In this document: positions 1 to 60,801 of the stretch, in pieces | Layout: every line of letters begins with the position of its first letter | Numbering within the stretch: the stretch's first letter is position 1 | From: a virus | Lineage: Duplodnaviria > Caudoviricetes | DNA: 60,801 nucleotides | Direction: 5' to 3' (one strand) | Virus record (IMG/VR): IMGVR_UViG_3300009537_000009 | Coordinates: 1 to 60,801 of that record | The notes under the pieces: generated by a model | What the model saw: the letters and a program-made list of their open reading frames with translations, nothing else | What the model was told of the DNA's origin: nothing | Databases searched by the model: none | Position numbers and translations under genes: made by a program

Positions 1-57
1 AACGGACACACTCACCATACTCAGCATACAAACGGACACACTCACCATACTCAGCAT
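1..57. repeat. 30-bp-period tandem duplication (aacggacacactcaccatactcagcat x2), in frame within a CDS
   Basis: Direct repeat at 1-27 and 31-57; encodes AEYGECVR twice on the minus strand. Confidence 0.9.
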
Positions 58-99
58 CATCGAGGTAGCTCCTTCGTGCGGTTACTTCCGGATCGAGGG
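1..99. repeat. 99-bp terminal overlap identical to 60703-60801 (circular assembly)
   Basis: Exact identity of the first and last 99 nt; an ORF reads in frame across the junction. Confidence 0.95.
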
Positions 100-202
100 T
101 CGGGAAGGGCTCCCATTCGCTCATAGCCTCCAGAGTTATACCTGGGAACACCCCGACCAGCGGGATCGTTCCAATTACCACAAAAAAATCACGTCTATCC
201 AT
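1..202 (-). CDS. 5' part of a junction-spanning hypothetical protein (continues 60702-60449) with twin-arginine-like N-terminus
   Basis: ATG at 202 after GGAG; translates MDRRDFFVVIGTIPLVG... in frame into ORF 60449-60733. Confidence 0.7.
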   Translation of the reverse strand, partial: MDRRDFFVVIGTIPLVGVFPGITLEAMSEWEPFPTLDPEVTARRSYLDDAEYGECVRLYAEYGECVR

Positions 203-220
203 CACTATGCTCCATAAGTT

Positions 221-508
221 TTATTTATGCCATGCGTCCATGGCAGACAGTGCTGATAAAATTAACTTATCGGCTTCTTTCCGGTCCCACCATGTAAGGT
301 ACCCCTCTTCGTCCGTCTTCCCCCTAATCAGTCCGCCATCGTACAGGGCGTGGTAGATTCCGTGCTTCCAGTCAGAGTTGCCAAATGGACGCTTGCCACT
401 AAAACCCTCGTCTTCGATCCACAATTTCTTCATGGATTCACGAAAGAAGGCTCCGATGGTGGGAGGGAGTTGAAATTCTTCTCTTATAGTTAAGTCTAGT
501 ATCTTCAT
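221..508 (-). CDS. Hypothetical protein (probable start at 508, MKILDLT...)
   Basis: 3' part of ORF 221-793; the upstream extension runs through a promoter and structured leader. Confidence 0.65.
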   Translation of the reverse strand: MKILDLTIREEFQLPPTIGAFFRESMKKLWIEDEGFSGKRPFGNSDWKHGIYHALYDGGLIRGKTDEEGYLTWWDRKEADKLILSALSAMDAWHK

Positions 509-509
509 G

Positions 510-755
510 TCTATCTCAATGGATTCAGATTCCGAGGACACAGGGTTCCCCAGGGGAGCAAGCTGGCTCCACCAGAGTCCCTGTCCGTATCTCAATTGGA
601 ACGAGTTCGTCGGTTCAGGTTGCAAGCACCCCGGATTTACACCGGATTCTCCTTCCACCCTCATCCTGCTTGCACAAATCCCGGTGAGTGTGGTATCATC
701 TCTCGATGCGCTGGCGGACGGTGACAGAGCTTTGGCTCGGACTGTTGACCAACGA
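510..755 (-). ncRNA. Putative structured leader or ncRNA (unclassified)
   Basis: Lies between leftward promoter and first CDS; nested inverted repeats 621-628/667-674, 631-645 hairpin, 540-545/579-584, 609-617/746-753. Confidence 0.4.
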
Positions 756-761
756 AACCCT

Positions 762-789
762 ATTATAGCACCACTTGACAAAATGTCAA
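762..789 (-). promoter_or_regulatory. Leftward sigma70-type promoter
   Basis: Minus strand TTGACA (789-784), 16-nt spacer, TGcTATAAT extended -10 (TATAAT 767-762). Confidence 0.85.
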
Positions 790-803
790 CCATGAATTAT
801 AAT
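775..803 (+). promoter_or_regulatory. Rightward sigma70-type promoter for the primase-helicase
   Basis: TTGACA 775-780, 17-nt spacer, TATAAT 798-803; ATG at 810. Confidence 0.85.
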
Positions 804-809
804 CCCCCT

Positions 810-2540
810 ATGAAATCATTTGAAGATTACAGAATTGCAATCCCCGCTGGGTATGTGGGGCAGTATCGGACCACCTGTCCGGAGTGTTCTCATTCGAGGA
901 AAAAGCAGGGCGTGCACTGTCTCTCTGTCAATATCGACGAGGGAGTGTGGAACTGTAAGCATTGTGGTTGGGCAGGAAGCCTCCACGAGGAGTTCGTTCC
1001 TCCCGTGGTGCAGAGGAAATCTCCCAACAAAATCAAACCAATAGTGGAGAAGCACTCCATGCCGGTGTGGGCAGAGGAGTTCTTTCTCAGCCGTGGCATC
1101 AGTCAAAATACCCTCATAGCCAACAAGGTAACAGGGGGGGTGGAGTATATCCATGAGAAGGAGGCAGAAGTCCCCGTGGTGGGGTTTGTCTACTACAAGG
1201 ATGGGGAGATTTGCAATGTCAAGTACCGTGACGAGGACAAGAATTTCATAGGGGTAAAGGGAGCCGAGCGGTGCCTATACGGGTACGACCACATCAAGAA
1301 TAATCGTGTGATCATTGTCGAGGGGGAGATGGATAAGCTTGCCCTATGGGAGGCGGGACACCATAGTTGTGTCTCCGTTCCGGATGGCGCACCAGCCCCC
1401 AACACCAAGAACTATTCCTCGAAGTTCACCTTTCTGGATGATCCCAAGCTGGATGCGGTGGAGGATTGGATCATTGCGGTGGACTCTGACGCTCCCGGTA
1501 AGAAGCTGGAGCATGAGTTGGCTCGTCGGTTGGGACTCGGCAAGTGTTCGAGAGTTGTTTGGCCCAGCGATTGCAAGGATGCCAATGATGTGTTAATGAA
1601 GCACGGTAGGGAAGCTCTTGATCTGTGTATCCAGAGTAGGGAGCCATTCCCCGTAAAGGGGACTTTCAGTGCCAACGACCTGGAAGAGGACGTGATCGAC
1701 TTATACAGGAATGGCATGGAGAGGGGTGTATCCACAGGCTGGAAGAGTCTCGATCCTTTTCTCAAGATTCGGCCCGGACTTTTAACGGTGGTGACTGGTG
1801 TGCCGAACTCCGGCAAATCTAATTGGGTGGATGACCTGATGATCAATCTGGCCGAGAACGAGGGGTGGCGGTTTGCTATCTTCTCACCGGAGAACCAGCC
1901 AATCAAGGATCATGTGACCCGCATGATTGAGAAGAGGGTGCGAGTCCCGTTTGATTTTACGTATGATGTACGCATGACGGAGAAGGATTTGCTCCACGGA
2001 AACAAGTGGGTGGGGCATTACTTTACTTGGATTCTCCCCGACGATGATTCGGAGTGGACTCTTGATAACATTCTCGACACCGCCAGGGTGTTGGTGCAGA
2101 GAAAGGGGATCAACGGTCTCGTGATCGACCCATGGAACGAACTTGAGCATATGCGTCCACCACACATGACGGAAACCGAATACATTTCCATCTGTCTAAA
2201 AAAGATGAGGCATTTTGCCAGACAGAACTCTATCAGCTTGATTATTGTTGCCCATCCTGCCAAGTTATATCGTGGGCAGGACGGCAAGTTCCCTGTGCCA
2301 GACCTTTACTCTATTAGTGGGTCCGCTCACTGGAAAAATAAATCGGATAATGGGGTAGTGATATGGAGAGACCTGGAAAACCCGCAAGACAGGAGGATAC
2401 AGGTTCATATACAGAAGGTGAGGTTTCGTCAGGATGGTAGGCTGGGGGTGGCTGATCTGGTGTATTGTGGGGTGACCGGAAAGTATAAGAATGTCGGTGA
2501 CAATACTCCAATGGTTTCACCATACGAGGAAACCGTATGA
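810..2540 (+). CDS. Bifunctional DNA primase-helicase (T7 gp4/Twinkle-like)
   Basis: Zinc-binding CPECSH...CKHCGW, TOPRIM VEGEMD and DSDAPG, Walker A GVPNSGKS, IDPWN, SF4 helicase motifs. Confidence 0.93.
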   Translation: MKSFEDYRIAIPAGYVGQYRTTCPECSHSRKKQGVHCLSVNIDEGVWNCKHCGWAGSLHEEFVPPVVQRKSPNKIKPIVEKHSMPVWAEEFFLSRGISQNTLIANKVTGGVEYIHEKEAEVPVVGFVYYKDGEICNVKYRDEDKNFIGVKGAERCLYGYDHIKNNRVIIVEGEMDKLALWEAGHHSCVSVPDGAPAPNTKNYSSKFTFLDDPKLDAVEDWIIAVDSDAPGKKLEHELARRLGLGKCSRVVWPSDCKDANDVLMKHGREALDLCIQSREPFPVKGTFSANDLEEDVIDLYRNGMERGVSTGWKSLDPFLKIRPGLLTVVTGVPNSGKSNWVDDLMINLAENEGWRFAIFSPENQPIKDHVTRMIEKRVRVPFDFTYDVRMTEKDLLHGNKWVGHYFTWILPDDDSEWTLDNILDTARVLVQRKGINGLVIDPWNELEHMRPPHMTETEYISICLKKMRHFARQNSISLIIVAHPAKLYRGQDGKFPVPDLYSISGSAHWKNKSDNGVVIWRDLENPQDRRIQVHIQKVRFRQDGRLGVADLVYCGVTGKYKNVGDNTPMVSPYEETV

Positions 2541-2690
2541 TTGATGATGCTCATAAAGTACGGTGCTGTTATTGTTCTAGTTATGTCTTGTTGGACGCGA
2601 GATGTAAAAACAGGAGGGGTATTATGTACGGGAAGAAGCACAACATTCCCGGAAGACTGATTTCATGCGAGCAATACGAGGAGAAGAAGG

Positions 2691-2921
2691 ATGTTAGAAG
2701 GTAAGTTGTTTAACGATGTTGAGGAGTTGTGGGTGATACAGGAAGATGGTGTGGAGGTCGTTATGCCGTCTGGAAAGAGGGCGTGGACTTCCAGAAAGAA
2801 TGCGGAACTCGCGTTACAGAGTGCGCTCCGAAGGATTGATAGGATTGTTTATCGGGGGCGCGCAGCGGCTGAACTTAATAAGTATCGTCATGCTCACATT
2901 GAGATGAGGAGGTTGTTATGA
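2691..2921 (+). CDS. Hypothetical protein
   Basis: ORF with purine-rich RBS in compact operon. Confidence 0.6.
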   Translation: MLEGKLFNDVEELWVIQEDGVEVVMPSGKRAWTSRKNAELALQSALRRIDRIVYRGRAAAELNKYRHAHIEMRRLL

Positions 2922-3077
2922 ACGAGGCATATATAGAGATTCGGAAATTCATAAGGGATTGCAGGGACTGCCCACATATGGCTGTTGACTCGCAGTGGTT
3001 GGCTATATGTACGTCCATGAATATGAAGATAGACAGGCCATACACGGTGCCTGATTGGTGTCCATACTTAATAGAGG

Positions 3078-3308
3078 ATGGCTATGATGGGTGAGCTACA
3101 CTTAATAGAGCCGCCCTCAAAGCAAAGTGTAGGTGATTTTCTAAGAGAAATGGCCGAACAGGGTGACTTAGAGGAGAAATGCTTGATTGTTAAAATCCGT
3201 GAGGAACCCTTCACCTTGACTATGGGGTGGGTAAACATGAGTCCTATGGAGGCAATGGTTTATTCGGATGCTGCTCATAGATTAATTATGACGAAGATGG
3301 GGTTCTGA
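3078..3308 (+). CDS. Hypothetical protein
   Basis: ORF with GAGG RBS; resembles protein 60174-60452. Confidence 0.65.
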   Translation: MAMMGELHLIEPPSKQSVGDFLREMAEQGDLEEKCLIVKIREEPFTLTMGWVNMSPMEAMVYSDAAHRLIMTKMGF

Positions 3309-3310
3309 TA

Positions 3311-3643
3311 ATGAGTACGTGGAAGGCAGTGGAGAGGAGGGTAGCCACTTTTCTCGGCGGGGATAGGGTGCCAATAACAGGGAGAGTAAGAGGGAGTGCT
3401 CCAGATGTGGATCACAAGCACCTATCTATTGAGGTGAAGCATAGAAAGTCCCTTCCCTTATGGCTTGTGGATGCTATGGATCAGGCGGTTAAGAGTATGC
3501 GTGGCGAAAGGATTCCGATTGTTATACTTCATGAGAAGGGTAAGATGATTGGTGATTGTCTGGTGTTGTGTGAGTTAAAAAATTTCAGGGATATATTACA
3601 TGAGTGTGGAAGATATAAGGGCGTTGAGCATACAGGGGATTGA
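3311..3643 (+). CDS. PD-(D/E)xK nuclease, Holliday junction resolvase-like
   Basis: ERRVA...PDV...IEVKHRK motif pattern. Confidence 0.75.
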   Translation: MSTWKAVERRVATFLGGDRVPITGRVRGSAPDVDHKHLSIEVKHRKSLPLWLVDAMDQAVKSMRGERIPIVILHEKGKMIGDCLVLCELKNFRDILHECGRYKGVEHTGD

Positions 3644-4055
3644 TCCCACCGAAAAGTATGGATGGGTCTCATGGACAAGAGTGGCACATCAGTTATCTCG
3701 GGCGAGCAGGGAAGTTAGCTTATTTGGTAGGGCGAAATACGCCGGTGATGCAAACGCAAGAGCGAGATTCGAACAGTGGTTGGTGTCTGTGTACCAAGAG
3801 GAGGGGTTGTGTCGGGCGGTGATCGGGGAAATTATGGATCATGGGAAATGTCCCGTGTGCCATGGTGTGGCTTGGACAATAATAAAAGAGAAGAAGGTGG
3901 TGTGTCGTAGTTGTAAGGGTACGGGGCAGATGGTGTGGACCGAGAAAAAACTTAAGGGGGTGGCGGGTAAGTGGGACAAAGAGAAGTATATCAGGATTAG
4001 AACAAGGGTTTTGGATATTGAAACAGAATTATTCAGGGTGATGAGAAGAAGATAG
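3600..4055 (+). CDS. Zinc-finger protein, antitermination Q-like
   Basis: CPVCHG...CRSCKGTG DnaJ-type zinc finger; last gene of replication operon. Confidence 0.5.
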   Translation: MSVEDIRALSIQGIDPTEKYGWVSWTRVAHQLSRASREVSLFGRAKYAGDANARARFEQWLVSVYQEEGLCRAVIGEIMDHGKCPVCHGVAWTIIKEKKVVCRSCKGTGQMVWTEKKLKGVAGKWDKEKYIRIRTRVLDIETELFRVMRRR

Positions 4056-4080
4056 GGAACATCCCTGTTCCCTTTTTATT
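4054..4080 (+). terminator. Intrinsic terminator
   Basis: AGGGAACA-tccc-TGTTCCCT hairpin followed by T-tract, between convergent genes. Confidence 0.8.
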
Positions 4081-4496
4081 TACGGCAGGATGACTCTCAG
4101 CTTCCTCATCTTGGCGGAAGTGTGGAGAGTCTTTAGTGATTTGTTTCCATGGTCGGACATGATTTGAATATGCCAACCAACAAACTCCGCTCCATGGAGG
4201 GGTACCATTCTTCTATGAATGGAATATGTGAAGTGATGGGCCAGTTCGTGAGAGACGAGCCACGTATTTAGGGCCCAAGGAGGAAGGTGTATTTTGGAGT
4301 GGTAGAAATCGAAGAGTGCTGGCCCCCTCTCAGGGAACACTACGCCCTTGATATTCTTTATGCCATAAGTCGTACAAATTAAACGAGCATAGTCCACAAT
4401 CCCTTCCTTTCTCAGTTCCCTTGAGATTGGAGAGAGGAACTCATGTTCCCAATCATACACCCTTTTTCTCTGGAAATCTCTTGGAAACATAGGCAT
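4080..4496 (-). CDS. HExxH zinc metallopeptidase-like protein
   Basis: SHELAHH followed by HGAEF, SprT-like pattern. Confidence 0.7.
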   Translation of the reverse strand: MPMFPRDFQRKRVYDWEHEFLSPISRELRKEGIVDYARLICTTYGIKNIKGVVFPERGPALFDFYHSKIHLPPWALNTWLVSHELAHHFTYSIHRRMVPLHGAEFVGWHIQIMSDHGNKSLKTLHTSAKMRKLRVILP

Positions 4497-5169
4497 CGTG
4501 CTCCTTTTTTATACATGGTGTCTTGTGTACTACCTTGTGAAATGGATAGGAGACGTGGCCGCCTTTCGACCAGCACTCCCGGCATGTACCACAGTGACCT
4601 CCGTTTAGTTGAGACTGACATATAAATCCACCCGGCCATCTATCCCTGAACACTGATGATGTGCCTCCATACTTCTCACCGAGCCGCTTTATCCATCTGT
4701 TGGGCGCACCATCGACCATCACATAAGATACCCTGATGTTCAGGTTCTCCGGTATAGGTTGATGGTAGTCCTCCAAGATACGATACTCTCTGGTAGGAAG
4801 CCAGTGTTCGGTATCTGGAGTTTCTCTTGCCACTTCGCATATGTCAGACAACATCTTCTCACTTTGTAAATCCCCGCTATCGAACCAGCGAAAGAACTTA
4901 TCCCTTTTGACAAGAGTTATCATGGCCGGAACCCATAATGGTTCAGTCAACCACGCATGGTACCTGCGCTCCAAAGCGAGTTGCGTCCGGGGCATAAGAT
5001 AGCGCCCACCCTTGGCGAAACACACCCCCTTACTGCACACGGAACCTACCGCGTTCTCTAACTTGGAACCCATATTACAGCGGCTGGCAGGGATGTTCCA
5101 CGCCCTTCCTGGCATTTTGGATGGCTCTGATAGGCCGCCTGTGATTTCAACTGCTGTTTTGTGTAGCAT
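4453..5169 (-). CDS. Phage gp88-like Cys-rich protein
   Basis: GGLSEPSKMPG, C..CF, FRWFDSGD, WLPTRE, C-terminal CGTCRECW; probable start 5169. Confidence 0.7.
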   Translation of the reverse strand: MLHKTAVEITGGLSEPSKMPGRAWNIPASRCNMGSKLENAVGSVCSKGVCFAKGGRYLMPRTQLALERRYHAWLTEPLWVPAMITLVKRDKFFRWFDSGDLQSEKMLSDICEVARETPDTEHWLPTREYRILEDYHQPIPENLNIRVSYVMVDGAPNRWIKRLGEKYGGTSSVFRDRWPGGFICQSQLNGGHCGTCRECWSKGGHVSYPFHKVVHKTPCIKKEHDAYVSKRFPEKKGV

Positions 5170-5353
5170 TTGTACTCCACTTATGGTAGGCATGCATATC
5201 GTACCCACACGCAACGTGAGGCCCCTCATGGTCTGGTTCTCTGGTACATATCCAGAGTTGCTCCTCGCCATCACTGTCCACAATAATCCTCTCTCCGCAT
5301 GAATCCATACTATCGAAGTTACAATACTCACAACCAACGTCTTTATTGCTCAT
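5147..5353 (-). CDS. Small Cys/His-rich protein
   Basis: CEYC...CTREPDHEGPH. Confidence 0.55.
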   Translation of the reverse strand: MSNKDVGCEYCNFDSMDSCGERIIVDSDGEEQLWICTREPDHEGPHVACGYDMHAYHKWSTNATQNSS

Positions 5354-5399
5354 TTCATCGTACCTGTGTAAATGGGGACATCCCTGTCCCCTGGTTACA

Positions 5400-5624
5400 T
5401 TAAAGGGAGAAGTTTTTAATACCCATTCTGGATACTATAGTGTCTCCCTTGCGATTGTACATCTCTCCTGTGTTTGTATTAACACAGTAAAACTCATCCT
5501 GAGTTTTCTTTCTCATCCTGATACAGGGATGCATACCGAGCCAGAACCAGTCTCCCAGTTCTATGTCCCGAAGCTCCGCCTTTTCGAGTGGCTTCGAGAA
5601 AACAGCTATTGAGACCTGTTCCAT
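5400..5624 (-). CDS. Hypothetical protein
   Basis: Start overlaps stop of upstream gene. Confidence 0.55.
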   Translation of the reverse strand: MEQVSIAVFSKPLEKAELRDIELGDWFWLGMHPCIRMRKKTQDEFYCVNTNTGEMYNRKGDTIVSRMGIKNFSL

Positions 5625-6700
5625 TATGCAGCCCTCGCTATATCACGCCACTGAGACTGAGGAAGCTGGATGATAGTAGCACCCAATTGCTCCAGTTCAG
5701 AGGCACGGTCGTAGGTAATCTCATCGTGCTGAGCGAAGCGGGTTATTGCGTTGCTCAGTCCATACTTTGAGATATCTCCACCGGAGATAAGGTGCTTGAG
5801 CACACCGGAGGATTCATCCTTTGTAAGTTGCGATTTCTTCGCAACCATTTCAATGGACTTCACCGGGTCGCCGGTTATATCGCACTCAAGGGATGCTCGC
5901 ACCGAGTCACACAACTTGGTGAACACGTTACCACCAAGGGCACCGTTGACCACATCCTCCATCTTGGAGAAGATGGCCGCGTCTTCCAGGAGTTTTGTGC
6001 GGTCGGAGATAAGCTCCGCCACTATTCCGTCCACCTCGTGCTTCCGCCCCGTGTGGTGACGCCTTGAACCGGCATCCCTGAACACTGCGAGATTGGAACA
6101 GTGAATGGTATGTATTGCGGGGTACACACTCAACGCCCCCATACCAACCTCCGAGTTGGAAATAACCACACCGGGCTGGAGAACGTGGATTGGATTGTGA
6201 CCAACCCCCCACTCAACACCAGGGCGCTTAATTTCCTCCCTTATATCCGGCAGAGTAGCCTTGATATAGAGTTTGGTATCGGTGATATCACAGGACTGAA
6301 CCACAGCACCGCTCTTCATGAGAGCTGGCAAGACTACTTCCGCCAGATCATAGTTATCGAGACAACGATAACTGTTCGACAGAAATGCCCTCGCTACCCC
6401 GTCCATGGTACGCACCATCTGTGGTGATGGCTCATCATGAAGCCAATGGTTCACATTCTCCCTGAGAAGTTCGGGGGCTGAGTGGAGCATCCTGTCGTAG
6501 TACCGGGCATCAATGCCAAGATGTGAACCCAACTGACGATGGGCCACGTGGTTCATCTCGAACGAACCTTGCTGATCAAGAGACAACCTGCTTGAGGAAT
6601 CCATTTCCATCAGAGAAGTATCCCCGATGAAGTCTTGCTTAGATTCCCTCTGACGAGTCAACTCATCAGCCAGTTCGTTCAACGATTTGCCTTTCTTCAT
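5624..6700 (-). CDS. DUF932-like phage protein
   Basis: ARAFLSNSYRCLDN, ISNSEVGMG, CSNL, NAIT motifs. Confidence 0.8.
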   Translation of the reverse strand: MKKGKSLNELADELTRQRESKQDFIGDTSLMEMDSSSRLSLDQQGSFEMNHVAHRQLGSHLGIDARYYDRMLHSAPELLRENVNHWLHDEPSPQMVRTMDGVARAFLSNSYRCLDNYDLAEVVLPALMKSGAVVQSCDITDTKLYIKATLPDIREEIKRPGVEWGVGHNPIHVLQPGVVISNSEVGMGALSVYPAIHTIHCSNLAVFRDAGSRRHHTGRKHEVDGIVAELISDRTKLLEDAAIFSKMEDVVNGALGGNVFTKLCDSVRASLECDITGDPVKSIEMVAKKSQLTKDESSGVLKHLISGGDISKYGLSNAITRFAQHDEITYDRASELEQLGATIIQLPQSQWRDIARAA

Positions 6701-6776
6701 TTCAATTTACCTTTAGGTGAAGTGCGGTCACCTTCATACCGCACAATGTTTTCTACTTCCATGCAGCGGAGAACAA

Positions 6777-6995
6777 TCATCCTCTCTTGACTACTCGCGT
6801 CACCTGCTTGAAGTCGCCCCATATTGCGACGAGCTTTACAGACCGCTCTGAGATTATTACATCCCAAAAGTCCGGTTCGGACTGAGAGTGCATTCCATAC
6901 ATCATCTCCTGCACGTTCCCTTTTTCCTTGATCCACTTTTCATGATCTTCAAACAGATCAAGTGCATGGTTCTCATCTGTATATCTAATCTTCAT
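6777..6995 (-). CDS. Hypothetical protein
   Basis: GAGG RBS; preceded by palindrome 7015-7034. Confidence 0.6.
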   Translation of the reverse strand: MKIRYTDENHALDLFEDHEKWIKEKGNVQEMMYGMHSQSEPDFWDVIISERSVKLVAIWGDFKQVTRVVKRG

Positions 6996-7014
6996 AGTAT
7001 AACCTCGTTGGTGA

Positions 7015-7034
7015 ACTGTAAACCTGTTTACGGT
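7015..7034. promoter_or_regulatory. 20-bp palindrome copy 1
   Basis: ACTGTAAAC-CT-GTTTACGGT. Confidence 0.8.
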
Positions 7035-7228
7035 TTGTTAAGGAATTGCTCAGCCTGAGTGTCGTATCCTATTACTACTCCTTTCTGTGCTCGCTTCTCC
7101 ATCTGTTTGATGGAGCGTTCTAACTGTCTCCGTACACGCTTCATCTTGTTGATCGACTTGCGGTCTGTTCCATCATAACGCGCCTTACTTGGTGATCGCT
7201 TCGAGCGACCGTGTTTTTCATTTGCCAT
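7028..7228 (-). CDS. Small basic hypothetical protein
   Basis: ORF with GAGG RBS. Confidence 0.6.
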   Translation of the reverse strand: MANEKHGRSKRSPSKARYDGTDRKSINKMKRVRRQLERSIKQMEKRAQKGVVIGYDTQAEQFLNKP

Positions 7229-7238
7229 TTCTCATACC

Positions 7239-7754
7239 TCATTGTGTGCGTGAACGCTCTACTGTAACAATTGTATCGTACTTACTCCCGCCGTGTGGAA
7301 CCAGCAAGACCTCCAGCATTTCGAAACCACGACCCTTACCGAGTCCCATGCTATTCCAACCAAAGCATATAGCAAGCCCACACGGTTTCAGTACCCTTGC
7401 CGCTTCATCTTTCAGGGAGGCCACCCAACCAGCCGACGTATGCCATCCTGTTATTTTAATCCCAGCCCTCTTGTAGTGCTCTGATACTTGTCGAGGGGAG
7501 TACGGCGGGTCGAGTAGAATTCCATCAAACTTATGACTCTCCCTTGTTTTCAAAAACTCTATACTGTCCATGCAAAACTCAACCCTTCCTGACAAGTCGT
7601 TTCGAAACTGTGCCGGGCTGTTATCTCCAGCAAACGGATCGCACCAGTTGACCCCATCACCCACATACCTCTCTATCAGGGTTTTTATGGGTCGAATAGT
7701 AAACGTCTCCTTGTTTGCCATTGCCCAAATACGATTAATCTCCACTTTTAACAC
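7239..7754 (-). CDS. Amino (m6A/m4C) DNA methyltransferase-like protein
   Basis: DPFAG (SAM-binding-like) and DPPY catalytic motif. Confidence 0.75.
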   Translation of the reverse strand: MLKVEINRIWAMANKETFTIRPIKTLIERYVGDGVNWCDPFAGDNSPAQFRNDLSGRVEFCMDSIEFLKTRESHKFDGILLDPPYSPRQVSEHYKRAGIKITGWHTSAGWVASLKDEAARVLKPCGLAICFGWNSMGLGKGRGFEMLEVLLVPHGGSKYDTIVTVERSRTQ

Positions 7755-7777
7755 CTCTTGGTTGTTGAACAGTGTAC

Positions 7778-8389
7778 TTAGCCCTTTTGTTTATTTAGAA
7801 GCCATTCATAAACATACGACCATTTCCAAAAATCATCATCTCTCCATTCGAAGGCAGCCACGAGTGACGATATAGCATCTCCATATGATGGTGTCCTACA
7901 TTTACTGACCCAGGACTCTAACCTCTCCTCTGATATACCTACTTCCTTACCAGCCTCTTTGCCAATTGATTTCAATATTTCTTTAAGGAAAAGCGTTATG
8001 TTGCATGGAGTATCCATCTCCCTACACTTCTTGACTACCTCTTCTCCGTAGAGAAATTGTGCAATCTCTCCACATTTAACCATAAACTCCTGCAATGTTT
8101 CTGCTTTGCAAGCTTCCGAGTATGGAGTACGATAGCAGAGTTTGTGACCAGCCAGCCCGACAGGACAGTGTTTGCATTTATGGTCTCCAATGTCACCAGC
8201 CTCGCTTTCGCCCTTCAGGCAAAGAGCACAGTTCTCCGGGCGTAGTCTTGGTCTGTTTAAGAAAGCCCCGTCTCTTAATAGTCTATACCCTATGGTCGAT
8301 AAACTCTTGGCATTGTAGAATGTTATCTTGTCCCATTCCACTGTGTTCAGGTAGTCGGTGTACTCTTCGTAAGTATAAAACTTCTTCAT
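7778..8389 (-). CDS. Cys-rich hypothetical protein (paralog of 8715-9326)
   Basis: CALC...CKHCPVGLAGHKLCYRTPY. Confidence 0.7.
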   Translation of the reverse strand: MKKFYTYEEYTDYLNTVEWDKITFYNAKSLSTIGYRLLRDGAFLNRPRLRPENCALCLKGESEAGDIGDHKCKHCPVGLAGHKLCYRTPYSEACKAETLQEFMVKCGEIAQFLYGEEVVKKCREMDTPCNITLFLKEILKSIGKEAGKEVGISEERLESWVSKCRTPSYGDAISSLVAAFEWRDDDFWKWSYVYEWLLNKQKG

Positions 8390-8496
8390 TAAATATCTCC
8401 TATGTTGGTGCGGATTACATCCGCGATTTCAGAAAACGTGAGACCATTAGAGCTTCTACAACCGACATGAGAGTACCCTTATCAATGCCGTGTTGG

Positions 8497-8718
8497 TTAT
8501 GCCTCCAAAACTCTCTTACTCTTTTCTTCATGACGAACCTCTCTTGCTTTTAACATGTTACAAATGTCCTGTGCCTGATCTTTTCCGAACAGGCACGTCT
8601 CGTACTCGAATACTGGTGACCAGATAAAACCAAGTGGACAGAACTTTGCCCACTCTACATTATTACCGTATCTCACAACAGCATACAAGTTCCTTTTATA
8701 GTGGCTTACTTTTATCAC
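8497..8718 (-). CDS. Hypothetical protein
   Basis: ORF overlapping upstream stop, GGAG RBS. Confidence 0.55.
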   Translation of the reverse strand: MIKVSHYKRNLYAVVRYGNNVEWAKFCPLGFIWSPVFEYETCLFGKDQAQDICNMLKAREVRHEEKSKRVLEA

Positions 8719-9326
8719 ACCTTGACTCCCTTCAGAAAATTTATTTCTGCCTTGATGGATTTATCAGTTATTGTATCTTCAATTACCAACCGCTCCCACG
8801 GAGTATCGTGACATCCACGATGACCGGCCTTTCCGATGGGACAAGTTCCGCAATTCAAACCGCTCCTTAAACAGAATCCGTAAGTACCAGCATACAGATC
8901 GTGCTGGTCTTTACGTGACAAGTCACCAGCCTCCAGAAGAAGCTCATACTTACGAATCGTAAGCATCTTTACTACCCACCATGGAAGCCGGTGGAATTCC
9001 TTATACCTATACTCCACAAGTCTTGTGTATTCATGGAAAGTTCCAACCCCCCATAGTTTTTGTACGAATCTAGTCTCCAGCACCATTGGGTTCTCCATGA
9101 GGCTCGCGTATACTCGGCTCCAAAAGTTAAGACCCTCTCGTGTATCGCTCCACATAAAACCCCCATAAATTCCTGTAGCCGGTGGTTTACTGTGCATAGC
9201 TTTGTGGATAGAGACATCGTGCTCGTATATAGTGGCCTGTCCCATGCCGTATGTATTATCTATGTAAGACGCCAACTTTTCTACTCTTGATTTCATTTCA
9301 AATCTCCGGTTCTGTTGTTGAAACAT
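8715..9326 (-). CDS. Cys-rich hypothetical protein (probable start 9296)
   Basis: CGTCPIGKAGHRGCHDTPW. Confidence 0.7.
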   Translation of the reverse strand: MFQQQNRRFEMKSRVEKLASYIDNTYGMGQATIYEHDVSIHKAMHSKPPATGIYGGFMWSDTREGLNFWSRVYASLMENPMVLETRFVQKLWGVGTFHEYTRLVEYRYKEFHRLPWWVVKMLTIRKYELLLEAGDLSRKDQHDLYAGTYGFCLRSGLNCGTCPIGKAGHRGCHDTPWERLVIEDTITDKSIKAEINFLKGVKV

Positions 9327-9516
9327 CCAATCGTATGGTTGTATTTTTCCATGTTTGGAATTCGACCATACAGTGGTTGGTATGTGGTGGTTCTACGTAC
9401 CACATTCTTGGACACCCCATCTGTATTAACCTGTTCCTCATTACCTCCCAGTTTGGAGTTCTAAGGGCACACGCAGAGTTATCTGTTACGTTAGTAACTG
9501 TTAGTTTATAGAACAT
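9298..9516 (-). CDS. Hypothetical protein
   Basis: GAGGT RBS before ATG 9516; preceded by palindrome. Confidence 0.6.
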   Translation of the reverse strand: MFYKLTVTNVTDNSACALRTPNWEVMRNRLIQMGCPRMWYVEPPHTNHCMVEFQTWKNTTIRLDVSTTEPEI

Positions 9517-9532
9517 AGTCTTACCTCTTGAA

Positions 9533-9552
9533 ACTGTAAACAAGTTTACACT
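9533..9552. promoter_or_regulatory. 20-bp palindrome copy 2
   Basis: ACTGTAAAC-AA-GTTTACACT. Confidence 0.8.
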
Positions 9553-9757
9553 TAGTGATAGAAATTACCACTCTCATATAGAAAAACAGTCTTAATCTTC
9601 ACTTCATATACTCATACCTCATCTAAAGGTTATACACCTTTCAAGTTGCGGTATATCCTTATATTACCCTCACCCCATTGCATCGCTACGTTCTCTAGCG
9701 CGACGCGAATAACTGTGCAAAGGGCGGTGGTCGCGCTGGCGGCGAGCGTTGGTTAAG

Positions 9758-10003
9758 TCAGTCATTAACTGTGAAGCCGCGAAAGTATTTTTTCGCGCAA
9801 GTTGGACCGACCGGGAAAAAGCCCATATAACCTGGGTCATTCGGATCAGGCCCTAGACCGGGAGCGGCTACTGAAGACCCGCCGTCGATCACTTCGATGT
9901 ATTTCGGGTAATCTCCTACCGGTCGGTCACAAACGGCGCATCTTGTGATGTCGTCGTGTAGTGGGTTTTCGGCCCAGACCATGGGTATGGTTGCTGCTGT
10001 CAT
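9758..10003 (-). CDS. Small Cys-containing hypothetical protein
   Basis: CAVC...GPTCA; AGGAG RBS. Confidence 0.6.
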   Translation of the reverse strand: MTAATIPMVWAENPLHDDITRCAVCDRPVGDYPKYIEVIDGGSSVAAPGLGPDPNDPGYMGFFPVGPTCAKKYFRGFTVND

Positions 10004-10035
10004 GGTTCATTCTCCTGCCGCCCTTGCGGGCGGCG

Positions 10036-10317
10036 TTAGCTGGTTCTGATAATGTATACAAAGTCCCTGAAGGATACACCATCTGGACACTTTGCCCTAA
10101 TGTTATCCATTTCTCCGTACTCTTTCAGACTCTCCAGAGTCCTTGGAGTGCAGTCAGGACATACTGCATATGAACCAATCAGGATACCGCCTGTTTCCTC
10201 ACTGTCTGTGTAATCCTTATTGCAGTAGTCACACAGAACCCTGTCTCCAGGATCAACGGTGATAACTTCACAGTTTCCAAAGATTGGATGTATTCCGGGT
10301 TGAGAAGTAGTTTTCAT
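10036..10317 (-). CDS. Zinc-finger hypothetical protein
   Basis: CDYC...CPDC. Confidence 0.7.
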   Translation of the reverse strand: MKTTSQPGIHPIFGNCEVITVDPGDRVLCDYCNKDYTDSEETGGILIGSYAVCPDCTPRTLESLKEYGEMDNIRAKCPDGVSFRDFVYIIRTS

Positions 10318-10340
10318 TTGGGTACCTTTAGGTAAGTAAA

Positions 10341-10360
10341 ACTGTAAACTTGTTTACAGT
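10341..10360. promoter_or_regulatory. 20-bp palindrome copy 3
   Basis: ACTGTAAAC-TT-GTTTACAGT. Confidence 0.85.
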
Positions 10361-10363
10361 TGT

Positions 10364-11659
10364 TTAGGAGGCTTCAATTAACTTAACACATAGTTGCAGA
10401 ATCGCATCCTGAAATTCTCGTGTAAAGTCTTTTGAGCCGGTGTTGCGATGGAGCACCTCTTCAAGAACGGTTACCATCAAATCACTATTGCCCCTGTCGA
10501 AGGCACGTTGCCCGATCACTATTCTGTCTTTTTGGGTAGCATACATTCCCAATATCCCCTTCTCAAAAAACTCACCCAAGTGGAATTTGTCTATGGGTAC
10601 GTTAATGTCTGCTCGTTCACGCAATGTATTGAGTATCTTCTCCAGCCTACCCCTTTGCATTTCTGTAAACTCTCCCTGCACATACTCCTCATGCTCATCA
10701 AAAGTTCTCGCTGGACGGTTGATCACACCCGAGAGATTGCTTCTCTGAAGAAACTCTATCATTTCTCTTGATGCACAAACACCTATTGACAACTCATCAG
10801 CGGTTAGAATAGGCACCTCATGAGGTAAGTAAAGAACGAGTCTTCCTATTAATCCTGCCCACTCTCCCGAAAACTCCAGATCATCTAAATATGGGAGGTG
10901 TCCGTGAGTACTGAACATAGAAATCATATGCCTTATTACCTGTTCTTGGTCACAGGCGGCAAACAGCCTCCAGAATTGTCTATCGTTTTCTGGTGAGTAT
11001 GTCAACTCTCTCGATTCATTTATATCAGAATTGAACAAGTCAATATCATATGTGATATACATACCAACATACCTTCGTACACTATCTCCTACCCTAATTC
11101 CTTGTCGATAAATCTTGCCAATGTTTTTGTCAGCGGGTAAATAAATTGACCCGACATCCGGAAGATTGAATATTGGTAATCTGTTAGTCAGGAAATACTC
11201 ATTAAACTTATTGAGAGTATCACGTATATGTGTTTCCAGTATGTATACCCGAGTCACTCCCGCCTTACCGCGTATATTCTGAGGAGAAATATTTCTCACC
11301 AAAACATCACCACCTGCATCAATTGCGTTGCAGTATATCTCTCTAACTGCCATCCATTCCTCCCACTCCGGTCCCGCGTCTGTCGTCAGGGATGTAGTGT
11401 GCCCATCGATAATGATCTGCTTGAATGTTTCTGTTCCGAGAGTTGTGGTTTGGTAGCTGAAGATAATCTCACGCTCACCGCTAAACACGCGGAAGGGCGT
11501 ACCATTTCTCATCAGCCATGCGACCGCAAAACAGGCCCCACTGCCAAACCTCCCTATCTTATTTTGTTGTCCACGTTTGGTGGACGCCCCTAATAAAACG
11601 AAAGCGTTGTTTTCAACCTCGCCCTCGTTTTCTATACATAACCACCCGTTAATATTCAT
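10364..11659 (-). CDS. GHKL (Hsp90/MORC-like) ATPase-domain protein with C-terminal metallopeptidase-like motif
   Basis: LLGASTK...IGRFGSG, REIYCNAIDAG; C-terminal LEEVLH...DFTREFQ. Confidence 0.7.
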   Translation of the reverse strand: MNINGWLCIENEGEVENNAFVLLGASTKRGQQNKIGRFGSGACFAVAWLMRNGTPFRVFSGEREIIFSYQTTTLGTETFKQIIIDGHTTSLTTDAGPEWEEWMAVREIYCNAIDAGGDVLVRNISPQNIRGKAGVTRVYILETHIRDTLNKFNEYFLTNRLPIFNLPDVGSIYLPADKNIGKIYRQGIRVGDSVRRYVGMYITYDIDLFNSDINESRELTYSPENDRQFWRLFAACDQEQVIRHMISMFSTHGHLPYLDDLEFSGEWAGLIGRLVLYLPHEVPILTADELSIGVCASREMIEFLQRSNLSGVINRPARTFDEHEEYVQGEFTEMQRGRLEKILNTLRERADINVPIDKFHLGEFFEKGILGMYATQKDRIVIGQRAFDRGNSDLMVTVLEEVLHRNTGSKDFTREFQDAILQLCVKLIEAS

Positions 11660-11683
11660 TGAGTTATCCTAATAGGTTTTAGT

Positions 11684-11703
11684 ACTGTAAACGTGTTTAC
11701 AGT
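11684..11703. promoter_or_regulatory. 20-bp palindrome copy 4
   Basis: ACTGTAAAC-GT-GTTTACAGT. Confidence 0.85.
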
Positions 11704-11749
11704 CGGTTAAAATTACCAAATTGCAGTAAATCCGCAACCTGATAGTACT

Positions 11750-11771
11750 AAAAAAGGGGCCGAAGCCCCTT
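11750..11771 (-). terminator. Intrinsic terminator
   Basis: Minus strand GGGGC-TTCG-GCCCC followed by TTTTTT. Confidence 0.85.
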
Positions 11772-11776
11772 GCATT

Positions 11777-12067
11777 TTAGTCCGGGAAGAGGGGTTGGGT
11801 CGCCGTCCCCCATATTTCTACCGATCCGCTCGGGGTTGGCATAACTTCTCCAGCCGCGTCGAGCAGCCAGTAGAAATCTTTGCCCTCTACAGTGGTAGGA
11901 TCGATGGCTTCCATGTCCCGTGCCGCCCTCGCGGTGAAGGCGGCTCGATTTATGGGGTTGGTTATACTATCCCTGATAAGATCGGCAACATTTACCAGGT
12001 CGTTCCATTCCGGGTATGTAAACCACGGAGAATGGCCTGAATCAGTTAACAGTTCTCTAACGTTCAT
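11777..12067 (-). CDS. Hypothetical protein
   Basis: ORF with GAGG RBS. Confidence 0.65.
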   Translation of the reverse strand: MNVRELLTDSGHSPWFTYPEWNDLVNVADLIRDSITNPINRAAFTARAARDMEAIDPTTVEGKDFYWLLDAAGEVMPTPSGSVEIWGTATQPLFPD

Positions 12068-12112
12068 AGTCTTGCCTCATATAAGAGTGTGAAGGGTCGA
12101 AGCCCCTTTGGT

Positions 12113-12466
12113 TTAGTTGCGGGATCGCAACGATTTTATTCGGTACACATTGTACCGCGCCGCTTCCGCATTGCAGATACCCGCCAAGAGATAGACTTTA
12201 ATCCCAAGACGGACAAATCCCCTCGCGTGTCTGATAGGCCAGTTGGCTTGCCGTGCCAACTTCTTCGCATACTCTTCCTTATACTCTCCGAGAAGAGAAT
12301 ATCCTCGATCTGTTTCGGTCCATTCGATTGTCCCGGACTTATCCCCTTCTCCAAGGGATGCGGTAAGATCAGCGAGAGCCTGATAATGCCATTGGGAGGC
12401 ATTAAATAGATGGGTGCCGGACTCTTGAAGAAAGAAGGATTGATCCGGGGTCATTTTCTGTTTCAT
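12113..12466 (-). CDS. Hypothetical protein, paralog of 12565-13074
   Basis: Shared LQ.GT.LFN...Y.A.A..T...G.GDK.GT..W block. Confidence 0.75.
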   Translation of the reverse strand: MKQKMTPDQSFFLQESGTHLFNASQWHYQALADLTASLGEGDKSGTIEWTETDRGYSLLGEYKEEYAKKLARQANWPIRHARGFVRLGIKVYLLAGICNAEAARYNVYRIKSLRSRN

Positions 12467-12489
12467 AATAGAACCTCATGGGTAGTGAA

Positions 12490-12509
12490 ACTGTAAACGT
12501 GTTTACAGT
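12490..12509. promoter_or_regulatory. 20-bp palindrome copy 5
   Basis: ACTGTAAAC-GT-GTTTACAGT. Confidence 0.85.
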
Positions 12510-12564
12510 GATAGCAACATGCTATCCCAATACCCGCCATCCAGGCGGGTATGGAGTTAGAATG

Positions 12565-13074
12565 TTAGACTGTTTCCAGCTTGGACTGGAGAAGTTTAAT
12601 CATTCCCTGGAGCTCCTTCTTGGTCCACTTCCCATCCCTGAGACGAGCGCACTCTTTTAAGTAGCTCGAAGGAGCCGGGCCTTTTGCCTGAGCTTCCTTT
12701 TTCTTTTTCGTTGCGGCATCCCTTGCCTTACGAATCTTGGTCAGGATATCCATGCACATAGCAGCATTGGCGACGCCTACCTTGAGGTAGACATCTGTTG
12801 CCTGAGTGACATAAACACGGGCAGTGGACCATTTGAAGCCACTGGATTCTGCCACCACGTCGATCATGGCGCTTTTATATTTAGTGTCGAGTGACCACTG
12901 TTTACCGCGTTGTCCTTTTTTCCATTTGGTGGTGCCGTCTTTATCACCAGCACCAATGGCAGAAGTTACTTCCGCGATAGCGCAGTATGTCAGCCCTTCT
13001 CCGTTGAACAGGTTAGTTCCAGCTTGTTGAAGGTGAAACACTACGTCATCACTTAGTAGGATTGATTTACTCAT
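12565..13074 (-). CDS. Basic hypothetical protein, possible helix-turn-helix DNA binder
   Basis: VVAESSGFKWSTARVYV resembles an HTH; Lys-rich. Confidence 0.7.
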   Translation of the reverse strand: MSKSILLSDDVVFHLQQAGTNLFNGEGLTYCAIAEVTSAIGAGDKDGTTKWKKGQRGKQWSLDTKYKSAMIDVVAESSGFKWSTARVYVTQATDVYLKVGVANAAMCMDILTKIRKARDAATKKKKEAQAKGPAPSSYLKECARLRDGKWTKKELQGMIKLLQSKLETV

Positions 13075-13135
13075 TGCTTTAACCTATCGGGTTGGTTGAT
13101 GGGACTGGAGGGCTTGAAAGACACCAGTGAATCAG

Positions 13136-13155
13136 ACTGTAAACCTGTTTACAGT
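13136..13155. promoter_or_regulatory. 20-bp palindrome copy 6
   Basis: ACTGTAAAC-CT-GTTTACAGT. Confidence 0.85.
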
Positions 13156-13415
13156 TCTTTTCCCCAGCGCCTAGCCTATCCAGCACCTATATTATACTGT
13201 GAGGGGGCTGATAGGGTTCCTGTTGATCTGAAACGACAATCCAGCTTTAGATGGAACGATCCACGGCCCCCTACACGGGTATATAAAACACCCTTCCCTC
13301 ACACACACACCATTTTTCTCTATAATTTTTTGGGAAAAATTTGTGATATTCTGGTTACGATTTGTTAATGAATGTATGATTGTACGTCCATGTGGGGAGT
13401 CCCTGACATTGACAA

Positions 13416-13424
13416 TGTTATAAT
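13416..13424 (+). promoter_or_regulatory. Extended -10 promoter upstream of terS
   Basis: TGTTATAAT. Confidence 0.55.
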
Positions 13425-13434
13425 ATACTTATGA

Positions 13435-13908
13435 ATGTATTTTATGGGGAAGGAAGTGGCTAGTAGACCAAATAAGTATAGGAGAGCCTGGAATCAGGCA
13501 ACCATCCCACTGGTAAGAGAGTTGATGGAGAATGGTGGTTCTATCGTGGAGGCATGTAGAATCATGGGAATTAGCAGGGTGACCCACTATCGGTGGATGA
13601 AATGCCCTACAAAAGCAGCATATAGCCGCGCTATGAGTGATCTTCTGGATGCTTCCGAGGCTTGGTGGATGAGGCAGGGGAGAGAGAATGTTGGAAACAG
13701 AAGTTTTAATACCCAGTTATTCAATCTCAATATGGTCAATAGGTTCAAGTGGAACTCTGCCCAATCAGAACAGACGCGGAACGTCTCCGAGAAGAGGAAG
13801 GTTACTGTCGATATTCGTAAAGCTATCGACGAGTCGGAGGAAAAAAATGAGGAGCAACACGGAGAGGTTATTCCTTTGTTGAAGAAAGTAGTTGACAATG
13901 GGGAATAG
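13435..13908 (+). CDS. Terminase small subunit (putative)
   Basis: HTH GGSIVEACRIMGISRVTHYRW, SEAWW..GR, MVNRFKW; first rightward late gene. Confidence 0.75.
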   Translation: MYFMGKEVASRPNKYRRAWNQATIPLVRELMENGGSIVEACRIMGISRVTHYRWMKCPTKAAYSRAMSDLLDASEAWWMRQGRENVGNRSFNTQLFNLNMVNRFKWNSAQSEQTRNVSEKRKVTVDIRKAIDESEEKNEEQHGEVIPLLKKVVDNGE

Positions 13909-13919
13909 TGTGGTATAAT
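13892..13919 (+). promoter_or_regulatory. Consensus sigma70 promoter of the RNA island
   Basis: TTGACA 13892-13897, 16-nt spacer, TGgTATAAT ending 13919. Confidence 0.9.
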
Positions 13920-13926
13920 GGTCCCA

Positions 13927-14047
13927 GGTTGCGTAGTTTAATGGCAAAACACTAAAAACACTATTTCTACCTATTGCTTTCCAAGCCGCTTGAGATGGTT
14001 TATCATTCGCTAAATGAGTGATGCGGGTTCGATTCCCGCCGCAACCG
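13927..14047 (+). ncRNA. tRNA-like RNA with ~70-nt expanded anticodon region; Y RNA (YrlA)-like candidate
   Basis: Acceptor GGTTGCG/CGCAACC, D arm, T arm GCGGG-TTCGATT-CCCGC, no CCA; inner helix ACTATTTC/GAGATGGT and bulged-C helix TGCTT/AAGC(C)G. Confidence 0.65.
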
Positions 14048-14056
14048 ACTTATTAC

Positions 14057-14131
14057 GGGGGATGGGCAGAGCACCCGGAGAATCCTTGCAAGATTCTAGC
14101 CTGATCAGTTTGAGTCTGATACCCTCCACCA
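14057..14131 (+). tRNA. tRNA-Ala(TGC)
   Basis: GAATC-CTTGCAA-GATTC, G3:U70, ACCA end. Confidence 0.85.
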
Positions 14132-14200
14132 GTTTAGCGTCCGAAGTGTGTAGGTTACCACCAAAGATATTGCTTGATACTCCTATGTACGATCACTTGA

Positions 14201-14276
14201 CGCTCTATCGTATAACGGCTATTATTCCGGACTCTTAATCCGTGTGATCCAGGTTCGAATCCTGGTGGGGCGACCA
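14201..14276 (+). tRNA. tRNA-Lys(CTT)
   Basis: CGGA-CTCTTAA-TCCG, TTCGAAT loop, CCA. Confidence 0.9.
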
Positions 14277-14290
14277 ATCATGGAGGAACT

Positions 14291-14572
14291 ATGCAGTACA
14301 GTTTTCTAATACTGCTTATAACATTTTTGATAATGTTAATCATTCTGATAGTGGATGATTGGCGGAAAACACTGCTTATAGAGGAATATAAGGTACTATC
14401 ACGAGTGTGGTCGCAAGAATCCTCACTGCTGGATGAGTACAGAAAGAAGTCGAGGGTATGGTTACATGGCGACTATCCTATTCTCAAGGATAGCGAGGTC
14501 ACCAAGGAAAGGCGAAGGGTTCTGCACAAGATGGCAGAAGATCGCAGGAAAGGAACTCATAATAGAGCGTAG
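14291..14572 (+). CDS. Membrane-anchored hypothetical protein
   Basis: GGAGG RBS, N-terminal hydrophobic helix; stop codon inside tRNA-Cys. Confidence 0.7.
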   Translation: MQYSFLILLITFLIMLIILIVDDWRKTLLIEEYKVLSRVWSQESSLLDEYRKKSRVWLHGDYPILKDSEVTKERRRVLHKMAEDRRKGTHNRA

Positions 14573-14637
14573 AGGTCGATTGGATAAACGGGTGTCTGCA
14601 AAACACTCACAAGCTGGTTCGATTCCAGTCTACGCTT
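14566..14637 (+). tRNA. tRNA-Cys(GCA)
   Basis: GGTGT-CTGCAAA-ACACT, U73; followed by CCG running into next tRNA. Confidence 0.85.
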
Positions 14638-14639
14638 CC

Positions 14640-14713
14640 GGTCTGTTAGTTTAGTGGTAAAACATTGGTCTGTCTAACCTTTGTCAAGGGTTCGATTCCC
14701 TTACAGATCGCCA
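14640..14713 (+). tRNA. tRNA-Asp(GTC)
   Basis: GGT-CTGTCTA-ACC, G73, CCA. Confidence 0.85.
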
Positions 14714-14719
14714 AATTAC

Positions 14720-14807
14720 GGGGGTGCTGGTATGCGCCTTATCAATTCTTGCTCTATTGAGCCGAAGATACAGGCTTATCTTGGTTCGACTCCAAGTACC
14801 CCCTCCT
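14720..14807 (+). tRNA. Atypical tRNA-like gene, undetermined anticodon (9-nt loop, long variable arm)
   Basis: Acceptor GGGGGTG/TACCCCC, T arm CTTGG-TTCGACT-CCAAG, TCAAT-TCTTGCTCT-ATTGA. Confidence 0.6.
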
Positions 14808-14811
14808 ATAT

Positions 14812-14901
14812 GGATTGTGCAAGTAAGTCAGCCTGGGGCTGAGAACGGCTGTAACCCGTTTCCTTATGGGCATGAGGTTCGATTCCTTCCACGATCCACC
14901 A
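14812..14901 (+). tRNA. tRNA-Tyr(GTA), atypical 8-bp acceptor
   Basis: AACGG-CTGTAAC-CCGTT; GGATTGTG/CACGATCC; A73, CCA. Confidence 0.8.
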
Positions 14902-14973
14902 CCCCTTGTGTTGGGGAAACAACCACCACTCCTAATGGGGGTATTACAGGTTCGAATCCTGTCGAGGGGTCCA
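14902..14973 (+). tRNA. tRNA-Arg(CCT)
   Basis: CCA-CTCCTAA-TGG; CCCCTTG/CGAGGGG; CCA. Confidence 0.8.
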
Positions 14974-14975
14974 AT

Positions 14976-15158
14976 ATGGAAAACAATTCAGGGTACGTCA
15001 AGGTTCTTGAAGAGAGGGCGGCAGAAGCCTCCATGTTCAAGAAAGAGTTGGAGTTTTTGAGATTTTTCTATGAAAGGTCGGATTTCAAGATGGCGATCAT
15101 GGAAGAGTATACCGCTCTAGGACACAAGGTTCCCTATGAATATGATGAGCCTAGCTGA
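14976..15158 (+). CDS. Small hypothetical protein (60 aa)
   Basis: ATG 14976; SD-like GAGGGG lies in tRNA-Arg 3' end; stop inside tRNA-Ile. Confidence 0.6.
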   Translation: MENNSGYVKVLEERAAEASMFKKELEFLRFFYERSDFKMAIMEEYTALGHKVPYEYDEPS

Positions 15159-15222
15159 CTGATAGTCAGAGTGCGCCTGATAAGCGTACTGAAGCAAGGT
15201 TTGATTCCTTGAGGCTCAACCA
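15146..15222 (+). tRNA. tRNA-Ile(GAT)
   Basis: TGCGC-CTGATAA-GCGTA; TGAGCCT/AGGCTCA; ACCA. Confidence 0.85.
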
Positions 15223-15223
15223 A

Positions 15224-15300
15224 GCCGTGGTGGTGGAATTGGGATACACGCCAGTCTTAGAAACTGGTTCTTGAGAGTTCGAGTCTCTCCTGCGGTACCA
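15224..15300 (+). tRNA. tRNA-Leu(TAG), short variable arm
   Basis: CCAGT-CTTAGAA-ACTGG; 5-nt variable region; ACCA. Confidence 0.9.
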
Positions 15301-15305
15301 AATTA

Positions 15306-15383
15306 GTGTCCCTGACGGGAATTGGAATACCTGCCGGGCTTAAAACCCGGTGTTTCTCAGTTCGAATCTGAGTGCGAGTACCA
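15306..15383 (+). tRNA. tRNA-Leu(TAA), short variable arm, poorly paired acceptor (possible pseudogene)
   Basis: CCGGG-CTTAAAA-CCCGG and intact T arm; GTGTCCC vs TGCGAGT pair poorly. Confidence 0.65.
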
Positions 15384-15397
15384 TTCATTGGTGATTT

Positions 15398-15781
15398 GTG
15401 AGACATACAAAGAAGGATTTTGAGATAGACTGGTTTTCGGGTAGTGGTGCTGGCGGACAACATAGAAACAAACACCAGAACTGTTGCCGGATTACTCACA
15501 AGCAAACCGGGTTGAGGGCGCAGTCCACGAGTCACAGGGAAAGGTGGAAGAACCAGCGCGACGCATTCAACCGTTTAGCTGGGATGATAATTGCATCTGA
15601 TGATAAAAAGGAAAGAAGGGATTCCAATCATATTGTCAGAACATACAACTATGTTCGGGGCATTGCCACTGACGGGGTTATCGAAAAACCCTTGCATCCC
15701 GTAATAAACGGTGATATAATGGAGTTTATTGTTAACTCCTTATCTGGCAATAGACCAGATAGATTCACGGGCAGAATGTAA
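15398..15781 (+). CDS. Truncated class I peptide chain release factor-like protein (GGQ peptidyl-tRNA hydrolase domain)
   Basis: SGSGAGGQHRNK...CRITHKQTG...VRTYNY...NGDIMEFI, matching the C-terminal half of RF1/RF2. Confidence 0.9.
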   Translation: MRHTKKDFEIDWFSGSGAGGQHRNKHQNCCRITHKQTGLRAQSTSHRERWKNQRDAFNRLAGMIIASDDKKERRDSNHIVRTYNYVRGIATDGVIEKPLHPVINGDIMEFIVNSLSGNRPDRFTGRM

Positions 15782-15785
15782 CAAT

Positions 15786-15861
15786 GTATGCATAGCTTAA
15801 CCGGCAAAGCCCAAGGATGTGACCCTTGAAGATTCAGGTTCGAAGCCTGATGTATACCCCA
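15786..15861 (+). tRNA. tRNA-His(GTG), no encoded G-1
   Basis: CAAGG-ATGTGAC-CCTTG; C73; base -1 is T. Confidence 0.85.
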
Positions 15862-15862
15862 A

Positions 15863-15938
15863 GCAGTCTAGGCCGATCCGGCGATGGTTCTAGTCTTCCA
15901 AACTAGTGAGGTGGGTTCGACTCCCACAGGCTGCTCCA
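15863..15938 (+). tRNA. tRNA-Gly(TCC)
   Basis: CTAGT-CTTCCAA-ACTAG; U73, CCA. Confidence 0.9.
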
Positions 15939-15942
15939 ATTT

Positions 15943-16013
15943 CCCCCTGCTAATGGATAGAGGCAGGTCTTCTAAACCGGTCCTTGTGGGTTCGAATCCC
16001 TCCTGGGGGTCCA
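15943..16013 (+). tRNA. tRNA-Arg(TCT)
   Basis: GGT-CTTCTAA-ACC; compact D arm; CCA. Confidence 0.75.
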
Positions 16014-16028
16014 TATACAGAGAAAAGA

Positions 16029-16718
16029 ATGGGATTACTAATACCGCCATCTGATGATCCAATGGATACTCAGTGGACTGACTACGAAGCATATATTCCG
16101 TGGTGGAAGGATACTCCTCCCATGGCGAGACATGGCCTCATTACAGGGGAAACACCCAAACATATAGGGCTTGGTTTCAGGAAAACCAACGATCCGAGTG
16201 AACCCTATGTTGAGAGGCTTTTGAATATTCGTGGATTAAATACAGACGGAACCTCGCCCCGTTTTATTGCGGAGGATAATGAGAGTCTGGCAAAGTTCGG
16301 AGCAACAACCCGAATCGAACCCGATAACGCATATGTGATAGGGTCTGCGTATAAAGAAGGTGAGACATATATGCACGAAGCGGCTCATTTTTTTTCGGGG
16401 GACGACAAGGTGGTCGAGAGATTGGAAGATATCGGGATGACCACTACCAAGGCCAAGTCGGGGGAAACGCTGTACAAATGGCCCGGAAAGGATGTATTCA
16501 TACCCGAAGCAGATACAGAACATATGTTGATTGATCTGGAAACTTTTCTCAGAAATGACAATACCCAAAACGCTATGCAAGCTTTTGAAAGGCTTATTGA
16601 ACTTTCCGGTAAACACGACATCAAACTATCGAAAGTGGTGGATGTGTACCACGACATAGTGGGCCTTCTATATGAGATATATCCGGACCTAAAAGAATTG
16701 TCGATGGATGGCCGGTAG
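16029..16718 (+). CDS. Hypothetical protein with HExxH motif
   Basis: MHEAAHF; probable start 16029; stop inside tRNA-Ile(TAT). Confidence 0.7.
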   Translation: MGLLIPPSDDPMDTQWTDYEAYIPWWKDTPPMARHGLITGETPKHIGLGFRKTNDPSEPYVERLLNIRGLNTDGTSPRFIAEDNESLAKFGATTRIEPDNAYVIGSAYKEGETYMHEAAHFFSGDDKVVERLEDIGMTTTKAKSGETLYKWPGKDVFIPEADTEHMLIDLETFLRNDNTQNAMQAFERLIELSGKHDIKLSKVVDVYHDIVGLLYEIYPDLKELSMDGR

Positions 16719-16775
16719 TCATAAGGCAGCTTATATCTGTCTTGGAGCAGGGTTCAACTCCCTGATCGACGACCA
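16699..16775 (+). tRNA. tRNA-Ile(TAT)
   Basis: GGCAG-CTTATAT-CTGTC; TGTCGAT/ATCGACG; ACCA. Confidence 0.85.
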
Positions 16776-16790
16776 TATGTGGAGAGGACG

Positions 16791-16949
16791 ATGAAAGAAC
16801 TGATACAAGAGAGTGAGGAGGGGTTGAGATTCGTACCCCTCGAAGATTTGCTTGAGGCCCTTCATATGCTTAGAGATGACTTCATGCAAATGAAACGCGG
16901 GTACCATGTTACCATAGAGAAATGGATCAAGGAGCTTGATGATGTCTGA
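16791..16949 (+). CDS. Small hypothetical protein (52 aa)
   Basis: GGAGAGG RBS, MKELIQESEEG... Confidence 0.55.
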   Translation: MKELIQESEEGLRFVPLEDLLEALHMLRDDFMQMKRGYHVTIEKWIKELDDV

Positions 16950-17154
16950 GAGGCCACCTGTACTTTGTGGTATCGATGGGGTGTATCATCCCGCTTTTTA
17001 CCGATGTAATCAATTTCGGTTTCGGGGATACGGGATTACGATGATATGTTGCGCCGTATGCAAGGAAGGCTCCCATATCGAGGATGATACAGAAAACTCA
17101 GCTCGTAGGCCGGATATCGAGGCGGCATTCTTACAAAATGCCAGTAGAGGGTGA
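16942..17154 (+). CDS. Small Cys-rich protein
   Basis: AGGAG RBS; CCAVC; 3' end overlaps tRNA-Val. Confidence 0.5.
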   Translation: MSERPPVLCGIDGVYHPAFYRCNQFRFRGYGITMICCAVCKEGSHIEDDTENSARRPDIEAAFLQNASRG

Positions 17155-17174
17155 GATTCCTTCACGAGCTACCA
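17100..17174 (+). tRNA. tRNA-Val(TAC)
   Basis: GCATT-CTTACAA-AATGC; AGCTCGT/ACGAGCT; atypical T loop TGAGATT. Confidence 0.85.
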
Positions 17175-17180
17175 AATAAT

Positions 17181-17259
17181 GGGGATGAGATGGCTCGACC
17201 GATCTTAAAACCTTACGGAAAGGATCGGGACCAGGGATCAAAACCCTGCATCTCCACCA
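17181..17259 (+). ncRNA. Minimal tmRNA-like RNA: tRNA-like domain only, no mRNA-like domain
   Basis: GGGGATG/CATCTCC with G3:U70 and A73-CCA; stemless D loop AGATGGCTCGA; 8-bp P2-like CCGATCTT/AGGATCGG; GAC then CAGGG-ATCAAAA-CCCTG. Confidence 0.8.
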
Positions 17260-17264
17260 TATTT

Positions 17265-17336
17265 TCCCTGTCTGCGGACTCAGTGTGACGGCTACGAACC
17301 GAAATCAGGTCAGTTCAACTCTGGCACAGGGAACCA
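17265..17336 (+). tRNA. tRNA-Arg(ACG)
   Basis: CGG-CTACGAA-CCG; TCCCTGT/ACAGGGA; ACCA. Confidence 0.8.
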
Positions 17337-17337
17337 A

Positions 17338-17411
17338 AGGCCGATAGTTCAACGGCAGAACACTGGGCTTTGAACCCGGTAGTCCTGGTTCGAATCCAGG
17401 TTGGCCTTCCA
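17338..17411 (+). tRNA. tRNA-Gln(TTG)
   Basis: CTGGG-CTTTGAA-CCCGG; canonical arms. Confidence 0.92.
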
Positions 17412-17417
17412 TACATA

Positions 17418-17504
17418 GCTGGCTTGGCAGAGCGGACGAATGCAGGGGTTTTGTAAGCCTCAGTCGAAAGACCATCGTGGGTTCGAATCCTACAGTTAGC
17501 TCCA
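17418..17504 (+). tRNA. tRNA-Thr(TGT) with long variable arm
   Basis: GGGGT-TTTGTAA-GCCTC; GTC-GAAA-GAC arm; G1-C72, C2-G71. Confidence 0.8.
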
Positions 17505-17518
17505 ACCTGAGAGAGAAG

Positions 17519-18166
17519 ATGAGAAAGGGAATATTACTTGTAGTGTTTTTGCTGGGTGGTTGCGGTGTGATGACCGATCAGGGCAGGGTGTCCAAAGAGG
17601 TTTATCGGGCCGAAACGGCACAAAAGCTGTTCGACTCCGCCCAAAAAGCTGATGATGCTTTCGCAAAGGAAAACCCCGTGAGCGGAGTACCGTCATACTG
17701 TAACGGTTCTGTAACAGATGCCCAAGCCGTGGTTTGCGGGATGGCTCAAGCGAACGCTAATCTCTCAGTAGCCCTTGTAAACGCAAACAGGAAAGCCTCT
17801 GTCGCTTATGCTTCACAGATTCTATCTACACAGGCACAAGAAAGAATTGCATTCAAGGACCGTCTGATGAATTTCTTCGGTATCGTGTATTCGACCGAGA
17901 GGGGCTCAAGGAGCCGTTCTACGGGTGATGGGACCAGGGTGGTCATCAATGGGCCAAACGCCCGAGGTAGCGGAGAAGGAGGGGCTTCTGCTGGCAGTCA
18001 GGACGTAAGCCTGAATATCGGTAATGCAAATCAGGTATCTTCGGATGGAAGGACTGGTTTTGCCAACAGGAATAGTACGGTTGACAACCACGACCAATCC
18101 GAGGTTGTGTTCGAACCTGTCCTCGAACCGGTGGTTGACATACCCGAACTACCTGTGATAGAATAA
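17519..18166 (+). CDS. Lipoprotein
   Basis: MRKGILLVVFLLGGC lipobox; probable start 17519. Confidence 0.75.
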   Translation: MRKGILLVVFLLGGCGVMTDQGRVSKEVYRAETAQKLFDSAQKADDAFAKENPVSGVPSYCNGSVTDAQAVVCGMAQANANLSVALVNANRKASVAYASQILSTQAQERIAFKDRLMNFFGIVYSTERGSRSRSTGDGTRVVINGPNARGSGEGGASAGSQDVSLNIGNANQVSSDGRTGFANRNSTVDNHDQSEVVFEPVLEPVVDIPELPVIE

Positions 18167-18173
18167 AGAGTTT

Positions 18174-18248
18174 GGACTTCTGGTGTAGGTGGCCGCACGA
18201 CAGTTTGAAGCACTGTAGGATCAGGCTCGATTCCTGGGGGGTCCACCA
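18174..18248 (+). tRNA. tRNA-Phe(GAA)
   Basis: ACAGT-TTGAAGC-ACTGT; ACCA. Confidence 0.85.
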
Positions 18249-18250
18249 AA

Positions 18251-18325
18251 GCACCGTAAGGCGAATGGCGAGCCAGTAGTCCTTCAAACTATTGTGAGTG
18301 GGTTCGATCCCCACACGGTGTACCA
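18251..18325 (+). tRNA. tRNA-Glu(TTC), C at position 33
   Basis: GTAGT-CCTTCAA-ACTAT; GCACCGT/ACGGTGT; ACCA. Confidence 0.75.
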
Positions 18326-18326
18326 C

Positions 18327-18404
18327 TGTGGGATAGCAATCCGGGTGATCGCAGACGGCTGTTAACCGTCAAGGAGATGAGTTCGAGTCTCATTCCCACA
18401 GCCA
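18327..18404 (+). tRNA. tRNA-Asn(GTT)
   Basis: GACGG-CTGTTAA-CCGTC; G73, CCA. Confidence 0.9.
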
Positions 18405-18409
18405 TTTCA

Positions 18410-18494
18410 GGAAGGTAGGGTGCTGGGCACAAAAACGGTTTGAACCCGTTCCCACTCTTTGGGGTGATCGTTCGATTCGGATTACCTTCCGCCA
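18410..18494 (+). tRNA. tRNA-Ser(TGA), 8/4-type fold
   Basis: AACGG-TTTGAAC-CCGTT; GGAAGGTA/TACCTTCC; long variable arm; G73. Confidence 0.85.
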
Positions 18495-18495
18495 C

Positions 18496-18581
18496 AGTAG
18501 GTTGAGTGCTGGGCACACGACAGTTTGCTAAACTGCCCCACTCCGAAGGGGGTGACAGTTCGATTCTGTAACCTACTGCCA
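18496..18581 (+). tRNA. tRNA-Ser(GCT), 8/4 fold
   Basis: AGTAGGTT/AACCTACT 8 bp, T stem ACAG/CTGT 4 bp; loop TTGCTAA; G73. Confidence 0.85.
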
Positions 18582-18584
18582 TAT

Positions 18585-18659
18585 CAGAGACGACGAGGCT
18601 GGGTCATCTCCGTCCCTTGGAAGGACTGAAGCGCAGTTCGATTCTGCGGTCTCTGACCA
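18585..18659 (+). tRNA. tRNA-Pro(TGG)
   Basis: GTCC-CTTGGAA-GGAC; C1-G72, A73. Confidence 0.85.
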
Positions 18660-18660
18660 G

Positions 18661-18735
18661 AGGGGTGAAACATTTAAGGTGATGTCTCGGTCTTTTAAAC
18701 CGGAAAACAGGGTTCAAGTCCCTGCGCCCCCACCA
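18661..18735 (+). tRNA. tRNA-Lys(TTT)
   Basis: TCGGT-CTTTTAA-ACCGG; ACCA. Confidence 0.85.
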
Positions 18736-18739
18736 GTCA

Positions 18740-18748
18740 TGGTATAAT
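18740..18748 (+). promoter_or_regulatory. Extended -10 promoter
   Basis: TGGTATAAT immediately upstream of the large structured region. Confidence 0.65.
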
Positions 18749-18752
18749 AGAG

Positions 18753-19139
18753 ATAGGCACTCCCTGCCTTAAAATTATGAGCGGCTCACCGTCCGTGTCG
18801 GGAAGAAAAGCGGTTTTAATGAGCGGGTCTTTGACCTCGGACCAGTCCTCCAGAGCGCAAGCAAGTTAGGCGGGGGGCGATAAACAGGGCTATACTGTAA
18901 CACAGTCAGTGACTACGACCAGCTTCGGCTGCTTGGCCTTACGGCCTTGAAGGTAGTGCAGCGTCTCGCGGTACGATAACACGCACCTGATATACGCTCA
19001 CCTTGTGACGGTAACTAGACAACCATAAAGAGTATTCTCTCCCTGTGGTGGAATTCTCGGATCATATGCTGGACTAATATCCCGGCCTATAAACCCCGAC
19101 CAGTCTGGTTACAGTGAAGGAGGTCCGAGCTATGCCTAT
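18753..19139 (+). ncRNA. Large structured non-coding RNA, unclassified (~385 nt)
   Basis: No long ORF; nested long-range helices 18753-59/19133-39, 18836-43/19122-29, 18894-901/19108-15; cUUCGg hairpin 18920-18931. Confidence 0.7.
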
Positions 19140-19170
19140 TTGTGTTGTATTTTTACAACAGGGGGAGTTG

Positions 19171-19353
19171 ATGCAGTGTAAGTGCGGTGGAAGCACGGTT
19201 GACCGTGTGTCTGTCCGAAAGAAGGGGAAGTACAAACTTCTCTATGTCCATTGTGTCGAGTGTACCAGGGTAGGTAATTGGTTGTACCTTGAAGATAACA
19301 AGTTGGCTGCCTCCGGTGAGGATGCCAGAAAGAAATATAGCGCGGTGGTGTAA
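19171..19353 (+). CDS. Small zinc-ribbon protein
   Basis: GGGAG RBS; MQCKCGG...CVEC; stop inside tRNA-Met. Confidence 0.65.
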   Translation: MQCKCGGSTVDRVSVRKKGKYKLLYVHCVECTRVGNWLYLEDNKLAASGEDARKKYSAVV

Positions 19354-19413
19354 AGGCTAACATCTTGGACTCATATTCCTCGGCTGAGAGTTCGATTCTC
19401 TCCTGCGCTACCA
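19339..19413 (+). tRNA. tRNA-Met(CAT) (elongator Met or Ile2 not resolved)
   Basis: GGA-CTCATAT-TCC; AGCGCGG/CTGCGCT; ACCA. Confidence 0.8.
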
Positions 19414-19414
19414 T

Positions 19415-19491
19415 GAGCCGTCATGTTCCAAGGCTGGCGATGAAGTCTCCAAAACTCTATGTGTGGGGTTCGATTCCCTAGCGGCTCGCCA
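19415..19491 (+). tRNA. tRNA-Trp(CCA)
   Basis: AGT-CTCCAAA-ACT; G73, CCA. Confidence 0.8.
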
Positions 19492-19509
19492 ATTACTAAA
19501 GGGAATTAC

Positions 19510-20181
19510 ATGAATGTAATCTTATGTTCCGGAGTGATGCGTTCCGGATCGACGTGGTGTTTTAACGTATTAAGAGGTTTGTGTGGTCTGGTCGCTGAGT
19601 GTCTCTCTAAACCGTTCTACGCCTCTTACCTGGAGGGGGATGCTTTAGACAAGTTCCTCCTTTCCGATGCCGCTTTAAGGCCTGGGGTGAGTGTATTCAA
19701 GACGCACCTCATAGGGCCGCGAGCTGCCCACTTAGCCAGAAGCGGCATCATCAAGAATATTTGTACGTTGCGAGACCCCAGGGACTGCGTAGCCTCTCGT
19801 CAGGAGTTTAAGTCGGAAAGCCTGTCCGACTCCATCGGGCTTGTTAGGGCATCATATACTACCGCGATGGGACTCGATGATGCTGCGCTGTTCCTGGACT
19901 TTGAGAATATTAAAACATCCCCGGTATCTGTCATTCTCGATATGATGGAGTATTTGGGGATAGATTTCGAGAGTGCTGATGAGGTGGCTGGCATTCTCTC
20001 GGAAGAGTTTTCCTTGGAAAAAATGAAGAAGATGGAACCGAATAATGGAATTGATCCGCTAACGGAAATTCACGAGAACCATTTTCACGGGGGAGAAAGC
20101 GGGAAGGGCGTATCTCTTGGTCTGGATAAGAAGCTGGAAGACCTTCTTGACTTTTATCGAAAGGTGACAAATGACTCCTAA
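19510..20181 (+). CDS. Sulfotransferase-domain protein
   Basis: GVMRSGSTW (5'-PAPS loop), KTH, RDPRD..AS (3'-PB); probable start 19510. Confidence 0.8.
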   Translation: MNVILCSGVMRSGSTWCFNVLRGLCGLVAECLSKPFYASYLEGDALDKFLLSDAALRPGVSVFKTHLIGPRAAHLARSGIIKNICTLRDPRDCVASRQEFKSESLSDSIGLVRASYTTAMGLDDAALFLDFENIKTSPVSVILDMMEYLGIDFESADEVAGILSEEFSLEKMKKMEPNNGIDPLTEIHENHFHGGESGKGVSLGLDKKLEDLLDFYRKVTNDS

Positions 20182-21844
20182 GTGGGGGGTTCGTATCGAG
20201 CCTGTTGTTCGGGATCGGTCACCCAATGCGGATGCTGCTGAAACCTTTTGGGAATGGGTTAGGGATAAGGATTATCGAAGGGCTGTTATGGCTTACGAGG
20301 AAATCCACAAAGACCCAAACATGGATAATTCATTTATTCGCACATTGGGGCAGTTGGATAGATTTTACCTCGCTGCATTTTTGTGCAACAGGGTCGATCT
20401 TCTCCACCCATGGCTATACGATAGAGCAAGGGAAGTTCAATACGATTGTGATGAGCACTTGGATTTGTGGGCAAGATTCCATTATAAAAGCACTCTTGTG
20501 ACACAGTTCGGCGGGATACAGGAAATTCTAAAAAACCCGAACGTCACGATTGCAATTTTATCCTATTCCACTAAGCAAGCCAAGCCCTTTCTAAGGGCTA
20601 TTATGCAGGTGTTGGAAACCACAAGAAGTTTACATGAGTTGTATCCTGATATCTTGTGGGACAAACCAAAAGTACAAGCCCCAAAATGGAGCGAGAATGA
20701 GGGGATCAGGGTAAAGAGAACCAGAAATTCTCCAGAAGAAACCATACAGGCGTTTGGTTTAACGGACGGGCAGCCAACCGGGTATCACTTTCAGTTGCAG
20801 ATATATGATGATGTTGTTGTGCGCTCCTCTGTGACCACCCCCGATCAGATTAAGAACACGACAGAGCAGTGGGAGTTGTCACTCAACCTTGGCGATACGC
20901 ATAACCCTAGAAGACAGTATGTTGGCACGAGGTATGCGTATGGGGATACTTATGGGACTATCATGCAACGGGCTGCTGTAATTCCTAGAATCTATCCAGC
21001 TACCCATAACGGAAAGATAGATGGTTATCCTGTCTTTCTTTCTAAGGATAGATTTGATGAGATTGTAAAAACAACTTCGCAGTACACGGTTGCTTGTCAA
21101 CAACTCCTGAACCCACTTGAGGGAACGGATATTTCTTTCAAGCAGGAGTACTGGCGAGAATACGAAATACGCCCATTCACTCTGAATGTTTATATTACGG
21201 TAGACCCCGCAAACTCCAAAAAGAAGGGTTCCAACCGCACCGCAATTTCCGTGGTCGGGGTTGATCAGGCATTTAATAAATATCTTCTTGACGGCATGTG
21301 TCACAAGATGACCCTCTCAGAACGATGGTCTAATTTAAAGAAGGTCAGAGAGAGGTGGATTCGTATGCCTGGAGTAAGGGAAGTCAGGGTGGGGTATGAG
21401 AGATATGGAGCACAATCCGATATCGAGCACTATAAAGAGATGATGAAAATCGAGGGCGTATCGTTTCCTATTTACGAAGTGGCGTGGGTAGGGGGGGAGA
21501 ATCAGGGACAGTCAAAGGTGGACAGGGTGCAAAGACTGGAGCCTGATTTCAGGAATGGTTCTTTCTTTTGGCCATACCAAACCGACGCCAAGAATCTTAC
21601 CAAGCTTCAGAGAACCATGTCCATGTCCGGTCAAGCTTTTCTCGTGGCAAAAAAGATCATCAATATAGACGAGGATGGCAAGACGTATAACCTTGTTAAT
21701 TGGGTGAAATCCAACGAGTATGACTTGTTCCCATCCATCCATCCAGATTTTCTCGATGCCATGTCAAGAATTTACGACATGGATATGAGGCCACCAAAGA
21801 ATTATGTAGGCCCAATGGAGCCCTCAAAAGAGGAGAGTTATTAA
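20171..21844 (+). CDS. Terminase large subunit
   Basis: ARFHYKST Walker A-like, TGYHFQLQIYDD Walker B, GTRY, nuclease VDPA and HPDFLDA. Confidence 0.9.
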   Translation: MTPKWGVRIEPVVRDRSPNADAAETFWEWVRDKDYRRAVMAYEEIHKDPNMDNSFIRTLGQLDRFYLAAFLCNRVDLLHPWLYDRAREVQYDCDEHLDLWARFHYKSTLVTQFGGIQEILKNPNVTIAILSYSTKQAKPFLRAIMQVLETTRSLHELYPDILWDKPKVQAPKWSENEGIRVKRTRNSPEETIQAFGLTDGQPTGYHFQLQIYDDVVVRSSVTTPDQIKNTTEQWELSLNLGDTHNPRRQYVGTRYAYGDTYGTIMQRAAVIPRIYPATHNGKIDGYPVFLSKDRFDEIVKTTSQYTVACQQLLNPLEGTDISFKQEYWREYEIRPFTLNVYITVDPANSKKKGSNRTAISVVGVDQAFNKYLLDGMCHKMTLSERWSNLKKVRERWIRMPGVREVRVGYERYGAQSDIEHYKEMMKIEGVSFPIYEVAWVGGENQGQSKVDRVQRLEPDFRNGSFFWPYQTDAKNLTKLQRTMSMSGQAFLVAKKIINIDEDGKTYNLVNWVKSNEYDLFPSIHPDFLDAMSRIYDMDMRPPKNYVGPMEPSKEESY

Positions 21845-22022
21845 TGTCCAAGATCAGTTTCAGAAACCTTGTTAAGAAATATGATAAGCGTGTTGGAGGG
21901 TGGGTTGCCTATCGTTGCGGGAGAAGGGAATTTATACAAAGAAAGCACGGCGCATCCCAGTATGATACCGTAGTTCTGTATGTTTCCGATGACTATGTTG
22001 AGGACGGTTACGAGACTATCTA

Positions 22023-23993
22023 ATGGCAACAATTATTACACGGGCGGGAAAAGGTTCTGCGCTAACGCATAACGAACTAGATGCCAACTTCACTAACCTA
22101 AATGGTAAACCGGAGATTAATGACTCCGGTACCTCTGCTACCCAGGTATGGTCTGCGAGCAAAATAAACAGTGAGTTATCATCCAAGAGAGATAAGAACA
22201 CTCCTTATCTTGTTCACGAGGGCGCGTGGGTAACCTCAACAGCATACCAAATTGATGATATAGTAAGTCATAATGGGGCATCCTACTACTGTAAATCGGG
22301 TCATACATCAGGAGCGTCTACAGAACCGGGGGTTGGTGCTTCGTGGGAATCTGTGTGGGTATTGCTGGCAGCAAAGGGAGACACTGGCGCAACTGGTGCG
22401 ACTGGCGCTACAGGTGCAACCGGAGACACCGGAGCCACAGGGGCCACAGGAGACACCGGTCCGACCGGGCCTCAGGGTGACACCGGTCCGACCGGGCCTC
22501 AGGGAGACACTGGCCCAACAGGCGCTACTGGCGCTACGGGCGCAACCGGGCCAGCGGGGGCGGACGGTGAAATCGCCGGTCCAGGTTCCAGTGTAGACAA
22601 TACCGTTCCGCGTTGGGACGGCACTGCGGGAACCAGCATTCAGGGTAGCGGCGTCGTTATTGACGACACTGATAACATTTCAGGCATAGTCAATCTGACG
22701 CTTACGGGTACGGTTGACGGCAGGGATGTTGCTGCTGACGGCACAAAGCTAGACGGTATAGAATCTAATTCTACCGCAGATCAAACTGGTGCAGAAATTA
22801 AAGCTGCTTACGAAGCAGAAGCAAACACCAATGCTTATACTGATGCAGAGCAATCAAAACTCTCCGGAATAGAAAGTGGTGCAGACGTTACAGACGCTAC
22901 AAACGTAGCCTCTGCTGGCGGTTCAATAATTTCAAGTGGTCTTGGTGTGCCCTCTTCCATCCCTTCCAAGGTAGGAGACATTTACATTGATACAACCAAC
23001 GACAACGTATATGTCGCTACGGATACCGTATCCAGTGCTGACTGGGATCAAGTTACTGGCGTTGGCGACATGTTGGCGTCTACATATGACCCTACTTCCG
23101 TGGCTGGTGATGCTTTCAACATGGACAACATGGTTGAAGGCACTACAACAAAAATACTTACCGCCACCGAACGAACGAAGCTGTCTGGAATAGAGACATC
23201 AGCAACCGCCGACCAGTCCAATGCAGAGATTGAAACTGCCTACAACACGCAGGTTGCTATTGTCCCGCAAGCGGAGGCAGAAGCCGGGACTGCAACGACA
23301 TCGAGGCGGTGGACGGCGCAACGTGTTGCACAGGCTATAGCTGCCCTAGCTGCCGGAGGGACTCCCCCAACGCAGCAGGTCATTACAGCTACCGGAACGT
23401 GGACACGCCCCTCGGGGTGCAAGAAGGTTATAGTAGAGGTACAAGGCGCTGGCGGCGGCGGCGGCGGCGGTCGGAGCAACGGGGCGGATAGTGGCGGTGG
23501 CGGCAGCGCCGGAGGGTACACTTTCAAGCTGCTTGATGTAACCGCCATCAGCTCATCCACTGTTACCATTGGGGCTGGTGGTGCAGGGGGTACGGGCGGT
23601 TCGGGCGGGTCCGATACAGATGGAAGCGCCGGTGGCACGTCGTCATGGGCTGACGGAACGAACACATTAACGGCAAATGGTGGCACTGGCGGGAAGAAGT
23701 ATTCTGGAACGGCGGGTGTCATAGGTGCACCTGGAACGGCAACAGGCGGCACTAACTCAACAGGTGGTGCAGGAACACCCATTAGCGGTGATATTGGTGG
23801 CGGTACGTGTTTACCTGTAGGCGGGGATAGCTTCTTTGGCAAGGGCGGATACTTGTCACGCAGCGCGGTGGACGCTACGGCAGGTCAACACGGGTCTGGT
23901 GGCGCGGGTGGTATAGGAAACTCCTATAAGGTTGCTACTACCAATGGCGGCGCTGGCGGTGCCGGGGTAATTGTTGTTACGGAGTTTTATTAA
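22023..23993 (+). CDS. Tail fibre protein with CBM-like module, collagen repeats and Gly-rich C-terminus
   Basis: [15 protein letters not shown]-terminus, W....AY...D.V...G..YYC, G-X-Y repeats, repeated KL.GIE..A. Confidence 0.85.
22378..22570 (+). repeat. Collagen-like (Gly-X-Y)n coding repeat with a 27-bp-period duplication
   Basis: [10 protein letters not shown]...; gacaccggtccgaccgggcctcaggg occurs twice. Confidence 0.9.
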
Positions 23994-24463
23994 TGAACGT
24001 AATTGAGATTGATGCGAGTAATAGAGTTATTCGCATACAGGAGGTTCCCGATACGTGGGTAGTAAAGGGTGGTTCCATTAGTAGCGATACAGGACACATT
24101 GTATTTCCTGACACATCTCGTTGGTATCCGGCACCCACCAATGTACGCGAGGGTGATGTGTTTGACGTTCCGACAGGAACGGCCACACCACCGACAATTG
24201 ATCTTGATAAATACAAATCGGCACTGATTGCTGATGTGCGCGATCAAGCACAAACACATATTCTTGCGATATGGCCGATCTGGAGACAGGTAAACGCCGA
24301 AGCTGGTATCTATCCGCCAGAAGTAAAAGAACAGAAAGACGCGGACATTGCCGCGACAATTCTCGAAAGCAACCGTGTCGAGGATATTATCGATGCTGCT
24401 CCGACAGTTTCCAGTGCAGATATAGCAGCATCCACCTTAACTCTTCCAACATTCCCGGTATAA
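23993..24463 (+). CDS. Tail fibre-associated/assembly protein
   Basis: Coupled to fibre gene; ILAIWPIWRQVN motif. Confidence 0.6.
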   Translation: MNVIEIDASNRVIRIQEVPDTWVVKGGSISSDTGHIVFPDTSRWYPAPTNVREGDVFDVPTGTATPPTIDLDKYKSALIADVRDQAQTHILAIWPIWRQVNAEAGIYPPEVKEQKDADIAATILESNRVEDIIDAAPTVSSADIAASTLTLPTFPV

Positions 24464-24635
24464 GAAATGGCACTAAAACATAAATTTGATTCTGGACGGT
24501 GGAGCGAGCGCAAACAAAGGCGCCGGGAGGTGAGGGATAGCCCCGGTAATGAGAGCTCGGTTCGTTCGTTACGTGACAGGGTTCTACTACTGGAACAGGC
24601 ATTAGGACTGAAATAATTAATCTTAGGTTAAATAG

Positions 24636-24989
24636 ATGTGCGCTATGAGTGAAACAACAAGAATGAGAACATTCTGGCTATCTGTCCTGGTGGCTATATT
24701 TATGTCTGCGTTTGGTAACTGGTATTCAACACAGATCAATATAACCAGAATAGAAACTATGTTATCTATCATACGTGATCGTTCCGAAGAAAACTACCTT
24801 GCCATACAAGATACGAACAGAAGACTTGTGAGCGACATTGTTTCCCTGACCTCAGACAGGTTCAGAAGAGTTGATTGGGAAATGGAAGAAGCTAAACTCG
24901 ATAAGAGAATATCCGTTATTGAGGCGGCGAATGCGGAAACGCAAAAGAAAATAAACGATATATACCTATTTATAAAGAGGGTTGAATAG
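24636..24989 (+). CDS. Membrane protein with coiled coil
   Basis: N-terminal TM segment; lysis region. Confidence 0.65.
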   Translation: MCAMSETTRMRTFWLSVLVAIFMSAFGNWYSTQINITRIETMLSIIRDRSEENYLAIQDTNRRLVSDIVSLTSDRFRRVDWEMEEAKLDKRISVIEAANAETQKKINDIYLFIKRVE

Positions 24990-25392
24990 AATGAGAAAAC
25001 TACTTTTTGCCATTCTATTGATGGCACCCCTTACTACATACGGAAACATGGAAGAATCCGCATCTCGTTTTATGAATCGGGCACTTCCACCCGGTTGGTT
25101 TATATGTGATAAGCTGGATGATATGATGGAATTGTTCCAGTCAAGGGTATCTGGCGACATATCTCAAACAAGATTGCTGATAAAAACATTACAAGAGGAG
25201 ATGAATGCTATTGGTGAGCCTGTTTGCGGGAAGGCCGGTGTTCCAATACTTACAATTGCACTTATCGAGAGTGGCGTCATCAAAACGTTCAATGGATCGT
25301 ATTATGGCCATGTTTTCTCAATCACAACAACTGGTAACGATATGGGTTACGTGATGATTATCGATCTTAAAGTTAGGTACGAGGGTACATAA
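24982..25392 (+). CDS. Exported hypothetical protein
   Basis: Signal-peptide-like MRKLLFAILLMAP. Confidence 0.6.
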   Translation: MNRMRKLLFAILLMAPLTTYGNMEESASRFMNRALPPGWFICDKLDDMMELFQSRVSGDISQTRLLIKTLQEEMNAIGEPVCGKAGVPILTIALIESGVIKTFNGSYYGHVFSITTTGNDMGYVMIIDLKVRYEGT

Positions 25393-25604
25393 TGGATATT
25401 GTTCTTTCCTTTCTGCTAGACTCGATAGAGTTTACCGCTGGTATTATTCTTTGCTGGTTTATTCTGAAATACCTCGACAGAAAAACACAATTCAAGTTCA
25501 GAGATGCCCTGGCTCAAATGAGGACGGATGGTAATGTGGCAGTATATTACGGGTTGCGTCTTGTTGCTGTGGCTATGTTCGCTGCCGCAGTATTCGGAAG
25601 CTAA
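25392..25604 (+). CDS. Holin candidate
   Basis: 70 aa, two hydrophobic segments, overlaps endolysin start. Confidence 0.55.
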   Translation: MDIVLSFLLDSIEFTAGIILCWFILKYLDRKTQFKFRDALAQMRTDGNVAVYYGLRLVAVAMFAAAVFGS

Positions 25605-26100
25605 AGTATCTTCCAAGTACGACAAACAGATATGTTCGGCAAGCAAACTTTATCTGCCTGTCCCTACCAAGTTGTTTGGCTGCAATCTCTTGAAAGCTCA
25701 ATATTATCAGGAGAGTTTATTGGACCCCGAAGCAAGGAGTCCTGTTGGTGCGGAGGGGATTGCCCAATTTATGCCGGGTACCGCGAAGGATGTTTGGGAG
25801 AGGATGGGCTACCGAACCGTAAACCCGAGGGCGGCGGGGCCGTCTATTAAGGCTGGCGCTTTTTATATGGCAGACCTTCGCGGGAAATGGAAGGCAGAGA
25901 GACCGGAAAAAGACAGGATGCAGCTTGCCCAAGCTTCCTATAATGCGGGATTCGGGAATCTGTTGAAGTCACAAAGGAAGTGTGGTGGCAATCTATGGAC
26001 TGATATCAGTCCATGCTTGAGGCTCGTTACTGGAAGGCACCACAAGGAAACATTAACATACGTTGAAAGGATATGGGGGTATTGGTTACGATGGAGCTAG
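25528..26100 (+). CDS. Endolysin, lytic transglycosylase (SLT) with N-terminal hydrophobic segment
   Basis: QES...ARSPVGAEGIAQFMPGT, ASYNAG, ETLTYV. Confidence 0.9.
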   Translation: MVMWQYITGCVLLLWLCSLPQYSEAKVSSKYDKQICSASKLYLPVPTKLFGCNLLKAQYYQESLLDPEARSPVGAEGIAQFMPGTAKDVWERMGYRTVNPRAAGPSIKAGAFYMADLRGKWKAERPEKDRMQLAQASYNAGFGNLLKSQRKCGGNLWTDISPCLRLVTGRHHKETLTYVERIWGYWLRWS

Positions 26101-26525
26101 TTGCAATTGTATTGATTCTTTTTCTTGCTGTCGTTGTTTATTCAGTGAAAAAGGAAAACAAGTCAAAGACAGAAACAGTGATTCCTGAAAAGACTGGGTT
26201 GAATGCGCCGCCAGATATAGAGAAAAGACCACTAGTATTCTCCCACTTCAACCCCTCGGCCTGGCATGACAAGGGGATTGCCATGGTATTGTGCCTCGAC
26301 TCCCCGGAAATGGAGTGGATGCACATAACGGACAGGGATGGAAATTCATTCCAGATGGTTAAGCACGGTCGGAAGGATAAAGGAAGGGATGTCTGGAAGC
26401 GGTTGGATCGTAAATGCACGGCTGGACGGATTAGAGCCTCGGATGGAAGGATTGTGTATCATGCTGTTGTCCACGGAAACAGTGTTAATCGTGGGGCGTG
26501 TTGGGGCGTGAAGGATGATAGCTAG
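26091..26525 (+). CDS. Membrane-anchored hypothetical protein
   Basis: N-terminal TM helix. Confidence 0.6.
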   Translation: MELVAIVLILFLAVVVYSVKKENKSKTETVIPEKTGLNAPPDIEKRPLVFSHFNPSAWHDKGIAMVLCLDSPEMEWMHITDRDGNSFQMVKHGRKDKGRDVWKRLDRKCTAGRIRASDGRIVYHAVVHGNSVNRGACWGVKDDS

Positions 26526-26898
26526 ACTCCTTGCCGGATTCGCTTTCAGGAAGATACTAATAGTTGCGGTGCCCATGATACTCGCTGGCGGTGGTTTGTT
26601 CATCAAGTATGTCATTGACTCTAAGATCGACGCTGAGACCGAACTTGCGGTGGCAAGGCAATCGTTACGTGGGGCTAACTTCGCGCTAGAGGCTAAGACA
26701 CTGGAGCTTGCTACTACAATGAGACTTTTAGATGAAACAAAGAAAGAAGCTAAAATTATTTCTGAGCAATGGAATAGTGTTAGGGATAAGCTTGATGAAC
26801 TGGATGAAGAAGAGATTGTTGTTTGGCTTCGGACTGGCGTTCCTCCTGACATTATCAGGGTGCTCCAGTCTGGAGAAGATAGTTTACCCGCAGATTAA
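26515..26898 (+). CDS. Inner-membrane spanin (Rz-like)
   Basis: TM plus coiled coil, W...VPPD near C-terminus. Confidence 0.7.
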   Translation: MIARLLAGFAFRKILIVAVPMILAGGGLFIKYVIDSKIDAETELAVARQSLRGANFALEAKTLELATTMRLLDETKKEAKIISEQWNSVRDKLDELDEEEIVVWLRTGVPPDIIRVLQSGEDSLPAD

Positions 26899-27076
26899 TA
26901 CCGTAACCCAATGCCCACCATTGTTCCTTTTGGGGGAAATAGAGACTGGATGGGTGTTGGAAGGGTTTACGAACGGGGATATGTTGAATCTGTTAATCGA
27001 GCAGAGAGAGGCTATCGATAAGAAAAACGCCGAGCTTCGGGTTTTACAGGCGTGGCACCGTGAGCAGTGCAAATAA
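26732..27076 (+). CDS. Outer-membrane spanin lipoprotein (Rz1-like)
   Basis: Overlapping frame, LLTLSGC lipobox, CPP...TNGDML. Confidence 0.75.
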   Translation: MKQRKKLKLFLSNGIVLGISLMNWMKKRLLFGFGLAFLLTLSGCSSLEKIVYPQINTVTQCPPLFLLGEIETGWVLEGFTNGDMLNLLIEQREAIDKKNAELRVLQAWHREQCK

Positions 27077-27082
27077 TGAGTA

Positions 27083-27091
27083 TGTTATAAT
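27083..27091 (+). promoter_or_regulatory. Extended -10 promoter upstream of head genes
   Basis: TGTTATAAT in AT-rich gap. Confidence 0.5.
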
Positions 27092-27237
27092 ATAGGTATA
27101 TGGTGAAATGACAACCAGTACTACATTTGAGTGGATCGAGCTTGTAAGAGCCGTGGATAAGGAGGCTCTTGAGCCGTTCAATGATGACTATGGGAGGAAC
27201 AGACAATTCATTTCTCCCTCAAAAGCGAGGAAGTTAT

Positions 27238-27567
27238 ATGGAAATCCAACAAAGCGACATCCACACACTGACAGAAATGGGACAGGCTCGTGATATTGCC
27301 GAGATTTTGGACAGGAAGTACCCAAACTGGTTGTGGATGGTATATATCCAGGATGGTCTCGCCTTCATTAGAAGCATGAGAATATCCGGAAGACACGGGT
27401 ACGTATTACATCTTGACAGAATAGATAATGATGGAAGGGATATTACTAGAGCAGGTGGAGAAATCCTGGAAAGGTACGCTATTGCGAGAAAAAAATTTAA
27501 CCATGATAAGTGGAGTGAACTACCGATGGATTTCACGGGCAACTTGATAGGTGATACCAAGTGTTGA
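27238..27567 (+). CDS. Phage protein upstream of portal
   Basis: GAGG RBS; YPNWLWMV...RAGGEILERY. Confidence 0.7.
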   Translation: MEIQQSDIHTLTEMGQARDIAEILDRKYPNWLWMVYIQDGLAFIRSMRISGRHGYVLHLDRIDNDGRDITRAGGEILERYAIARKKFNHDKWSELPMDFTGNLIGDTKC

Positions 27568-29678
27568 GCCACCCTACGCCACCATTAGAAGGAGAGTCTG
27601 TTAGAGACCCAAATGCCGAGTGGTTAGATCAGGCAAGACAAGCCTATATTTCCTCTACTGACTGGATGGATATCAATCTTCGAGCCCAGTGGGAAAAGAA
27701 TATTGCCAACTTCAACAGCAAGCATCCTCCGGGTTCCAAGTATCATACGGATGTCTACAAAAAAAGGGCAAGGTTGTTTCGTCCCAAAACACGCATCTCA
27801 GTAAAGAAACTTGAAGCGGCTATGACCACTGCGTTCTTCACCAATGAAGAAGTTGTTTCGGTCGATCCCAACAATAACCAGGACAAACAACAAGTGAGTG
27901 CTGCTTCTGTGATGAAGTCGGTTATGCAGTATAGACTTACAAACACGGTACCGTGGTTTCAAATTATGGTTGGCGGTATCCAATCTGCCGCCATAAATGG
28001 TGTGGTGATAGGTCATGTATATTGGGATTATACAGAAAAGACTATCTCCACACAAGTATTTGACGGGGAGAATCCGGTGATGGATGGTGATGAACCCGTA
28101 AGCGAGACCTACTCATTTACCATGGACGATAAGCCGGTCGTAGACTTGGTGGCTCCGGAAAATTTCAGGATAGATGTAGGAGCGGATTGGGCTAACCCTG
28201 TGAACTCCTCCCCGTTTGTCATAGAACTTATCCCAATGTATGTCCAGGATATAAAAGAAAGGATGGGTCGTGACTGGATAACTCTGGATAATAAGGCTCT
28301 TATGACTGGTATAAAGCAGTCATATGATTCTGTGAGGAGTGCCAGGGAGAAAGGGAGGACTGACAGATATGAGGAGTCCAGGTCTGATATAAAAGACCAT
28401 GAAATAGTTTGGGTCCATAAAAACATTATCAGGAAGGGATCGACAGACTGGTGTTTCTATACTGTTGGTACAGAACATCTGTTGAGCAAGCCCAAGAAAC
28501 TGCAAGAAATGTATCCCCATCTTAGACACGGGGAGAGGCCCTATGTTGTTGGGTACTCCAATATAGAGGCTTTCCGTGTTTACCCGGCAGGAACTGTTGA
28601 GTTGTCTCAGGAGCTTCAAGCAGCCTCGAACGATATTTGGAATCAGAGATTCGAAAACATTCGTTTAGCTATGAACAAAAGGTATCACACGCGACGTGAT
28701 GCTAATATCGACTACACAGCACTGTTCAGGAATATATCCGGCGGCGTTGTGGAGATGGATGATCCAGACAGGGATATCAGGGTGATCGAAACACGCGACG
28801 TAACAAGCTCGGCTTATGCTGAGCAAGATAGAATCAACATGGATTTCGATGAGATTCAGGGAAACTTCTCTGTCTCAACTGTTGGGGGAGCCAGGAATCT
28901 TAATGAGACGGTTGGCGGCATGTCGATGTTAGCCAATAATACAAACATGATGACTGAGTATGTACTCAGAACATACGCGGAGACCTTCGTCGAGCCGCTC
29001 CTGAAACAGTTTATGAGGGTGGAGCAGTTCTATGAGAATGATATTACGGTTATAAACCTGAATCAACAAGCATCGGAGTTCTTCCCGAAGGGGGGGACTG
29101 ACGACGAGATGGATGAGTTGTTCAAGCACGAACTCACTCTCAAGGTGAATGTGGGCATCAATGCCACAGACCCATTCAAAAAGAATCAAATGCTGGATTC
29201 CTTCCTATCCAGGCTAGAGAGAACTCCTGGTGCTATGTTGATGGTCAACATGGAAGAAGTCATCAAGGAGTTTGCGGCAAACGCGGGATTCAAGGATGGT
29301 TCGAGGTTTATTTCCAAGGGTGATCCTAGAGTAGCTGAGCTTGAGCAAACTGTACAGCAGTTGCAACAATCCTTGCAGAACAAGGAGGTCGAGACGCAGG
29401 GCCGCATCTCTTTGCAGGAATTGAAGAATGAGGCAGCAGTAGCTATAGCGCAGATCAGGGGACAGGTTGAATTGACCAAAGAGGAGATGCGCTCAAGACT
29501 TGGTGATCTGGAAATTCAGATCAGGATGGAGGATACGGATACCAAAAGAGGCGAGCTGATGCTACAGAGGGATGCTTTGATCCAAAAGATTCTTGAGTCC
29601 GAAAGAGAGTCGTTCGCCGGTAAACCAGGAACGGTTCTAAACGATGATTATGGAGCCGTGCCGCACGCAGAGGGATAA
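27561..29678 (+). CDS. Portal protein
   Basis: 705 aa, LFRPKTR, ENFRID, ETVGGM, ETFVEP, coiled-coil C-terminus; position before scaffold and capsid genes. Confidence 0.85.
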   Translation: MLSHPTPPLEGESVRDPNAEWLDQARQAYISSTDWMDINLRAQWEKNIANFNSKHPPGSKYHTDVYKKRARLFRPKTRISVKKLEAAMTTAFFTNEEVVSVDPNNNQDKQQVSAASVMKSVMQYRLTNTVPWFQIMVGGIQSAAINGVVIGHVYWDYTEKTISTQVFDGENPVMDGDEPVSETYSFTMDDKPVVDLVAPENFRIDVGADWANPVNSSPFVIELIPMYVQDIKERMGRDWITLDNKALMTGIKQSYDSVRSAREKGRTDRYEESRSDIKDHEIVWVHKNIIRKGSTDWCFYTVGTEHLLSKPKKLQEMYPHLRHGERPYVVGYSNIEAFRVYPAGTVELSQELQAASNDIWNQRFENIRLAMNKRYHTRRDANIDYTALFRNISGGVVEMDDPDRDIRVIETRDVTSSAYAEQDRINMDFDEIQGNFSVSTVGGARNLNETVGGMSMLANNTNMMTEYVLRTYAETFVEPLLKQFMRVEQFYENDITVINLNQQASEFFPKGGTDDEMDELFKHELTLKVNVGINATDPFKKNQMLDSFLSRLERTPGAMLMVNMEEVIKEFAANAGFKDGSRFISKGDPRVAELEQTVQQLQQSLQNKEVETQGRISLQELKNEAAVAIAQIRGQVELTKEEMRSRLGDLEIQIRMEDTDTKRGELMLQRDALIQKILESERESFAGKPGTVLNDDYGAVPHAEG

Positions 29679-29679
29679 G

Positions 29680-30006
29680 ATGTTTCTGGATATGGAAGAG
29701 TATTCTGACGATGAGTTGTTTGCTTCCGTCAGGAAGGGAGAGGAGGTTAAGAAATTTCTTTCCTCAGAAGTGGGGAAAAGAATTGTGGAACATGCTAAAA
29801 ACTCACACCGAATGGCGGTGATGGCGTTGACTGCGTTTTCTACAGGGCACTACGATCTTAATAAGGAGGCTGATAGGGAGTCTCTTGCTAGAATGCTAAA
29901 GGATTTATCTGAGCCGACCACGGTTCTAAATATATTCAGCAAGTTTCTGATTGAATCGGATCGATCAGAAGAACAATTAATACAACGTGATATGGAGGAG
30001 ACCTAA
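29680..30006 (+). CDS. Hypothetical head-region protein
   Basis: Between portal and scaffold. Confidence 0.7.
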   Translation: MFLDMEEYSDDELFASVRKGEEVKKFLSSEVGKRIVEHAKNSHRMAVMALTAFSTGHYDLNKEADRESLARMLKDLSEPTTVLNIFSKFLIESDRSEEQLIQRDMEET

Positions 30007-30929
30007 TGCCAGAAGCTACCCACAAGGGCGAAGAAGGTGTAGTCGGAAGCAATCCGAAGAGGGCTGCTGCGATGGAAGCATTGACACAGATGAGGACTGA
30101 TCAAGAGGTTCCTATAGAGCCTATTGATGAGGAAGAAGATAACTTGCCCATCGAAAAAGGAGATGATGGCAAGTACTATGCAAGAATTACTATTGACGGG
30201 CACGAGGAGCTACTACCCTTTGAGGATGTGATTGCCAACGCTCAGAAAGTAAAGGCTTCAAGCAAGCGTTTTGAAGAGGCTGCTGCCCTTCGAGCACAAC
30301 TGGAAGCTGAAAGAGAGGAGTTTGAAAAAATCAAACTCACAAAACCAGCGCCTCCACCCGAACAGGACGAGGACGACGACGAACTCGACAAACTCATTCA
30401 GGAATACCATAAGGCCCTGTATGATGATGACGAGGATGCGGCAGTAAAACTCATGAAACAAATCAGAGGGCGTTCCAAGACTACCCCATTTGCTTCTGAA
30501 GATGCTGTCCGAAAAATGGTTCAAGATGCGATCAATGAGGAAACCAGGAAGCAGGAAGAGGCTAGGTCGAGCAGAGAACAGAGGGAGTTCATGAAATCAG
30601 TGAAGTCCGCTCAAGCTAAGTTCGAGGAAACCTATCCAGAGATTGCTAACGATTCCGTTCTACGATCAATCGCGGACGCCAAGACCGTTGAGATAATGGA
30701 GGCAGACGACACATTGAAACCTTGGGATGTTATTCAAAAAGCAGCCGAGGCAACACTGGAGTGGGTTTCCAACAAGACGGTTGGGGGTAACAGATCGGAA
30801 CGAAAAAGGTCGGCGGAACACCAACCTAATCCAGCTAGTGTTAGTGGATCATTGGGTTCGGATGAGCAACCGGTCACAAGGTCTGATGTTATCAATGAGT
30901 TAAGACACGCAAGACACCAAAAATCATAA
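30006..30929 (+). CDS. Capsid scaffolding protein
   Basis: Acidic, coiled coil, IDGHEELL..QK...RFEEAA; directly before MCP. Confidence 0.75.
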   Translation: MPEATHKGEEGVVGSNPKRAAAMEALTQMRTDQEVPIEPIDEEEDNLPIEKGDDGKYYARITIDGHEELLPFEDVIANAQKVKASSKRFEEAAALRAQLEAEREEFEKIKLTKPAPPPEQDEDDDELDKLIQEYHKALYDDDEDAAVKLMKQIRGRSKTTPFASEDAVRKMVQDAINEETRKQEEARSSREQREFMKSVKSAQAKFEETYPEIANDSVLRSIADAKTVEIMEADDTLKPWDVIQKAAEATLEWVSNKTVGGNRSERKRSAEHQPNPASVSGSLGSDEQPVTRSDVINELRHARHQKS

Positions 30930-30939
30930 GGAGGCTATA

Positions 30940-31896
30940 ATGGCTGGACAAATTTGGGCGGTCAACTCTAGCGGTGGATACATGTATTCGGACAATCTGA
31001 GTCGTGAACTCCGCATGGAGGTTCAACCCGTTATCAAATTCAGGCAGTTTTGCGACATTAAGGATGCTGCTCACCAGGGTCTGAACCGTGGTGATACATT
31101 CCACTGGAATGTGTATTCTGATGTTGCAACACAAGGTACTACCCTTGTAGAAACTGCCACAATTCCTGAAACCGGATTCACGATCACTCAAGGTACACTT
31201 ACCGTTACTGAAGCTGGTAACAGTGTTCCGTACAGCGGTAAGCTGGACGACCTGAGTGAACAACCGGTTAAGGAAATCATCCGCAAAGTTCTAAAGACAG
31301 ACGCGAAGAAAGCGTTTGATAATCTTGCGGCGGCGCAATTCGATGCTACTCCTCTAAGGGCTGTTGGTACTACAACTGCTGCTGTGACGTTCACAACGAA
31401 TGGTACGGCTACTGCGGTGAATACCGGAGCACTTGGAAAGGAGAACACAAAGCTCGTTGTTGACTGGATGAAGGAAAGAAATATTCCCGCATACGTCAAT
31501 GATGACTACTACTGCATCGGGTGGCCTACTACGTTCCGTGCACTCAAGAATGATCTGGAAGTAATCAAGCAGTATGTTGATTCTGGTTTCCAAATGATCA
31601 TGAATGGGGAAATCGGACGATACGAGGGAACTCGATTCGTTGAGCAAACTCATATCGCAAAGGGTACCGGAATGGGTACTTCTGCTGCTGCATGGTCAGG
31701 CGGAAACGACTGGGCTGTATTCCTCGGGGAAGATGCTGTAGCTGAAGCTATCTCAATTCCTGAAGAGATAAGAGGAAAAATTCCAGGGGACTTTGGTCGA
31801 GACAGAGGAGTAGCCTGGTATTATCTCGGAGGATTCGGTATCGTTCACACAACAGCAGCCCAAGCACGTATTGTGCTTTGGGATTCTGCATCATAA
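30940..31896 (+). CDS. Major capsid protein (N4 gp56-like)
   Basis: KFRQFCD, EAGNSVPY, GEIGRYEGTRFVE, DFGRDRGVAWY; strong RBS. Confidence 0.88.
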   Translation: MAGQIWAVNSSGGYMYSDNLSRELRMEVQPVIKFRQFCDIKDAAHQGLNRGDTFHWNVYSDVATQGTTLVETATIPETGFTITQGTLTVTEAGNSVPYSGKLDDLSEQPVKEIIRKVLKTDAKKAFDNLAAAQFDATPLRAVGTTTAAVTFTTNGTATAVNTGALGKENTKLVVDWMKERNIPAYVNDDYYCIGWPTTFRALKNDLEVIKQYVDSGFQMIMNGEIGRYEGTRFVEQTHIAKGTGMGTSAAAWSGGNDWAVFLGEDAVAEAISIPEEIRGKIPGDFGRDRGVAWYYLGGFGIVHTTAAQARIVLWDSAS

Positions 31897-31908
31897 GGAG
31901 GAGAAGAT

Positions 31909-32292
31909 ATGAGTTATTCAAATCCCGTGACTGCTGTATATTCATACGGTGAGCATGACTTTGGTGCAGCGTCTGAAACCTTCAGATTTAAAGGCCCAGC
32001 CGGGAAGAAGGGGTATCTGGTCGATGTAAACGTCTCTGCTACTGAGGTCTTTACAAACACCACTACTGAAGGTGCTGTTAAGGTTGGTAGTGCAGAAGCC
32101 GGAGCGCAGTATGTCAACATGGGTCTTGGTACCCTTGCTGACAAAGCTACGCAGAACGCTTCTGATACTGCTGCTGACGTTGTACTGAGAGACCTACCGG
32201 CTGATACTGCCATATGGGTGCAGCTACTTGCACCTACTGGTGGTACACCATCCGGGAAGGGATTCGTACAAATCATCGTTAACTGGTACTAA
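31909..32292 (+). CDS. Putative capsid decoration protein
   Basis: AAGGAGG RBS, beta-rich, immediately after MCP. Confidence 0.6.
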   Translation: MSYSNPVTAVYSYGEHDFGAASETFRFKGPAGKKGYLVDVNVSATEVFTNTTTEGAVKVGSAEAGAQYVNMGLGTLADKATQNASDTAADVVLRDLPADTAIWVQLLAPTGGTPSGKGFVQIIVNWY

Positions 32293-32480
32293 GAGGTGAA
32301 CCATGAAGGACAGTGCTAACGGAAAGATGCCCAGCAATGGACTTACCGAAAAGACTCCTTTCGCTAACGAAACTCCAGCCGCTTGCGGTCTGGACTCTAA
32401 GGGCAAAGACCAAAAGCCTATGGGCGTGGTGAAGAAGTCTGCTGGTGGTGGATTCAACTTCCGCTAACAGTTGGTTATTC

Positions 32481-32506
32481 AAGGGGGGCGCAAGCCCCCC
32501 TTTTTT
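32481..32506 (+). terminator. Intrinsic terminator after capsid genes
   Basis: GGGGGGC-GCAA-GCCCCCC followed by TTTTTT. Confidence 0.9.
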
Positions 32507-32517
32507 CGGAGAATCAA

Positions 32518-32706
32518 ATGATTGAACATGGTTATATTTCTGAAGATGAAATGATGGATGAGAAATCCAAGAATTTCAGAGATTACAATACCGGTTGGGA
32601 TGCTGGTCAGAAAAACAATAGCTACAACCGTATTGGTGAGGACATGTATGATGATCGTCTTGACCAAATGTTTTCGGATATGGTGGTAGAGAAAAGGGGA
32701 TGGTAA
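32518..32706 (+). CDS. Small acidic hypothetical protein
   Basis: GGAG RBS. Confidence 0.55.
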   Translation: MIEHGYISEDEMMDEKSKNFRDYNTGWDAGQKNNSYNRIGEDMYDDRLDQMFSDMVVEKRGW

Positions 32707-32772
32707 TTGAGGAGACACGTTCATTTGTTAATGGGCAGATGAAGGTAGTGTATAAAATACAAGGGAAGGAAT

Positions 32773-33852
32773 GTGATGCCGAAGGGAAAGTATTTAAGAA
32801 ACCTGCCCCACAAACCAATAAAGGAACTGGAACCAGAAGACCTGGGAAGGATAAGTCCTAATACGGTTTGCGTCGTAAGGTACGGGGCAATCGGTGATAT
32901 GATCATGGCCTCCTCTATCTTCCCTGAATTAAAGAAACAGGGGTATAGGGTTTGCCTGAACACAACCAAGTCTGGTTATGAAATAGTAAAGTATAACCCG
33001 TTTATTGACGAGTTTCTTTTACAAGATAATAAACAGGTAAAGAATCTGGAGCTTGGTGAGTACTGGGAGTTTCTAGGAACATGCTTCCAGTATGTGATCA
33101 ACCTATCGGAATCGATTGAAGGGGCATTATTGATGATGCCTCCAAGACTACTACACCTTGATGGTGTGTTGGTCGAAGATAAGGGACATGAGGATTACTT
33201 CAAGAAAGATGTACACGAGAAGTACAACATCAATTACATAGAAAGAACACACAAGATAGCTGGCGTGCCCTTTTCTCATGAAACTAGATTCTTCCCTTCT
33301 CCCAAGGAGGACGCATGGGCCAAGAAGGAAAGGAATAAGTTGGGCGGTGATCATATTATTATGGTGGTCTTATCCGGCACCGCATCTTTCAAAGCATATC
33401 CTCATGTAGATGCGGTTATGGCGCAGGTTCTGATGAAAACATCAGGCACTAGATTTCTTCTGGTTGGGGATACTACGTGTCAAATACTGGAGGCTGGATG
33501 GGAGCTTGAAAACAGAGTGATCAGAAGGTCTGGAAAATATAGCGTAAGACAAACTCTTTCCCTGTTGAAGTATATGGATGTGGTTATGGGGCCTGAAACG
33601 GGAATGTTGAATGCAGCATCAATGCTTCCCAACAGGAAGATTATATACCTCTCTCATTCCAGCGTGGAGAACTTGACGAAACACTGGGTGAATACGTTGG
33701 CTGTTGCAGGTGATGTAGAGTGTTACCCGTGTCACAAAATGCACTTCGATGGCAGGTACTGTAACAGAGAAAAGGAGACCGGTGCCGCACTTTGTTCGTA
33801 CAATATCGATCCGTCTATTTTAGTGGATCACATTATGGAGGTAATTAGATGA
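32773..33852 (+). CDS. Glycosyltransferase family 9 (heptosyltransferase-like)
   Basis: RYGAIGDMI, NPFIDE, K.YP, GPETGMLNAA, CYPC. Confidence 0.85.
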   Translation: MMPKGKYLRNLPHKPIKELEPEDLGRISPNTVCVVRYGAIGDMIMASSIFPELKKQGYRVCLNTTKSGYEIVKYNPFIDEFLLQDNKQVKNLELGEYWEFLGTCFQYVINLSESIEGALLMMPPRLLHLDGVLVEDKGHEDYFKKDVHEKYNINYIERTHKIAGVPFSHETRFFPSPKEDAWAKKERNKLGGDHIIMVVLSGTASFKAYPHVDAVMAQVLMKTSGTRFLLVGDTTCQILEAGWELENRVIRRSGKYSVRQTLSLLKYMDVVMGPETGMLNAASMLPNRKIIYLSHSSVENLTKHWVNTLAVAGDVECYPCHKMHFDGRYCNREKETGAALCSYNIDPSILVDHIMEVIR

Positions 33853-34535
33853 ATTTTCTGACTCTCTGTCAACGAATGGCGAGGGAGGTCGGCATACCGG
33901 GAGACGGACCAACCACTGTTGCAAGCCAAACCGGGGAACTGCAAGATATTGTTCAGTATATTACTGACGCGGACATGCAGGTTAAGAGAGAGTTCCAAGA
34001 CTGGAACTTTATGTGGACATCTACCACAGACACAAGCTCCGTTGGAAGTAACAACCTTACAACAGGTAGCCCTTCTGATCTTGGTGTTTGGAACAGGGAG
34101 GGGATTGTCTATAATTACGATACCGACGACTGGCATGAAATGGAGTATGTCGAATGGGACGAATACAAGGATATGTACAAGTTCGGAACACACTCCAACG
34201 GGCCTCCGGAACTCTTTACCATTATGCCCGACAAGACAATCCAGATTTATCCTCCGGCTGAATCATCAAAAAATATCTATTTGGAATACTGGAAGAAACC
34301 AGAAGAGATGACTGCTGATTCTGATGTGTCTGATATACCTGCCGAGTTTCATAGAATAATTATAGTCAGGGCGAAAATGTATTATGCTGCACATGAGGAC
34401 GCCCCCGAAGTGATGGTGGATGCATCAGCAGAATACATCACTCTTTTGGATGCCTTATCCGCAGCATATGGTAGAGGTCAGGATTCCAGAAGGATGCACA
34501 AAGCCATGGGAGACATGAGAGTTGAGGTTATATAA
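33849..34535 (+). CDS. Head-tail adaptor / tail tubular protein A-like
   Basis: MNFLTLCQR...WNF...GPP...IYP...D...IPAEFH. Confidence 0.7.
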   Translation: MNFLTLCQRMAREVGIPGDGPTTVASQTGELQDIVQYITDADMQVKREFQDWNFMWTSTTDTSSVGSNNLTTGSPSDLGVWNREGIVYNYDTDDWHEMEYVEWDEYKDMYKFGTHSNGPPELFTIMPDKTIQIYPPAESSKNIYLEYWKKPEEMTADSDVSDIPAEFHRIIIVRAKMYYAAHEDAPEVMVDASAEYITLLDALSAAYGRGQDSRRMHKAMGDMRVEVI

Positions 34536-35101
34536 TGGTTCTCAGGTCAAACGTATCCAGACAAATAGTCTCATCATCTTCAAAGGTAAAGTATTTTACA
34601 TTTACTGGTGGGCTTAATATTGTTGATGCGGCTCTTAGCCTACAACCTGGAGAGTGTATTGCTGGTACAAACTTCGAATGTGATGTAAGAGGCAGGTATA
34701 GAAGAGTTGACGGTTATGAGAGGTTCGACGGACAACCCCTTCCATCGGAGATTGTATATTATCGCGTTCGGTTTAGCGCGGGTACGAAACTGTTTGGTGC
34801 CTTCGCCGCAGATTTTGGAGAGGACTTCAATAATCAAATTCCATCTGTGGGGGATATGGTTAAAGGGGCTACATCCGGTGCGGTTGGTAAAATACTGCTG
34901 GTTGATGTAACTTACTTCTTTCCGGGGGGAGCACAGGAAGGAGAGGGAGACCCTCCACCAGAGGGTACTTTTCAGGATAGTGACGCGGAGGGTTATGTGT
35001 ATTTCACTCTGGTGAGTGGGACATTCGACTCAAGCGAAACCATTTATTTTCTAAACGCCAACAGTTCGTTTGGCGTTGACTTTAATGTGGAGTTTTCATA
35101 A
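34535..35101 (+). CDS. Tail protein resembling the N-terminal part of a nozzle/stabilisation protein
   Basis: FTGGLN...PGE...N...GRYRRVDGYERFDG. Confidence 0.55.
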   Translation: MVLRSNVSRQIVSSSSKVKYFTFTGGLNIVDAALSLQPGECIAGTNFECDVRGRYRRVDGYERFDGQPLPSEIVYYRVRFSAGTKLFGAFAADFGEDFNNQIPSVGDMVKGATSGAVGKILLVDVTYFFPGGAQEGEGDPPPEGTFQDSDAEGYVYFTLVSGTFDSSETIYFLNANSSFGVDFNVEFS

Positions 35102-35700
35102 TGGCAGAGACTAGAAGGCAAAGGAGTTACTTAACATCAACATCCTTTGTCACCAACGCAACGGGCAATATCACCGCACAGGATGTTAGGGAAATGATAG
35201 AGTCCATGATGGGGGCATACGCCGCCATCAATAACACCGCAGGAGATGGTACTCCTACAACACAGGCTGTTGCCACAGCTACTACCGTCACGCTCGACTG
35301 GGATGGTGGTACTGGCGGTGCAAATGGTCTTGATGACACGGATGCTTCTACATATGGAGCAGATGCAGATTATGCGAATGACAGGATCAGAATATATGAC
35401 GAGGGTATTTACCTTGTCAATCTTTCTTTGGCGATGTCACAATCTATAAATGCGTCTGTGATTTGGGACGTGGTTCTTGCCACGCAACCAGATGGCGGGG
35501 CTGTTTCCGAAACCGCATATAAGACACAAAGGACAATTGCCAACAATACTGATGTAGCTCATACAACTATTAGTGGATTGATTGATACTTCCGCACACAC
35601 CGACTATACGGATGTGCTACTTAGGTTGAACCATGACAACGGTTCTAGTAATAACCTGACTCTATACTACGCACAAATGACAGTCACAAGAGTAGGGTAA
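35101..35700 (+). CDS. Virion structural protein (putative fibre/spike)
   Basis: GNITAQDVRE N-terminus; beta-rich C-terminus; translationally coupled on both sides. Confidence 0.55.
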   Translation: MAETRRQRSYLTSTSFVTNATGNITAQDVREMIESMMGAYAAINNTAGDGTPTTQAVATATTVTLDWDGGTGGANGLDDTDASTYGADADYANDRIRIYDEGIYLVNLSLAMSQSINASVIWDVVLATQPDGGAVSETAYKTQRTIANNTDVAHTTISGLIDTSAHTDYTDVLLRLNHDNGSSNNLTLYYAQMTVTRVG

Positions 35701-37637
35701 TGGGTCTATTCGCCACAGCAGTTACGTCATCAAGCCCTGTTTTAAGAGACGCTAACCTTGACTCTTCGCTAGTCACTGAACTTCAAACATCTATAGAGCG
35801 ACAACGAAGCATTATAGAAGAGGTTCCTGGTACTGGTACTGTAAGGGGTGTGTGGGTGTATGATGGTGATGTTTATGCCTTCAGGGATAACGATACAGGG
35901 ACTGCCTGTAAAATGTACAAGTCCTCCACATCTGGATGGGTGGAACAGACAATGGGAACCTATATTGAATTTCAGGATGGTACCATTGAGGTTTTTCCTG
36001 GTGATGTAATAGAGGGGGCAACTAGCGGTGCTCTTGGGACTGTGGTGGCTGTCAATCTAATTAATGCTGGGTTTCAGGCGTCAAACGGGTTTGCCAGGGG
36101 GAGAATTTATATCTCAGATACCACTGGTACCTTTCAAGACGAGGAGACCTTTGGAGTCCGCAGGGTAAAATTTGATACCGGTACCCGAGAAATTTTGGTG
36201 GGTGATCGTGTGACCGGAAGCGGGGCCAGTGAGTGGGCTGATGTCAGCAAGGTCGTGCTTGATTCCGGTGCATGGAGCAGTGGGGATGCGGCGGGTTATC
36301 TCCAGGTATCGAACTGGGGGCAGTTGAATGATATAGATGATGACGAGGTGCTTTCCGTAAATGGTACGCAACACGCCCTCGCCGATGGAGCTGATCAACC
36401 TAAGTTCCATGATTGCGGGAAAATCTCTCTTGTAAATACAACGGTATCTCTTAGTCCTGGCGGGTACTTTGAATTTGTTAACTACAATTTCAGGGGTCAG
36501 GAAGATACGAACAGAATGTACGGTGCTGACGGTGTGAACCCAGCCTTCGAGTTCGATGGGACTCGTCTGATGAGTATTCGCACGGGAGCAGACGATAGTA
36601 CGCCTGTCCATATAGCGGCACACAAATTCCATTTGTTTCTCTCTGTTCCTGGTGGTTCAATATTCCACTCGGCTCCGGGAAAACCGATGGACTTCGACTC
36701 AGCAACTGATGGAGCCGCTGAGATAGCCATGGGTGAAGAGGTGACGGGGTTCTCTAAGGAAGTAGAGGATGTGTTCACAATCTTTACCAGGAACGATACC
36801 TACTTTTTGTATGGTTCCAGCGTTCTCAATTGGGCATTGCGCAGGTTCCATCAAGGTTCCGGAGCAATTGCAAGGACTGTGCAGAAAATCGAGAGAACTT
36901 GGTATCTGGATGACAGGGGCATCACCAACATCTCTGCCGTACAAGCTTTTGGAGACTTCCAACAAGCCGTATCTTCTGACAAGATACAACCACTGCTAGA
37001 ATCCTATATCAATAAGGTGCAGTGTTCACTAAGGGTGAGGAAAAAGAATCAATATAGGCTTTACTTTACCGACAAGACCGGGATATCGCTTACATTTATT
37101 AATAGAAAGAACCTTGGAATCCTTCCATTCTCAATGGACCATCAAGTAAACGTGATGTGTTCCTCTGAGGATAACGATGGTAATGAGGTTTTGTATGGTG
37201 GTTTCGATGATGGTTACGTAAGAAAGCTGGACTCCGGTACATCATTCGACGGAGAAGAGGTTAGTGCTTTTGTGAGAACCGCCTTCTATAACTACGAAAC
37301 CCCACATAGAAAGAAAAGATTCAGAGGTCTTGTTATCGAACTTGATGTTGAGTCATCTGGAACAATTAATATATTGCCTGACTTTAACTATGGAAAGATC
37401 GAAATACCCGAAGCCCTGCCAAAGAACTTAGCCATAACAACTATCGGAGACTTTTGGGGATCATCCAACTGGTCGGTTCAGTCTGTAGGAGTACAGGTGG
37501 TTGAGGAGGCTAGGCTGAGAACGAACGGAATTGGCACAAACATGGGCATGGTTTTATACACATCATCAACATACGAGACCCCTATCACATTACAAGGGGC
37601 TGTTGTGGAATACTCTGATAGAGGTTTGAAAAGATAA
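35700..37637 (+). CDS. Tail nozzle / tubular protein B-like
   Basis: Beta-propeller-like, VSSDKIQP, KNQYRL, KKRFR. Confidence 0.7.
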   Translation: MGLFATAVTSSSPVLRDANLDSSLVTELQTSIERQRSIIEEVPGTGTVRGVWVYDGDVYAFRDNDTGTACKMYKSSTSGWVEQTMGTYIEFQDGTIEVFPGDVIEGATSGALGTVVAVNLINAGFQASNGFARGRIYISDTTGTFQDEETFGVRRVKFDTGTREILVGDRVTGSGASEWADVSKVVLDSGAWSSGDAAGYLQVSNWGQLNDIDDDEVLSVNGTQHALADGADQPKFHDCGKISLVNTTVSLSPGGYFEFVNYNFRGQEDTNRMYGADGVNPAFEFDGTRLMSIRTGADDSTPVHIAAHKFHLFLSVPGGSIFHSAPGKPMDFDSATDGAAEIAMGEEVTGFSKEVEDVFTIFTRNDTYFLYGSSVLNWALRRFHQGSGAIARTVQKIERTWYLDDRGITNISAVQAFGDFQQAVSSDKIQPLLESYINKVQCSLRVRKKNQYRLYFTDKTGISLTFINRKNLGILPFSMDHQVNVMCSSEDNDGNEVLYGGFDDGYVRKLDSGTSFDGEEVSAFVRTAFYNYETPHRKKRFRGLVIELDVESSGTINILPDFNYGKIEIPEALPKNLAITTIGDFWGSSNWSVQSVGVQVVEEARLRTNGIGTNMGMVLYTSSTYETPITLQGAVVEYSDRGLKR

Positions 37638-38722
37638 TGGCTGTTATTGCTAGTAAAAGTAGTTGGTTAAATGCGAGACCACAATTCCAGGGGCAGTCAC
37701 AATCTGCTATTGATGCTGGGTATTCTCAGTATTTAAAGAATATGTCTGCCTATACGAACACGGGGAGACCAGAAAACTCCTCATCGTTGAGGGGCGGGAG
37801 GCAGACTCCATCTTCTGCGGGTTCGTCTGCCAGTCGTTCTTCGTCGGGCTCATACATCGGATATCTGGGACAAGGCGGCCCACAACCAGTGAGGGCGACA
37901 GGCGTTACCGGCATGAGTAGTCCCATCCGCCCCGGCAGAAGTCCGCAGCCCATGCGAGAGTTCGAGATTGGCGGCATCAAGGTGATGGGTATTTGGGACA
38001 AGGCCAGCGGCAGATGGAATCTTTCCTGGGGTTCGGTTGCTTTGTCCGGTGACGAAAAATCGGAGATGCCGAGGTATGTGGTGGGTGACGGCCCAGGAGA
38101 CACTACACAGGCCCCCCGGGGACCGTCCGCGCCAAGAGGTGGAGGCGGCGGAGGCGGTGGTGGCGGAGGGTCTAGTAGGGGTACGTCCGTAGACGCCAGT
38201 TCATTCGGCCCAAGAGAACCAGCCACACACCAAGTGGTGAGAACCGGTCCGAACGCAGAAACAACTCAAGGCCAACTTGTTAATGTTTTGGATCAGGAAG
38301 GTCCGCTGATGAGAAGGGCGGTAACAAGGGGTATGCAGATCGGTAATGATCGGGGGCTGATCAACAGCTCAATTACCGAGGGTGTAGCGATGGGGGAGGT
38401 TATGAATCAAGCCATCCCTATTGCGATGAGCGATGCCAATACGTTCTTTACAAACTCACTTAATAATCTCAATGCAGAGAATCAGTTCAGGGCAGCAAAT
38501 AATTCTGCGTACCTTGAGTCTATTCTACAGGAACAACAAGGTCAGATCAGCCAGACACTGGCCCATATTAATGGCAGTTATGGTATACAGGCGGCACAAA
38601 TAGCGGCCCAAACATCATACATGGATATGTGGCTCCGTATGCAAATGGACCCTTACACGACCGGGGATATGAAAGCAAATCTGGATGCCAGACTAAGACC
38701 GTATCTTGGGGCAATAAGATAA
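37637..38722 (+). CDS. Putative internal virion/ejection protein
   Basis: Gly/Ser-rich; RGLINSS...A.PIA..DA motif. Confidence 0.6.
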   Translation: MAVIASKSSWLNARPQFQGQSQSAIDAGYSQYLKNMSAYTNTGRPENSSSLRGGRQTPSSAGSSASRSSSGSYIGYLGQGGPQPVRATGVTGMSSPIRPGRSPQPMREFEIGGIKVMGIWDKASGRWNLSWGSVALSGDEKSEMPRYVVGDGPGDTTQAPRGPSAPRGGGGGGGGGGGSSRGTSVDASSFGPREPATHQVVRTGPNAETTQGQLVNVLDQEGPLMRRAVTRGMQIGNDRGLINSSITEGVAMGEVMNQAIPIAMSDANTFFTNSLNNLNAENQFRAANNSAYLESILQEQQGQISQTLAHINGSYGIQAAQIAAQTSYMDMWLRMQMDPYTTGDMKANLDARLRPYLGAIR

Positions 38723-39163
38723 GTGATACGAAAGGCAACATATAAAGATATTAAGGGGTTGGTTGATTTATGTAAGGAGGCGCATTCGAAGTCCGTCAAC
38801 GAGCAATTGCCTGTTGACAACAAGACCCTCATCAAGTCCTTGCAGGTTATCGTGCTATCCAGAGAACATTGTTGTTATGTGACTGAAGTGGATGGAAGGA
38901 TAGTTGGTGCTATTATCGGTGTTACCCACCAGTCATGGTTTAGCAAGAAGAAACAGGCGTCAGACTTATTTTTCTACACATCAGAGAGGGGGCGCGGTAG
39001 TGGTCCGTTTTTGTTTAGACGGTTTGTAACGTGGGTTAGAAAAGAGTCTGGAGCCAAGCAGATAATACTAAGCACCGACTCCGGGATTGATTCAGAAAGA
39101 ACATCTGAACTTTATACCAGGATGGGTTGTAAGAAAATTGGTGATGTATTCCATAGGGGTTAA
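38723..39163 (+). CDS. GNAT acetyltransferase-like protein
   Basis: IRKAT..D, RGRGSG, LY.RMG. Confidence 0.75.
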   Translation: MIRKATYKDIKGLVDLCKEAHSKSVNEQLPVDNKTLIKSLQVIVLSREHCCYVTEVDGRIVGAIIGVTHQSWFSKKKQASDLFFYTSERGRGSGPFLFRRFVTWVRKESGAKQIILSTDSGIDSERTSELYTRMGCKKIGDVFHRG

Positions 39164-39165
39164 TT

Positions 39166-39846
39166 ATGAGTTTTATGAAAAGTATAGGAAGAGCGGTCAA
39201 GAAGGTTGCCAGGGTAGTAAAGAAAGTTGCCCCTGTCATCTTGCTGGCGGCTGGTATTTATTTCGGAGTGGGCGCATATGGCGCAGCCCTTTTGTCTGCC
39301 CAAGGTACAGGTGCTGCTATTGGATCGATGACGGCATTCAAGGCTGGTATGTCTGGCATCGGAGCCAAGCTCGGTATAGGCACATCAATGTCGGGGCAGG
39401 TTACCCCCTTTAGTGTTATAACAAAGATCAAGGGTGCCGTGAGTGGGACAACTGGCCTATGGAGTCCTGCATCAGAGGTGCCACCGGCTGCTCAGCAGGG
39501 ACTTTTATCTGCAACCACGACAACAGCCAAGAAAACCATGTCTCCGTTGGCGCAAGCCGCTCTAATTCAAGGCGGTACTACACTGGCTGCTGCCGCACTG
39601 GCAGAGGAACCAGAATCAAGAGATGTAAAGGAAATGGGTATGGATGGGCAGGTGATTAACAGGGCTGGCGATATACGCCCAGCAAGAATGATCAGTCCGA
39701 ACCAGAATATGCCTAAAGTGGATCAAACGTATGGTGCCCAGCCATCGTTGGCGCAGGGCTTGATACAGGCAAAACCACAAGTACCTGTTACCCAAGGGCC
39801 TAAACCAGAAGACGTTGCACGACCAAGAGGACTTCTCCGTGTATAA
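39166..39846 (+). CDS. Putative ejection protein
   Basis: KKVAPVILLAAG Ala/Gly-rich hydrophobic N-terminus. Confidence 0.6.
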   Translation: MSFMKSIGRAVKKVARVVKKVAPVILLAAGIYFGVGAYGAALLSAQGTGAAIGSMTAFKAGMSGIGAKLGIGTSMSGQVTPFSVITKIKGAVSGTTGLWSPASEVPPAAQQGLLSATTTTAKKTMSPLAQAALIQGGTTLAAAALAEEPESRDVKEMGMDGQVINRAGDIRPARMISPNQNMPKVDQTYGAQPSLAQGLIQAKPQVPVTQGPKPEDVARPRGLLRV

Positions 39847-40333
39847 TCCAGAGCAACCAACACAGCAACCAGACGCTCAATCCGAAAGGGTCATTGATAA
39901 TATAGCCGATGTATTCTGGACGCCACAAGAGGAAGGTGGTGGTTTTGAGGGACTTCTCGAAACATGGAACCAGGGTGGCGCGGCAGCAGTTGGCTCCTTT
40001 GTTGGTAACATTGTGCGGTACAAGGTGGATCAGATAGAGGGCGGTGCCACAGAAGACGGTGAAGTTGGGGAGATAAAAAGAGACGAACTTATGTTTATAG
40101 GTTCCGAAGTAATCAATGAGGCGTTTGAAGTGATCGCAACTCAAGTTCAGGCAGGAGCTGAAGTCTCAACTCCTTTACCGGAATCAGACGAAGATATGGA
40201 GAATGCTCAAGGGGAGGCTTTGATTGTTGCTATCGAGAGTTATAATGGAACCCCCGATCCAAAGATTGATGCACAACCGGCACAGGACTTCGCATTGAAG
40301 TTTCTGGAAGAACAGTCAGGGGGGATGATGTAA
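39815..40333 (+). CDS. Acidic hypothetical virion protein
   Basis: ORF in structural operon. Confidence 0.6.
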   Translation: MHDQEDFSVYNPEQPTQQPDAQSERVIDNIADVFWTPQEEGGGFEGLLETWNQGGAAAVGSFVGNIVRYKVDQIEGGATEDGEVGEIKRDELMFIGSEVINEAFEVIATQVQAGAEVSTPLPESDEDMENAQGEALIVAIESYNGTPDPKIDAQPAQDFALKFLEEQSGGMM

Positions 40334-41697
40334 TGGGATTAGATAGAAATGTTCTTGCCCAAGGTCTGTTGAATATGGGCACTACACTCGGGCAGTCCGT
40401 GATCGCAAACTCTGCTCTTGAGAAAGAGATTGCGATGAAGGAAAGACTGGGTATTTTGGACGCACAGACAAGGCTGGAGCAAGAGAGACTGGTAACTTCT
40501 CGTTCCGAGAATGTTGCAAATATACAGGGTGGATGGAACTTGAAGTCTCAACAAGAGGCTAGTGCTGGAAGCTTGGCTTCAACCAAGGCTGCTGCTGCTG
40601 GAACCCTTGCTGTTCAACAGGAGATGGGTCGTACAGAGATTGAGTTGAAGGGTATGGACAACTCTGGCCTGATGGAAAGATTAAAGCAGTCCGGGCTCAA
40701 CGCGGTTAGGTTGCAGGAAGTTATCAATGGCGGAGACGTTAATCAGATCAGAGAAAACGCAAAGGCCGGTATTGATAGTATGCGTGAAGAGGTAAACCTT
40801 GCTGACAAGCGAGCGAGGCAGGAACATAAAAGGAATCTGGAGTTTACGGCAAATACCGCTGTAGCGAGTGCTGCTGCTGCCATGGATAAGACTCTTACAG
40901 ATACAGCGACCCAACTTACATCAACGATTGAAGAGATGTTGAAGGCTATTGCTGATGCCCGTAGAGGCTTGGACGAAGTAGTGGAGACCCGTGTTGTAGA
41001 CGGCAAGGAAGTAAATGTCACTTATGGTATGTTCTTATCGGAGATGATTGAAGAACGAAGGCAAGTGATGGGTCTTATGATGGGTACGGCAAGATCATCT
41101 TATGAGACCGGACTTGAGGAGTCGTTCGAGAAGAAGGAGTCTGGAGCGGAGATGACTCCAACAGAGAATAAACAGGCTAAAGCTTACGAGCCTATCTTTT
41201 TCAAGAGGCAGTCTGTAGATGCCCAACAGTGGGTTAAGGAGGGAGGAGAGCTTTCCTCCAAGAGGTTGGCCAACTGGAAGAGGGCTGGCTTGAATCCAGA
41301 GGCTATCTTCTCCGCAAGGGATAAGGTCGTCAAGAGTCAGGCTCCGGAGGAAATTGTCAATAAACCACCGGTTAATGATAAACCAAGAAACAAACCACCA
41401 ACTGTTGCTCTGCCTGATCCTGTAAAAACAGAACTGCCCGATATGGCTGGTCTTCTTTACCCAAAAGAAAAGCCAAGGCAGCCCATGCAACCATATAGTA
41501 ACGACTCCAGGGTAGGAGGCTTGCTATCACAGGATAGTGGAGCGCAACAAAGAGAAATAAAGGGAGCGATTTCAAGAATACAGGCTCTTGGTACTGGTCC
41601 GTTGGATGGGGCAAAGGAAAAACAAAGGGAGATTTTGATGGCATTTTTGAGAAACAAGGGCATGACTGACGATCAAATTGCACACATGGTGAAATAA
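40333..41697 (+). CDS. Putative internal virion protein
   Basis: Coiled-coil-rich; precedes giant gene. Confidence 0.6.
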   Translation: MGLDRNVLAQGLLNMGTTLGQSVIANSALEKEIAMKERLGILDAQTRLEQERLVTSRSENVANIQGGWNLKSQQEASAGSLASTKAAAAGTLAVQQEMGRTEIELKGMDNSGLMERLKQSGLNAVRLQEVINGGDVNQIRENAKAGIDSMREEVNLADKRARQEHKRNLEFTANTAVASAAAAMDKTLTDTATQLTSTIEEMLKAIADARRGLDEVVETRVVDGKEVNVTYGMFLSEMIEERRQVMGLMMGTARSSYETGLEESFEKKESGAEMTPTENKQAKAYEPIFFKRQSVDAQQWVKEGGELSSKRLANWKRAGLNPEAIFSARDKVVKSQAPEEIVNKPPVNDKPRNKPPTVALPDPVKTELPDMAGLLYPKEKPRQPMQPYSNDSRVGGLLSQDSGAQQREIKGAISRIQALGTGPLDGAKEKQREILMAFLRNKGMTDDQIAHMVK

Positions 41698-44600
41698 TGG
41701 GTATCAATTACCTGCTTGGAGATACACCAGACTCTGCAAAACCTACCAGAGTCTATCCTTCGTCTACTCCGACAAGTGATTCCGATTTTCTCACTGGCAT
41801 AAATCGCGGAATCAGGCAGACTGCTGCGCTCGGCTATGCCGGTTCGGCTATTGTAGGGGGTGGGCTGAGGGCTATTGGTCTTGAGTCCGCTGGAGCCTCT
41901 CTTGAGAAGTTTGGTATCGAGGGATACCATGACTACATGGAGTCTGCCCAGGATTACAAGGCATCCGTTTCATGGACGGATGTATGGAATTCCGACGGGA
42001 GCTTTCTTGATTGGGCGCAGGGGGTACTGGGGGAACAACTACCCAATATGGCTCTGATGATAGGATCGGGCGGATTGGGGGCCGCGCTCGGTAAGAAGAT
42101 TGTGAGTAAGTATGCTCTCGAAAAGATGGCATCATCCGAACTTATGGAAGCGGCAATTAAAAAGGGCGTGACATGGGGTGCCGGAACAGGCGTCTTCGCT
42201 GCATCCGAAATACTGAACACAGGGGAGATATACGGCTCCATCCTGGAGGAGACTGGACAGGCGAGACCTGGAGAGTCTTTATTGTTTGGTACCGTTGCTG
42301 CTTCTTTGGATGCGTTCACCCCGGTGAGAATCCTAAAGGGGTGGGGATACGGGGCTGATTTCACAGGATTCCTATCGAAAACAATAGCATCCCAACCGTT
42401 ATACGGAAGGGCGCTTGCGGCTGGAATAGGAGGCATGATTCGAGAGGGTACTACGGAGGGAATGCAAGCCCTGATAGAAGCGATGGCTGTTAACTTCGTA
42501 AAACAAACCCCAATGCTTGATTTCTCCGATGATCAATGGACTGAGTTCAAGGAATCTATTGCTGCCGGAGCACTGATGGGTGGTGTATCTGTCGTTTCTC
42601 CAACCCCAGGTGTTCTGCAAGCCACAGACGATGAAGCTGACCTTACCGGAGGAGAAGCCCCGCCTTCAGAAGAGTGGTCTATCGAAAGAACCAACGAAAT
42701 TCTTAACAACTCCGATCCTGAAGCCGGTACTAAAGCACTCGAAGAACTTGGACTGTTTAGGGATATAGGTCTTGGGGAGACGAATGTGATCGGCAGGGTA
42801 TCCGGGAAGGATATTATTCCAACTCCTGACTTTGATTCCATCGGAGATGTGATCCCAGCCAAAAGAACTCTGCCTAAAACAGAGCCAGCCACTAAAACTA
42901 CTCCACTTCAGTTCTCTCCGGTCTCACAAGAAGGGGCACTCGCAAAGGACTTGGTGGGACATCTTCTGTCTGCTAATGAATTAGAATCCAACACTCTACA
43001 GGAAATGAATGCGCCAGTAATGGACGCAATGAAGGCTTCCGATATCAGGCTGACTCCGAAGGGCAGGTTGGATGTTCCCCTGAAGGATAAATATCCCGCT
43101 ATTCCAGAGTATTATGATCGTATGCCGAATGAGGATCGCATACCAATCATTAATATGCTTCTAAGGGAGGAGGGGGAGAAGCTGAAGACTTCCTTCAAGA
43201 CACCCGCGCATTTGCAGGGGCTTCCCACAGAAGAGAAGATTGCAAAGACGAAGAAAGAGTTCGAGTTAGCTTTGCTCAAGAGAGTGGATAAGCGTCTAGC
43301 GGCGGCAGTTGGTAAGACAAGTCCTGTCCAAGAAACCCTATTGGATGCCATCAAAACATCCAGACCTACCACAGTACTTCGTGGCCCGGTGGTGAGGGAG
43401 TTCTCCGAGCCTATCAAGAGAACCCTGAAGAAATCACAGAAGAAAAAACTGAAGAAGTCACAAGAGACTTCTGTGGTTACTCCCACACCTTCCGTTCCGC
43501 TGACTACTATGGGAGAAGGGAGGGCCCCAGTCAATCTGATAGGACAGGAGTCAAGGCCTGGAGTTAAGGTTAAGGGTGAGGTTGTTCCGGAAATCAAGAG
43601 GACAACAACAAAGACATTCTTTAACGCAATGACAGGTAAGCTTGAGACGGTAGAAGGAAAGCAGACACCAGACCTGTCTCAACAGGATGAGTACAACAAG
43701 CTTAACACTGCCTACAAATTTGTGGACAAGCTCGACCGGGACTTGAAGTCTATTATAGGCCGTACAGGGTCGAAACGTCCGGACACTGTTAGTGTTGATA
43801 AGGACGGCAACCCTATTACCGTACCATTGCAGACAACGGATGACGACTTCAAAACCTTCACTCCCGAAGAGGATGCGGAAACAGTGAGGCAGGTTTGGAG
43901 GGATACTCTGGACATTCTAGTGTCATCCGGTCATATGACCAAGGAAGAAGTTGGTGATATGAAGCTTGACCCGACTGTGTTCACCTCTGACTTCTATGAT
44001 ATAAACAAACCTGTTGACTTCCAAGCCAGACCACCTCAAGAAAGAGTTCGTCTACAGAAAACAGGAGAGGCATTAGAGACAATGCGCCGCAACATACTGT
44101 TGGGTGTAAGGTCTGTTGGGCTTGGGTGGAGAACGGTAGAAGTCCGCCCTGGTGAATCAAAGCAGACTGTCGATTCTGTTCTGTCTAAGAATGAAAGGTT
44201 TTATGTGGATGGAAAAATCAAACAGGAGTTTGAATTAGTCACTGCTGATAACACAGACCCGTTCTCTGATGTACGGGTTGTTAGAAAGAAAGATCAGGCC
44301 GTGATGGCGATTGTACCATGGGAGGATGCGAGAATATACCGCTCCTACCACAGGACATTCGAGAACAAGAACTTCATTGTGATGAGGGAGGCTCTTGGTC
44401 GGGGTGATGAACCTTGGGTTGTGCTGGACAAAAGAAGAGATAATGCTGTCGTCGAGAAGTTATATCCATATACAGAAGAGGAGTGGCTCTTCCTTAGAAA
44501 GACGGGCATACTTGATGATGTATACAAGGGAAGGGGATTACCTAAGCATAGTAGACAACGCGAGCCTGTATTCGCTCTTCTTGAGGCATATTCTGATATA

Positions 44601-47600
44601 GAGGGAGAAAAGATTCCACCTAAAATGGGATCGAAGTCGAGGCGCGAACTACTGAAGTCAAGGCTGACCATTACTGCTAGACTCAAGAGCATGTTGAATG
44701 ATGCCGTGCAGAGAGTGATTGCCGACCCGGATTTCATCTATACGGGTGATGAAAGTATGCCAACCAAGGATAGGATTGCAATCTTTAATGATTATCTGGA
44801 TAACGCGGCAGATGAGATATATACAGAAGGAATGCTTCGTCTTGTAAATCACGAGATGGAGATTCAACCAAAGAAGTTCCTTAACCTGTTTGAAGATTTG
44901 TTCCGATTCAAGGACTCTCTCGACACTGTATTAACAGCCGCAAACAGGTCTGATGGCGGAACAAAGTGGCAGTTCATGGATAGCGTTCCATCTTCCATTG
45001 CTGGTGTTGTGGACTCTGTTACGAATGATATTATTATTGAACCATCCAACACCATTCCTCTACCTGGAGATACGGTTCTGATGTTTGTGGCTGGGGTTGA
45101 CGGCAAGTACTATCCTCAGACACAGACCTACAAGGCTCTAAGGACGGAGGAGCTTATTAGGGACGGTAAAAGAATTGGCTACACGATGTACTATGAAACA
45201 TCTGGTGGGGTTGAGAAGAAGTGGATGTTCAATCCAGACTCCCCGCATGGGTCCAAGGTGCGCGTCGTTCGCAATGCCCCTAAACCAAGGGAGAGGACAA
45301 AGGCAAGCACTCCTATCATGGATGATAACGAGTTTGTATATAAGATAGAGAATGATGAAGAGTTCTACGATGAACTGGTATTTGGTAGGACAGTTAAATT
45401 CGATACTCTTGGAAGGCCCAATAGAGGCAAGCCCGTGTTTGGTCACACCAAGAGGAGTTGGGAGGAGCGCAGAAGAGAGCTGCTTGATAAGAGAATACTG
45501 AGAAATCAGAGAGGTATCCTGATTCAGGTGAAGGCCGGGGTCACGCCAAATGAACTTGCCATTATAGACTACGAGAACCAAAGGACGGGCGCGTGGAGGG
45601 ATTCATCAAGGGTTCAGGAGTTCAGGTATAAGGCATTCGGTGTAGCGGCTGGCGATCCATATATTCTTGAGTCATTTATTGTAAGAGAATATGTGCCGAC
45701 TGGTATAAGAAAACCAAAAGAAAGTGTTGGTTTGACCCGCACCAAGAAGAAGCCCGGACTCGGTACCGCTAACGCCCACAGAAAAGCTGTTCTACAAAAA
45801 AGAAGGGACCATGAGGCAAGGCTTGACGCGCTTGATAGTACAAGTCTGACAGATAAGGATGTTAGTCTGAACGATTTGATTGTGATCAAACCGTCTGCTC
45901 TGTATAAACACGATGGTATGTACCTTATCCCTTACAGGGTTCTGGATAAAACAAAGGTTGGCGCGTTGCTTGAGAATGGCAGACTCATTCCATTCAAGGA
46001 CATTGGAAGTTCTCAGCCAATGGAAAGAGATGCCACAAATATCTTTGTTAAGAGAGATAATCAGTTTGTAACCAAGGAGAATGCGGCGTTCAGATATATC
46101 TCAGACAACATCCTTATGAATGATATGGGTGTGTATATCAGAGACCCTGTTGATGGTGAGGATCACAGAACCGTGATCATTGCAGACCGTGAAGTAACAA
46201 AGGATATCAACAGCAAGTATCTCAGCAAGTTATCGAAGATAGAGGCAGCATCACGGTCACTGGAAGAAAAGAAGAAGGAGGTTCGCAATAGCAAGGCAAG
46301 GAGAAAGAGAGCATTTCTCAACGGAGAAATCAACGAGAGTGAAAGGGCTATTGGTGATGAGATAGATAATGTCTCTATCAAGGAAGCGAAAGAGAACCTC
46401 GATAATGCTCAGATGAGGGCGAACTTCTTCCACCGGGAAGAGACTCCGTATATTTTGAGCTCGGCCATTCTTGATAAGCGAGCAACACAGGTAGGCGTAA
46501 TTACAGACTCGCAACAGATAGAGCAATGGGCCGATCCGGACCTGTACAACATGGGGCTCATTGAAATTATTGGCTCTATGGGCGACTCGGCTATGCGTAT
46601 ACACCAAAGGGCTAGATACGCAGAACAGATAGCTGTCTTGAGGGAAGATATTGCGGCCATCAAAAAAAGGAAGCCAGACGCAAGGACGGAGCTGAACTTC
46701 GAGGAGAGTGAGTCAACACCCCTATTACTTGGTTTCCAGAGAGCAGAGTTAATCGAGGGGTATGAAGAAGAGATTGCCTTCCTATCAGAAGAAATCAGAA
46801 ATCTTGAGAAATCAGAGAACTTACATAAGATTACTCCGGAAGAAATAGTGGAGTTCAAGCTGAAGAAGACAGCCGCTCAGCTTGTCGGCATGACTGGAGC
46901 AAGAATCACTCTCAATACTCTCGATGGCAACAAGGTCAAGGGAACCATCAAACGTCTAATTATAGATAGGGATGGGAAGGGGGTTGAGATAACTACTCCA
47001 GTTGATGTGAAGAGGGTTCACTTCGATAACATCGCGTCCTTCAAAGCCGCACATACATTCTCTGGTGCTGCCCCTGTTGAACTAAAATCTCCACAAGAAA
47101 GACTGGATGCTGTTTTTAAGAGAGAGGCAAGCTACCAGGAAAGCGTCAACCTGAATAGGAAGCCAAGCGAAAATGTTCAGGTTCTATTGAGGAAGCACTA
47201 CGGATACTTCGATCACGATGGGTATCGCGTTCCTGCTACCAAGCTGCATACTGCTACGGGATTGAAGTCAACCGACTTCTTCAACTCCTACGATGAGAGG
47301 CTGAAAAAGTTTCCAAAGGATAAACTTCTGCTAGTAACCATGTCCAATGGAAGCAAGTTCCTTGGCACAGTTGATAGAGTGGATAACCCCATGGATGGTG
47401 ATGAAGTGTGGATGAGCGGTATATTCACAAGAGCACCAGGAGAGTCCTTCAATCAAAGAAAGCTTAAAAGCTTGAACAAGAGGGATCGAAGGAAGGGTGC
47501 CCCTCAGATTAAGAAGTTTGACGCCAACAAGATTATCTTCATCGAGCGCAACCACGGCCTATCTTTGCCATCTACAGAAAAGCCTATTGCTGTAGCAAAA

Positions 47601-50600
47601 AGAACAGACGAGCCTAATGTGGATGCCACGCCAAGACGACAACTTGGCTTTTCTTTTTCCCCACCTACTGATCTTGCAGCAAAGGCTAAGGACTTCTATA
47701 CCAAAACCAGACCTACCAACAGAAAAGAAGAGGTTATGAACTATGAAAACGCTCTTCCTATTATCTCAGATAGTGCTGTGTACGAAGTCTACGATTTGGA
47801 TGGCAACGGTAAGGATGTACCGACAGGTACCTTCACTCCCGTCTATTTCGGTATGGATGGTCGTGTATTCAAGGTTGAGGGGAAGGAGAGACTGACCCGC
47901 AAGCAAGCTGGGTATGAAAGACGCAAGGTAATGAAGGCTGTCCCTAAAGCGCAAGAGGAGGCCAGACTTAAAAAGGAGCGAGAGGCGTCCCTGAAGGAAG
48001 CTTTCGAAAAAAAGAAAGAGGCGAAAAAAGAAAAGAGAACACTCGTAAGAAATAGAGTCGGTACTGGTGAGGTTTCATCAGAGCCTATACAGGGGTTCAA
48101 ACCGATTAAGCCTGATCGCGGAGAGATAACACTCATCGTCTCCAGAATTCTTAATAAGAAAGGGCTTGCCTCTGTTGTTCCGAGTGGTCAAATAAAGAGA
48201 GGGGTGACACAGAAGAAGGCTTTTGCGTTAGTGGAAACCGCCGTTGGTAGAAAACTGACAGAGAAGTTTTTTGTATTTGTTGGTGATCCCCAAAATCTGC
48301 CGGTACAGAATAGTCCAGAGGGGATGACCACACGGGCACTAACATACGGCAACAAGATTTATATCGCAGAGAACTCGATTGCTCCGGGTGAAATGAGGGG
48401 GATTGTTTTCCACGAGTTGGGTGTTCATATTGGTATGCGTCTTGGAATGTCCATGGAACAGATGACGAATATCCTTGACACCTTCCGCAAACTTGCTCTA
48501 CACAACAAGGATATTCAAGCATCTGTTGAGTTTGCTTCCCTCGCGGTTCCAGAGGGCGTGATGAATCGGGATGATGTAGTCATAGAGGAGGCTCTTGCAT
48601 ACTACATCCAGAACTTCCCGCCCAAGGCATTACCAAATACACTATGGAAGAAGCTGATTGCTATCGGAAAAGAAATCTTTTCTGGTATCCAGTTGAGAAG
48701 GGGGAAGGCAACGATAAATGATATCGTGAATTTGATTCAAGGGGCCACAAGGAATCTTGAGGACATGCAGCTTAGAACCGTGGATTCTCTGAACGATTGG
48801 GCCATAGAACAGCCTATGGCAAGTGCTGTGGAGACGAGTATCGGGCAATGGCGAAATCCACAGGAGATTGACGCTGGTCCGGTCATGAACTGGATCAATA
48901 AAAAAATGAAGTTCATGCACACGTATGGTGAGTTAACGGATTTCCATCAGTTTGTATCACTGCATAATGAGATTCTAGGAAACACCACTATGGTTGAGCG
49001 TTCGGCCAGATCGTTCTTCGATGGGTTAAAGAATGCACCCAAAGAAGTCAGCAGGGAAATGTTTGAGTATCTCATCGATGCCGCTGGAGACCCGCTGAGT
49101 ATTTCCGATCCACACTTCAGGGAGATTGCTGTTGATGCGAAGAAAGTGATCATGGAAATAGGGAGAAAGCTGGTAGAGAGTGGGCATATAAACAAACAGG
49201 AGTATGAGAAACTCAAGGGTGCTTATCTGCCAAGGGTATATTTGAAGTATATGTTGGAGAAGAAACCATACAAGGCAAAGGGTGGTGGGCTCGGAGTGAG
49301 CAAGCTGAGTTATACAAAGCCACGTCTGGACATACCAGAAGACGTAAGGGAGGCGTACTATAACGAAGTGAAGGATGCGTCATATCTGGTTGCCAGAGCA
49401 ATAAGTATTCCGTTAAGAGACTTGGCCATCTTCCAAGGATTGAAAGAAATGGTGACAAAGAAGGAGTGGGTTCTGCCCAACCAACTTGCTAGTTGGGATG
49501 GTCTGGAGGTGACTGTTCATTGGCTTGAGAGGGAGGCGGCGGCTATTTACGCCAGGATGAACTACATTCCTGTTGAGCAAAAGGTGGCAGCAAGGGAGTA
49601 TGCCGATAGAATGATGGCGGTTGCGGAAGAGCAAAAAGAGAAGTTTGCTCCTGATGAGAATCTTGCTAAGGACTGGGTTGAACTAAGAAAGGACGAAAGA
49701 TTGGGGGCTTTGTCTGGTCTTGTGGTTAGAAAGGAGATAGCTGACCAGTTCAACGTAGTCGAGTTTATGATCGGTGATCCCGGGTGGGCAGAGAGATGGC
49801 TTGGTGACGATGGATACGCAACCAGGGCTACCATGTTATGGAAGTGGGCGCACGTTGTTATCAATCCCGCAACCGTGATTAGAAACCATATCTCCAACAT
49901 GTCTCTTATGTACCTTTCCGGTATGTCAATGAGAAATGTTGTAAGTTACATGGCCCGTGCATTTGATGAGCTTGCCAAGGATAACTCTAACCCGATGGTA
50001 TCTAAAGTCGGAGAAGGTAGCGAGTGGGTGAGAAGATTCGAAAGAATGGGTATCCGCAAGGGAACGTGGTCTAACGTAGAACTTATGAGAATGGACGATG
50101 AGTTCCAAGCTGTTCTCGCAAAGGCAACCAAGGAAGGAGATGCCGGGTCTCTTTTCAAGATTCTTGCATTCGCCAAGGATAAGTTCCATCTCGTACACAA
50201 CAAGAGCGGAAACTTCTATCAGTTCCTTGAGGAGTGGGCGAAGCTTGCGAAGGCGATGCACGAGGTTGAGGTGAACGGCATGGCTGACGTGGATGCCGCT
50301 AACCAAGCACAGAAGTGGTTGATCGACTATTCATTTGTGGGTAAAAGTGTACGCTTCTTGAGAAGTAGTCCTATAGGTGTTCCCTTCCTTACCTTCACAA
50401 CAAAGGTGATTCCCTTGATGATGGAGGTTGCCACAAGATCACCGCAGAGATTCATACCGTTCATCGCTATGTACTATGCTATGGAGGCCGTAACGAAGTC
50501 CATGCTGGATTTGGATGACGATGAGTATGAGATGTACATGAACAGACTACCCGAGTATGTTAGAGAGGGGCACGGTATCATTCCTGTGCCGATGGAAGAT

Positions 50601-51185
50601 GAGGAAGGTAATCCTTATTTCATGAATTTGAAACACCACATGCCTTGGCAGGTTCTGCAAGATATAGGATACGGTTTATATAAGGGGGATATTTTCGGGG
50701 CCGCAAAGGGGTTTGGTGTGTTTGGCTCTCCGTTGATTTCGCTTGCTGCCGGTGCGGTAACAAACGTCGATCCGTTTACTGAGAGAGAGATTACAGACCC
50801 TGGGGACAGTGCTCCTGACCGAGCATGGGATTGGGTGAAGTGGGTCTACAATCTGACGCTTCCACCATTCATGACTTCCTATGGGGCGTTTGGGGAAGCC
50901 TACGATTATGTGACACAAACAAAGGATAGGTATGGGGAGAAGAAGTCCCTGCCTAACGTATTAGGGAAGGCAACCGGGTTCAATATGATATCCGCATCAG
51001 AAGGCGAGAGGGAGGGAAATCTAAACTACCTTGGATGGAAGCTCAGGGAGATGGAGATGGCCAGATCACGAGCCCTCAAGGAGGCCCACACCAGCGAAGA
51101 GAAGAGGGAGTTACGTGATAGCTACGGCAAAAGAATCAAGGAGCAGAAGGAGAAGATACGGGAGTACTCCCGTCTAACTTCCTAA
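41697..51185 (+). CDS. Giant (3162 aa) internal virion / polyvalent ejection protein
   Basis: Uninterrupted ORF; Gly/Ala hydrophobic N-terminus, FHELGVH...EEALA metallopeptidase-like motif, C-terminal PF..F and D.FT..I motifs. Confidence 0.8.
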   Translation: MGINYLLGDTPDSAKPTRVYPSSTPTSDSDFLTGINRGIRQTAALGYAGSAIVGGGLRAIGLESAGASLEKFGIEGYHDYMESAQDYKASVSWTDVWNSDGSFLDWAQGVLGEQLPNMALMIGSGGLGAALGKKIVSKYALEKMASSELMEAAIKKGVTWGAGTGVFAASEILNTGEIYGSILEETGQARPGESLLFGTVAASLDAFTPVRILKGWGYGADFTGFLSKTIASQPLYGRALAAGIGGMIREGTTEGMQALIEAMAVNFVKQTPMLDFSDDQWTEFKESIAAGALMGGVSVVSPTPGVLQATDDEADLTGGEAPPSEEWSIERTNEILNNSDPEAGTKALEELGLFRDIGLGETNVIGRVSGKDIIPTPDFDSIGDVIPAKRTLPKTEPATKTTPLQFSPVSQEGALAKDLVGHLLSANELESNTLQEMNAPVMDAMKASDIRLTPKGRLDVPLKDKYPAIPEYYDRMPNEDRIPIINMLLREEGEKLKTSFKTPAHLQGLPTEEKIAKTKKEFELALLKRVDKRLAAAVGKTSPVQETLLDAIKTSRPTTVLRGPVVREFSEPIKRTLKKSQKKKLKKSQETSVVTPTPSVPLTTMGEGRAPVNLIGQESRPGVKVKGEVVPEIKRTTTKTFFNAMTGKLETVEGKQTPDLSQQDEYNKLNTAYKFVDKLDRDLKSIIGRTGSKRPDTVSVDKDGNPITVPLQTTDDDFKTFTPEEDAETVRQVWRDTLDILVSSGHMTKEEVGDMKLDPTVFTSDFYDINKPVDFQARPPQERVRLQKTGEALETMRRNILLGVRSVGLGWRTVEVRPGESKQTVDSVLSKNERFYVDGKIKQEFELVTADNTDPFSDVRVVRKKDQAVMAIVPWEDARIYRSYHRTFENKNFIVMREALGRGDEPWVVLDKRRDNAVVEKLYPYTEEEWLFLRKTGILDDVYKGRGLPKHSRQREPVFALLEAYSDIEGEKIPPKMGSKSRRELLKSRLTITARLKSMLNDAVQRVIADPDFIYTGDESMPTKDRIAIFNDYLDNAADEIYTEGMLRLVNHEMEIQPKKFLNLFEDLFRFKDSLDTVLTAANRSDGGTKWQFMDSVPSSIAGVVDSVTNDIIIEPSNTIPLPGDTVLMFVAGVDGKYYPQTQTYKALRTEELIRDGKRIGYTMYYETSGGVEKKWMFNPDSPHGSKVRVVRNAPKPRERTKASTPIMDDNEFVYKIENDEEFYDELVFGRTVKFDTLGRPNRGKPVFGHTKRSWEERRRELLDKRILRNQRGILIQVKAGVTPNELAIIDYENQRTGAWRDSSRVQEFRYKAFGVAAGDPYILESFIVREYVPTGIRKPKESVGLTRTKKKPGLGTANAHRKAVLQKRRDHEARLDALDSTSLTDKDVSLNDLIVIKPSALYKHDGMYLIPYRVLDKTKVGALLENGRLIPFKDIGSSQPMERDATNIFVKRDNQFVTKENAAFRYISDNILMNDMGVYIRDPVDGEDHRTVIIADREVTKDINSKYLSKLSKIEAASRSLEEKKKEVRNSKARRKRAFLNGEINESERAIGDEIDNVSIKEAKENLDNAQMRANFFHREETPYILSSAILDKRATQVGVITDSQQIEQWADPDLYNMGLIEIIGSMGDSAMRIHQRARYAEQIAVLREDIAAIKKRKPDARTELNFEESESTPLLLGFQRAELIEGYEEEIAFLSEEIRNLEKSENLHKITPEEIVEFKLKKTAAQLVGMTGARITLNTLDGNKVKGTIKRLIIDRDGKGVEITTPVDVKRVHFDNIASFKAAHTFSGAAPVELKSPQERLDAVFKREASYQESVNLNRKPSENVQVLLRKHYGYFDHDGYRVPATKLHTATGLKSTDFFNSYDERLKKFPKDKLLLVTMSNGSKFLGTVDRVDNPMDGDEVWMSGIFTRAPGESFNQRKLKSLNKRDRRKGAPQIKKFDANKIIFIERNHGLSLPSTEKPIAVAKRTDEPNVDATPRRQLGFSFSPPTDLAAKAKDFYTKTRPTNRKEEVMNYENALPIISDSAVYEVYDLDGNGKDVPTGTFTPVYFGMDGRVFKVEGKERLTRKQAGYERRKVMKAVPKAQEEARLKKEREASLKEAFEKKKEAKKEKRTLVRNRVGTGEVSSEPIQGFKPIKPDRGEITLIVSRILNKKGLASVVPSGQIKRGVTQKKAFALVETAVGRKLTEKFFVFVGDPQNLPVQNSPEGMTTRALTYGNKIYIAENSIAPGEMRGIVFHELGVHIGMRLGMSMEQMTNILDTFRKLALHNKDIQASVEFASLAVPEGVMNRDDVVIEEALAYYIQNFPPKALPNTLWKKLIAIGKEIFSGIQLRRGKATINDIVNLIQGATRNLEDMQLRTVDSLNDWAIEQPMASAVETSIGQWRNPQEIDAGPVMNWINKKMKFMHTYGELTDFHQFVSLHNEILGNTTMVERSARSFFDGLKNAPKEVSREMFEYLIDAAGDPLSISDPHFREIAVDAKKVIMEIGRKLVESGHINKQEYEKLKGAYLPRVYLKYMLEKKPYKAKGGGLGVSKLSYTKPRLDIPEDVREAYYNEVKDASYLVARAISIPLRDLAIFQGLKEMVTKKEWVLPNQLASWDGLEVTVHWLEREAAAIYARMNYIPVEQKVAAREYADRMMAVAEEQKEKFAPDENLAKDWVELRKDERLGALSGLVVRKEIADQFNVVEFMIGDPGWAERWLGDDGYATRATMLWKWAHVVINPATVIRNHISNMSLMYLSGMSMRNVVSYMARAFDELAKDNSNPMVSKVGEGSEWVRRFERMGIRKGTWSNVELMRMDDEFQAVLAKATKEGDAGSLFKILAFAKDKFHLVHNKSGNFYQFLEEWAKLAKAMHEVEVNGMADVDAANQAQKWLIDYSFVGKSVRFLRSSPIGVPFLTFTTKVIPLMMEVATRSPQRFIPFIAMYYAMEAVTKSMLDLDDDEYEMYMNRLPEYVREGHGIIPVPMEDEEGNPYFMNLKHHMPWQVLQDIGYGLYKGDIFGAAKGFGVFGSPLISLAAGAVTNVDPFTEREITDPGDSAPDRAWDWVKWVYNLTLPPFMTSYGAFGEAYDYVTQTKDRYGEKKSLPNVLGKATGFNMISASEGEREGNLNYLGWKLREMEMARSRALKEAHTSEEKRELRDSYGKRIKEQKEKIREYSRLTS

Positions 51186-51301
51186 ACGAAACAACCTTGC
51201 CACGAAAGATGTAGAGAGCCTCTGCCCAGTAGGGCGACTCTCTGCACAACTCTGCAATGTCTGGACGCTTTTCTTTCAGCATCACCCACCAGTCTCTTTT
51301 C

Positions 51302-51673
51302 TCATTCATTACAGGGGTCTTTTATAGACTGGTCGGGGGTTTCGTCCTGAGAAGTGGGGGTGTTGATTGGCATCATCTTATAGTTGCACTTAACGGTCCA
51401 ATCCGAATCCCACCAATCTCCTTCTTGATCATATCCATCCTCGTCTATTTCCGCATCGGGCGGTCGCTCTGTTCGGTCGTACTCTTGTGCCGAGTGCGTG
51501 ACCTCGCCCACGACAATATTTATTACCTCTTCACCCCATCCATCATTTGAATGGCTGTCCTTAATAGCGGCGGCTGCGGCCTTGTCTCGGTCGTCAACCG
51601 AATCAAAATACTGCATCCCATCGCCTTCGGGATCGTATAAAAAGTATCGCTGTTGTTGGTAGTTCCAGTTCAT
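51302..51673 (-). CDS. Acidic hypothetical protein
   Basis: YFLYDPEGDG...GEVTH...CNY. Confidence 0.7.
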   Translation of the reverse strand: MNWNYQQQRYFLYDPEGDGMQYFDSVDDRDKAAAAAIKDSHSNDGWGEEVINIVVGEVTHSAQEYDRTERPPDAEIDEDGYDQEGDWWDSDWTVKCNYKMMPINTPTSQDETPDQSIKDPCNE

Positions 51674-51740
51674 ATCTCACCGTTAGAACCGCGAACCAAA
51701 AAACAGTTTGCATCATAAACGGTTTGAGCGAACCCACTCA

Positions 51741-52073
51741 TCAAAAAATAACACACCTGTCGTCGCCCAATCGAGATAGCATACGTTGTGCCGCACGAAT
51801 ATATTCATCAGTCCAGCCATTCCTGGCCGAAGCGAATGGGAAGTCATCAATCGTGAGCAGTGTACCTGCTCCATGTTTCTTCCACTTGCTTTTCTTTATT
51901 GAGGGGAAGTGATACTTCGATCTTCCTATGATGATACTGCGCTCGGCACTCAGTGAGGGCTTCTCTTCGGTCACCACGATGGCTCCGTTTTCTGCGATGA
52001 AAATAAACCTTGGTATAAATTCGTTCATTTCTCTAGTATACCTCACATGATGAAGATAGCCAATACCAATCAC
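51741..52073 (-). CDS. Hypothetical protein
   Basis: Coupled ORF. Confidence 0.55.
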   Translation of the reverse strand: MIGIGYLHHVRYTREMNEFIPRFIFIAENGAIVVTEEKPSLSAERSIIIGRSKYHFPSIKKSKWKKHGAGTLLTIDDFPFASARNGWTDEYIRAAQRMLSRLGDDRCVIF

Positions 52074-52846
52074 AAATAATCTCTCATTAATTTACGCATT
52101 GTAATAGAGCGTATCTCGTCGTAGTAACCCTCTCCATCTATATCCTTCAAGACAATAATCCCCCTCCACCACCTGAACTCGGTGTCCCTGCACCAGTGCT
52201 CACTGTAATCATGGTGAGAGAAGCACCCCGCGCTCAGTCCGAAAATCTTCTGTCCGTTTGGAAGCGTGTCCTCCGCGTGAGAGTACAGATGTGAGTGTCC
52301 CTGCACACAGGAAACGTGCATCTTTGTGATCAGGGACCGAGATATGTTAACCCCGCTGATGGGTCTGCCCATAACTCCAGATGTAAAATAGTGAGAGAAG
52401 TGAATTCCCCCGATCACCAGAGCACGCTTGAACGAAATATACTTCCACTGCTCATAGGGCAATTGATCCAAGCTGATAATGTTGCTGAGGTACGGATAAT
52501 TAGCACACAGAGTGTTTATCCTTTGCTCGTGGTTTCCCCCGAGCATACAAAGATTGGGACTATATAGTTTCTTTCTTGATAATCTGGCCCGAGCATTATA
52601 CTTCTCTGTTGGCCCGAGCAGTCTGCCCATTGCATCTTTGGCAGACACCAAATCATCCAAAAACCTCTGACCCTCAGCGGCTTCCGGGGTGTTATGAGAA
52701 CTGATAGATGACAGGTCAGCAAAATCCCCGAGACAAACAATATGCTCTGGTTGGGTGGAAATGATGAACCTGCCTAGCGCATCAAACCGCTCATTGCCAT
52801 ACTTGGGGGAGGCGTGGGGGTCCGGAATAATAAGTATATCTGACAT
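52070..52846 (-). CDS. Calcineurin-like metallophosphoesterase
   Basis: PDPH, LGDFAD, GNHE, HY, GHSH. Confidence 0.88.
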   Translation of the reverse strand: MSDILIIPDPHASPKYGNERFDALGRFIISTQPEHIVCLGDFADLSSISSHNTPEAAEGQRFLDDLVSAKDAMGRLLGPTEKYNARARLSRKKLYSPNLCMLGGNHEQRINTLCANYPYLSNIISLDQLPYEQWKYISFKRALVIGGIHFSHYFTSGVMGRPISGVNISRSLITKMHVSCVQGHSHLYSHAEDTLPNGQKIFGLSAGCFSHHDYSEHWCRDTEFRWWRGIIVLKDIDGEGYYDEIRSITMRKLMRDYL

Positions 52847-52847
52847 T

Positions 52848-53171
52848 TTATATATGCCAATCTTTTTTGGGTTGAGTAGATATGCGTCTTAGTTTCTCCG
52901 CCGCACCAACCCAGGGATCGAGGGGCACTTCGGGAGGCATCTCCTGCCCCCCACATTCCTTATAAATATCCGCCAACAGATTTGAGTATATCTTTATCTT
53001 CTCCGCATCCCTCTCCTCCTGGCCTTTACGGGTCATGCGAGAAGTGTACTTTAATATATTACCAAGCAGGTAACCGCGCCACTCAATCGGGCTTAGCTTT
53101 GCCTTGATGAATGCGATAGTCTCTATACCACCCGCGTCATAGTAAGTAGCGTTTTCGTCAAGCGTCATCAA
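52848..53171 (-). CDS. DUF3310-like protein
   Basis: YYDAGGIETIAFI...GYLLGNILKYTSR..KG..D..K. Confidence 0.8.
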   Translation of the reverse strand: MMTLDENATYYDAGGIETIAFIKAKLSPIEWRGYLLGNILKYTSRMTRKGQEERDAEKIKIYSNLLADIYKECGGQEMPPEVPLDPWVGAAEKLRRISTQPKKDWHI

Positions 53172-53254
53172 GTATCTCCAAATTCCTTGGAATGGGGATG
53201 GTCATCCATACCACCCCCACTCCGATATAACGACTCAGCAACGTCCTTTAGTCG

Positions 53255-54796
53255 TTAACCCTTTATAAAATCAGATATCACGGCAGGGACTCCCGCATCA
53301 AACCCGACTACATCCATTGCGCCGCCATCCTCCGGATCAGCAATCGTGAATCCCGTAGAGGTCATACCAACCACCACCAACTTGGCGTGGATTCCCATGG
53401 CCGAACGGTATCTTCGTAGCGCCTCCATCGGCTTCATTTTCCCCGCCCATGTTTCATTGTCAGTGTAGACAATGAAGGCATCGTAAGACTTCTTCTCTAG
53501 AAGAGCAACTTGCATCGGAAGAGAACAGTCGGTTGCACCGAACGGTAGTCCATGCACCGCCTTCATAGCTGCATTCAGATTCCACCCACGAGCAATAGGC
53601 AGCTTTGTGATGCTATTACAGAACCCATACACATCCGCACAGTCCTCTACATTCACCGTAACCAGGCTCATGGCGGTAGCAGCCATTCTGACAGACATGG
53701 AACCATTGAACGGAAGCCCCATTGACCCCGATACATCGAGACCAATCATGATACGCTTCCCTGTTGGTTCAACATTCACAAATGCATCATGAAAGGCGTT
53801 ATTGAGCGCGCCCACAATAAGAGCAGAGGAGTTACCCTCCTTCTTATACTCGCTCATTGCAATCAAGACAGACATCGGATGCACCATTGAACCACGGATG
53901 CCCCTCAGCTTCTGCACTACTAGCTCTTCGCACTCACGATTGAAGACACCGTAGTTGCTCATGTTGCGCAGATTACGGATCATTGCAGTCATCGGCATGT
54001 TGGGTAGCATGGCCCTCCACACACCCGCATCCTTCAACACCTCGGTTGACAAATACTCTCTTGGGGTGTGATGGTTTTGCACGAGAAAGTCCACCACCTT
54101 CTCGGGATTGGTCTCGTTGCGGATAGATTCGTATGTGTGAACAGCCTGTGGTGCCTGTGGAGTCACCTTGCCGCCAACCGCCCAACCAAACAACGCATTA
54201 TGTTTTTCGCTGACCGGCTTAACATGGGCGAGGCGCAGTACATCTCTATGCGTCCATCCCTCACGGTTCCGGTACTTGGTCATGCCGAAAGCAAGAGCAT
54301 GTATGTCACGCGAGTACCACTCCCCCACAACCTTACGAATAAGACTGCCCCACTTTCCACCCAACTGCTTGCGGTACTGTAGGAACATGAATAAGTGAGT
54401 AGGAATACGGCAGATATCACCCAGCCTGGAAAGAGCCAAACTCCTAACAGCTACCCTTTTATCCACTGAGGCAACAGCCAGCGCGAATATTTGTGGGTCT
54501 ACCTTGTGGGCCAGTCCGTTTACGTTGACATCCACTATAATGTCGATTGCTCTCTCTGCGTCTGACCTGAGAGCAGTCAAGATGGCCTCATAATTGCCAG
54601 CCACCATCTCCCGCTTCGAGACGTAGAATGTCGCCCCGTCCGCGCCGAGAATAAGAAACCTTCTCAGGCGATCAAATTCATTCAGCCCATAAACAAACCC
54701 ACCCGCGTTGTTCATGACTTCTCGTGGGTCGGAGCGCACCGTTTGTGGCGTCACCCGATGACGATCAATTGCGTAATTCTGCATTTTGCTACTCAT
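53255..54796 (-). CDS. rsr: Ro60 (TROVE + vWA) RNA-binding protein
   Basis: NNAGGF, RLRRFLILG, KYRNREGWTHRDVLRLAH, MP.TA.IRNL, MIDAS DVSGSM, YTDNETW, GFTIADP.D..MDVVGFD. Confidence 0.95.
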   Translation of the reverse strand: MSSKMQNYAIDRHRVTPQTVRSDPREVMNNAGGFVYGLNEFDRLRRFLILGADGATFYVSKREMVAGNYEAILTALRSDAERAIDIIVDVNVNGLAHKVDPQIFALAVASVDKRVAVRSLALSRLGDICRIPTHLFMFLQYRKQLGGKWGSLIRKVVGEWYSRDIHALAFGMTKYRNREGWTHRDVLRLAHVKPVSEKHNALFGWAVGGKVTPQAPQAVHTYESIRNETNPEKVVDFLVQNHHTPREYLSTEVLKDAGVWRAMLPNMPMTAMIRNLRNMSNYGVFNRECEELVVQKLRGIRGSMVHPMSVLIAMSEYKKEGNSSALIVGALNNAFHDAFVNVEPTGKRIMIGLDVSGSMGLPFNGSMSVRMAATAMSLVTVNVEDCADVYGFCNSITKLPIARGWNLNAAMKAVHGLPFGATDCSLPMQVALLEKKSYDAFIVYTDNETWAGKMKPMEALRRYRSAMGIHAKLVVVGMTSTGFTIADPEDGGAMDVVGFDAGVPAVISDFIKG

Positions 54797-54919
54797 GTGA
54801 ATTAAAGGGTTGTAATGTCAAGGTGCGTGAATGGAGTGTACTCAAACACAAGGTTGATAATCCACTCACATCGGACATTACGAAACGTATTATACATCGA
54901 ATCCATGGCGGTGTCAAGC

Positions 54920-55135
54920 CTAAAACCACCCCAAAATACCCCCAATCGGGGCCACAACAGCACCAAATAATCTTGCAAACACCTCACCACCACACTCATC
55001 GACACGGAAAAGCTTTACAAGATTAATTACCCACCCCGACACAAACGCCACCACCACTAGAATCACCGCAACACCCACATAAGTAGAAAGATTTTTTAAC
55101 TTAATAATCATACTGCACATACCCCGCTCATACAT
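54920..55135 (-). CDS. Small membrane protein
   Basis: GWVINLVKL...R..G.VVAPIG.ILGWF. Confidence 0.7.
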   Translation of the reverse strand: MYERGMCSMIIKLKNLSTYVGVAVILVVVAFVSGWVINLVKLFRVDECGGEVFARLFGAVVAPIGGILGWF

Positions 55136-56766
55136 TGTTCCTCTGAGTTTTCATCAAATATTACGTTCCTCTTGGAGATGGCCTCCTCATAAGGAACCTT
55201 TGTGATTGGTTGTCCGCCCCTGCCACCAGCCGGGTAGCAAGTAAGTCCCCTTAGTCGTGGCGCGTATTGTGCCACAATTCGAGAGAAGTTGTCAACCATA
55301 TCTGGATTGTTCTCTGGACTTCCCCATTCGGGAAGGTTGATGGTTGAACTTATCGCGTGGTCCACATACTCCTGCACATCGGCTTGGAAAGATATTCTGC
55401 GCTCGTAATCCACCGCCAAATCCACAGATGTTTCAATCATGCCCGGTCCTATACCGGAGTCTATCTGTTGTTGCGCCGCCTGATCCACATGGTATGTCAT
55501 CTTCCATTTATTACCGTCCGCCAGGTATCTCCTTTTATACGCCACTGCATACACTGGCTCTATGCCGGATGTGGTTGCCGCAAGAATAGAAATCGTACCT
55601 GTCGGGGCAATCGCCCTGTATCCCTTGGGTCGAGACAAGTAGAACCTGTCACAATGTTCATTGGCAGACTTCTCAGACTCCTCTTTATAGACTGTCAGCC
55701 ACTCGCGCAGTTCGTCGCTCATTCCATACTTCTGCCCACGTTTCAGCATCCACTCATGAACCCCCATCAAACCAAGCCCAAGCCGTCTGTTCTTGCGCCT
55801 TACATCGTACACTCTTGGGTAAGGTAGATCAGCCCTCATGGTTCCGCACACAAGGAACTTTGAGGCGGCGGAAACAATATCACGGAACTCATCAATGGTA
55901 TCGATGGAACCCATATTAACGCTCCCAAGATTGCACACGTCAGAGTCGTCGCTCGATGTTATCTCCGTGCAAGCGTTACGGAGCGTCTCCCCTTGGTGCT
56001 CTCCAAAGTTAAACGAAAACCCGGGCTCCCCCGTCATCAACGCCTGACGACAGTTATCGACGAATATCTGTGGCAGATTTCCCCCGGAAACCATACGAAG
56101 AAACTCATCATCATAGTTAAGAGAAATATTCATTGTATCGAGAGGAGCCGCCGCATTGAAGTCCTGCTCTTTAAGCTGGGAAAAGGTAACGCCACATGTC
56201 CCAACCTCCATGTCATGCCAATTCTTGGCAGTCAAGAAGTGGTCAGCGTCTCCATGCTGCCAGTTAAGGGAGCCATACAAGGCAGACCTTCTCGATCCAC
56301 CCTGCATAACATTTCTCCCAACTTCCCCCAACACCTTCAACAACGGAATAGGCCCGGAGGATATACCACCAGTGCGACTAAGCGTCTCCCCTGATGGTCG
56401 AGCAATGCTTACGTCTGCGCCTATCCCTCCTCCGGTCATGAGACAGGCCATCGCCCTATAGGTCAGTTCAGCCCACGCTTCCCGCGTGTCCTCCTCCAGC
56501 TTGAGCAGATAACAGTTGTTCCAGAACTTGGCCTTGCGTCCAGCATAATAAATATACCTCCCCCCCGGCATAAACTTCATCAGCCGGATGGTCTCGGTTA
56601 GGAAATCCCTCGTGCTCTTGTCCATAATTGGATCAGCAGTGCCGCCAATTGTTCCACAAACAGAGTCTGTAATGGCGTGTGATCTGGCCCTCCATGTATC
56701 GTAATCTTGTAGAGCGTACTTTTTCTTGAATACTTCATACGCCAGTTTGTTTTTGAATTCTTCCAA
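55108..56766 (-). CDS. nrdJ: Class II (adenosylcobalamin-dependent) ribonucleotide reductase
   Basis: FMPGGR, NNCY, GGGIG, RRSA, NACTEI, CNLGS, APTGTIS, C-terminal CMSGVC; no beta-subunit gene seen. Confidence 0.9.
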   Translation of the reverse strand: MEEFKNKLAYEVFKKKYALQDYDTWRARSHAITDSVCGTIGGTADPIMDKSTRDFLTETIRLMKFMPGGRYIYYAGRKAKFWNNCYLLKLEEDTREAWAELTYRAMACLMTGGGIGADVSIARPSGETLSRTGGISSGPIPLLKVLGEVGRNVMQGGSRRSALYGSLNWQHGDADHFLTAKNWHDMEVGTCGVTFSQLKEQDFNAAAPLDTMNISLNYDDEFLRMVSGGNLPQIFVDNCRQALMTGEPGFSFNFGEHQGETLRNACTEITSSDDSDVCNLGSVNMGSIDTIDEFRDIVSAASKFLVCGTMRADLPYPRVYDVRRKNRRLGLGLMGVHEWMLKRGQKYGMSDELREWLTVYKEESEKSANEHCDRFYLSRPKGYRAIAPTGTISILAATTSGIEPVYAVAYKRRYLADGNKWKMTYHVDQAAQQQIDSGIGPGMIETSVDLAVDYERRISFQADVQEYVDHAISSTINLPEWGSPENNPDMVDNFSRIVAQYAPRLRGLTCYPAGGRGGQPITKVPYEEAISKRNVIFDENSEEQCMSGVCAV

Positions 56767-56815
56767 TTACATAGCCTCAAAAAATAGGGAGGACATTGCG
56801 CCCTCCCCGAATTAC

Positions 56816-57100
56816 TTATCCATGAAGCCCAAGATTGTTGAATGCTTCATCCAGCCGTGCGGCTCGCGCCCGGAGGCCACGCATATAATCTTGGACTGCT
56901 CTACCAACCGCCTTGTGTCTTCCTGTTTTCTTTACCGGCTGATCTTTGGGGCTGCACACAGCATTTCCTCTCCCCACCACAACACCATAAGCATTGGTTA
57001 GTGTCGCGTATGTATCGTACTGAATGCACCTACCTTGGGCAAATTTCTTCTCGTACCACACATCTAATTTCAGACCATCTGGAATCTTTGGTTCACTCAT
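56816..57100 (-). CDS. Hypothetical protein
   Basis: G.AVCSPKDQ..KKTGR..AVGRA. Confidence 0.7.
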   Translation of the reverse strand: MSEPKIPDGLKLDVWYEKKFAQGRCIQYDTYATLTNAYGVVVGRGNAVCSPKDQPVKKTGRHKAVGRAVQDYMRGLRARAARLDEAFNNLGLHG

Positions 57101-57110
57101 ACCTCACCTA

Positions 57111-57494
57111 TCAAAAAGGAATGTCATCATCATTACCATGATCCGGAGACTGATCATGGTCTTGCCTTGGCTCATCGCCGCGACTGTCCAAGAACGTGAA
57201 GGAGTCTCCAACTATTTGTGCAGTGACTCTCTTCACTCCGTTCTTGTCTTCCCACTCGTCATACTGCAATCTCCCGACGAGGGCGATCTTACTACCCTTG
57301 TGAAAATGCTCCCCGACCACCTCACCGCGCTTACCAAAAAATACAACACGATGCCAGTCAGTAAACTCTGCCTCACCTTTCTTATGTGAGGTGGCCACAC
57401 TGATACTGGTTATACAGGCTCCCGAGGAGCTATACCTTATCTCAGGGTCTTGTCCAAGGTTACCTACAATAGTAACCGATGCTATACCGCTCAT
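57111..57494 (-). CDS. ssb: Single-stranded DNA-binding protein
   Basis: GNLGQDPE, TDWHRV, KGS...GRL, C-terminal DDDIPF. Confidence 0.95.
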   Translation of the reverse strand: MSGIASVTIVGNLGQDPEIRYSSSGACITSISVATSHKKGEAEFTDWHRVVFFGKRGEVVGEHFHKGSKIALVGRLQYDEWEDKNGVKRVTAQIVGDSFTFLDSRGDEPRQDHDQSPDHGNDDDIPF

Positions 57495-57503
57495 CTAGTT
57501 TCC

Positions 57504-58247
57504 TCAAAAAACCGGAGGATCATAATTCTTTATGATCTTCCAGAGTTTAAATAATGACAGGAAGATTTCCAGCCCCCTGTCCGCTTCTTCATCTGACCAT
57601 ACTTTGTATTTTACCAGAGCCGCGCTAGTCCTGTCAACAAAAACATTCGCTATCTTTCTCTTGCCGATCATATGAGAGTAGGCAGATAGCTGCACAACAT
57701 TCTCGGTGTAGGCAATCTTCTCCGGATCGCTAGCATGTGTCAGATCACGAGACTTTATATCTATCAACCATTCATCGTTGAAAGCGTCCGGAGTGCCAGC
57801 ATACCCGAGTCCAGATACAGAACTCTTTTCGCACGTCCAGCCCCACCCAAACCCAACCTTGATAATCGACACCGCTGGCGCTACGCTCGGTACTACCACC
57901 CCACCGCTTAACGCTGTATCGATATCAGCATGTATCTTATCTCCGAGAGCAGCCTTCTCATCCACATACTCTTTAAGCTTGGCGTGGCACATACGAAACA
58001 GTTTATCGGGTCTCGCTGATGGGTACTGTCTCGCAGATTCAACAGCAAACTTCACGAGCATTTCCTGCTGCCACCTCTCAATGGCAGGGTTATACATCAC
58101 ATCCTTTGTGATGGTTGAGACTGATGGGTACAATCCCATCTTCCTCGCGTCTCTCAGTGTTGGCGGTCTGACAGAACCATTCGACCCCACCACCTCCGTC
58201 ACCAGCTTACCGTCTCTGGAATACCAGTGGCTCAAGGGGTTGCCCAC
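57504..58247 (-). CDS. PD-(D/E)xK exonuclease
   Basis: PSVSTI, G..IH, YAGTPD...IDIKS, QLSAY. Confidence 0.8.
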   Translation of the reverse strand: MGNPLSHWYSRDGKLVTEVVGSNGSVRPPTLRDARKMGLYPSVSTITKDVMYNPAIERWQQEMLVKFAVESARQYPSARPDKLFRMCHAKLKEYVDEKAALGDKIHADIDTALSGGVVVPSVAPAVSIIKVGFGWGWTCEKSSVSGLGYAGTPDAFNDEWLIDIKSRDLTHASDPEKIAYTENVVQLSAYSHMIGKRKIANVFVDRTSAALVKYKVWSDEEADRGLEIFLSLFKLWKIIKNYDPPVF

Positions 58248-58702
58248 CTTGGCAATTGCGGGGGAGCAACAATGCGCCTTCGTTCATCCATATCCACCCA
58301 CACATTGGGCAGGTAATAAAGATATCTGCCAACACCAAACCTCACGGCGGCACGCTTGAATGCGTCTGAGCTCGCCCCTTTCTCGCCCTCAATGTCGGTT
58401 TCTCCGGCTCCGTCAGCCTTCCATATCCATTCATTAGCGATTTGGATACCGATATTGCAGATGATACCGGACCTTACATCCGTATACGTACACTGCCACT
58501 TATCCCAACCAACCACATCATCAAGACGCTTCATCGCATCCCTTGCGTTGATGTAAGCCAGCGCAATACACTTGGTTTTTTCACGGTTGGTAGCCCCAGG
58601 TCGCCAATGAATGGCATCAACCGGAAATGGCTGTTTGAGACGCTCGTAGATTATCTGAGCCGTGGTCTGGTAACCAGCCTTATCAGATTGTTTATCAGTC
58701 AC
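58232..58702 (-). CDS. Rad52/Rad22-family single-strand annealing protein
   Basis: LAYINAR...RLD...W, EKGASSDAFKRAAVRFGVGRYLY; probable GTG start 58702. Confidence 0.88.
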   Translation of the reverse strand: MTDKQSDKAGYQTTAQIIYERLKQPFPVDAIHWRPGATNREKTKCIALAYINARDAMKRLDDVVGWDKWQCTYTDVRSGIICNIGIQIANEWIWKADGAGETDIEGEKGASSDAFKRAAVRFGVGRYLYYLPNVWVDMDERRRIVAPPQLPRWATP

Positions 58703-59003
58703 TTTTAATCCTCCTGTACGCTGTAACAGTCTTCTCATATGGCTCCATCTCATGCACCCTGTCCTTCAGAGTAATATCCATATCATGGGGGCTGGCATCA
58801 CCGGTACATTCGGGGAATTTTATGAGAAAGTAACCCTCATCCACCCTATACACCCTGGCCCACACCTGATACCATCTATGGGTGGACATTAAAAACTCAT
58901 CCAGCAATGAGTATGAGAAGCTAACCTCATCACACACATCCTCCAATGAGATGGATAAGTCCGTCATACCGCAGGCTTCTCTTAATTTTGTTTCCGCATT
59001 CAC
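58695..59003 (-). CDS. Hypothetical protein
   Basis: Coupled ORF. Confidence 0.6.
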   Translation of the reverse strand: MNAETKLREACGMTDLSISLEDVCDEVSFSYSLLDEFLMSTHRWYQVWARVYRVDEGYFLIKFPECTGDASPHDMDITLKDRVHEMEPYEKTVTAYRRIKSD

Positions 59004-59383
59004 TGCAAGTCCTCAATATTAACGCCAAGCTCAACAGCAAGGAACTCTGTTTGAGTATTCAGGTCATCGAAATCCTGATAGGACAGAGAGGCTGTTGAGG
59101 GTGTGTAGTATACCACTGCATGGGTCTCCGGGTCAACACCCTTGAGTGTGCCAAGAAATTTGTGGCAGATGATCTGCTTCATCTCCTCGGCACTGTATCC
59201 AAGATGATTTGCCATCCTTCGAATTATCCCATGAAAGTATTTGTTCTGTGCAACACTCCGGTTGATCACATAATCCTTGATTTCCACCTGAACGGGGTGC
59301 TTCTCGTCAATCTCTATATTATCTATAGCCTCGATCACGCGGGTTCGGATGTCATCACTTCGAACAACAAAGAACTTATTCAT
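59000..59383 (-). CDS. NinB-like recombination protein
   Basis: RSVAQNKYFH...STASLS..F. Confidence 0.75.
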   Translation of the reverse strand: MNKFFVVRSDDIRTRVIEAIDNIEIDEKHPVQVEIKDYVINRSVAQNKYFHGIIRRMANHLGYSAEEMKQIICHKFLGTLKGVDPETHAVVYYTPSTASLSYQDFDDLNTQTEFLAVELGVNIEDLQ

Positions 59384-59667
59384 ATCTTCAAAATCTCTTC
59401 TCGTACTGCCCTCCTAATAGTATTCAGGCAGTGGTTCATCTGCTCCGGCAGGGAAATCGTTCCATCATGGCATTGGGCATGGTGTGAATGACAGACCGGG
59501 ATGGTCAGGAAATCATCAGCCTTGTGTCCAGTACCGCAACCGAGTATAACAGATCGAAGGTGATGTGCAAGGCTTTCTTGACGACATATACAACATGGTA
59601 ATGTTCTCACCCATCGTAGATACTTCTCAGAAACGATTCTCTTCTCTTTTGATAATCTCAAGTCCAT
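59380..59667 (-). CDS. DUF968-like HNH/zinc protein
   Basis: KYLRWVRTLPCCIC...AHH...K..D...IPVC..HH...H. Confidence 0.75.
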   Translation of the reverse strand: MDLRLSKEKRIVSEKYLRWVRTLPCCICRQESLAHHLRSVILGCGTGHKADDFLTIPVCHSHHAQCHDGTISLPEQMNHCLNTIRRAVREEILKI

Positions 59668-59989
59668 AGGTCTCCGCTTGCTTGATCATGTTTTCCGTTC
59701 CTTTCCCTCCGGGAAACACAGCAAGAACTGTGCCTCTCTCTGCCAGCACGCGGTTCCTGATTGGACCGGCAGCTTTACCCAACCTCTCCCAGTCCGCGTA
59801 GTGTATGCGATAAGGATATCCTCTGATATTTGCCCACATCAAACCGCACCAGTCCGCACCACTGGCCCCCCCTGTTAAAACCATTTTGATGGGGGAGGTC
59901 ATGGAGTATTTCTTTACGATATCATCCAGAAAGTACATGTCTCTCGTATCAAAAACATAATCTCTCCCGCCAGCCACCACAAGAATCAT
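59627..59989 (-). CDS. SLOG family (YspA/DUF2493-like) protein
   Basis: VAGGRDY, GGASGAD, ADW..GKAAGPIRN, FPGGKGT. Confidence 0.85.
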   Translation of the reverse strand: MILVVAGGRDYVFDTRDMYFLDDIVKKYSMTSPIKMVLTGGASGADWCGLMWANIRGYPYRIHYADWERLGKAAGPIRNRVLAERGTVLAVFPGGKGTENMIKQAETYGLEIIKREENRF

Positions 59990-60183
59990 CTCTCATTACC
60001 TCGTATTGTGTTTTGTTTCCTCAACCAGTCTCTATGTTCCTCCTCTGTCGCCCAACGCCTCTCCTGAGGCAACCAGAGATAGTCACCATCAATCTCTGTT
60101 AAACTATTTTTTCTGAGCACTTCCGCCATCTCGTGTATATCGGCTATTGTTGGTGGTGCCTGTGGCTGGTGATTCATAACCAA
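59986..60183 (-). CDS. Hypothetical protein
   Basis: Coupled ORF. Confidence 0.5.
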   Translation of the reverse strand: MVMNHQPQAPPTIADIHEMAEVLRKNSLTEIDGDYLWLPQERRWATEEEHRDWLRKQNTIRGNER

Positions 60184-60452
60184 CGATGCGCATTCCCCGG
60201 TGTTACTATAATATTCATCTTCCCCAGTACCCGCGCCTTGAACACCTCGGCAAGGGCTATTGCTCCTGTGGCCGAAAGACCGGCCTTGTAATACCCCACA
60301 TCGTATTGTCCCTCCCGATCATCCAATAAGATGAGTAGAGCTTTATCGGAAGGAGCTTCGCCCTCGTCATGTATAGCATCCTCCAGCATATCAACCACCG
60401 ACCACGATTTCGAGTTCTCATTATGGTCTATCAGTTTGATGATGCTGGTCAT
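60174..60452 (-). CDS. Hypothetical protein (probable start 60452)
   Basis: ATGA overlap with upstream stop; resembles 3078-3308. Confidence 0.6.
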   Translation of the reverse strand: MTSIIKLIDHNENSKSWSVVDMLEDAIHDEGEAPSDKALLILLDDREGQYDVGYYKAGLSATGAIALAEVFKARVLGKMNIIVTPGNAHRWL

Positions 60453-60702
60453 GTAGCGTACCTGCCGATCAGAATATACCCACCATCGCGTTGGTACTCT
60501 GGTTTTCCCGGCTGATAAACCGGGAGTTCTCTCACGTATGGACTGGTGTACCAAGCCACACCGTGACCCGTCCCCCAATCGAATGGGGGCTTGCGACGTA
60601 TCTCATAAACCGTGCCACTTGGTAGCAGACGTTTCGCACGACCACGGAGATATTGAGCGACAGTAACTACCCGCGCATCTATCCAAGCATCGTCGCTATG
60701 TG
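60449..60702 (-). CDS. 3' part of the junction-spanning protein that starts at 202
   Basis: In-frame continuation across the 99-bp overlap. Confidence 0.7.
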
Positions 60703-60801
60703 AACGGACACACTCACCATACTCAGCATACAAACGGACACACTCACCATACTCAGCATCATCGAGGTAGCTCCTTCGTGCGGTTACTTCCGGATCGAGG
60801 G
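60703..60801. repeat. Second copy of the 99-bp terminal overlap
   Basis: Identical to 1-99. Confidence 0.95.

What the first reader, a model, noticed from the sequence alone, without database searches (positions are those of the whole stretch)
13892..19491. Candidate phage ribosome-rescue and tRNA-replacement system: TLD-only tmRNA, mini release factor, all-20 tRNA set, Y-like RNA and Ro60
Seen: a single co-oriented island behind a consensus promoter holds 26 tRNAs, a tmRNA tRNA-like domain with no tag ORF (17181-17259), a truncated GGQ factor (15398-15781), a Y-like tRNA mimic (13927-14047) and a large structured RNA. Ro60 is encoded at 53255-54796. Known: tmRNA-SmpB, ArfA/RF2, ArfB and PrfH rescue stalled ribosomes; the Salmonella rsr-yrlBA-rtcBA operon responds to tRNA cleavage; several anti-phage defences cut tRNAs. 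Inference: the phage carries an integrated kit that sustains translation under tRNA/mRNA attack and releases stalled chains without SsrA degradation tagging. I do not know of this combination being described.
Basis: partly seen in the sequence, partly recalled or inferred. Interest (0 to 1): 0.93.

Follow-up and report, generated by a model that had tools for sequence, protein, structure and literature searches.

The report
Phage tRNA island with mini-tmRNA
An uncultured phage carries a promoter-driven block of about 25 tRNA genes that also holds a tag-less miniature of the bacterial ribosome-rescue RNA and a small release-factor fragment; all parts are real, but each is of a kind already known from phages and they mostly occur apart in other phages.

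Summary
The island (13892-19491, + strand) is real. It has a perfect sigma-70 promoter, about 25 credible tRNAs covering all 20 amino acids, a 79-nt tmRNA tRNA-like domain (TLD) with no tag region, and a 127-aa GGQ protein equal to RF1/RF2 domains 3-4. Ro60 is real but lies on the minus strand, 34 kb away.

The "Y-like mimic" at 13927-14047 is a tRNA-like RNA with a 63-nt insert and no Y-RNA features. The "large structured RNA" folds no better than shuffled sequence.

The TLD belongs to the family of the TLD-only tmRNA of mycobacteriophage DS6A. My model hits DS6A at 55 bits. I found 102 distinct phage copies with strong covariation and an invariant G3:U70.

Co-occurrence does not support one integrated kit:
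- the RF-1 domain is in 1 of 50 TLD-bearing records;
- a TLD is in 3 of 50 mini-RF records;
- TROVE is in 0 of 50 and 4 of 50;
- SmpB is in 0 of 50.

This scan reached the same verdict on similar islands in other phages. I rate it a new member of known kinds, of modest interest.

The parts
13892..13919 (+). Perfect sigma-70 promoter (TTGACA-16-TGnTATAAT) heading the tRNA island
   Evidence: 12 of 12 matches, with TG; one of 4 perfect sites in the window, 0.02 expected.
13927..14047 (+). tRNA-like RNA with intact acceptor, D and T arms, a 63-nt branched insert in place of the anticodon loop, and no encoded CCA. Function unknown; not Y-RNA-like by any test run here.
   Evidence: Rfam tRNA 48 bits; YrlA 12.3 bits against a gathering score of 69; fold z = -2.93; the 3' end has no CCA.
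14057..19491 (+). About 25 credible tRNA genes covering all 20 amino acids, nearly all with encoded CCA, interleaved with 8 small ORFs. Also two aberrant tRNA-like genes: 14720-14806, and 15305-15386, a Leu(taa) homologue with a broken acceptor stem.
   Evidence: for the Leu(taa) homologue.
15398..15781 (+). 127-aa stand-alone GGQ protein equal to RF1/RF2 domains 3-4. It has no domain 1 or 2, so no PxT/SPF codon reader.
   Evidence: Pfam RF-1, 2.9e-16; best solved match is RF2 1gqe residues 235-362, E = 1.6e-20; prfA 57 bits (cut-off 400), PrfH 44.9 (cut-off 166.65), ArfB 22.5 (cut-off 100). AlphaFold2 mean pLDDT 84.4; Foldseek top matches are RF1 and RF2.
17181..17259 (+). TLD-only mini-tmRNA. 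It has an acceptor stem with G3:U70, A73 and CCA, a stemless D loop ending GGCUCGAC, an 8-bp P2 hairpin with a 14-nt loop, a GAC linker and a T arm with an unusual AUCAAAA loop.
   Evidence: fold; covariation; the same model hits the DS6A TLD at 55.4 bits; not called as tmRNA by ARAGORN or Rfam. T-loop outlier.
18740..19131 (+). Non-coding stretch behind an extended -10 motif (TGGTATAAT at 18740-18748), upstream of a 73-aa Cys-rich ORF (19132-19353). There is no evidence that it is a structured RNA.
   Evidence: z = -0.08; only a sub-threshold tmRNA_permuted hit (21.6 bits against 47, E 0.27) at 18708-18880, starting in the tRNA-Lys T arm; no + strand ORF of 40 aa or more.
53255..54796 (-). 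Ro60 (Rsr) orthologue with TROVE and vWA domains, in a separate minus-strand unit.
   Evidence: vWA_Ro60 1.7e-59, TROVE 7.3e-28. NCBIfam Rsr 389.6 bits. PHROG 850.
54803..54882 (-). Candidate Y RNA directly upstream of the Ro60 start codon, with the GUCCGA / CUUGAC Ro-binding helix.
   Evidence: Rfam Y_RNA 24.7 bits and the nematode sRNA family ceN72-3_ceN74-2 27.8 bits, both below their gathering score of 38; fold z = -4.11, 0 of 200 shuffles fold as well.
54889..54917 (-). Perfect sigma-70 promoter (TTGACA-17-TATAAT) heading the Y RNA candidate and Ro60.

Best explanation
This is a phage accessory translation island made of separately inherited parts, each of an already known kind.

A perfect host-type promoter drives one polycistronic transcript. 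RNase P and 3' processing would cut it into about 25 tRNAs, a full set. Following published work, the tRNAs most likely keep phage translation going when host tRNAs are ill-matched, degraded or cut by defences.

Two riders sit in the array.

1. A DS6A-type TLD-only tmRNA. It keeps the alanine identity pair G3:U70, A73-CCA, the tmRNA D-loop motif and the T arm. It has a 14-nt loop where the tag-coding region and pseudoknots should be. My committed reading (inferred) has three steps. First, host AlaRS charges it. Second, it binds host SmpB; the phage has no SmpB of its own. Third, it competes with host tmRNA for SmpB and stalled ribosomes, so stalled chains are not given the degradation tag.

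2. A 127-aa release-factor catalytic half (domains 3-4) with no codon-reading domain. This family commonly travels with phage and mycobacterial tRNA arrays. It most likely hydrolyses peptidyl-tRNA without reading a codon. How it reaches the ribosomal A site is unknown.

Ro60 and its own Y-RNA candidate form a separate RNA-surveillance module on the other arm of the genome.

Shown: the anatomy, family membership, covariation and co-occurrence counts. Inferred: charging, SmpB binding, competition with tmRNA, hydrolase activity and expression.
For: TLD family
- A model built from 3 phage copies hits the DS6A TLD at 55.4 bits, E = 7e-15.
- Across 102 distinct phage copies, 96.5% of cells are paired against 68.1% in shuffles, and 19 of 23 pairs show compensatory change.
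- G3:U70 is present in 102 of 102 copies.
- With positions 3-6 and 67-70 left free in the scan, 97 of 97 in-register unique sequences keep G:U, while pair 4:69 varies: GC 87, CG 6, GU 2, non-pairs 2.
[quoted passage not shown] This is in PMC4131195, which cites Mao et al. 2009 (passage). It is repeated in PMC11915505 (passage).
- The window has no SmpB. Neither do 50 of 50 other TLD-bearing records.

Mini-RF family
- 586 homologues of about 130 aa.
- 331 viral stretches encode a relative.
- 41 of the 80 best loci have at least one tRNA within 6 kb, and several have 20-28.
- The order Leu(tag), Leu(taa), mini-RF is shared with L073 and its close relatives L074, L075, L077 and L078, whose mini-RF is only 37% identical.
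- An RF-1-domain CDS is reported as the core gene of one group of tRNA arrays (PMC5966550).

Independence of the parts
- Mini-RF is found in 1 of 122 TLD loci.
- RF-1 is found in 1 of 50 TLD records, and in 1 of 16 that are at least 90% complete.
- A TLD is found in 3 of 50 mini-RF records.
- TROVE is found in 0 of 50 TLD records and 4 of 50 mini-RF records.
- 83 of 122 TLD loci hold no tRNA at all.

Ro60 has its own perfect promoter and its own Y-RNA candidate.
Against: - The TLD and mini-RF lie close together in two phages that share no detectable large terminase. They are 1.4 kb apart here and 0.34 kb apart in L050.
- Each is far commoner in records holding the other (2-6%) than my rough estimate for the whole collection: at least 140 and at least 331 contigs out of 2.9 million. 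That estimate is not corrected for genome size or tRNA content. Some linkage is therefore not excluded.
- The invariant G3:U70 argues that charging matters. [quoted passage not shown]
- This copy's T loop (AUCAAAA) departs from the U54 seen in 99 of 102 family members. It could be a weakened copy.
- Only 4 perfect promoters exist in the genome, and two of them head the island and the Ro60 unit. The two modules are probably switched on together.
- No expression data exist.
Confidence: 0.65

Rival explanations
1. One reading: the TLD and mini-RF are a two-part, tag-free rescue pathway. Ala-TLD with host SmpB takes the stalled chain, and the codon-independent mini-RF then hydrolyses peptidyl-Ala-TLD. 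The tRNA set and Ro60/Y RNA would be further arms of one anti-defence kit.
For: - The TLD and mini-RF are adjacent in two phages with no detectable shared large terminase.
- A TLD is present in 3 of 50 mini-RF records, well above my rough background estimate.
- The invariant G3:U70 suggests the TLD is charged and goes to the ribosome.
- tmRNAs without a coding region persist in organelles alongside an imported SmpB (PMC11915505, passage).
- 5 of 8 island ORFs have their stop codon inside the next tRNA gene. RNase P cutting would therefore leave non-stop mRNAs that need rescue without degradation.
Against: - 121 of 122 TLD loci have no mini-RF nearby.
- 49 of 50 TLD records have no RF-1 domain.
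- 47 of 50 mini-RF records have no TLD, and in two of the three that do the genes lie 25-34 kb apart.
- TROVE is in 0 of 50 TLD records and 4 of 50 mini-RF records.
- L050, the other phage with both parts, has 0 of 2 ORFs ending inside a tRNA. Arrays without a TLD (L015, L081) have 4 each.
- Ro60 is 34 kb away on the other strand.
Confidence: 0.12
2. The TLD is a pure decoy that soaks up SmpB off the ribosome. The mini-RF and the odd tRNA-like genes are neutral hitch-hikers of a mobile tRNA array with no role of their own in infection.
For: - PMC4131195 (passage) reports inhibition of tmRNA by a TLD-like molecule whether or not it can be charged.
- This copy has an atypical T loop.
- Three tRNA-like genes in the island are visibly defective.
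Against: - G3:U70 is kept in every copy while the neighbouring pairs covary.
- The mini-RF family keeps 23 invariant columns across 30 sequences at 46-60% identity to the window's protein and has 586 homologues. That argues for purifying selection.
Confidence: 0.15
3. The 13927-14047 RNA is the Y-RNA-like partner of the phage Ro60.
For: - It is tRNA-like, as bacterial YrlA modules are (PMC4201824, passages).
- It is the first RNA behind a perfect promoter.
- It lacks an anticodon loop and CCA, so it is unlikely to decode.
Against: - YrlA model score is 12.3 bits against a gathering score of 69, on the T arm only.
- Its acceptor stem is open, formed by the 5' and 3' ends. [quoted passage not shown]
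- I saw no GUCCGA/CUUGAC helix in it.
- It lies 39 kb from Ro60 on the other strand.
- A candidate with the Ro-binding helix sits right beside Ro60.
Confidence: 0.05

Closest known systems
TLD-only ('CDS-less') tmRNA of mycobacteriophage DS6A (JN698994.1, 28478-28560)
   Same: The architecture is the same: GGGG acceptor with G3:U70, a D loop ending UCGAC, a short P2 hairpin with an AAAACC...GG loop, a T arm, and no tag frame or pseudoknots. The model built without DS6A scores it at 55.4 bits. It is named in PMC4131195 and PMC11915505 (passages).
   Different: DS6A's copy stands alone between protein genes and ends CUCCACUA with a GGCAC linker. The window's copy sits inside a tRNA array, ends ACCA and has an odd AUCAAAA T loop. 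Inhibition of tmRNA was tested only for the DS6A-like molecule (Mao et al. 2009, a paper I did not see).
tmRNAs without an mRNA-like region in jakobid mitochondria and some plastids
   Same: The tmRNA is reduced to the tRNA-like domain while SmpB is retained by the cell (PMC11915505, passage; Jacob et al. 2004 seen only in its reference list).
   Different: Those are organelle genes, the only tmRNA of their compartment, and presumably act in rescue. The phage copy acts beside an intact host tmRNA.
[quoted passage not shown]
   Same: A small stand-alone RF-1-domain CDS inside a dense tRNA array. The same paper lists RF-1, Pth and tmRNA genes in arrays (passages).
   Different: The host group is different. 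I did not compare sequences with the mycobacterial proteins.
ArfB (YaeJ) / ICT1 and PrfH, the known stand-alone GGQ rescue factors
   Same: A GGQ catalytic domain without a stop-codon reader, so codon-independent peptidyl-tRNA hydrolysis is the natural guess.
   Different: There is no ArfB-type basic C-terminal tail. The C-terminal half aligns with RF1/RF2 domain 4. NCBIfam scores are ArfB 22.5 bits (cut-off 100) and PrfH 44.9 (cut-off 166.65). The genome has no RtcB.
Ro60 (Rsr) with adjacent Y RNAs in bacteria and phages (Chen et al. 2014, PMC4201824)
   Same: A TROVE plus vWA protein with a small structured RNA encoded beside it on the same strand. The paper reports likely Y RNAs near Ro60 in more than 250 bacterial and phage species (passages).
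   Different: The window's candidate keeps both strands of the Ro-binding helix. The paper says this is the case for D. radiodurans and metazoan Y RNAs, whereas only the 5' strand is recognisable in the Salmonella and M. smegmatis RNAs. It scores on Rfam Y_RNA (24.7 bits), not on YrlA. Two of five other phage Ro60 loci give sub-threshold YrlA hits instead.
Phage tRNA sets that counter tRNA-targeting defences
   Same: Large phage-encoded tRNA sets read as protection against host tRNA cleavage (PMC10264068, PMC11555353; I saw only the search listing and the start of each abstract).
   Different: Nothing in this window was tested against any nuclease. I did not analyse the anticodon-loop changes.

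Membership tests
tmRNA (full-length, Rfam RF00023 / RF04321) | tRNA-like domain: acceptor stem with G3:U70, A73-CCA and a T arm, plus a D loop ending UCGAC. The D-loop motif is recalled from memory and was later seen in all 102 family members. | tested here: met
tmRNA (full-length, Rfam RF00023 / RF04321) | mRNA-like domain with a resume codon, tag reading frame and stop codon, plus pseudoknots. | tested here: not met
   Only a 14-nt loop lies between the P2 strands. ARAGORN calls no tmRNA. No Rfam tmRNA match covers 17181-17259 at E up to 5.
TLD-only tmRNA (DS6A type) | Both halves of the TLD joined by a short capped P2 helix, 64-90 nt in all, homologous to the DS6A element. | tested here: met
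   The R1 model built from the window, L004 and L008 scores DS6A at 55.4 bits. Covariation holds over 102 copies.
TLD-only tmRNA (DS6A type) | Binds SmpB and inhibits host trans-translation. | not testable with these tools
   Known only from citations of Mao et al. 2009 in PMC4131195 and PMC11915505.
Class I release factor RF1/RF2 | GGQ domain 3 and C-terminal domain 4. | tested here: met
   The profile aligns with RF2 residues 235-362. Pfam RF-1 matches. Foldseek's top matches are RF1 and RF2.
Class I release factor RF1/RF2 | Domain 1 and the codon-reading domain 2 (PxT or SPF motif). | tested here: not met
   The protein is 127 aa and starts at the equivalent of RF2 residue ~235. NCBIfam prfA scores 57 bits against a cut-off of 400.
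ArfB | GGQ domain plus a basic C-terminal tail that probes the empty mRNA channel; NCBIfam NF006718. | tested here: not met
   22.5 bits against a cut-off of 100. The C-terminal half aligns with RF domain 4. No chain named ArfB is among the 45 solved sequences matched.
PrfH | TIGR03072 equivalog, and pairing with RtcB. | tested here: not met
   44.9 bits against a cut-off of 166.65. There is no RtcB in the genome.
YrlA / Y RNA (for 13927-14047) | Match to the Rfam YrlA or Y_RNA model, a Ro-binding helix, and a position next to Ro60. | tested here: not met
   YrlA 12.3 bits against 69. It lies 39 kb from Ro60 on the opposite strand. Its acceptor stem is open, unlike YrlA.
Y RNA (for 54803-54882, minus strand) | A terminal helix with conserved GUCCGA / CUUGAC strands, encoded beside Ro60. 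| tested here: met
   Alignment to Rfam Y_RNA. It lies 6 nt upstream of the Ro60 ATG. Fold z = -4.11.
Y RNA (for 54803-54882, minus strand) | Reaches the Rfam gathering score. | tested here: not met
   24.7 bits against 38. E = 0.2 over 10.8 kb and 0.0064 over 341 nt.
Ro60 / Rsr | TROVE domain followed by the Ro60 vWA domain. | tested here: met
   NCBIfam Rsr scores 389.6 bits, below the equivalog cut-off of 900.

The most novel reading that the evidence does not exclude
TLD-only mini-tmRNAs are a large class of phage RNAs, always chargeable with alanine, that the papers I could search mention only through DS6A. In this phage and a few others the TLD works with the array-borne mini release factor as a tag-free rescue route. 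Ala-TLD with host SmpB takes the stalled chain, and the codon-blind GGQ protein frees it. This would protect phage proteins whose mRNAs lose their stop codon when the neighbouring tRNA is cut out, as for 5 of the 8 island ORFs.
Probability: 0.12. Interest if true: 0.75.

Novelty: new member of a known kind. Interest (0 to 1): 0.35.

Why it matters
If the parts act as I read them, this phage both supplies its own decoding RNAs and interferes with the host's main ribosome-rescue and protein-tagging pathway. That makes it another example of phages reshaping translation.

The wider point came from the follow-up rather than the window. Tag-less tmRNA domains occur in well over a hundred uncultured phage contigs, with the alanine identity pair never lost. 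The papers I could search name only one phage example, DS6A. ARAGORN, which was used for the one survey of phage tmRNAs that I read (PMC9004378), did not call this copy.

A cheap test would settle what these RNAs do: charging, SmpB binding and a non-stop reporter in E. coli. The claim of a dedicated multi-part kit should not be carried forward without such data.

Tried and rejected
Suppressor tRNAs or stop-codon recoding as the reason for a release-factor gene: no CTA, TTA or TCA anticodon was called, and long ORFs are intact under table 11. Rejected.

A split or permuted tmRNA using the 18740-19131 stretch: the only Rfam hit there is tmRNA_permuted at 21.6 bits (gathering 47, E 0.27), and it starts in the T arm of tRNA-Lys. 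Rejected as chance.

The TLD as a phage attachment-site remnant of host ssrA: rejected, because both the 5' and the 3' halves are present and pair with each other.

Close relatives of this phage, for comparing the 13927 RNA and the 18740 stretch:
- The large-terminase search gave only a 4.2-kb contig at 79% identity and one contig at 44% identity without tRNAs nearby.
- The single metagenome scan gave the same 4.2-kb contig again. That contig has a protein ORF where the window has tRNA-Met and tRNA-Trp.
- The two RNAs therefore could not be tested by comparison.
- blastn of the island against isolated phages matched only tRNAs among the 30 records shown, out of 157.

One search used a pattern with one N too many. 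It still found a further TLD lineage with a bulged T stem.

In 4 of 122 TLD loci ARAGORN calls a longer 'tmRNA' ending at the TLD's 3' end, with unusual tags. I did not examine these further.

Sequencing runs: none was listed, and no RNA holder was listed.

Supplements are closed. Supplemental Tables S1/S2 of PMC4201824 (lists of phage YrlA RNAs) and Table S4 of PMC5966550 (arrays with tmRNA) may bear on how new the Y candidate and the combination are.

'Not in print' rests on searches only.

Full report
WHAT THE WINDOW IS

The window is a whole IMG/VR virus record of 60,801 bases, rated 100% complete.

- Genes on the left arm run mostly leftwards.
- At 13435 a small-terminase-like gene starts the rightward block.
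- The island follows. After it come a sulfotransferase, the large terminase (PHROG 38) and structural genes up to 51185.
- A leftward block from 51302 holds a phosphoesterase, DUF3310, Ro60 and a ribonucleotide reductase.

THE ISLAND

The promoter at 13892-13919 matches the consensus 12 of 12, with TG before the -10. Only four such perfect sites exist in the genome, against 0.02 expected by chance.

tRNA calls:
- ARAGORN at default settings tRNAs, all on the + strand between 14201 and 19413, and no tmRNA.
- Rfam at gathering level gives 13 matches, all to the tRNA family.
- Relaxed ARAGORN adds Ala(tgc), Trp(cca), Arg(tct) and Arg(acg).
- A probable Tyr(gta) at about 14812-14899 is not called even at -ps60. 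It aligns with tRNA-Tyr of L073 and of Microcystis phage Mwe-JY26 through the anticodon loop, variable arm and T arm.

Three genes are tRNA-like but defective:
- 13927-14047 has perfect acceptor, D and T arms, 63 nt in place of the anticodon loop, and no CCA.
- 14720-14806 has a weak anticodon stem.
- 15305-15386 is a homologue of tRNA-Leu(taa) of L073. By my reading of the alignment, 3 of its 7 acceptor pairs are broken.

That leaves about 25 credible tRNAs for all 20 amino acids. Nearly all encode CCA.

THE MINI-tmRNA

The sequence at 17181-17259 folds as follows:
- a 7-bp acceptor stem with G3:U70;
- 11 unpaired bases ending GGCUCGAC;
- an 8-bp hairpin with a 14-nt loop;
- a GAC linker;
- a 5-bp T stem;
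- A73-CCA.

Neither ARAGORN nor any Rfam tmRNA family reports it.

Pattern scans of IMG/VR:
- A first strict pattern found 5 more contigs.
- A mis-spaced pattern found 4 more, of another lineage.
- A pattern leaving positions 3-6 and 67-70 free found 120, again at the limit.

The covariance model R1 was built from the window, L004 and L008. It has 23 pairs, 9 of them with compensatory change among just three sequences. It scores the published TLD-only tmRNA of mycobacteriophage DS6A at 55.4 bits. The window's RNA is therefore a member of that kind.

I aligned 102 distinct copies to the model, taken from 100 sources: the window, the DS6A record and 98 of my TLD loci, with exact duplicates left out. 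Results:
- 96.5% of cells pair, against 68.1% in shuffles.
- 19 of 23 pairs show compensatory change.
- Sliding the partners by 1-3 columns drops pairing to 45-56%.
- G3:U70 is kept in 102 of 102 copies.

Most copies were found with patterns that fix G1, G2, C71, C72, A73 and CCA, and in three of the four scans G3, G4, C69 and U70 as well. In the scan that left 3:70 free, 103 of 148 unique strings had at least 6 of 7 acceptor pairs. Of those, 97 have G:U at 3:70. The other 6 are the same RNAs read two bases out of register. Pair 4:69 does vary.

The window's T loop (AUCAAAA) is an outlier: 99 of 102 copies have U at its first position.

THE MINI RELEASE FACTOR

- Pfam RF-1 matches at 2.9e-16.
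- A profile of 30 family members aligns with RF2 residues 235-362, that is domains 3 and 4, at E = 1.6e-20. The 45 solved sequences matched include C12orf65 and PrfH at lower scores, and none named ArfB.
- NCBIfam puts it below the cut-off of every release-factor model: prfA 57 of 400, PrfH 44.9 of 166.65, ArfB 22.5 of 100.
- The AlphaFold2 model is confident (mean pLDDT 84.4, pTM 0.48). Foldseek ranks RF1 and RF2 first, with E near 1e-6 and low TM of about 0.44.
- It is not a broken gene. 586 proteins of 69-223 aa match at E up to 0.001, out of 594 candidates. 23 columns are invariant.
- 331 of 397 candidate viral stretches encode a relative.
- Of the 80 best viral loci, 41 have at least one tRNA within 6 kb, and several have 20-28.
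- The order Leu(tag), Leu(taa), mini-RF is shared with L073 and its close relatives L074, L075, L077 and L078.
- This matches the published picture of RF-1-domain genes inside tRNA arrays (PMC5966550, passages).

Ro60 AND Y RNA

The frame at 53255-54796 is open only on the minus strand. It carries TROVE and the Ro60 vWA domain.

Directly upstream on the same strand lies a perfect TTGACA-17-TATAAT promoter (54917-54889). It is followed by an 80-nt RNA whose ends form the GUCCGA / CUUGAC helix of Y RNAs:
- Rfam Y_RNA scores 24.7 bits and the nematode sRNA family ceN72-3_ceN74-2 scores 27.8 bits. Both are below their gathering score of 38.
- It folds far better than shuffles: z = -4.11, 0 of 200 as good.
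- Of five other phage Ro60 loci, two have sub-threshold YrlA hits (36-45 bits against 69) upstream of Ro60.
- Y RNAs beside Ro60 in phages are published (PMC4201824, passages).

THE 'LARGE STRUCTURED RNA'

The only long non-coding stretch is 18740-19131, behind TGGTATAAT. Its minimum free energy equals that of shuffles (z = -0.08). Its only Rfam match is a sub-threshold tmRNA_permuted hit (21.6 bits against 47, E 0.27) at 18708-18880, which starts in the T arm of tRNA-Lys. No relative was available for covariation. I cannot support it.

IS IT ONE SYSTEM?

Starting from TLD-bearing phages:
- 83 of 122 loci hold no tRNA at all, and 24 have one within 300 nt.
- A mini-RF profile finds the protein in 1 of 122 loci, namely L050.
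- Among 50 whole records, 16 of them at least 90% complete, RF-1 is in 1. That record is again L050's, which I had reached through the mini-RF search in the first place.
- In the same 50 records SmpB is in 0 and TROVE in 0.

Starting from mini-RF-bearing phages:
- The model finds a TLD in 1 of 80 loci within 6 kb.
- It finds a TLD in 3 of 50 whole records. Two of these lie about 25 and 34 kb from the mini-RF, and one is a weaker match of 35.8 bits.
- TROVE is in 4 of 50 records.

The window itself has no SmpB, RtcB or Pth.

L050's phage has no detectable homologue of this phage's large terminase, so the adjacency arose in two distant lineages. That suggests a loose association, probably through shared residence in translation islands. 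It does not show an obligate pair.

Earlier follow-ups in this scan reached the same verdict on other phages.

STOP CODONS INSIDE tRNAs

Five of the 8 island ORFs end inside the next tRNA gene. By a mechanical count this is 6 of 8 here, against 20 of 68 in 17 other phage arrays. However, L050 has 0 of 2, and arrays without a TLD have up to 4. The feature does not track the TLD.

VERDICT

- The interpretation as one integrated, undescribed kit is not borne out.
- The best reading is a tRNA island carrying two known kinds of rider, plus a separate Ro60/Y-RNA module.
- The most interesting residue is the size and uniformity of the TLD-only family in phages. In the papers I could search it is represented only by DS6A.

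Noticed in passing
window 54803-54917, minus strand: A perfect sigma-70 promoter followed by an 80-nt RNA with the GUCCGA/CUUGAC Ro-binding helix, ending 6 nt before the Ro60 start codon. This is a better Y-RNA candidate than the one in the finding. It keeps both strands of the Ro-binding helix and matches Rfam Y_RNA rather than YrlA.
   Followed up: partly
I aligned 102 distinct sequences. All have G3:U70, and 48 of 102 share a UAAR...CC motif in the P2 loop. ARAGORN and Rfam miss the window's copy.
   Followed up: partly
window 14291-19353: Five of the 8 ORFs inside the tRNA array (ending at 14572, 15158, 16718, 17154 and 19353) have their stop codon inside the downstream tRNA gene. RNase P cleavage would therefore remove the stop codon. 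The same happens, less often, in other phage arrays (20 of 68 ORF ends).
   Followed up: partly
window 15224-15781 and L073 5827-6350: The gene order tRNA-Leu(tag), tRNA-Leu(taa), mini-RF is shared with a group of contigs carrying 28 tRNAs, whose mini-RF is only 37% identical. In the window the Leu(taa) copy has lost acceptor-stem pairing.
   Followed up: partly
window 16029-16718; L002 2-388: A 229-aa island ORF with no family match carries an HExxH motif (MHEAAHF). The 79%-terminase relative L002 has a different HExxH-bearing ORF just upstream of its sulfotransferase. These may be metallopeptidases.
   Followed up: no
window 762-803: Two overlapping, divergent perfect TTGACA-N-TATAAT promoters. 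They are the other two of the four perfect sites in the genome.
   Followed up: no
L096 1562-1638 and 5108-5183; L214 8646-8723 and 9437-9509: Some phage contigs carry two TLD-only genes a few kb apart.
   Followed up: no
L102 2976-3318, L122 4100-4442, L145 5905-6228, L184 2640-3138: ARAGORN calls a longer tmRNA with an unusual tag peptide ending at the same 3' end as the TLD-only match. These may be false calls, or real tmRNAs with a nested TLD.
   Followed up: no
window 41697-51185: A single 3162-aa ORF at the end of the structural block.
   Followed up: no
window 17519-18166: A 215-aa ORF inside the tRNA array that starts with a lipoprotein-like signal (LLGGC). It has no family match.
   Followed up: no

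Follow-up and report, generated by a model that had tools for sequence, protein, structure and literature searches.

A small RNA encoded at positions 13927-14047 of a phage genome has the complete frame of a tRNA and, inserted in it, an arm whose tip resembles the Ro60-docking helix of Y RNAs. It is probably a noncoding RNA of the Y RNA kind and the first product of the transcript of a tRNA island, with Ro60 docking on the arm tip. The DNA analysed (the window) is a virus record of 60,801 bases that is rated 100% complete, with ends classed as linear. Judged by sequence, bacteria and the tRNA islands of phages contain non-permuted homologues of the RNA. Both statistics and position tie this family to Ro60 genes.

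The tRNA-like Y RNAs known so far are all circularly permuted tRNAs in which the acceptor stem is closed. The type is YrlA (Rfam RF02553), found in S. Typhimurium, many other bacteria and mycobacteriophages (Chen et al. 2014, PMC4201824; structure in Wang et al. 2018). YrlA RNAs are described in passages of two reports as circularly permuted tRNAs with closed acceptor stems (PMC4201824; bioRxiv 10.1101/312249) and as Ro60-bound tRNA mimics, of which that of M. smegmatis is cut open by RNase P and has CCA added (PMC4201824). Like YrlA, the window RNA joins a tRNA-like elbow of D and T arms, with GG in the D loop and UUCGAUU as the T loop, to a Ro60-type stem on the anticodon side. Unlike YrlA, it stands in natural tRNA order, with free acceptor ends, a Ro-type stem that is closed by a loop and an anticodon-like hairpin that is kept; the permuted order, in which the T arm lies 5' of the D arm and the RNA ends form the Ro stem, is not found in it. 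The YrlA model, with a gathering score of 69 bits, gave no match to the unpermuted sequence in 13850-14210 (E<=10) or in the whole window (E<=5). The Ro-binding strand of YrlA carries the motif GNCGAAN0-1G (in the parts of PMC4201824 that treat it); the window reads GCCGCUUG, which retains G, C and G and not AA. No description of a non-permuted form was found in the literature searched, of which the supplements of Chen et al. 2014 may list such RNAs.

Table 1. Coordinates of the RNA at 13927-14047, its parts and related features of the window.
Feature	Position	Strand	Basis or remark
Sigma-70 promoter TTGACA-16-(TG)TATAAT	13892..13919	+	12/12 matches, TG extension; predicted +1 13926/13927
tRNA-topology (non-permuted) Y-RNA-like tRNA mimic, 121 nt	13927..14047	+	RF00005 48 bits; model R1 80.6 bits
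Acceptor stem	13927..13933 with 14040-14046	+	Rfam alignment, MFE, R1; discriminator G14047
D arm: stem 13936-39/13947-50, GG in loop	13936..13950	+	Rfam alignment, R1
Inserted arm: proximal helix 13960-67/13992-99 around distal Ro-type hairpin	13960..13999	+	MFE, R1 alignment
Distal hairpin, loop UCC 13980-82, bulged C13987	13975..13988	+	R1 alignment
GGUUUAUC, the family's GGUUAYC motif plus one extra U	13997..14004	+	Family alignments
Anticodon-arm remnant UCAUU-CGCUA-AAUGA (alternative register: 7-nt loop)	14003..14017	+	MFE; family comparison
Variable loop GUGAU	14018..14022	+	Kept in L050, L055, L056 and L057 copies
T arm GCGGG-UUCGAUU-CCCGC	14023..14039	+	Rfam alignment, R1; stem letters as in Rfam YrlA consensus
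tRNA-Ala(UGC)-like gene, CCA encoded	14060..14131	+	Homologue annotated tRNA-Ala in Microcystis phage Mwe-JY26
Second short Y-RNA-like RNA, helix GCGUC-C-GA.../...UUGACGC, then GGUUACC	14136..14204	+	Alignment with 54812-54882
Phage Ro60 gene, 513 aa	53255..54796	-	Pfam vWA_Ro60 E 1.7e-59, TROVE E 7.3e-28; phrog_850
Short Y RNA at Ro60 transcription start, helix GUAAUGUC-C-GA.../...UUGACAUUAC	54812..54882	-	Rfam sbRNA, Y_RNA
Perfect sigma-70 promoter before short Y RNA and Ro60	54889..54917	-	12/12

The whole 60.8-kb genome contains only four perfect TTGACA-N16-18-TATAAT sites, the promoter of the RNA being one of them. The Rfam tRNA model RF00005 spans the RNA from end to end (model positions 1-71, against a gathering score of 29), and the acceptor, D and T arms of a decoding tRNA are all present, with a 63-base insertion at the anticodon arm. 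After the discriminator stands ACU, and CCA is absent. The MFE fold contains the acceptor stem, the T arm, the proximal helix of the inserted arm, the UCC-capped hairpin and the 3' hairpin; it lacks the D stem in canonical register, which is taken from the Rfam alignment. The fold of the whole RNA has a z-score of -3.15 (2 of 200 shuffles as good), that of the insert alone only -1.87. The earlier note, made from the letters alone, had described an RNA that starts at the expected transcription start, has acceptor, D and T arms without CCA, and carries helix 13960-67/13992-99, a UCC-capped distal helix and the hairpin 14003-14017. The promoter, the RF00005 match, the missing CCA and the fold, in which all three helical elements reappear, therefore make that description an accurate one.

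One part of it has to be reworded. According to the same note the anticodon arm is replaced by the extra helices. The helices are there; replacement is not the right word, since the hairpin 14003-14017 corresponds to a remnant of the anticodon stem-loop, and the Ro-type arm has therefore been inserted after the D stem and ahead of that hairpin. A decoding tRNA has, directly after position 26, an anticodon stem of 5 bp and a loop of 7 bases with U33 and a purine at 37; in this RNA no such stem-loop stands there. A 50-base insert stands before the hairpin, the loop of which is CGCUA, or UCGCUAA with C at position 33. A hairpin with a 7-base loop is found at the homologous place in 20 of 27 family members, and in 12 of the 27 the loop is CU-NNN-AA, the signature of an anticodon loop, from which the window loop deviates.

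These features raise the question whether the RNA is a decoding tRNA that has gained an intron or an additional arm. With the insert removed or tolerated, it would read codons with the loop of 14003-17 (GCU or UAA, depending on the register). The full match to the tRNA model, the textbook CU-NNN-AA loop of the relatives just mentioned and the CCA encoded by one of them (L055) are what such a tRNA would lead one to expect. It is nevertheless highly improbable. The family register puts C at the place of U33, and the stem-loop has 15 bases, not 17. CCA is encoded by 19 of the 21 tRNAs that ARAGORN calls in the phage and is missing here. A regular tRNA-Ser(GCU) is already present at 18496-18581. 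The hairpin is absent in 7 of the 27 members, and the 'anticodon' varies between tandem copies. We know of no bacterial splicing system for an insert between positions 26 and 27. The window-wide ARAGORN calls all lie in 14201-19413, and 13927-14047 is not among them; the tRNA-Ala-like gene just downstream of it is called by neither ARAGORN nor Rfam. In the small share of public sequencing runs that was covered, contigs reached the tRNA-Ala-like and tRNA-Lys genes but no part of 13927-14047 or 14136-14200, a result without bearing on expression.

The inserted arm carries the features that point to Ro60. The R1 alignment (R1 is a covariance model of the family, described below) pairs 13960-64 with 13995-99 and forms U13975-G13988, G13976-C13986, C13977-G13985, U13978-A13984 and U13979-A13983 in the distal hairpin. 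The Ro-type helix has only four pairs before the loop, and it is A-U-rich and weak. The sequence 3' of the proximal helix is GGUUUAUC, one U longer than the GGUUAYC of the family. This motif is also found in the two short Y RNAs of the phage and in the Rfam consensus of Y_RNA and sbRNA, the consensus lines of which contain both GUCCG and GGGUUAUC. In Y RNAs the sequence GGUCCGA is a Ro60 contact and can pair into a bulged helix (stated in a passage of PMC4201824). By sequence comparison, the helix with its bulged C and U-G pair, together with the GGUUAYC-like letters, is the Ro60-docking module type of Y RNAs, here closed by a loop, and would be a site for Ro60.

The likeness extends to animal Y RNAs and nematode stem-bulge RNAs (RF00019, RF01656), which share with the window RNA the bulged C followed by G-U and the GGUUAUC-like letters. 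Unlike these RNAs, it has a helix of 4 bp that is closed by a loop and sits on a tRNA body. The Y RNA terminal stem GGUCCGA/UUGACC, made from the RNA ends, is not found; AAGC-C-G/U-GCUU of the window has the bulged C and the G-U pair, but is loop-closed. Neither RF00019 nor RF01656 matched 13927-14047.

Relatives of the RNA were collected by two scans. A scan of metagenomes for a D arm and a T loop 55-85 bases apart yielded seven loci, five of them distinct, and a second one, in which the 3' module served as the pattern (UUAUC, 12-14 bases, GUGAU, T loop), yielded two viral and three bacterial loci. The layout of the window RNA is also that of L055, L056 and L057; L050, L055, L056 and several L057 copies align with it over the full length. 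Two loci, L058 and L059, are sited inside coding sequence and look like chance matches. Others (L048/L052/L053, L051, L049 and L054) have the D arm and T loop in common with the family but different inserts and no Ro module, and they were excluded from alignment A7. Two of these, L048 and L051, score 65 and 58 bits under R1, yet are without the helices of the arm.

Model R1 was built from seven similar RNAs, the window RNA not being one of them. It matches the window element with 80.6 bits (E 2.9e-18), whereas the highest score of an ordinary tRNA is 40.6 bits in the window and 54.8 bits in 34 sources. The window copy forms every one of the 26 modelled pairs, and the proximal helix and the distal helix with U-G and bulged C lie in it between the D stem and the anticodon hairpin. 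An alignment of 12 sequences has 97.9% of its cells paired, with compensatory changes at 20 of 26 pairs; one of 27 sequences, which contains no sequence from the unpublished genomes, has 98.4% paired, with compensatory changes at 21 of 26. In both cases none of 500 shuffles was as good. These figures lean towards structure, as each alignment had been fitted to the model and tandem or related copies make up many of the rows. A control with the 27 sequences in which the partners were moved by 1-3 columns gave 33-51% paired. All seven acceptor pairs show compensatory changes in the family, and so do four of the five modelled pairs of the proximal helix and four of five in the distal helix. The distal U-G pair is found in 24 of 27 members and is C-G in the other three, while in the eight-sequence alignment A4 the bulged C and the G after it never vary, and every row of A7 has them. 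The inverted layout that had been proposed, with the Ro-type stem looped and the acceptor ends free, is thus borne out at the level of the family by the R1 score and the covarying helices; the distal helix with its bulged C and UCC cap, also read from the letters alone, is recovered by a model from other genomes.

Close relatives of the phage itself were scarce. With the terminase no more than a 4-kb fragment and a contig of 44% identity, the latter lacking tRNAs, were found, and the phage collection gave only tRNA-sized matches. The HTH open reading frame upstream of the RNA had no relative among the viral contigs. Exact searches with the D-arm 20-mer and with a D-arm...UUCUAC pattern returned mostly ordinary tRNAs, and only L003 was informative. 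A match in Mwe-JY26 that reaches into the T arm is an ordinary tRNA lying across the ends of that record.

The window copy ranks below every sequence from which R1 was trained (104-122 bits). It could then be a decaying copy, a family member by descent that has lost Ro60 binding and has passed its job to the two short Y RNAs. Decay would account for the low score, the extra U in GGUUAYC and the weak, A-U-rich 4-bp distal helix, as well as for CCGC where several members have CCGA and for a loop without CU-NNN-AA. We consider it quite unlikely, as the RNA sits exactly at one of the four perfect promoters, its 26 modelled pairs are all formed, and CCGC, CCGU and CCGG are also found in members that adjoin Ro60 genes.

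The Ro60 gene of the phage is on the opposite strand from the window RNA and 20-39 kb away from it, unlike the arrangement in bacterial members. The separation of about 20 kb on the circle given in the earlier note assumes a circular map; the record is classed as linear. The YrlA trait of lying within ~4 kb of Ro60 on the same strand is absent from the window RNA and is seen in most bacterial homologues. These were surveyed in 151 genomes from the class that holds L057, with an R1 threshold of E<=1e-12. R1 matches were present in 17 genomes, TROVE in 26 and both in 16 (Fisher p 5e-14, a value that overstates independence because the sampled genomes are related). When the unpublished genomes G017, G041 and G104 are removed, R1 is present in 14, TROVE in 23 and both in 13 of 148 (p 1e-11). 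Of the 13 published genomes with both, 12 have the nearest R1 match 156-1430 bases upstream of the TROVE match and on its strand. Genome G004, which holds L057, has an array of six copies that is convergent with Ro60.

The 24-kb viral fragment of L055 encodes Ro60 ~17 kb from the RNA, and the 42-kb viral fragment that holds L056 gave no TROVE match. Ro60 matches were found in 366 of 50,697 phage records. In the searched parts of the metagenome contigs tblastn found no Ro60. The searched parts of five Ro60-encoding viral loci (L009-L013) contained other Y RNA forms and no R1 member, which argues against a universal association. An RNA-repair cassette beside Ro60 was considered and dropped: the PHROG 'nucleotide kinase' on which it rested is a DUF3310 protein by Pfam.

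The same body of evidence bears on a role that is independent of Ro60. The RNA could be a decoy for host enzymes that bind tRNAs (anticodon nucleases, modification and processing enzymes) or an element for processing the island transcript, with some other partner for the arm. Its place at the head of a 22-tRNA island and its intact elbow would suit such a role, and the D arm and T loop recur in L048, L051, L049 and L054, whose inserts are quite different and without the Ro module. This explanation is unlikely on three counts: the bulged-C/U-G helix and GGUUAYC of the family stand at the homologous place of the arm, 16 of the 17 R1-positive genomes encode Ro60, and so does the phage itself. A Y RNA whose arm is docked by Ro60 remains the preferred reading.

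The phage has further RNAs of this type. The short Y RNA beside the Ro60 gene begins at the predicted +1 of its promoter and stops 16 bases before the Ro60 start codon. In a search of 201 bases it was matched by sbRNA (RF01656) with 27.8 bits (E 5e-4) and by Y_RNA (RF00019) with 24.7 bits (E 0.0038), both below the gathering scores and with whole-window E values of 0.15 and 1.1. Its fold has a z-score of -2.92 and was equalled by none of 200 shuffles. The second, a paralogue at 14136-14204, lies between the tRNA-Ala-like gene and tRNA-Lys, and its 3' strand overlaps the first bases of the latter (14201). The Y_RNA model gives it 14.8 bits (E 2.6), which is not significant, and its fold is no better than that of shuffles. 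A sequence-pattern search for the short Y RNA had no matches. Both short RNAs carry the helix GUCCGA...UUGAC, a more canonical Ro60 site than that of 13927-14047, which is therefore one of up to three candidate partners. Up to three Y-type RNAs in one phage is comparable to the YrlA and YrlB pairs of bacteria, and a compact phage with Ro60 and three such RNAs offers a system for studying phage Ro60.

A permuted counterpart is at hand in L003, where a canonical YrlA (2459-2560) lies directly upstream of Ro60 and is matched by RF02553 with 30.9 bits (E 6e-5, below the gathering score). The 20 bases of the D arm (13934-13953) are identical in this phage YrlA and in the window, the strand after the D arm is similar, and both have a similar UUAUC-hairpin-GU(G/U)AU before the T arm. 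When the halves of the window RNA were compared with it, the similarity was modest (39 and 103 of 2000 shuffles scored equally high). RF02553 was also run on five bacterial genomes with R1 matches beside Ro60 and exceeded the cut-off in none of them (best 35.2 bits).

Other RNAs of this class resemble the window RNA in part. The YrlA of M. smegmatis, once opened by RNase P, has a free tRNA-like acceptor end, as the window RNA does, and stays Ro60-bound; it becomes a two-piece RNA by cutting of the closed loop, whereas the window RNA is encoded as one piece. Yrn1 of D. radiodurans has T- and D-like elements in an order other than that of YrlA, as does the window RNA. In Yrn1 a stem-loop takes the place of the anticodon arm and the likeness to tRNA is partial (by the account in parts of PMC4201824), whereas the window RNA has an extra arm and a complete tRNA frame. 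Thermus phage phiLo, like this phage, has its own Ro60 and Y RNAs, Yrl1 and Yrl2. Those RNAs are stem-bulge-stem structures upstream of the Ro60 gene, and passages of the report on them mention no tRNA frame (PMC12135203).

The one-piece and the permuted two-piece tmRNA (RF00023, RF04321) are an example of the same RNA in two layouts, an analogy only, as the function is unrelated. The window RNA was also considered as a small tmRNA and rejected: the T arm alone matches tmRNA models, position 3-70 is U-A instead of G-U, and a convincing tag frame is lacking. Group I introns are much longer than the insert, which is far too short to be one.

A tentative mechanism can be drawn from these features. 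Transcription would start at the acceptor stem or one base earlier, and the 3' end would be freed by ordinary tRNA processing of the next gene, where an RNase P cut at the 5' end of 14060-14131 may define the 3' trailer of the RNA. The fold would be that of a tRNA, an L-shaped body with acceptor, D and T arms; the anticodon hairpin would be vestigial, and between it and the D stem an arm of ~40 bases would project. The predicted arm tip has a 4-bp helix, a bulged C, a U-G pair and then the GGUUAYC-like letters, its strands being joined by a loop and not formed by the RNA ends. The phage Ro60 ring probably binds this tip. The tRNA-like body may protect the RNA and serve as a handle for a host factor that recognises tRNAs, or for an exoribonuclease such as PNPase. 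In vitro, the Ro60 of phage phiLo binds both the Y RNAs of the phage and the PNPase of its host (reported in passages of PMC12135203), and this is a model for an effector here. During infection, the RNP would have structured or damaged RNAs as its targets.

A non-permuted family bears on the question what the tRNA half of Y RNAs does, and its natural topology makes more tangible the published view of Y RNAs as descendants of tRNAs. Candidate partners of Ro60 can hide in tRNA arrays, as Rfam scores RNAs of this kind as tRNA and its YrlA model misses them. With free acceptor ends, it can be tested whether tRNA maturation, CCA addition or even charging is used by Ro60 RNPs. Dimeric tRNA transcripts have been proposed as the origin of YrlA (in passages of PMC4201824 and bioRxiv 10.1101/312249). 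A more speculative idea, and one that we doubt, is that the non-permuted RNAs are the ancestral tRNA-like Y RNAs, a tRNA plus a Ro60 arm, that the permuted YrlAs came from tandem copies, and that the RNAs undergo tRNA-like maturation, charging or EF-Tu binding. If this were true, the free acceptor ends would allow tRNA-like maturation, CCA addition, charging or binding by EF-Tu and other tRNA factors, and Ro60 would be tethered to the translation or tRNA-repair machinery during infection. By the tandem-copy route, a permuted YrlA would consist of the 3' half of a copy joined to the 5' half of the copy that follows it. The six-copy array of L057 beside Ro60 offers a hint of such an origin, in that the Rfam YrlA model matches there across a copy junction.

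Tandem copies offer one view of how the Y RNA layouts may be related. In the Chloroflexia MAG L057, six Y-type RNAs in natural tRNA order adjoin Ro60, and the Rfam YrlA model (RF02553) matches weakly (30.5 bits) at 3361-3476, across the junction of two neighbouring copies. A permuted YrlA that originated from tandem copies would predict such a match across a copy junction. Both types of RNA occur together in L050, a 4.3-kb metagenome contig with a permuted tRNA-like RNA as well as a member of the tRNA-topology type; a single phage may therefore carry permuted and non-permuted layouts. A third layout is found in the Ro60-encoding viral locus L009, where a terminal GGGUCGG...GGUUAUCC stem encloses a complete cloverleaf that matches RF00005 over model positions 4-67 with 41.9 bits. 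In another such locus, L012, the units of the array have 5' GGGUCGG...GGUUAYC and 3' UUUUACUC.

Inserts without the Ro module can also be accommodated in tRNA-like genes. The four examples, all from metagenome loci, agree with the tRNA-topology members in D arm and T loop but carry other inserts of 45-50 bases. One hairpin covaries between L048 and L051 (UAUCCU/AGGAUA vs UAUCUA/UAGAUA). These genes may represent additional families of arm-bearing tRNA mimics.

Perfect TTGACA-N16-18-TATAAT promoters are rare in the phage genome, with only four in the window. The leader of the Ro60 gene is itself a short Y RNA, which may exist as an RNA of its own or serve as a site of autoregulation.

Within the tRNA island, the helix 3' strand of the second short Y-RNA-like RNA shares the first three bases of tRNA-Lys, and cutting by RNase P would therefore trim the helix. 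The preceding tRNA-Ala-like gene has a D loop without GG and the T loop UUUGAGU; it was not called by ARAGORN and had no Rfam match (E<=10). The annotation of Microcystis phage Mwe-JY26 lists the homologous gene as tRNA-Ala. Further downstream, the partial tRNA match lies directly 3' of tRNA-Leu(UAG), and no tRNA was called there by ARAGORN. The RF-1 domain encoded in the island has the release-factor/ArfB-like peptidyl-tRNA hydrolase fold.

Coordinates of the RNAs, genes and promoters discussed
Feature	Position	Strand	Remarks
Perfect promoters (two)	window 762-803		divergent pair
Perfect promoter	window 13892-13919		drives Y-type RNA
tRNA-Ala(UGC)-like gene	window 14060-14131	+	G3-U70, encoded CCA
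Second short Y-RNA-like RNA	window 14136-14204	+	between tRNA-Ala-like gene and tRNA-Lys
Odd 'tRNA-Asn (att)'	window 14720-14806	+	ARAGORN; 87 bases, no CCA
Partial tRNA match	window 15317-15372	+	loop CUUAAAA; RF00005 30.6 bits, model 10-63
ORF with RF-1 domain	window 15398-15781	+	within tRNA island
Odd, weak tRNA-Sec model match	window 19414-19488	+	30.9 bits; directly 3' of tRNA-Met
Short Y RNA	window 54812-54882	-	canonical bulged-C helix; 5' end at predicted +1 of perfect promoter 54917-54889
Perfect promoter	window 54889-54917	-	drives Y-type RNA
tRNA-like gene, insert without Ro module	L048:2558-2674
tRNA-like gene, insert without Ro module	L051:593-711
tRNA-like gene, insert without Ro module	L049:1806-1925	-
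tRNA-like gene, insert without Ro module	L054:958-1074
95-base tRNA	L012:6933-7027		anticodon loop CUCUAAA (amber-suppressor type); adjoins array
Array of about five Y-RNA-like units	L012:7390-8230		upstream of phage Ro60
Permuted tRNA-like RNA	L050:532-661	-	RF02553 32.8 bits, below cut-off
Y RNA with embedded non-permuted cloverleaf	L009:1820-1965		upstream of phage Ro60
Ro60 gene	L057:361-1920	+
Six tandem tRNA-topology Y-type RNAs	L057:2095-3903	-

Follow-up and report, generated by a model that had tools for sequence, protein, structure and literature searches.

The window analysed here, the whole stretch of 60,801 nucleotides of DNA from an uncultured phage, contains a tRNA array that forms a block of about 5.6 kb flanked by the small-terminase and large-terminase genes. 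The array lies on a single strand and comprises about 27–29 tRNAs and tRNA-like RNAs, with seven credible small protein genes interspersed among them. The features relevant to its organization are the following:

13892..13919, + strand: promoter-like site P1 (TTGACA, 16 nt, TG-n-TATAAT; 12/12 matches)
13927..14047, + strand: 121-nt tRNA-like RNA (Rfam tRNA, 48 bits; fold z-score -2.93)
14201..14276, + strand: tRNA-Lys(CUU), 14 nt upstream of ORF1
14291..14572, + strand: ORF1, 93 codons; TAG stop (14570-72) at tRNA-Cys positions 5-7
14566..14639, + strand: tRNA-Cys(GCA) (ARAGORN; Rfam 40.9 bits)
14902..14973, + strand: tRNA-Arg(CCU) (ARAGORN; Rfam 34.9 bits)
14976..15158, + strand: ORF2, 60 codons; TGA stop (15156-58) at tRNA-Ile(GAU) positions 11-13
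15146..15222, + strand: tRNA-Ile(GAU) (ARAGORN)
15398..15781, + strand: GGQ protein gene, 127 codons, a stand-alone RF-1 domain (Pfam PF00472, E=2.9e-16)
15786..15861, + strand: tRNA-His(GUG), no overlap
16029..16718, + strand: ORF3, 229 codons; TAG stop (16716-18) at tRNA-Ile(UAU) positions 18-20
16699..16775, + strand: tRNA-Ile(UAU) (ARAGORN)
16791..16949, + strand: 52-codon ORF, stop 150 nt upstream of tRNA-Val
16942..17154, + strand: ORF4, 70 codons, doubtful; TGA stop (17152-54) within tRNA-Val
17100..17174, + strand: tRNA-Val(UAC) (ARAGORN)
17519..18166, + strand: lipoprotein-like gene (lipobox judged by eye)
18135..18164, + strand: promoter-like site P2, just before tRNA-Phe (TTGACA, 18 nt, TAGAAT; 11/12 matches)
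18740..18748, + strand: TGGTATAAT, second copy; resembles an extended -10 and may be a promoter of ORF5, tRNA-Met, and tRNA-Trp
19132..19353, + strand: ORF5, 73 codons; TAA stop (19351-53) at tRNA-Met positions 13-15
19339..19413, + strand: tRNA-Met(CAU) (ARAGORN; Rfam 46.5 bits)

Five ORFs thus end inside the next tRNA, the overlaps of ORF1–ORF5 being 7 (Cys), 13 (Ile(GAU)), 20 (Ile(UAU)), 55 (Val), and 15 nt (Met). The initial annotation had described such overlaps at five of seven junctions, and every coordinate it gave was recovered, the tRNA starts with ARAGORN and the stops from the ORF list and the sequence. The count did not hold entirely: four of the seven junctions are credible overlaps, as ORF4 is not coding-like by codon usage. 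The GGQ and lipoprotein-like genes were correctly described as stopping ahead of their tRNAs, with gaps of 4 nt before tRNA-His and 7 nt before tRNA-Phe (18174), respectively.

Coding potential was assessed by a codon-usage log-odds score trained on the window's long non-array ORFs, with 124 known-spurious ORFs as a control. ORF1, ORF2, ORF3, and ORF5 score 0.094, 0.267, 0.170, and 0.111, values reached by at most 1% of the spurious ORFs. ORF1 has a hydrophobic N-terminus and a ribosome-binding site GGAGGA, while the ribosome-binding motif of ORF2, GAGGGG, sits in the 3′ acceptor strand of tRNA-Arg(CCU), 2 nt before the ATG. ORF3 contains a HEAAH motif (the conserved HExxH), and ORF5 possesses a ribosome-binding site AAGGAGG and a CxC...CxxC motif and weakly matches phrog_29406 (E=8.5e-4). 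The gene caller of the source record reports ORF1 (a singleton cluster), ORF2, ORF3, ORF4, the 52-codon ORF, and the lipoprotein-like gene with identical ends; ORF5 and the GGQ gene are missing from its calls with the starts tried. Searches of Pfam, PHROG, and NCBIfam gave no nuclease or other family match for the four credible overlapping ORFs. The C-terminal tails of these ORFs look unconstrained because the ORF3 tail extends 13 residues beyond the end of P0003, its sole same-length homologue (E=3.7e-19), and because ORF1, ORF2, and ORF3 are singletons or near-orphans.

The caveat of the initial annotation that some short ORFs may be spurious applies to ORF4. Its codon score is only 0.005, matched or beaten by 12% of the spurious ORFs, and that of its pre-tRNA part is -0.045 (28%); a terminator-like hairpin (16977-16993) lies inside it. 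ORF4 does have an AAGGAG motif ahead of its ATG and is called by the source, but it is without a homologue. Judging from sequence features, the credible gene between tRNA-Ile(UAU) and tRNA-Val is the 52-codon ORF (codon score 0.198, also called by the source) and not ORF4.

RNase P recognizes the acceptor stem, the T stem, and CCA. Few or no non-stop messages would arise if some overlapped tRNAs or ORFs were non-functional: Ile(GAU), Ile(UAU), and Val might be decaying or specialized tRNA-like elements poorly cut by RNase P, or else ORF4 and ORF5 might be untranslated. These three tRNAs show no match to the Rfam tRNA model even at E<=10, so that the model misses three of the five overlapped tRNAs versus 3/16 others; the T loops of Ile(GAU) and Val, UUUGAUU and UGAGAUU, are non-canonical, and the D hairpin of Ile(GAU) is atypical. 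ORF4 is non-coding-like, and ORF5, as noted, is absent from the source's calls. On the other hand, all three tRNAs fold into complete cloverleaves at minimum free energy (z-score -5.0 for Ile(GAU)), with 7-bp acceptor stems, T stems, and encoded CCA, the canonical tRNA-Cys and tRNA-Met are overlapped as well, and the codon usage of ORF1, ORF2, ORF3, and ORF5 is coding-like, which makes this explanation quite improbable.

The sequence is consistent with co-transcription of the four ORFs with their tRNAs, because consensus promoter-like sites stand at the heads of tRNA runs and no terminator-like site was found between any of the four and its tRNA. A transcript initiated from P1 would begin near the array's first base, and TGGTATAAT occurs twice in the window (in P1 and at 18740) versus 0.35 expected.

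Overlap by arbitrary ORFs is no more than chance. Without a coding filter, 4/6 antisense versus 6/8 sense ORFs of the window enter tRNAs, and across the panel the figures are 49/183 and 45/187; it is the coding character of four of the ORFs that alone gives the overlap pattern meaning. Among credible junctions of 20 other phage tRNA arrays with a GGQ homologue, 17/82 overlap versus 2/12 in the antisense control. Counting against packing as the explanation, the window, with 4 of 6-7, lies at the upper end of the range, compared with 16/69 for distinct non-GGQ ORFs of the other arrays (binomial P 0.03-0.055, a post hoc value, the window having been chosen because of its overlaps). None of the four credible overlaps exceeds 20 nt, while a stop occurs within 20 nt in only 36% of the array's 81 tRNA-by-frame combinations; the chance of four such overlaps is 0.36 to the fourth power, or ~0.017. 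Short intrusions are thus selected for, as both packing and regulation predict. Megablast against phage records gave no similarity, and no relatives carrying the array were found.

The overlaps are probably, if by no means certainly, a passive by-product of extreme packing with tolerated C-terminal run-on. This explanation is preferred because the tRNA–tRNA spacers of the array are 0-10 nt (n=17, a 69-nt gap being the single exception) and the tRNA-to-ORF spacers are mostly 14-15 nt (in order, 14, 2, 14, 15, 15, 14, and 18 nt). The ORF-to-tRNA distances are, in order, -7, -13, +4, -20, +150 (-55 if ORF4 is real), +7, and -15 nt. Genome compaction had been offered in the initial annotation as an alternative, and it agrees with this spacer pattern. 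Gene–gene overlaps also affect at least 21 of the genome's 75 co-directional junctions (11 nt for the sulfotransferase and TerL genes), and credible ORFs and tRNAs make up 90.5% of the window. On the 5′ side of the ORFs, packing would be limited to about 14-15 nt, the space for a ribosome-binding site, while on the 3′ side there would be no barrier to a reading frame entering the next tRNA. The four genes with unconstrained tails may simply extend until a stop appears in frame, 7-20 nt into the tRNA. Their proteins would be translated from the unprocessed primary transcript during its synthesis; RNase P cleavage at tRNA position +1 would then deprive that copy of the message of its stop and leave it to the host rescue systems as an ordinary substrate. 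Weak or short-lived expression of the four accessory genes is the expected outcome, with no dedicated switch and no requirement for the phage GGQ protein or the tRNA-like RNA.

Known systems place this layout in context. In animal mitochondria, tRNAs directly flank mRNAs, tRNA excision sets the mRNA ends, and incomplete stop codons are finished by polyadenylation; in the window, complete stops sit inside the tRNA and would instead be lost on cutting. An ORF stop inside the next tRNA is not unique to this phage, and its likely consequence is already published. Phage T5 (GenBank AY543070), which like the window has a single-strand tRNA array with interspersed small ORFs and internal promoters, shows overlaps of 6-24 nt at 4/12 CDS-to-tRNA junctions in the annotation as read here (T5.057/tRNA-Met, hegD/tRNA-Gln2, hegC/tRNA-Ser2, and T5.069/tRNA-Asn), and one further CDS abuts its tRNA. 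Two of the four overlapping T5 genes encode HNH endonucleases, whereas the ORFs of the window have no nuclease family match. In bacteria, Hudson, Lau and Williams (2014, PMC4131195) predicted, in their account of overlaps, that same-strand upstream CDSs ending within a tRNA or tmRNA gene yield non-stop mRNAs as maturation strips the stop, smpB-ssrA in Carsonella included; this is the arrangement seen in the window. For 115,660 valid t(m)RNA genes they count 250 CDS-upstream overlaps; same-orientation overlaps total 379, or about 1 in 15,000 mRNAs. Such overlaps are very rare compared with four of ~28 tRNAs in the array of the window.

A regulatory mechanism has been proposed for the T4 gene segB, a member of the tRNA cluster that sits upstream of tRNA-Arg and shares its transcript with the tRNAs: according to Brok-Volchanskaya et al. 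(2008, PMC2330249), maturation of the downstream tRNA would sever the stop codon from the final sense codon of the message and so lower expression. Applied to the window, this would make the overlaps a selected negative control, in which the in-tRNA stop is kept, maturation creates a non-stop RNA, and host tmRNA tags the product for degradation, so that proteins with a potential for harm, here a membrane protein and an HExxH protein, would be made only in a brief burst early on. The hydrophobic N-terminus of ORF1 and the conserved HExxH motif of ORF3 fit this idea, as do overlaps that are short and commoner than in other arrays, and the part of the segB report dealing with this hypothesis extends it to the T5 F-Tfl nucleases (PMC2330249). 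However, segB is a single case of a GIY-YIG homing endonuclease, while the window has four non-nuclease ORFs, matching no Pfam, PHROG, or NCBIfam family, with stops 5-20 nt deep. Moreover, the stop positions (5-7, 11-13, 18-20, and 13-15) reveal no common design, and the GGQ gene, the lipoprotein-like gene, and the 52-codon ORF are credible array genes without overlap. Selected control is therefore unlikely, and passive packing is still favored.

The initial annotation went further and linked the non-stop messages to a GGQ factor and a "TLD-only tmRNA" as a possible expression switch. Its non-stop step is sound and has published precedents (PMC2330249, PMC4131195), while the rescue-linked switch is unsupported. 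In such a switch, the GGQ protein, perhaps with the 121-nt RNA, would free chains from cut messages without SsrA tagging, and the four proteins would build up only after the phage factor is made. The GGQ gene indeed lies within the same array, probably on the same transcript, and its homologues sit in tRNA arrays: of 67 distinct genes, 36 lie within 5 kb of a tRNA, and 20 have five or more. Distinct GGQ homologues tight against tRNAs never overlap them (0/9 versus 16/46 other tight junctions; Fisher P=0.046, uncorrected for relatedness), and in a second count, 16/17 of those with a tRNA <=50 nt downstream stop 0-10 nt ahead of it. C-terminal constraint can explain these stops outside tRNAs, although the switch predicts the same. 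The identity of the protein argues against the switch. It matches domain 3 of RF1 (NF001859 positions 213-337 of 347), its PDB matches are likewise to RF1, its C-terminus aligns with that of RF1, and acidic and basic residues are about equally numerous. Assignment as ArfB was rejected: the protein lacks the ArfB hallmark and scores 22.5 bits on NF006718 against a cut-off of 100. Furthermore, T5 has overlaps without an RF-1 domain gene anywhere in its genome. Such a switch is thus very improbable.

The 121-nt RNA is probably the "TLD-only tmRNA" of that proposal. Its acceptor, D, and T arms are intact, and a 63-nt insert replaces the anticodon arm. It was rejected as a tmRNA since positions 3 and 70 form U3-A70 rather than G3-U70, the D arm is normal, no CCA is encoded, and the fit is to the tRNA model, not to a tmRNA model; no tmRNA was found in the window by ARAGORN (tmRNA search, default settings) or by Rfam at gathering score. 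A minimal tmRNA consisting of little beyond the tRNA-like domain is known in mycobacteriophage DS6A, and tmRNAs so reduced can inhibit tmRNA, according to the discussion of such molecules in PMC4131195, which would lend the switch some plausibility. The DS6A molecule resembles the 121-nt RNA in being phage-encoded, tRNA-like, and without a normal anticodon arm, but the latter lacks the G3-U70 alanine identity pair and keeps the D stem. The T5 record also lists "tRNA-like stable RNAs" 103-144 nt long, which the 121-nt RNA resembles in general description only.

The window represents a dense case of a layout already known from phages T5 and T4, in which a coding sequence ends inside the tRNA gene that follows it; the observation holds for four of the genes concerned and is doubtful for a fifth. 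The record is a complete-looking 60.8-kb uncultured virus sequence (CheckV 100%) and carries 21 tRNA genes recognized by ARAGORN, all of them on the + strand. The gene order comprises an HTH protein (13435–13908, with weak small-terminase-like matches), a 5.6-kb tRNA block, a sulfotransferase gene, and TerL (20171–21844). Five ORFs of this block have their stop codon inside a tRNA gene of the same strand, the arrangement of the T5/T4 type and of the class described by Hudson et al. Their coordinates in the initial annotation were confirmed in every case by ARAGORN, the ORF list, and the sequence itself.

ORFs with a stop codon inside the next tRNA gene (all + strand)
14291–14572, ORF1, stop TAG, enters tRNA-Cys (start 14566), overlap 7 nt
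14976–15158, ORF2, stop TGA, enters tRNA-Ile-GAU (start 15146), overlap 13 nt
16029–16718, ORF3, stop TAG, enters tRNA-Ile-UAU (start 16699), overlap 20 nt
16942–17154, ORF4, stop TGA, enters tRNA-Val (start 17100), overlap 55 nt
19132–19353, ORF5, stop TAA, enters tRNA-Met (start 19339), overlap 15 nt

Two further genes end before the next tRNA, as initially annotated: the GGQ gene (15398–15781), encoding a stand-alone RF-1 domain protein, stops 4 nt short of tRNA-His, and a lipoprotein-like gene (17519–18166) stops 7 nt short of tRNA-Phe. The coding capacity of the ORFs was assessed by a codon-usage log-odds score trained on the long ORFs of the window outside the array. ORF1, ORF2, ORF3, and ORF5 score 0.094, 0.267, 0.170, and 0.111, respectively, and values as high are found in only 0–1% of 124 known-spurious ORFs, whereas ORF4 scores 0.005 (−0.045 for its part preceding the tRNA) and is matched by 12% and 28% of them, i.e., it falls within the spurious range. 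Positions 16977–16993, inside ORF4, resemble a terminator, comprising a hairpin and a T run. In favor of this ORF are an AAGGAG motif 7 nt 5′ of its ATG and its presence among the calls of the source's gene caller, and the chance that it is real is roughly one in three. The credible gene in the same gap is a 52-codon ORF (16791–16949), which scores 0.198 and ends 150 nt before tRNA-Val. Because ORF4 looks non-coding and the credible gene of its gap ends ahead of the tRNA, the earlier count of five overlapping junctions out of seven has to be reduced to four, the other four genes being upheld by codon usage. The source's caller places ORF1, ORF2, the 52-codon ORF, and the lipoprotein gene with exactly the same ends, each as a singleton cluster. 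ORF5 is absent from its calls; this ORF has an AAGGAGG site and coding-like codons and weakly matches a PHROG family of unknown function (E = 8.5e-4). Recoding of a stop codon was considered and ruled out by the lack of a suppressor anticodon among the tRNAs and by the 90.5% coverage of the window with standard-code ORFs and tRNAs.

Precedents for the layout are well documented. In the GenBank annotation of T5, according to our own reading, 12 CDS lie immediately 5′ of a tRNA, and four of them end inside it.

Overlaps of T5 coding sequences with the next tRNA gene
T5.057, 6 nt
hegD, 23 nt
hegC, 14 nt
T5.069, 24 nt

T5.065 abuts its tRNA in the same annotation. In T4, according to a proposal by Brok-Volchanskaya et al. 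(PMC2330249), the segB message is cut between the last sense codon and the stop when tRNA-Arg matures, and a like control was suggested there for the F-Tfl nucleases of T5. Hudson, Lau, and Williams (PMC4131195) described overlaps between CDS and t(m)RNA genes as a source of non-stop mRNAs, including smpB-ssrA in Carsonella. The idea that tRNA maturation limits the expression of array-embedded genes has been in print since 2008. The initial proposal that the overlaps in the window generate non-stop messages is reasonable but not new, as it had been published for T4 segB and for bacterial overlaps.

The transcriptional context was examined by consensus pattern matches for promoters and terminators and for ribosome-binding sites. 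At 13892–13919 there is a perfect site of the sigma-70 type (TTGACA, 16 nt, TG-n-TATAAT), and the transcript predicted from it would start at about the first base of a 121-nt tRNA-like RNA (13927–14047). A second promoter-like site (18135–18164, 11 of 12 matches) precedes tRNA-Phe. The window contains just two copies of the 9-mer TGGTATAAT (0.35 expected), one at 13911 and the other, which precedes ORF5 and tRNA-Met, at 18740 (18740–18748). For none of the four ORFs did the consensus scan reveal a terminator-like site separating it from its tRNA. In this array of maximal packing, each of these coding-like ORFs shares 7–20 nt, including the stop codon, with the next same-strand tRNA gene, and an ORF would presumably be co-transcribed with that tRNA. 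The first ribosomes would then reach the stop on nascent, uncut RNA, while RNase P cleavage would leave a message lacking the stop and about 2–6 sense codons, as counted from the sequence. Ribosomes on the cut copies would be directed to the rescue systems of the host.

Such events might amount to a selected down-regulation of the segB type. This explanation has the T4 and T5 proposals behind it but is unlikely here, the ORFs being of a different kind: the homing-endonuclease/tRNA cassettes of T4 segB and T5 F-TflI/II lead one to expect a GIY-YIG or HNH domain, while the ORFs of the window match neither. Searches for these nucleases or any other named family gave nothing for ORF1, ORF2, and ORF3 (Pfam, PHROG, and NCBIfam) or for ORF4 (Pfam and PHROG), and only the weak PHROG match for ORF5. 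ORF3 has a sole same-length homologue, P0003 (33% identity, E = 3.7e-19), with which it shares an HExxH motif. Further matches of ORF3 lie in the interior of proteins of 794–2114 residues; ORF3 might correspond to one domain of large, polyvalent proteins of phages. The ESM Atlas hits for ORF3, all of them below the threshold, suggest Zn-peptidase-like folds.

Overlaps of arbitrary ORFs with tRNAs are no more than chance. When the last ORF before each tRNA was simply scored as ending inside the tRNA or not, in the window and in 80 other phage loci, overlaps were found in 6 of 8 sense and 4 of 6 antisense cases in the window and in 45/187 sense and 49/183 antisense cases elsewhere. This unfiltered count was dropped as uninformative, since antisense ORFs overlap at the frequency of sense ORFs; the pattern in the window is meaningful only because four of its ORFs are coding. 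A codon-usage filter was therefore applied to the ORFs of 20 usable tRNA arrays out of 80 viral loci with a homologue of the GGQ gene. Among credible junctions (boundaries between an ORF with coding-like codon usage and its downstream tRNA), 17 of 82 have the stop inside the tRNA, compared with 2 of 12 in the antisense control; the rate is 16/69 without duplicate ORFs and GGQ genes. The most frequent overlap in this panel is 10 nt (8 of the 17), with the stop at tRNA positions 8–10, and is absent from the window. The four overlaps at 6–7 junctions of the window are at the top of the panel range; the binomial P of 0.03–0.055 is post hoc, because the window was chosen for this very feature, and, like the other panel P values, it is rough because the panel loci are partly interrelated. 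In bacterial genomes, only 250 such cases per 115,660 t(m)RNA genes are listed in Table 4 of PMC4131195; compared with the phage-array rates, this makes the layout typical of phage arrays rather than of genomes generally.

The overlaps are, on balance, probably a tolerated by-product of packing. Spacers between tRNAs measure 0–10 nt, save for a single one of 69 nt, and the seven spacers from a tRNA to the following ORF (14, 2, 14, 15, 15, 14, and 18 nt) are just sufficient for a ribosome-binding site. Five of these seven, listed below, are 14 or 15 nt long, and each contains a purine-rich ribosome-binding motif by pattern match.

Spacers of 14 or 15 nt between a tRNA and the following ORF (+ strand)
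14277–14290
15384–15397
16014–16028
16776–16790
17505–17518

A length of 14–15 nt looks like the lower packing limit on the 5′ side of genes. The GAGGGG motif of ORF2 sits within the 3′ acceptor strand of tRNA-Arg. The 3′ side of the ORFs has no comparable lower limit, the distances to the tRNA ranging from +7 to −20 nt. Long intrusions seem to be selected against: none of the four credible overlaps exceeds 20 nt, yet of the 81 tRNA-by-frame combinations of the array just 36% provide a stop within that distance. The tail of ORF3 extends 13 residues past the end of its homologue P0003, and its last 5–6 codons are tRNA sequence; judged from this single homologue, the tail has the appearance expected of a reading frame that ran on once its first stop codon was lost. 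Compactness extends beyond the array, as at least 21 of 75 co-directional gene junctions overlap genome-wide, the sulfotransferase and TerL genes share 11 nt, and credible ORFs and tRNAs make up the above coverage. If the overlaps reflect packing only, the window adds an unusually dense case to the T5/T4 type. An ORF/tRNA overlap by itself should not be taken as regulation, and such ORFs ought to keep their full length in annotation pipelines instead of being cut back to the start of the tRNA.

Some of the overlapped tRNAs or ORFs might instead be non-functional, in which case non-stop messages would be rare or absent. The tRNAs provide evidence on both sides of this suggestion. Two of the five, tRNA-Cys and tRNA-Met, score above the Rfam tRNA gathering cut-off, while a 2.6-kb search with the Rfam tRNA model missed Ile(GAU), Ile(UAU), and Val even with the limit set at E ≤ 10; these three have unusual loops, with T loops UUUGAUU and UGAGAUU. 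On the other hand, all five are ARAGORN cloverleaf calls, and in the latter three the minimum-free-energy fold is a full cloverleaf, whose 7-bp acceptor stem and T stem are accompanied by an encoded CCA. The acceptor stem is formed at minimum free energy in four of the five (Ile-GAU, Ile-UAU, Val, and Cys, the last with a non-standard center). The three that the Rfam model misses are thus tRNA-shaped yet atypical, and their cutting by RNase P is only putative. That some of the tRNAs or ORFs are non-functional is, on the whole, an improbable explanation, far less likely than packing. The array contains both tRNA-Ile(UAU) (16699–16775) and a tRNA-Ile(GAU), each atypical enough to evade the Rfam model; a tRNA-Ile with the anticodon UAU is unusual for bacteria-type systems.

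The initial annotation linked the overlaps to a possible rescue-coupled expression switch operated by the GGQ protein and a "TLD-only tmRNA", probably the 121-nt RNA. This RNA has intact, canonical acceptor, D, and T arms and matches the Rfam tRNA family RF00005 at 48 bits; its anticodon arm is replaced by an insert of 63 nt, which folds into two hairpins. The hallmarks of tmRNA are a G3–U70 acceptor pair (alanine identity), a discriminator A, and a CCA end. Defining features of tmRNA are also given in PMC4131195. The acceptor GGUUGCG/CGCAACC of the 121-nt RNA gives U3–A70 instead of G3–U70, the D stem is kept, and the acceptor stem is followed by GAC, not ACCA, with no encoded CCA. No tmRNA family was present at this position among the Rfam matches listed (best of clan only), and ARAGORN at default settings called no tmRNA. 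In view of U3–A70, the D stem, and the lack of ACCA, the RNA should be regarded as tRNA-like, with no assignment to tmRNA. Similar entries appear in the T5 annotation under the name "tRNA-like stable RNAs".

The GGQ protein bears the catalytic motif GSGAGGQHRNK and matches PF00472 at 59.9 bits. Its best models are those of RF1, which it matches over domain 3 as far as the C-terminus (positions 213–337 of 347 in NF001859), and it aligns with RF1 chains in the PDB at E of about 3e-9. With the ArfB model NF006718, it reaches 22.5 bits against a cut-off of 100. In ArfB (YaeJ/ICT1-type), a basic C-terminal helix enters the empty mRNA channel (PMC7641280, PMC7427801). The GGQ motif is common to both proteins, but the basic tail is missing from that of the window, whose last 27 residues include about four acidic and about three basic ones.

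Relatives of the GGQ gene number 105 in viral contigs; 80 loci (L010–L089) were kept, with 67 distinct genes. A tRNA is found within 5 kb of 36 of these 67, and five or more tRNAs accompany 20. In 17 GGQ genes, a same-strand tRNA follows within 50 nt; 16 of them stop 0–10 nt before it and one overlaps. Such wedged genes typically have another tRNA ending 10–15 nt ahead of their start, a recurrent tRNA-GGQ-tRNA cassette. In the filtered set, overlaps occur in 0/9 GGQ genes versus 16/46 other tight junctions (Fisher P = 0.046, uncorrected for the partial relatedness of the loci). The GGQ genes of other phages nearly always stop outside the tRNA; about one-fifth of the other ORFs in such arrays do not.

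The frequent wedging of GGQ homologues between tRNAs, with stops outside, is compatible with a rescue-coupled switch, but it is equally well explained by a conserved C-terminus that tRNA-encoded residues cannot replace. The switch is very improbable, as the GGQ protein fails the ArfB model, the RNA lacks tmRNA identity, and T5 has overlaps but no RF-1 domain anywhere in its genome. Just as hard to credit is a self-contained circuit in which RNase P would make four non-stop messages, the GGQ protein would free the chains untagged, and the 121-nt RNA would possibly divert host tmRNA-SmpB; were it true, the four orphan proteins would be made only once the phage's own rescue factor is present. A literature search found no paper linking phage-encoded ArfB/GGQ factors to tRNA arrays.

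No relative with the array was found among viral contigs, metagenome contigs, phage records, or protein collections. Searches of viral contigs with ORF3, ORF5, and P0003 gave no relative; word-based protein searches with ORF3, ORF5, and ORF4 returned the window's own proteins or nothing, and megablast of the array against phage records gave no match. TerL found two loci in viral contigs, L002 (79% identity, a 4.2-kb contig) and L003 (44% identity, no tRNAs). An alignment search with TerL in metagenome contigs yielded six, namely the short contig of L002 and five at 25% identity. L002, the closest relative found, has the same sulfotransferase-TerL pair, preceded by a different 128-codon gene and no tRNA (L002 1–1107 compared with window 19339–20181), so the array may have been inserted only recently between the two terminase genes.

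Besides the 121-nt RNA, seven elements that escape default ARAGORN came to light through relaxed settings of that program, Rfam, and folding.

Additional tRNA and tRNA-like elements
14057–14131, tRNA-Ala candidate, relaxed ARAGORN
about 14817–14895, tRNA-like element
about 15308–15383, tRNA-Leu(UAA) candidate, relaxed ARAGORN
15942–16013, tRNA-Arg(UCU) candidate, relaxed ARAGORN
about 17181–17259, tRNA-like element
17265–17336, tRNA-Arg(ACG) candidate, relaxed ARAGORN
19415–19491, tRNA-Trp candidate, relaxed ARAGORN

Most of them have CCA after a paired acceptor stem, several have degenerate cores, and together with the ORFs they occupy almost all leftover gaps of the array. The stretch 18736–19131 (396 nt) is devoid of a credible ORF, tRNA, or fold signal (z-score 0.01); a permuted-tmRNA match there, weak at 21.6 bits (cut-off 47), was dismissed. 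The second copy of TGGTATAAT lies at the start of this stretch, which may serve as a long leader for ORF5, tRNA-Met, and tRNA-Trp.
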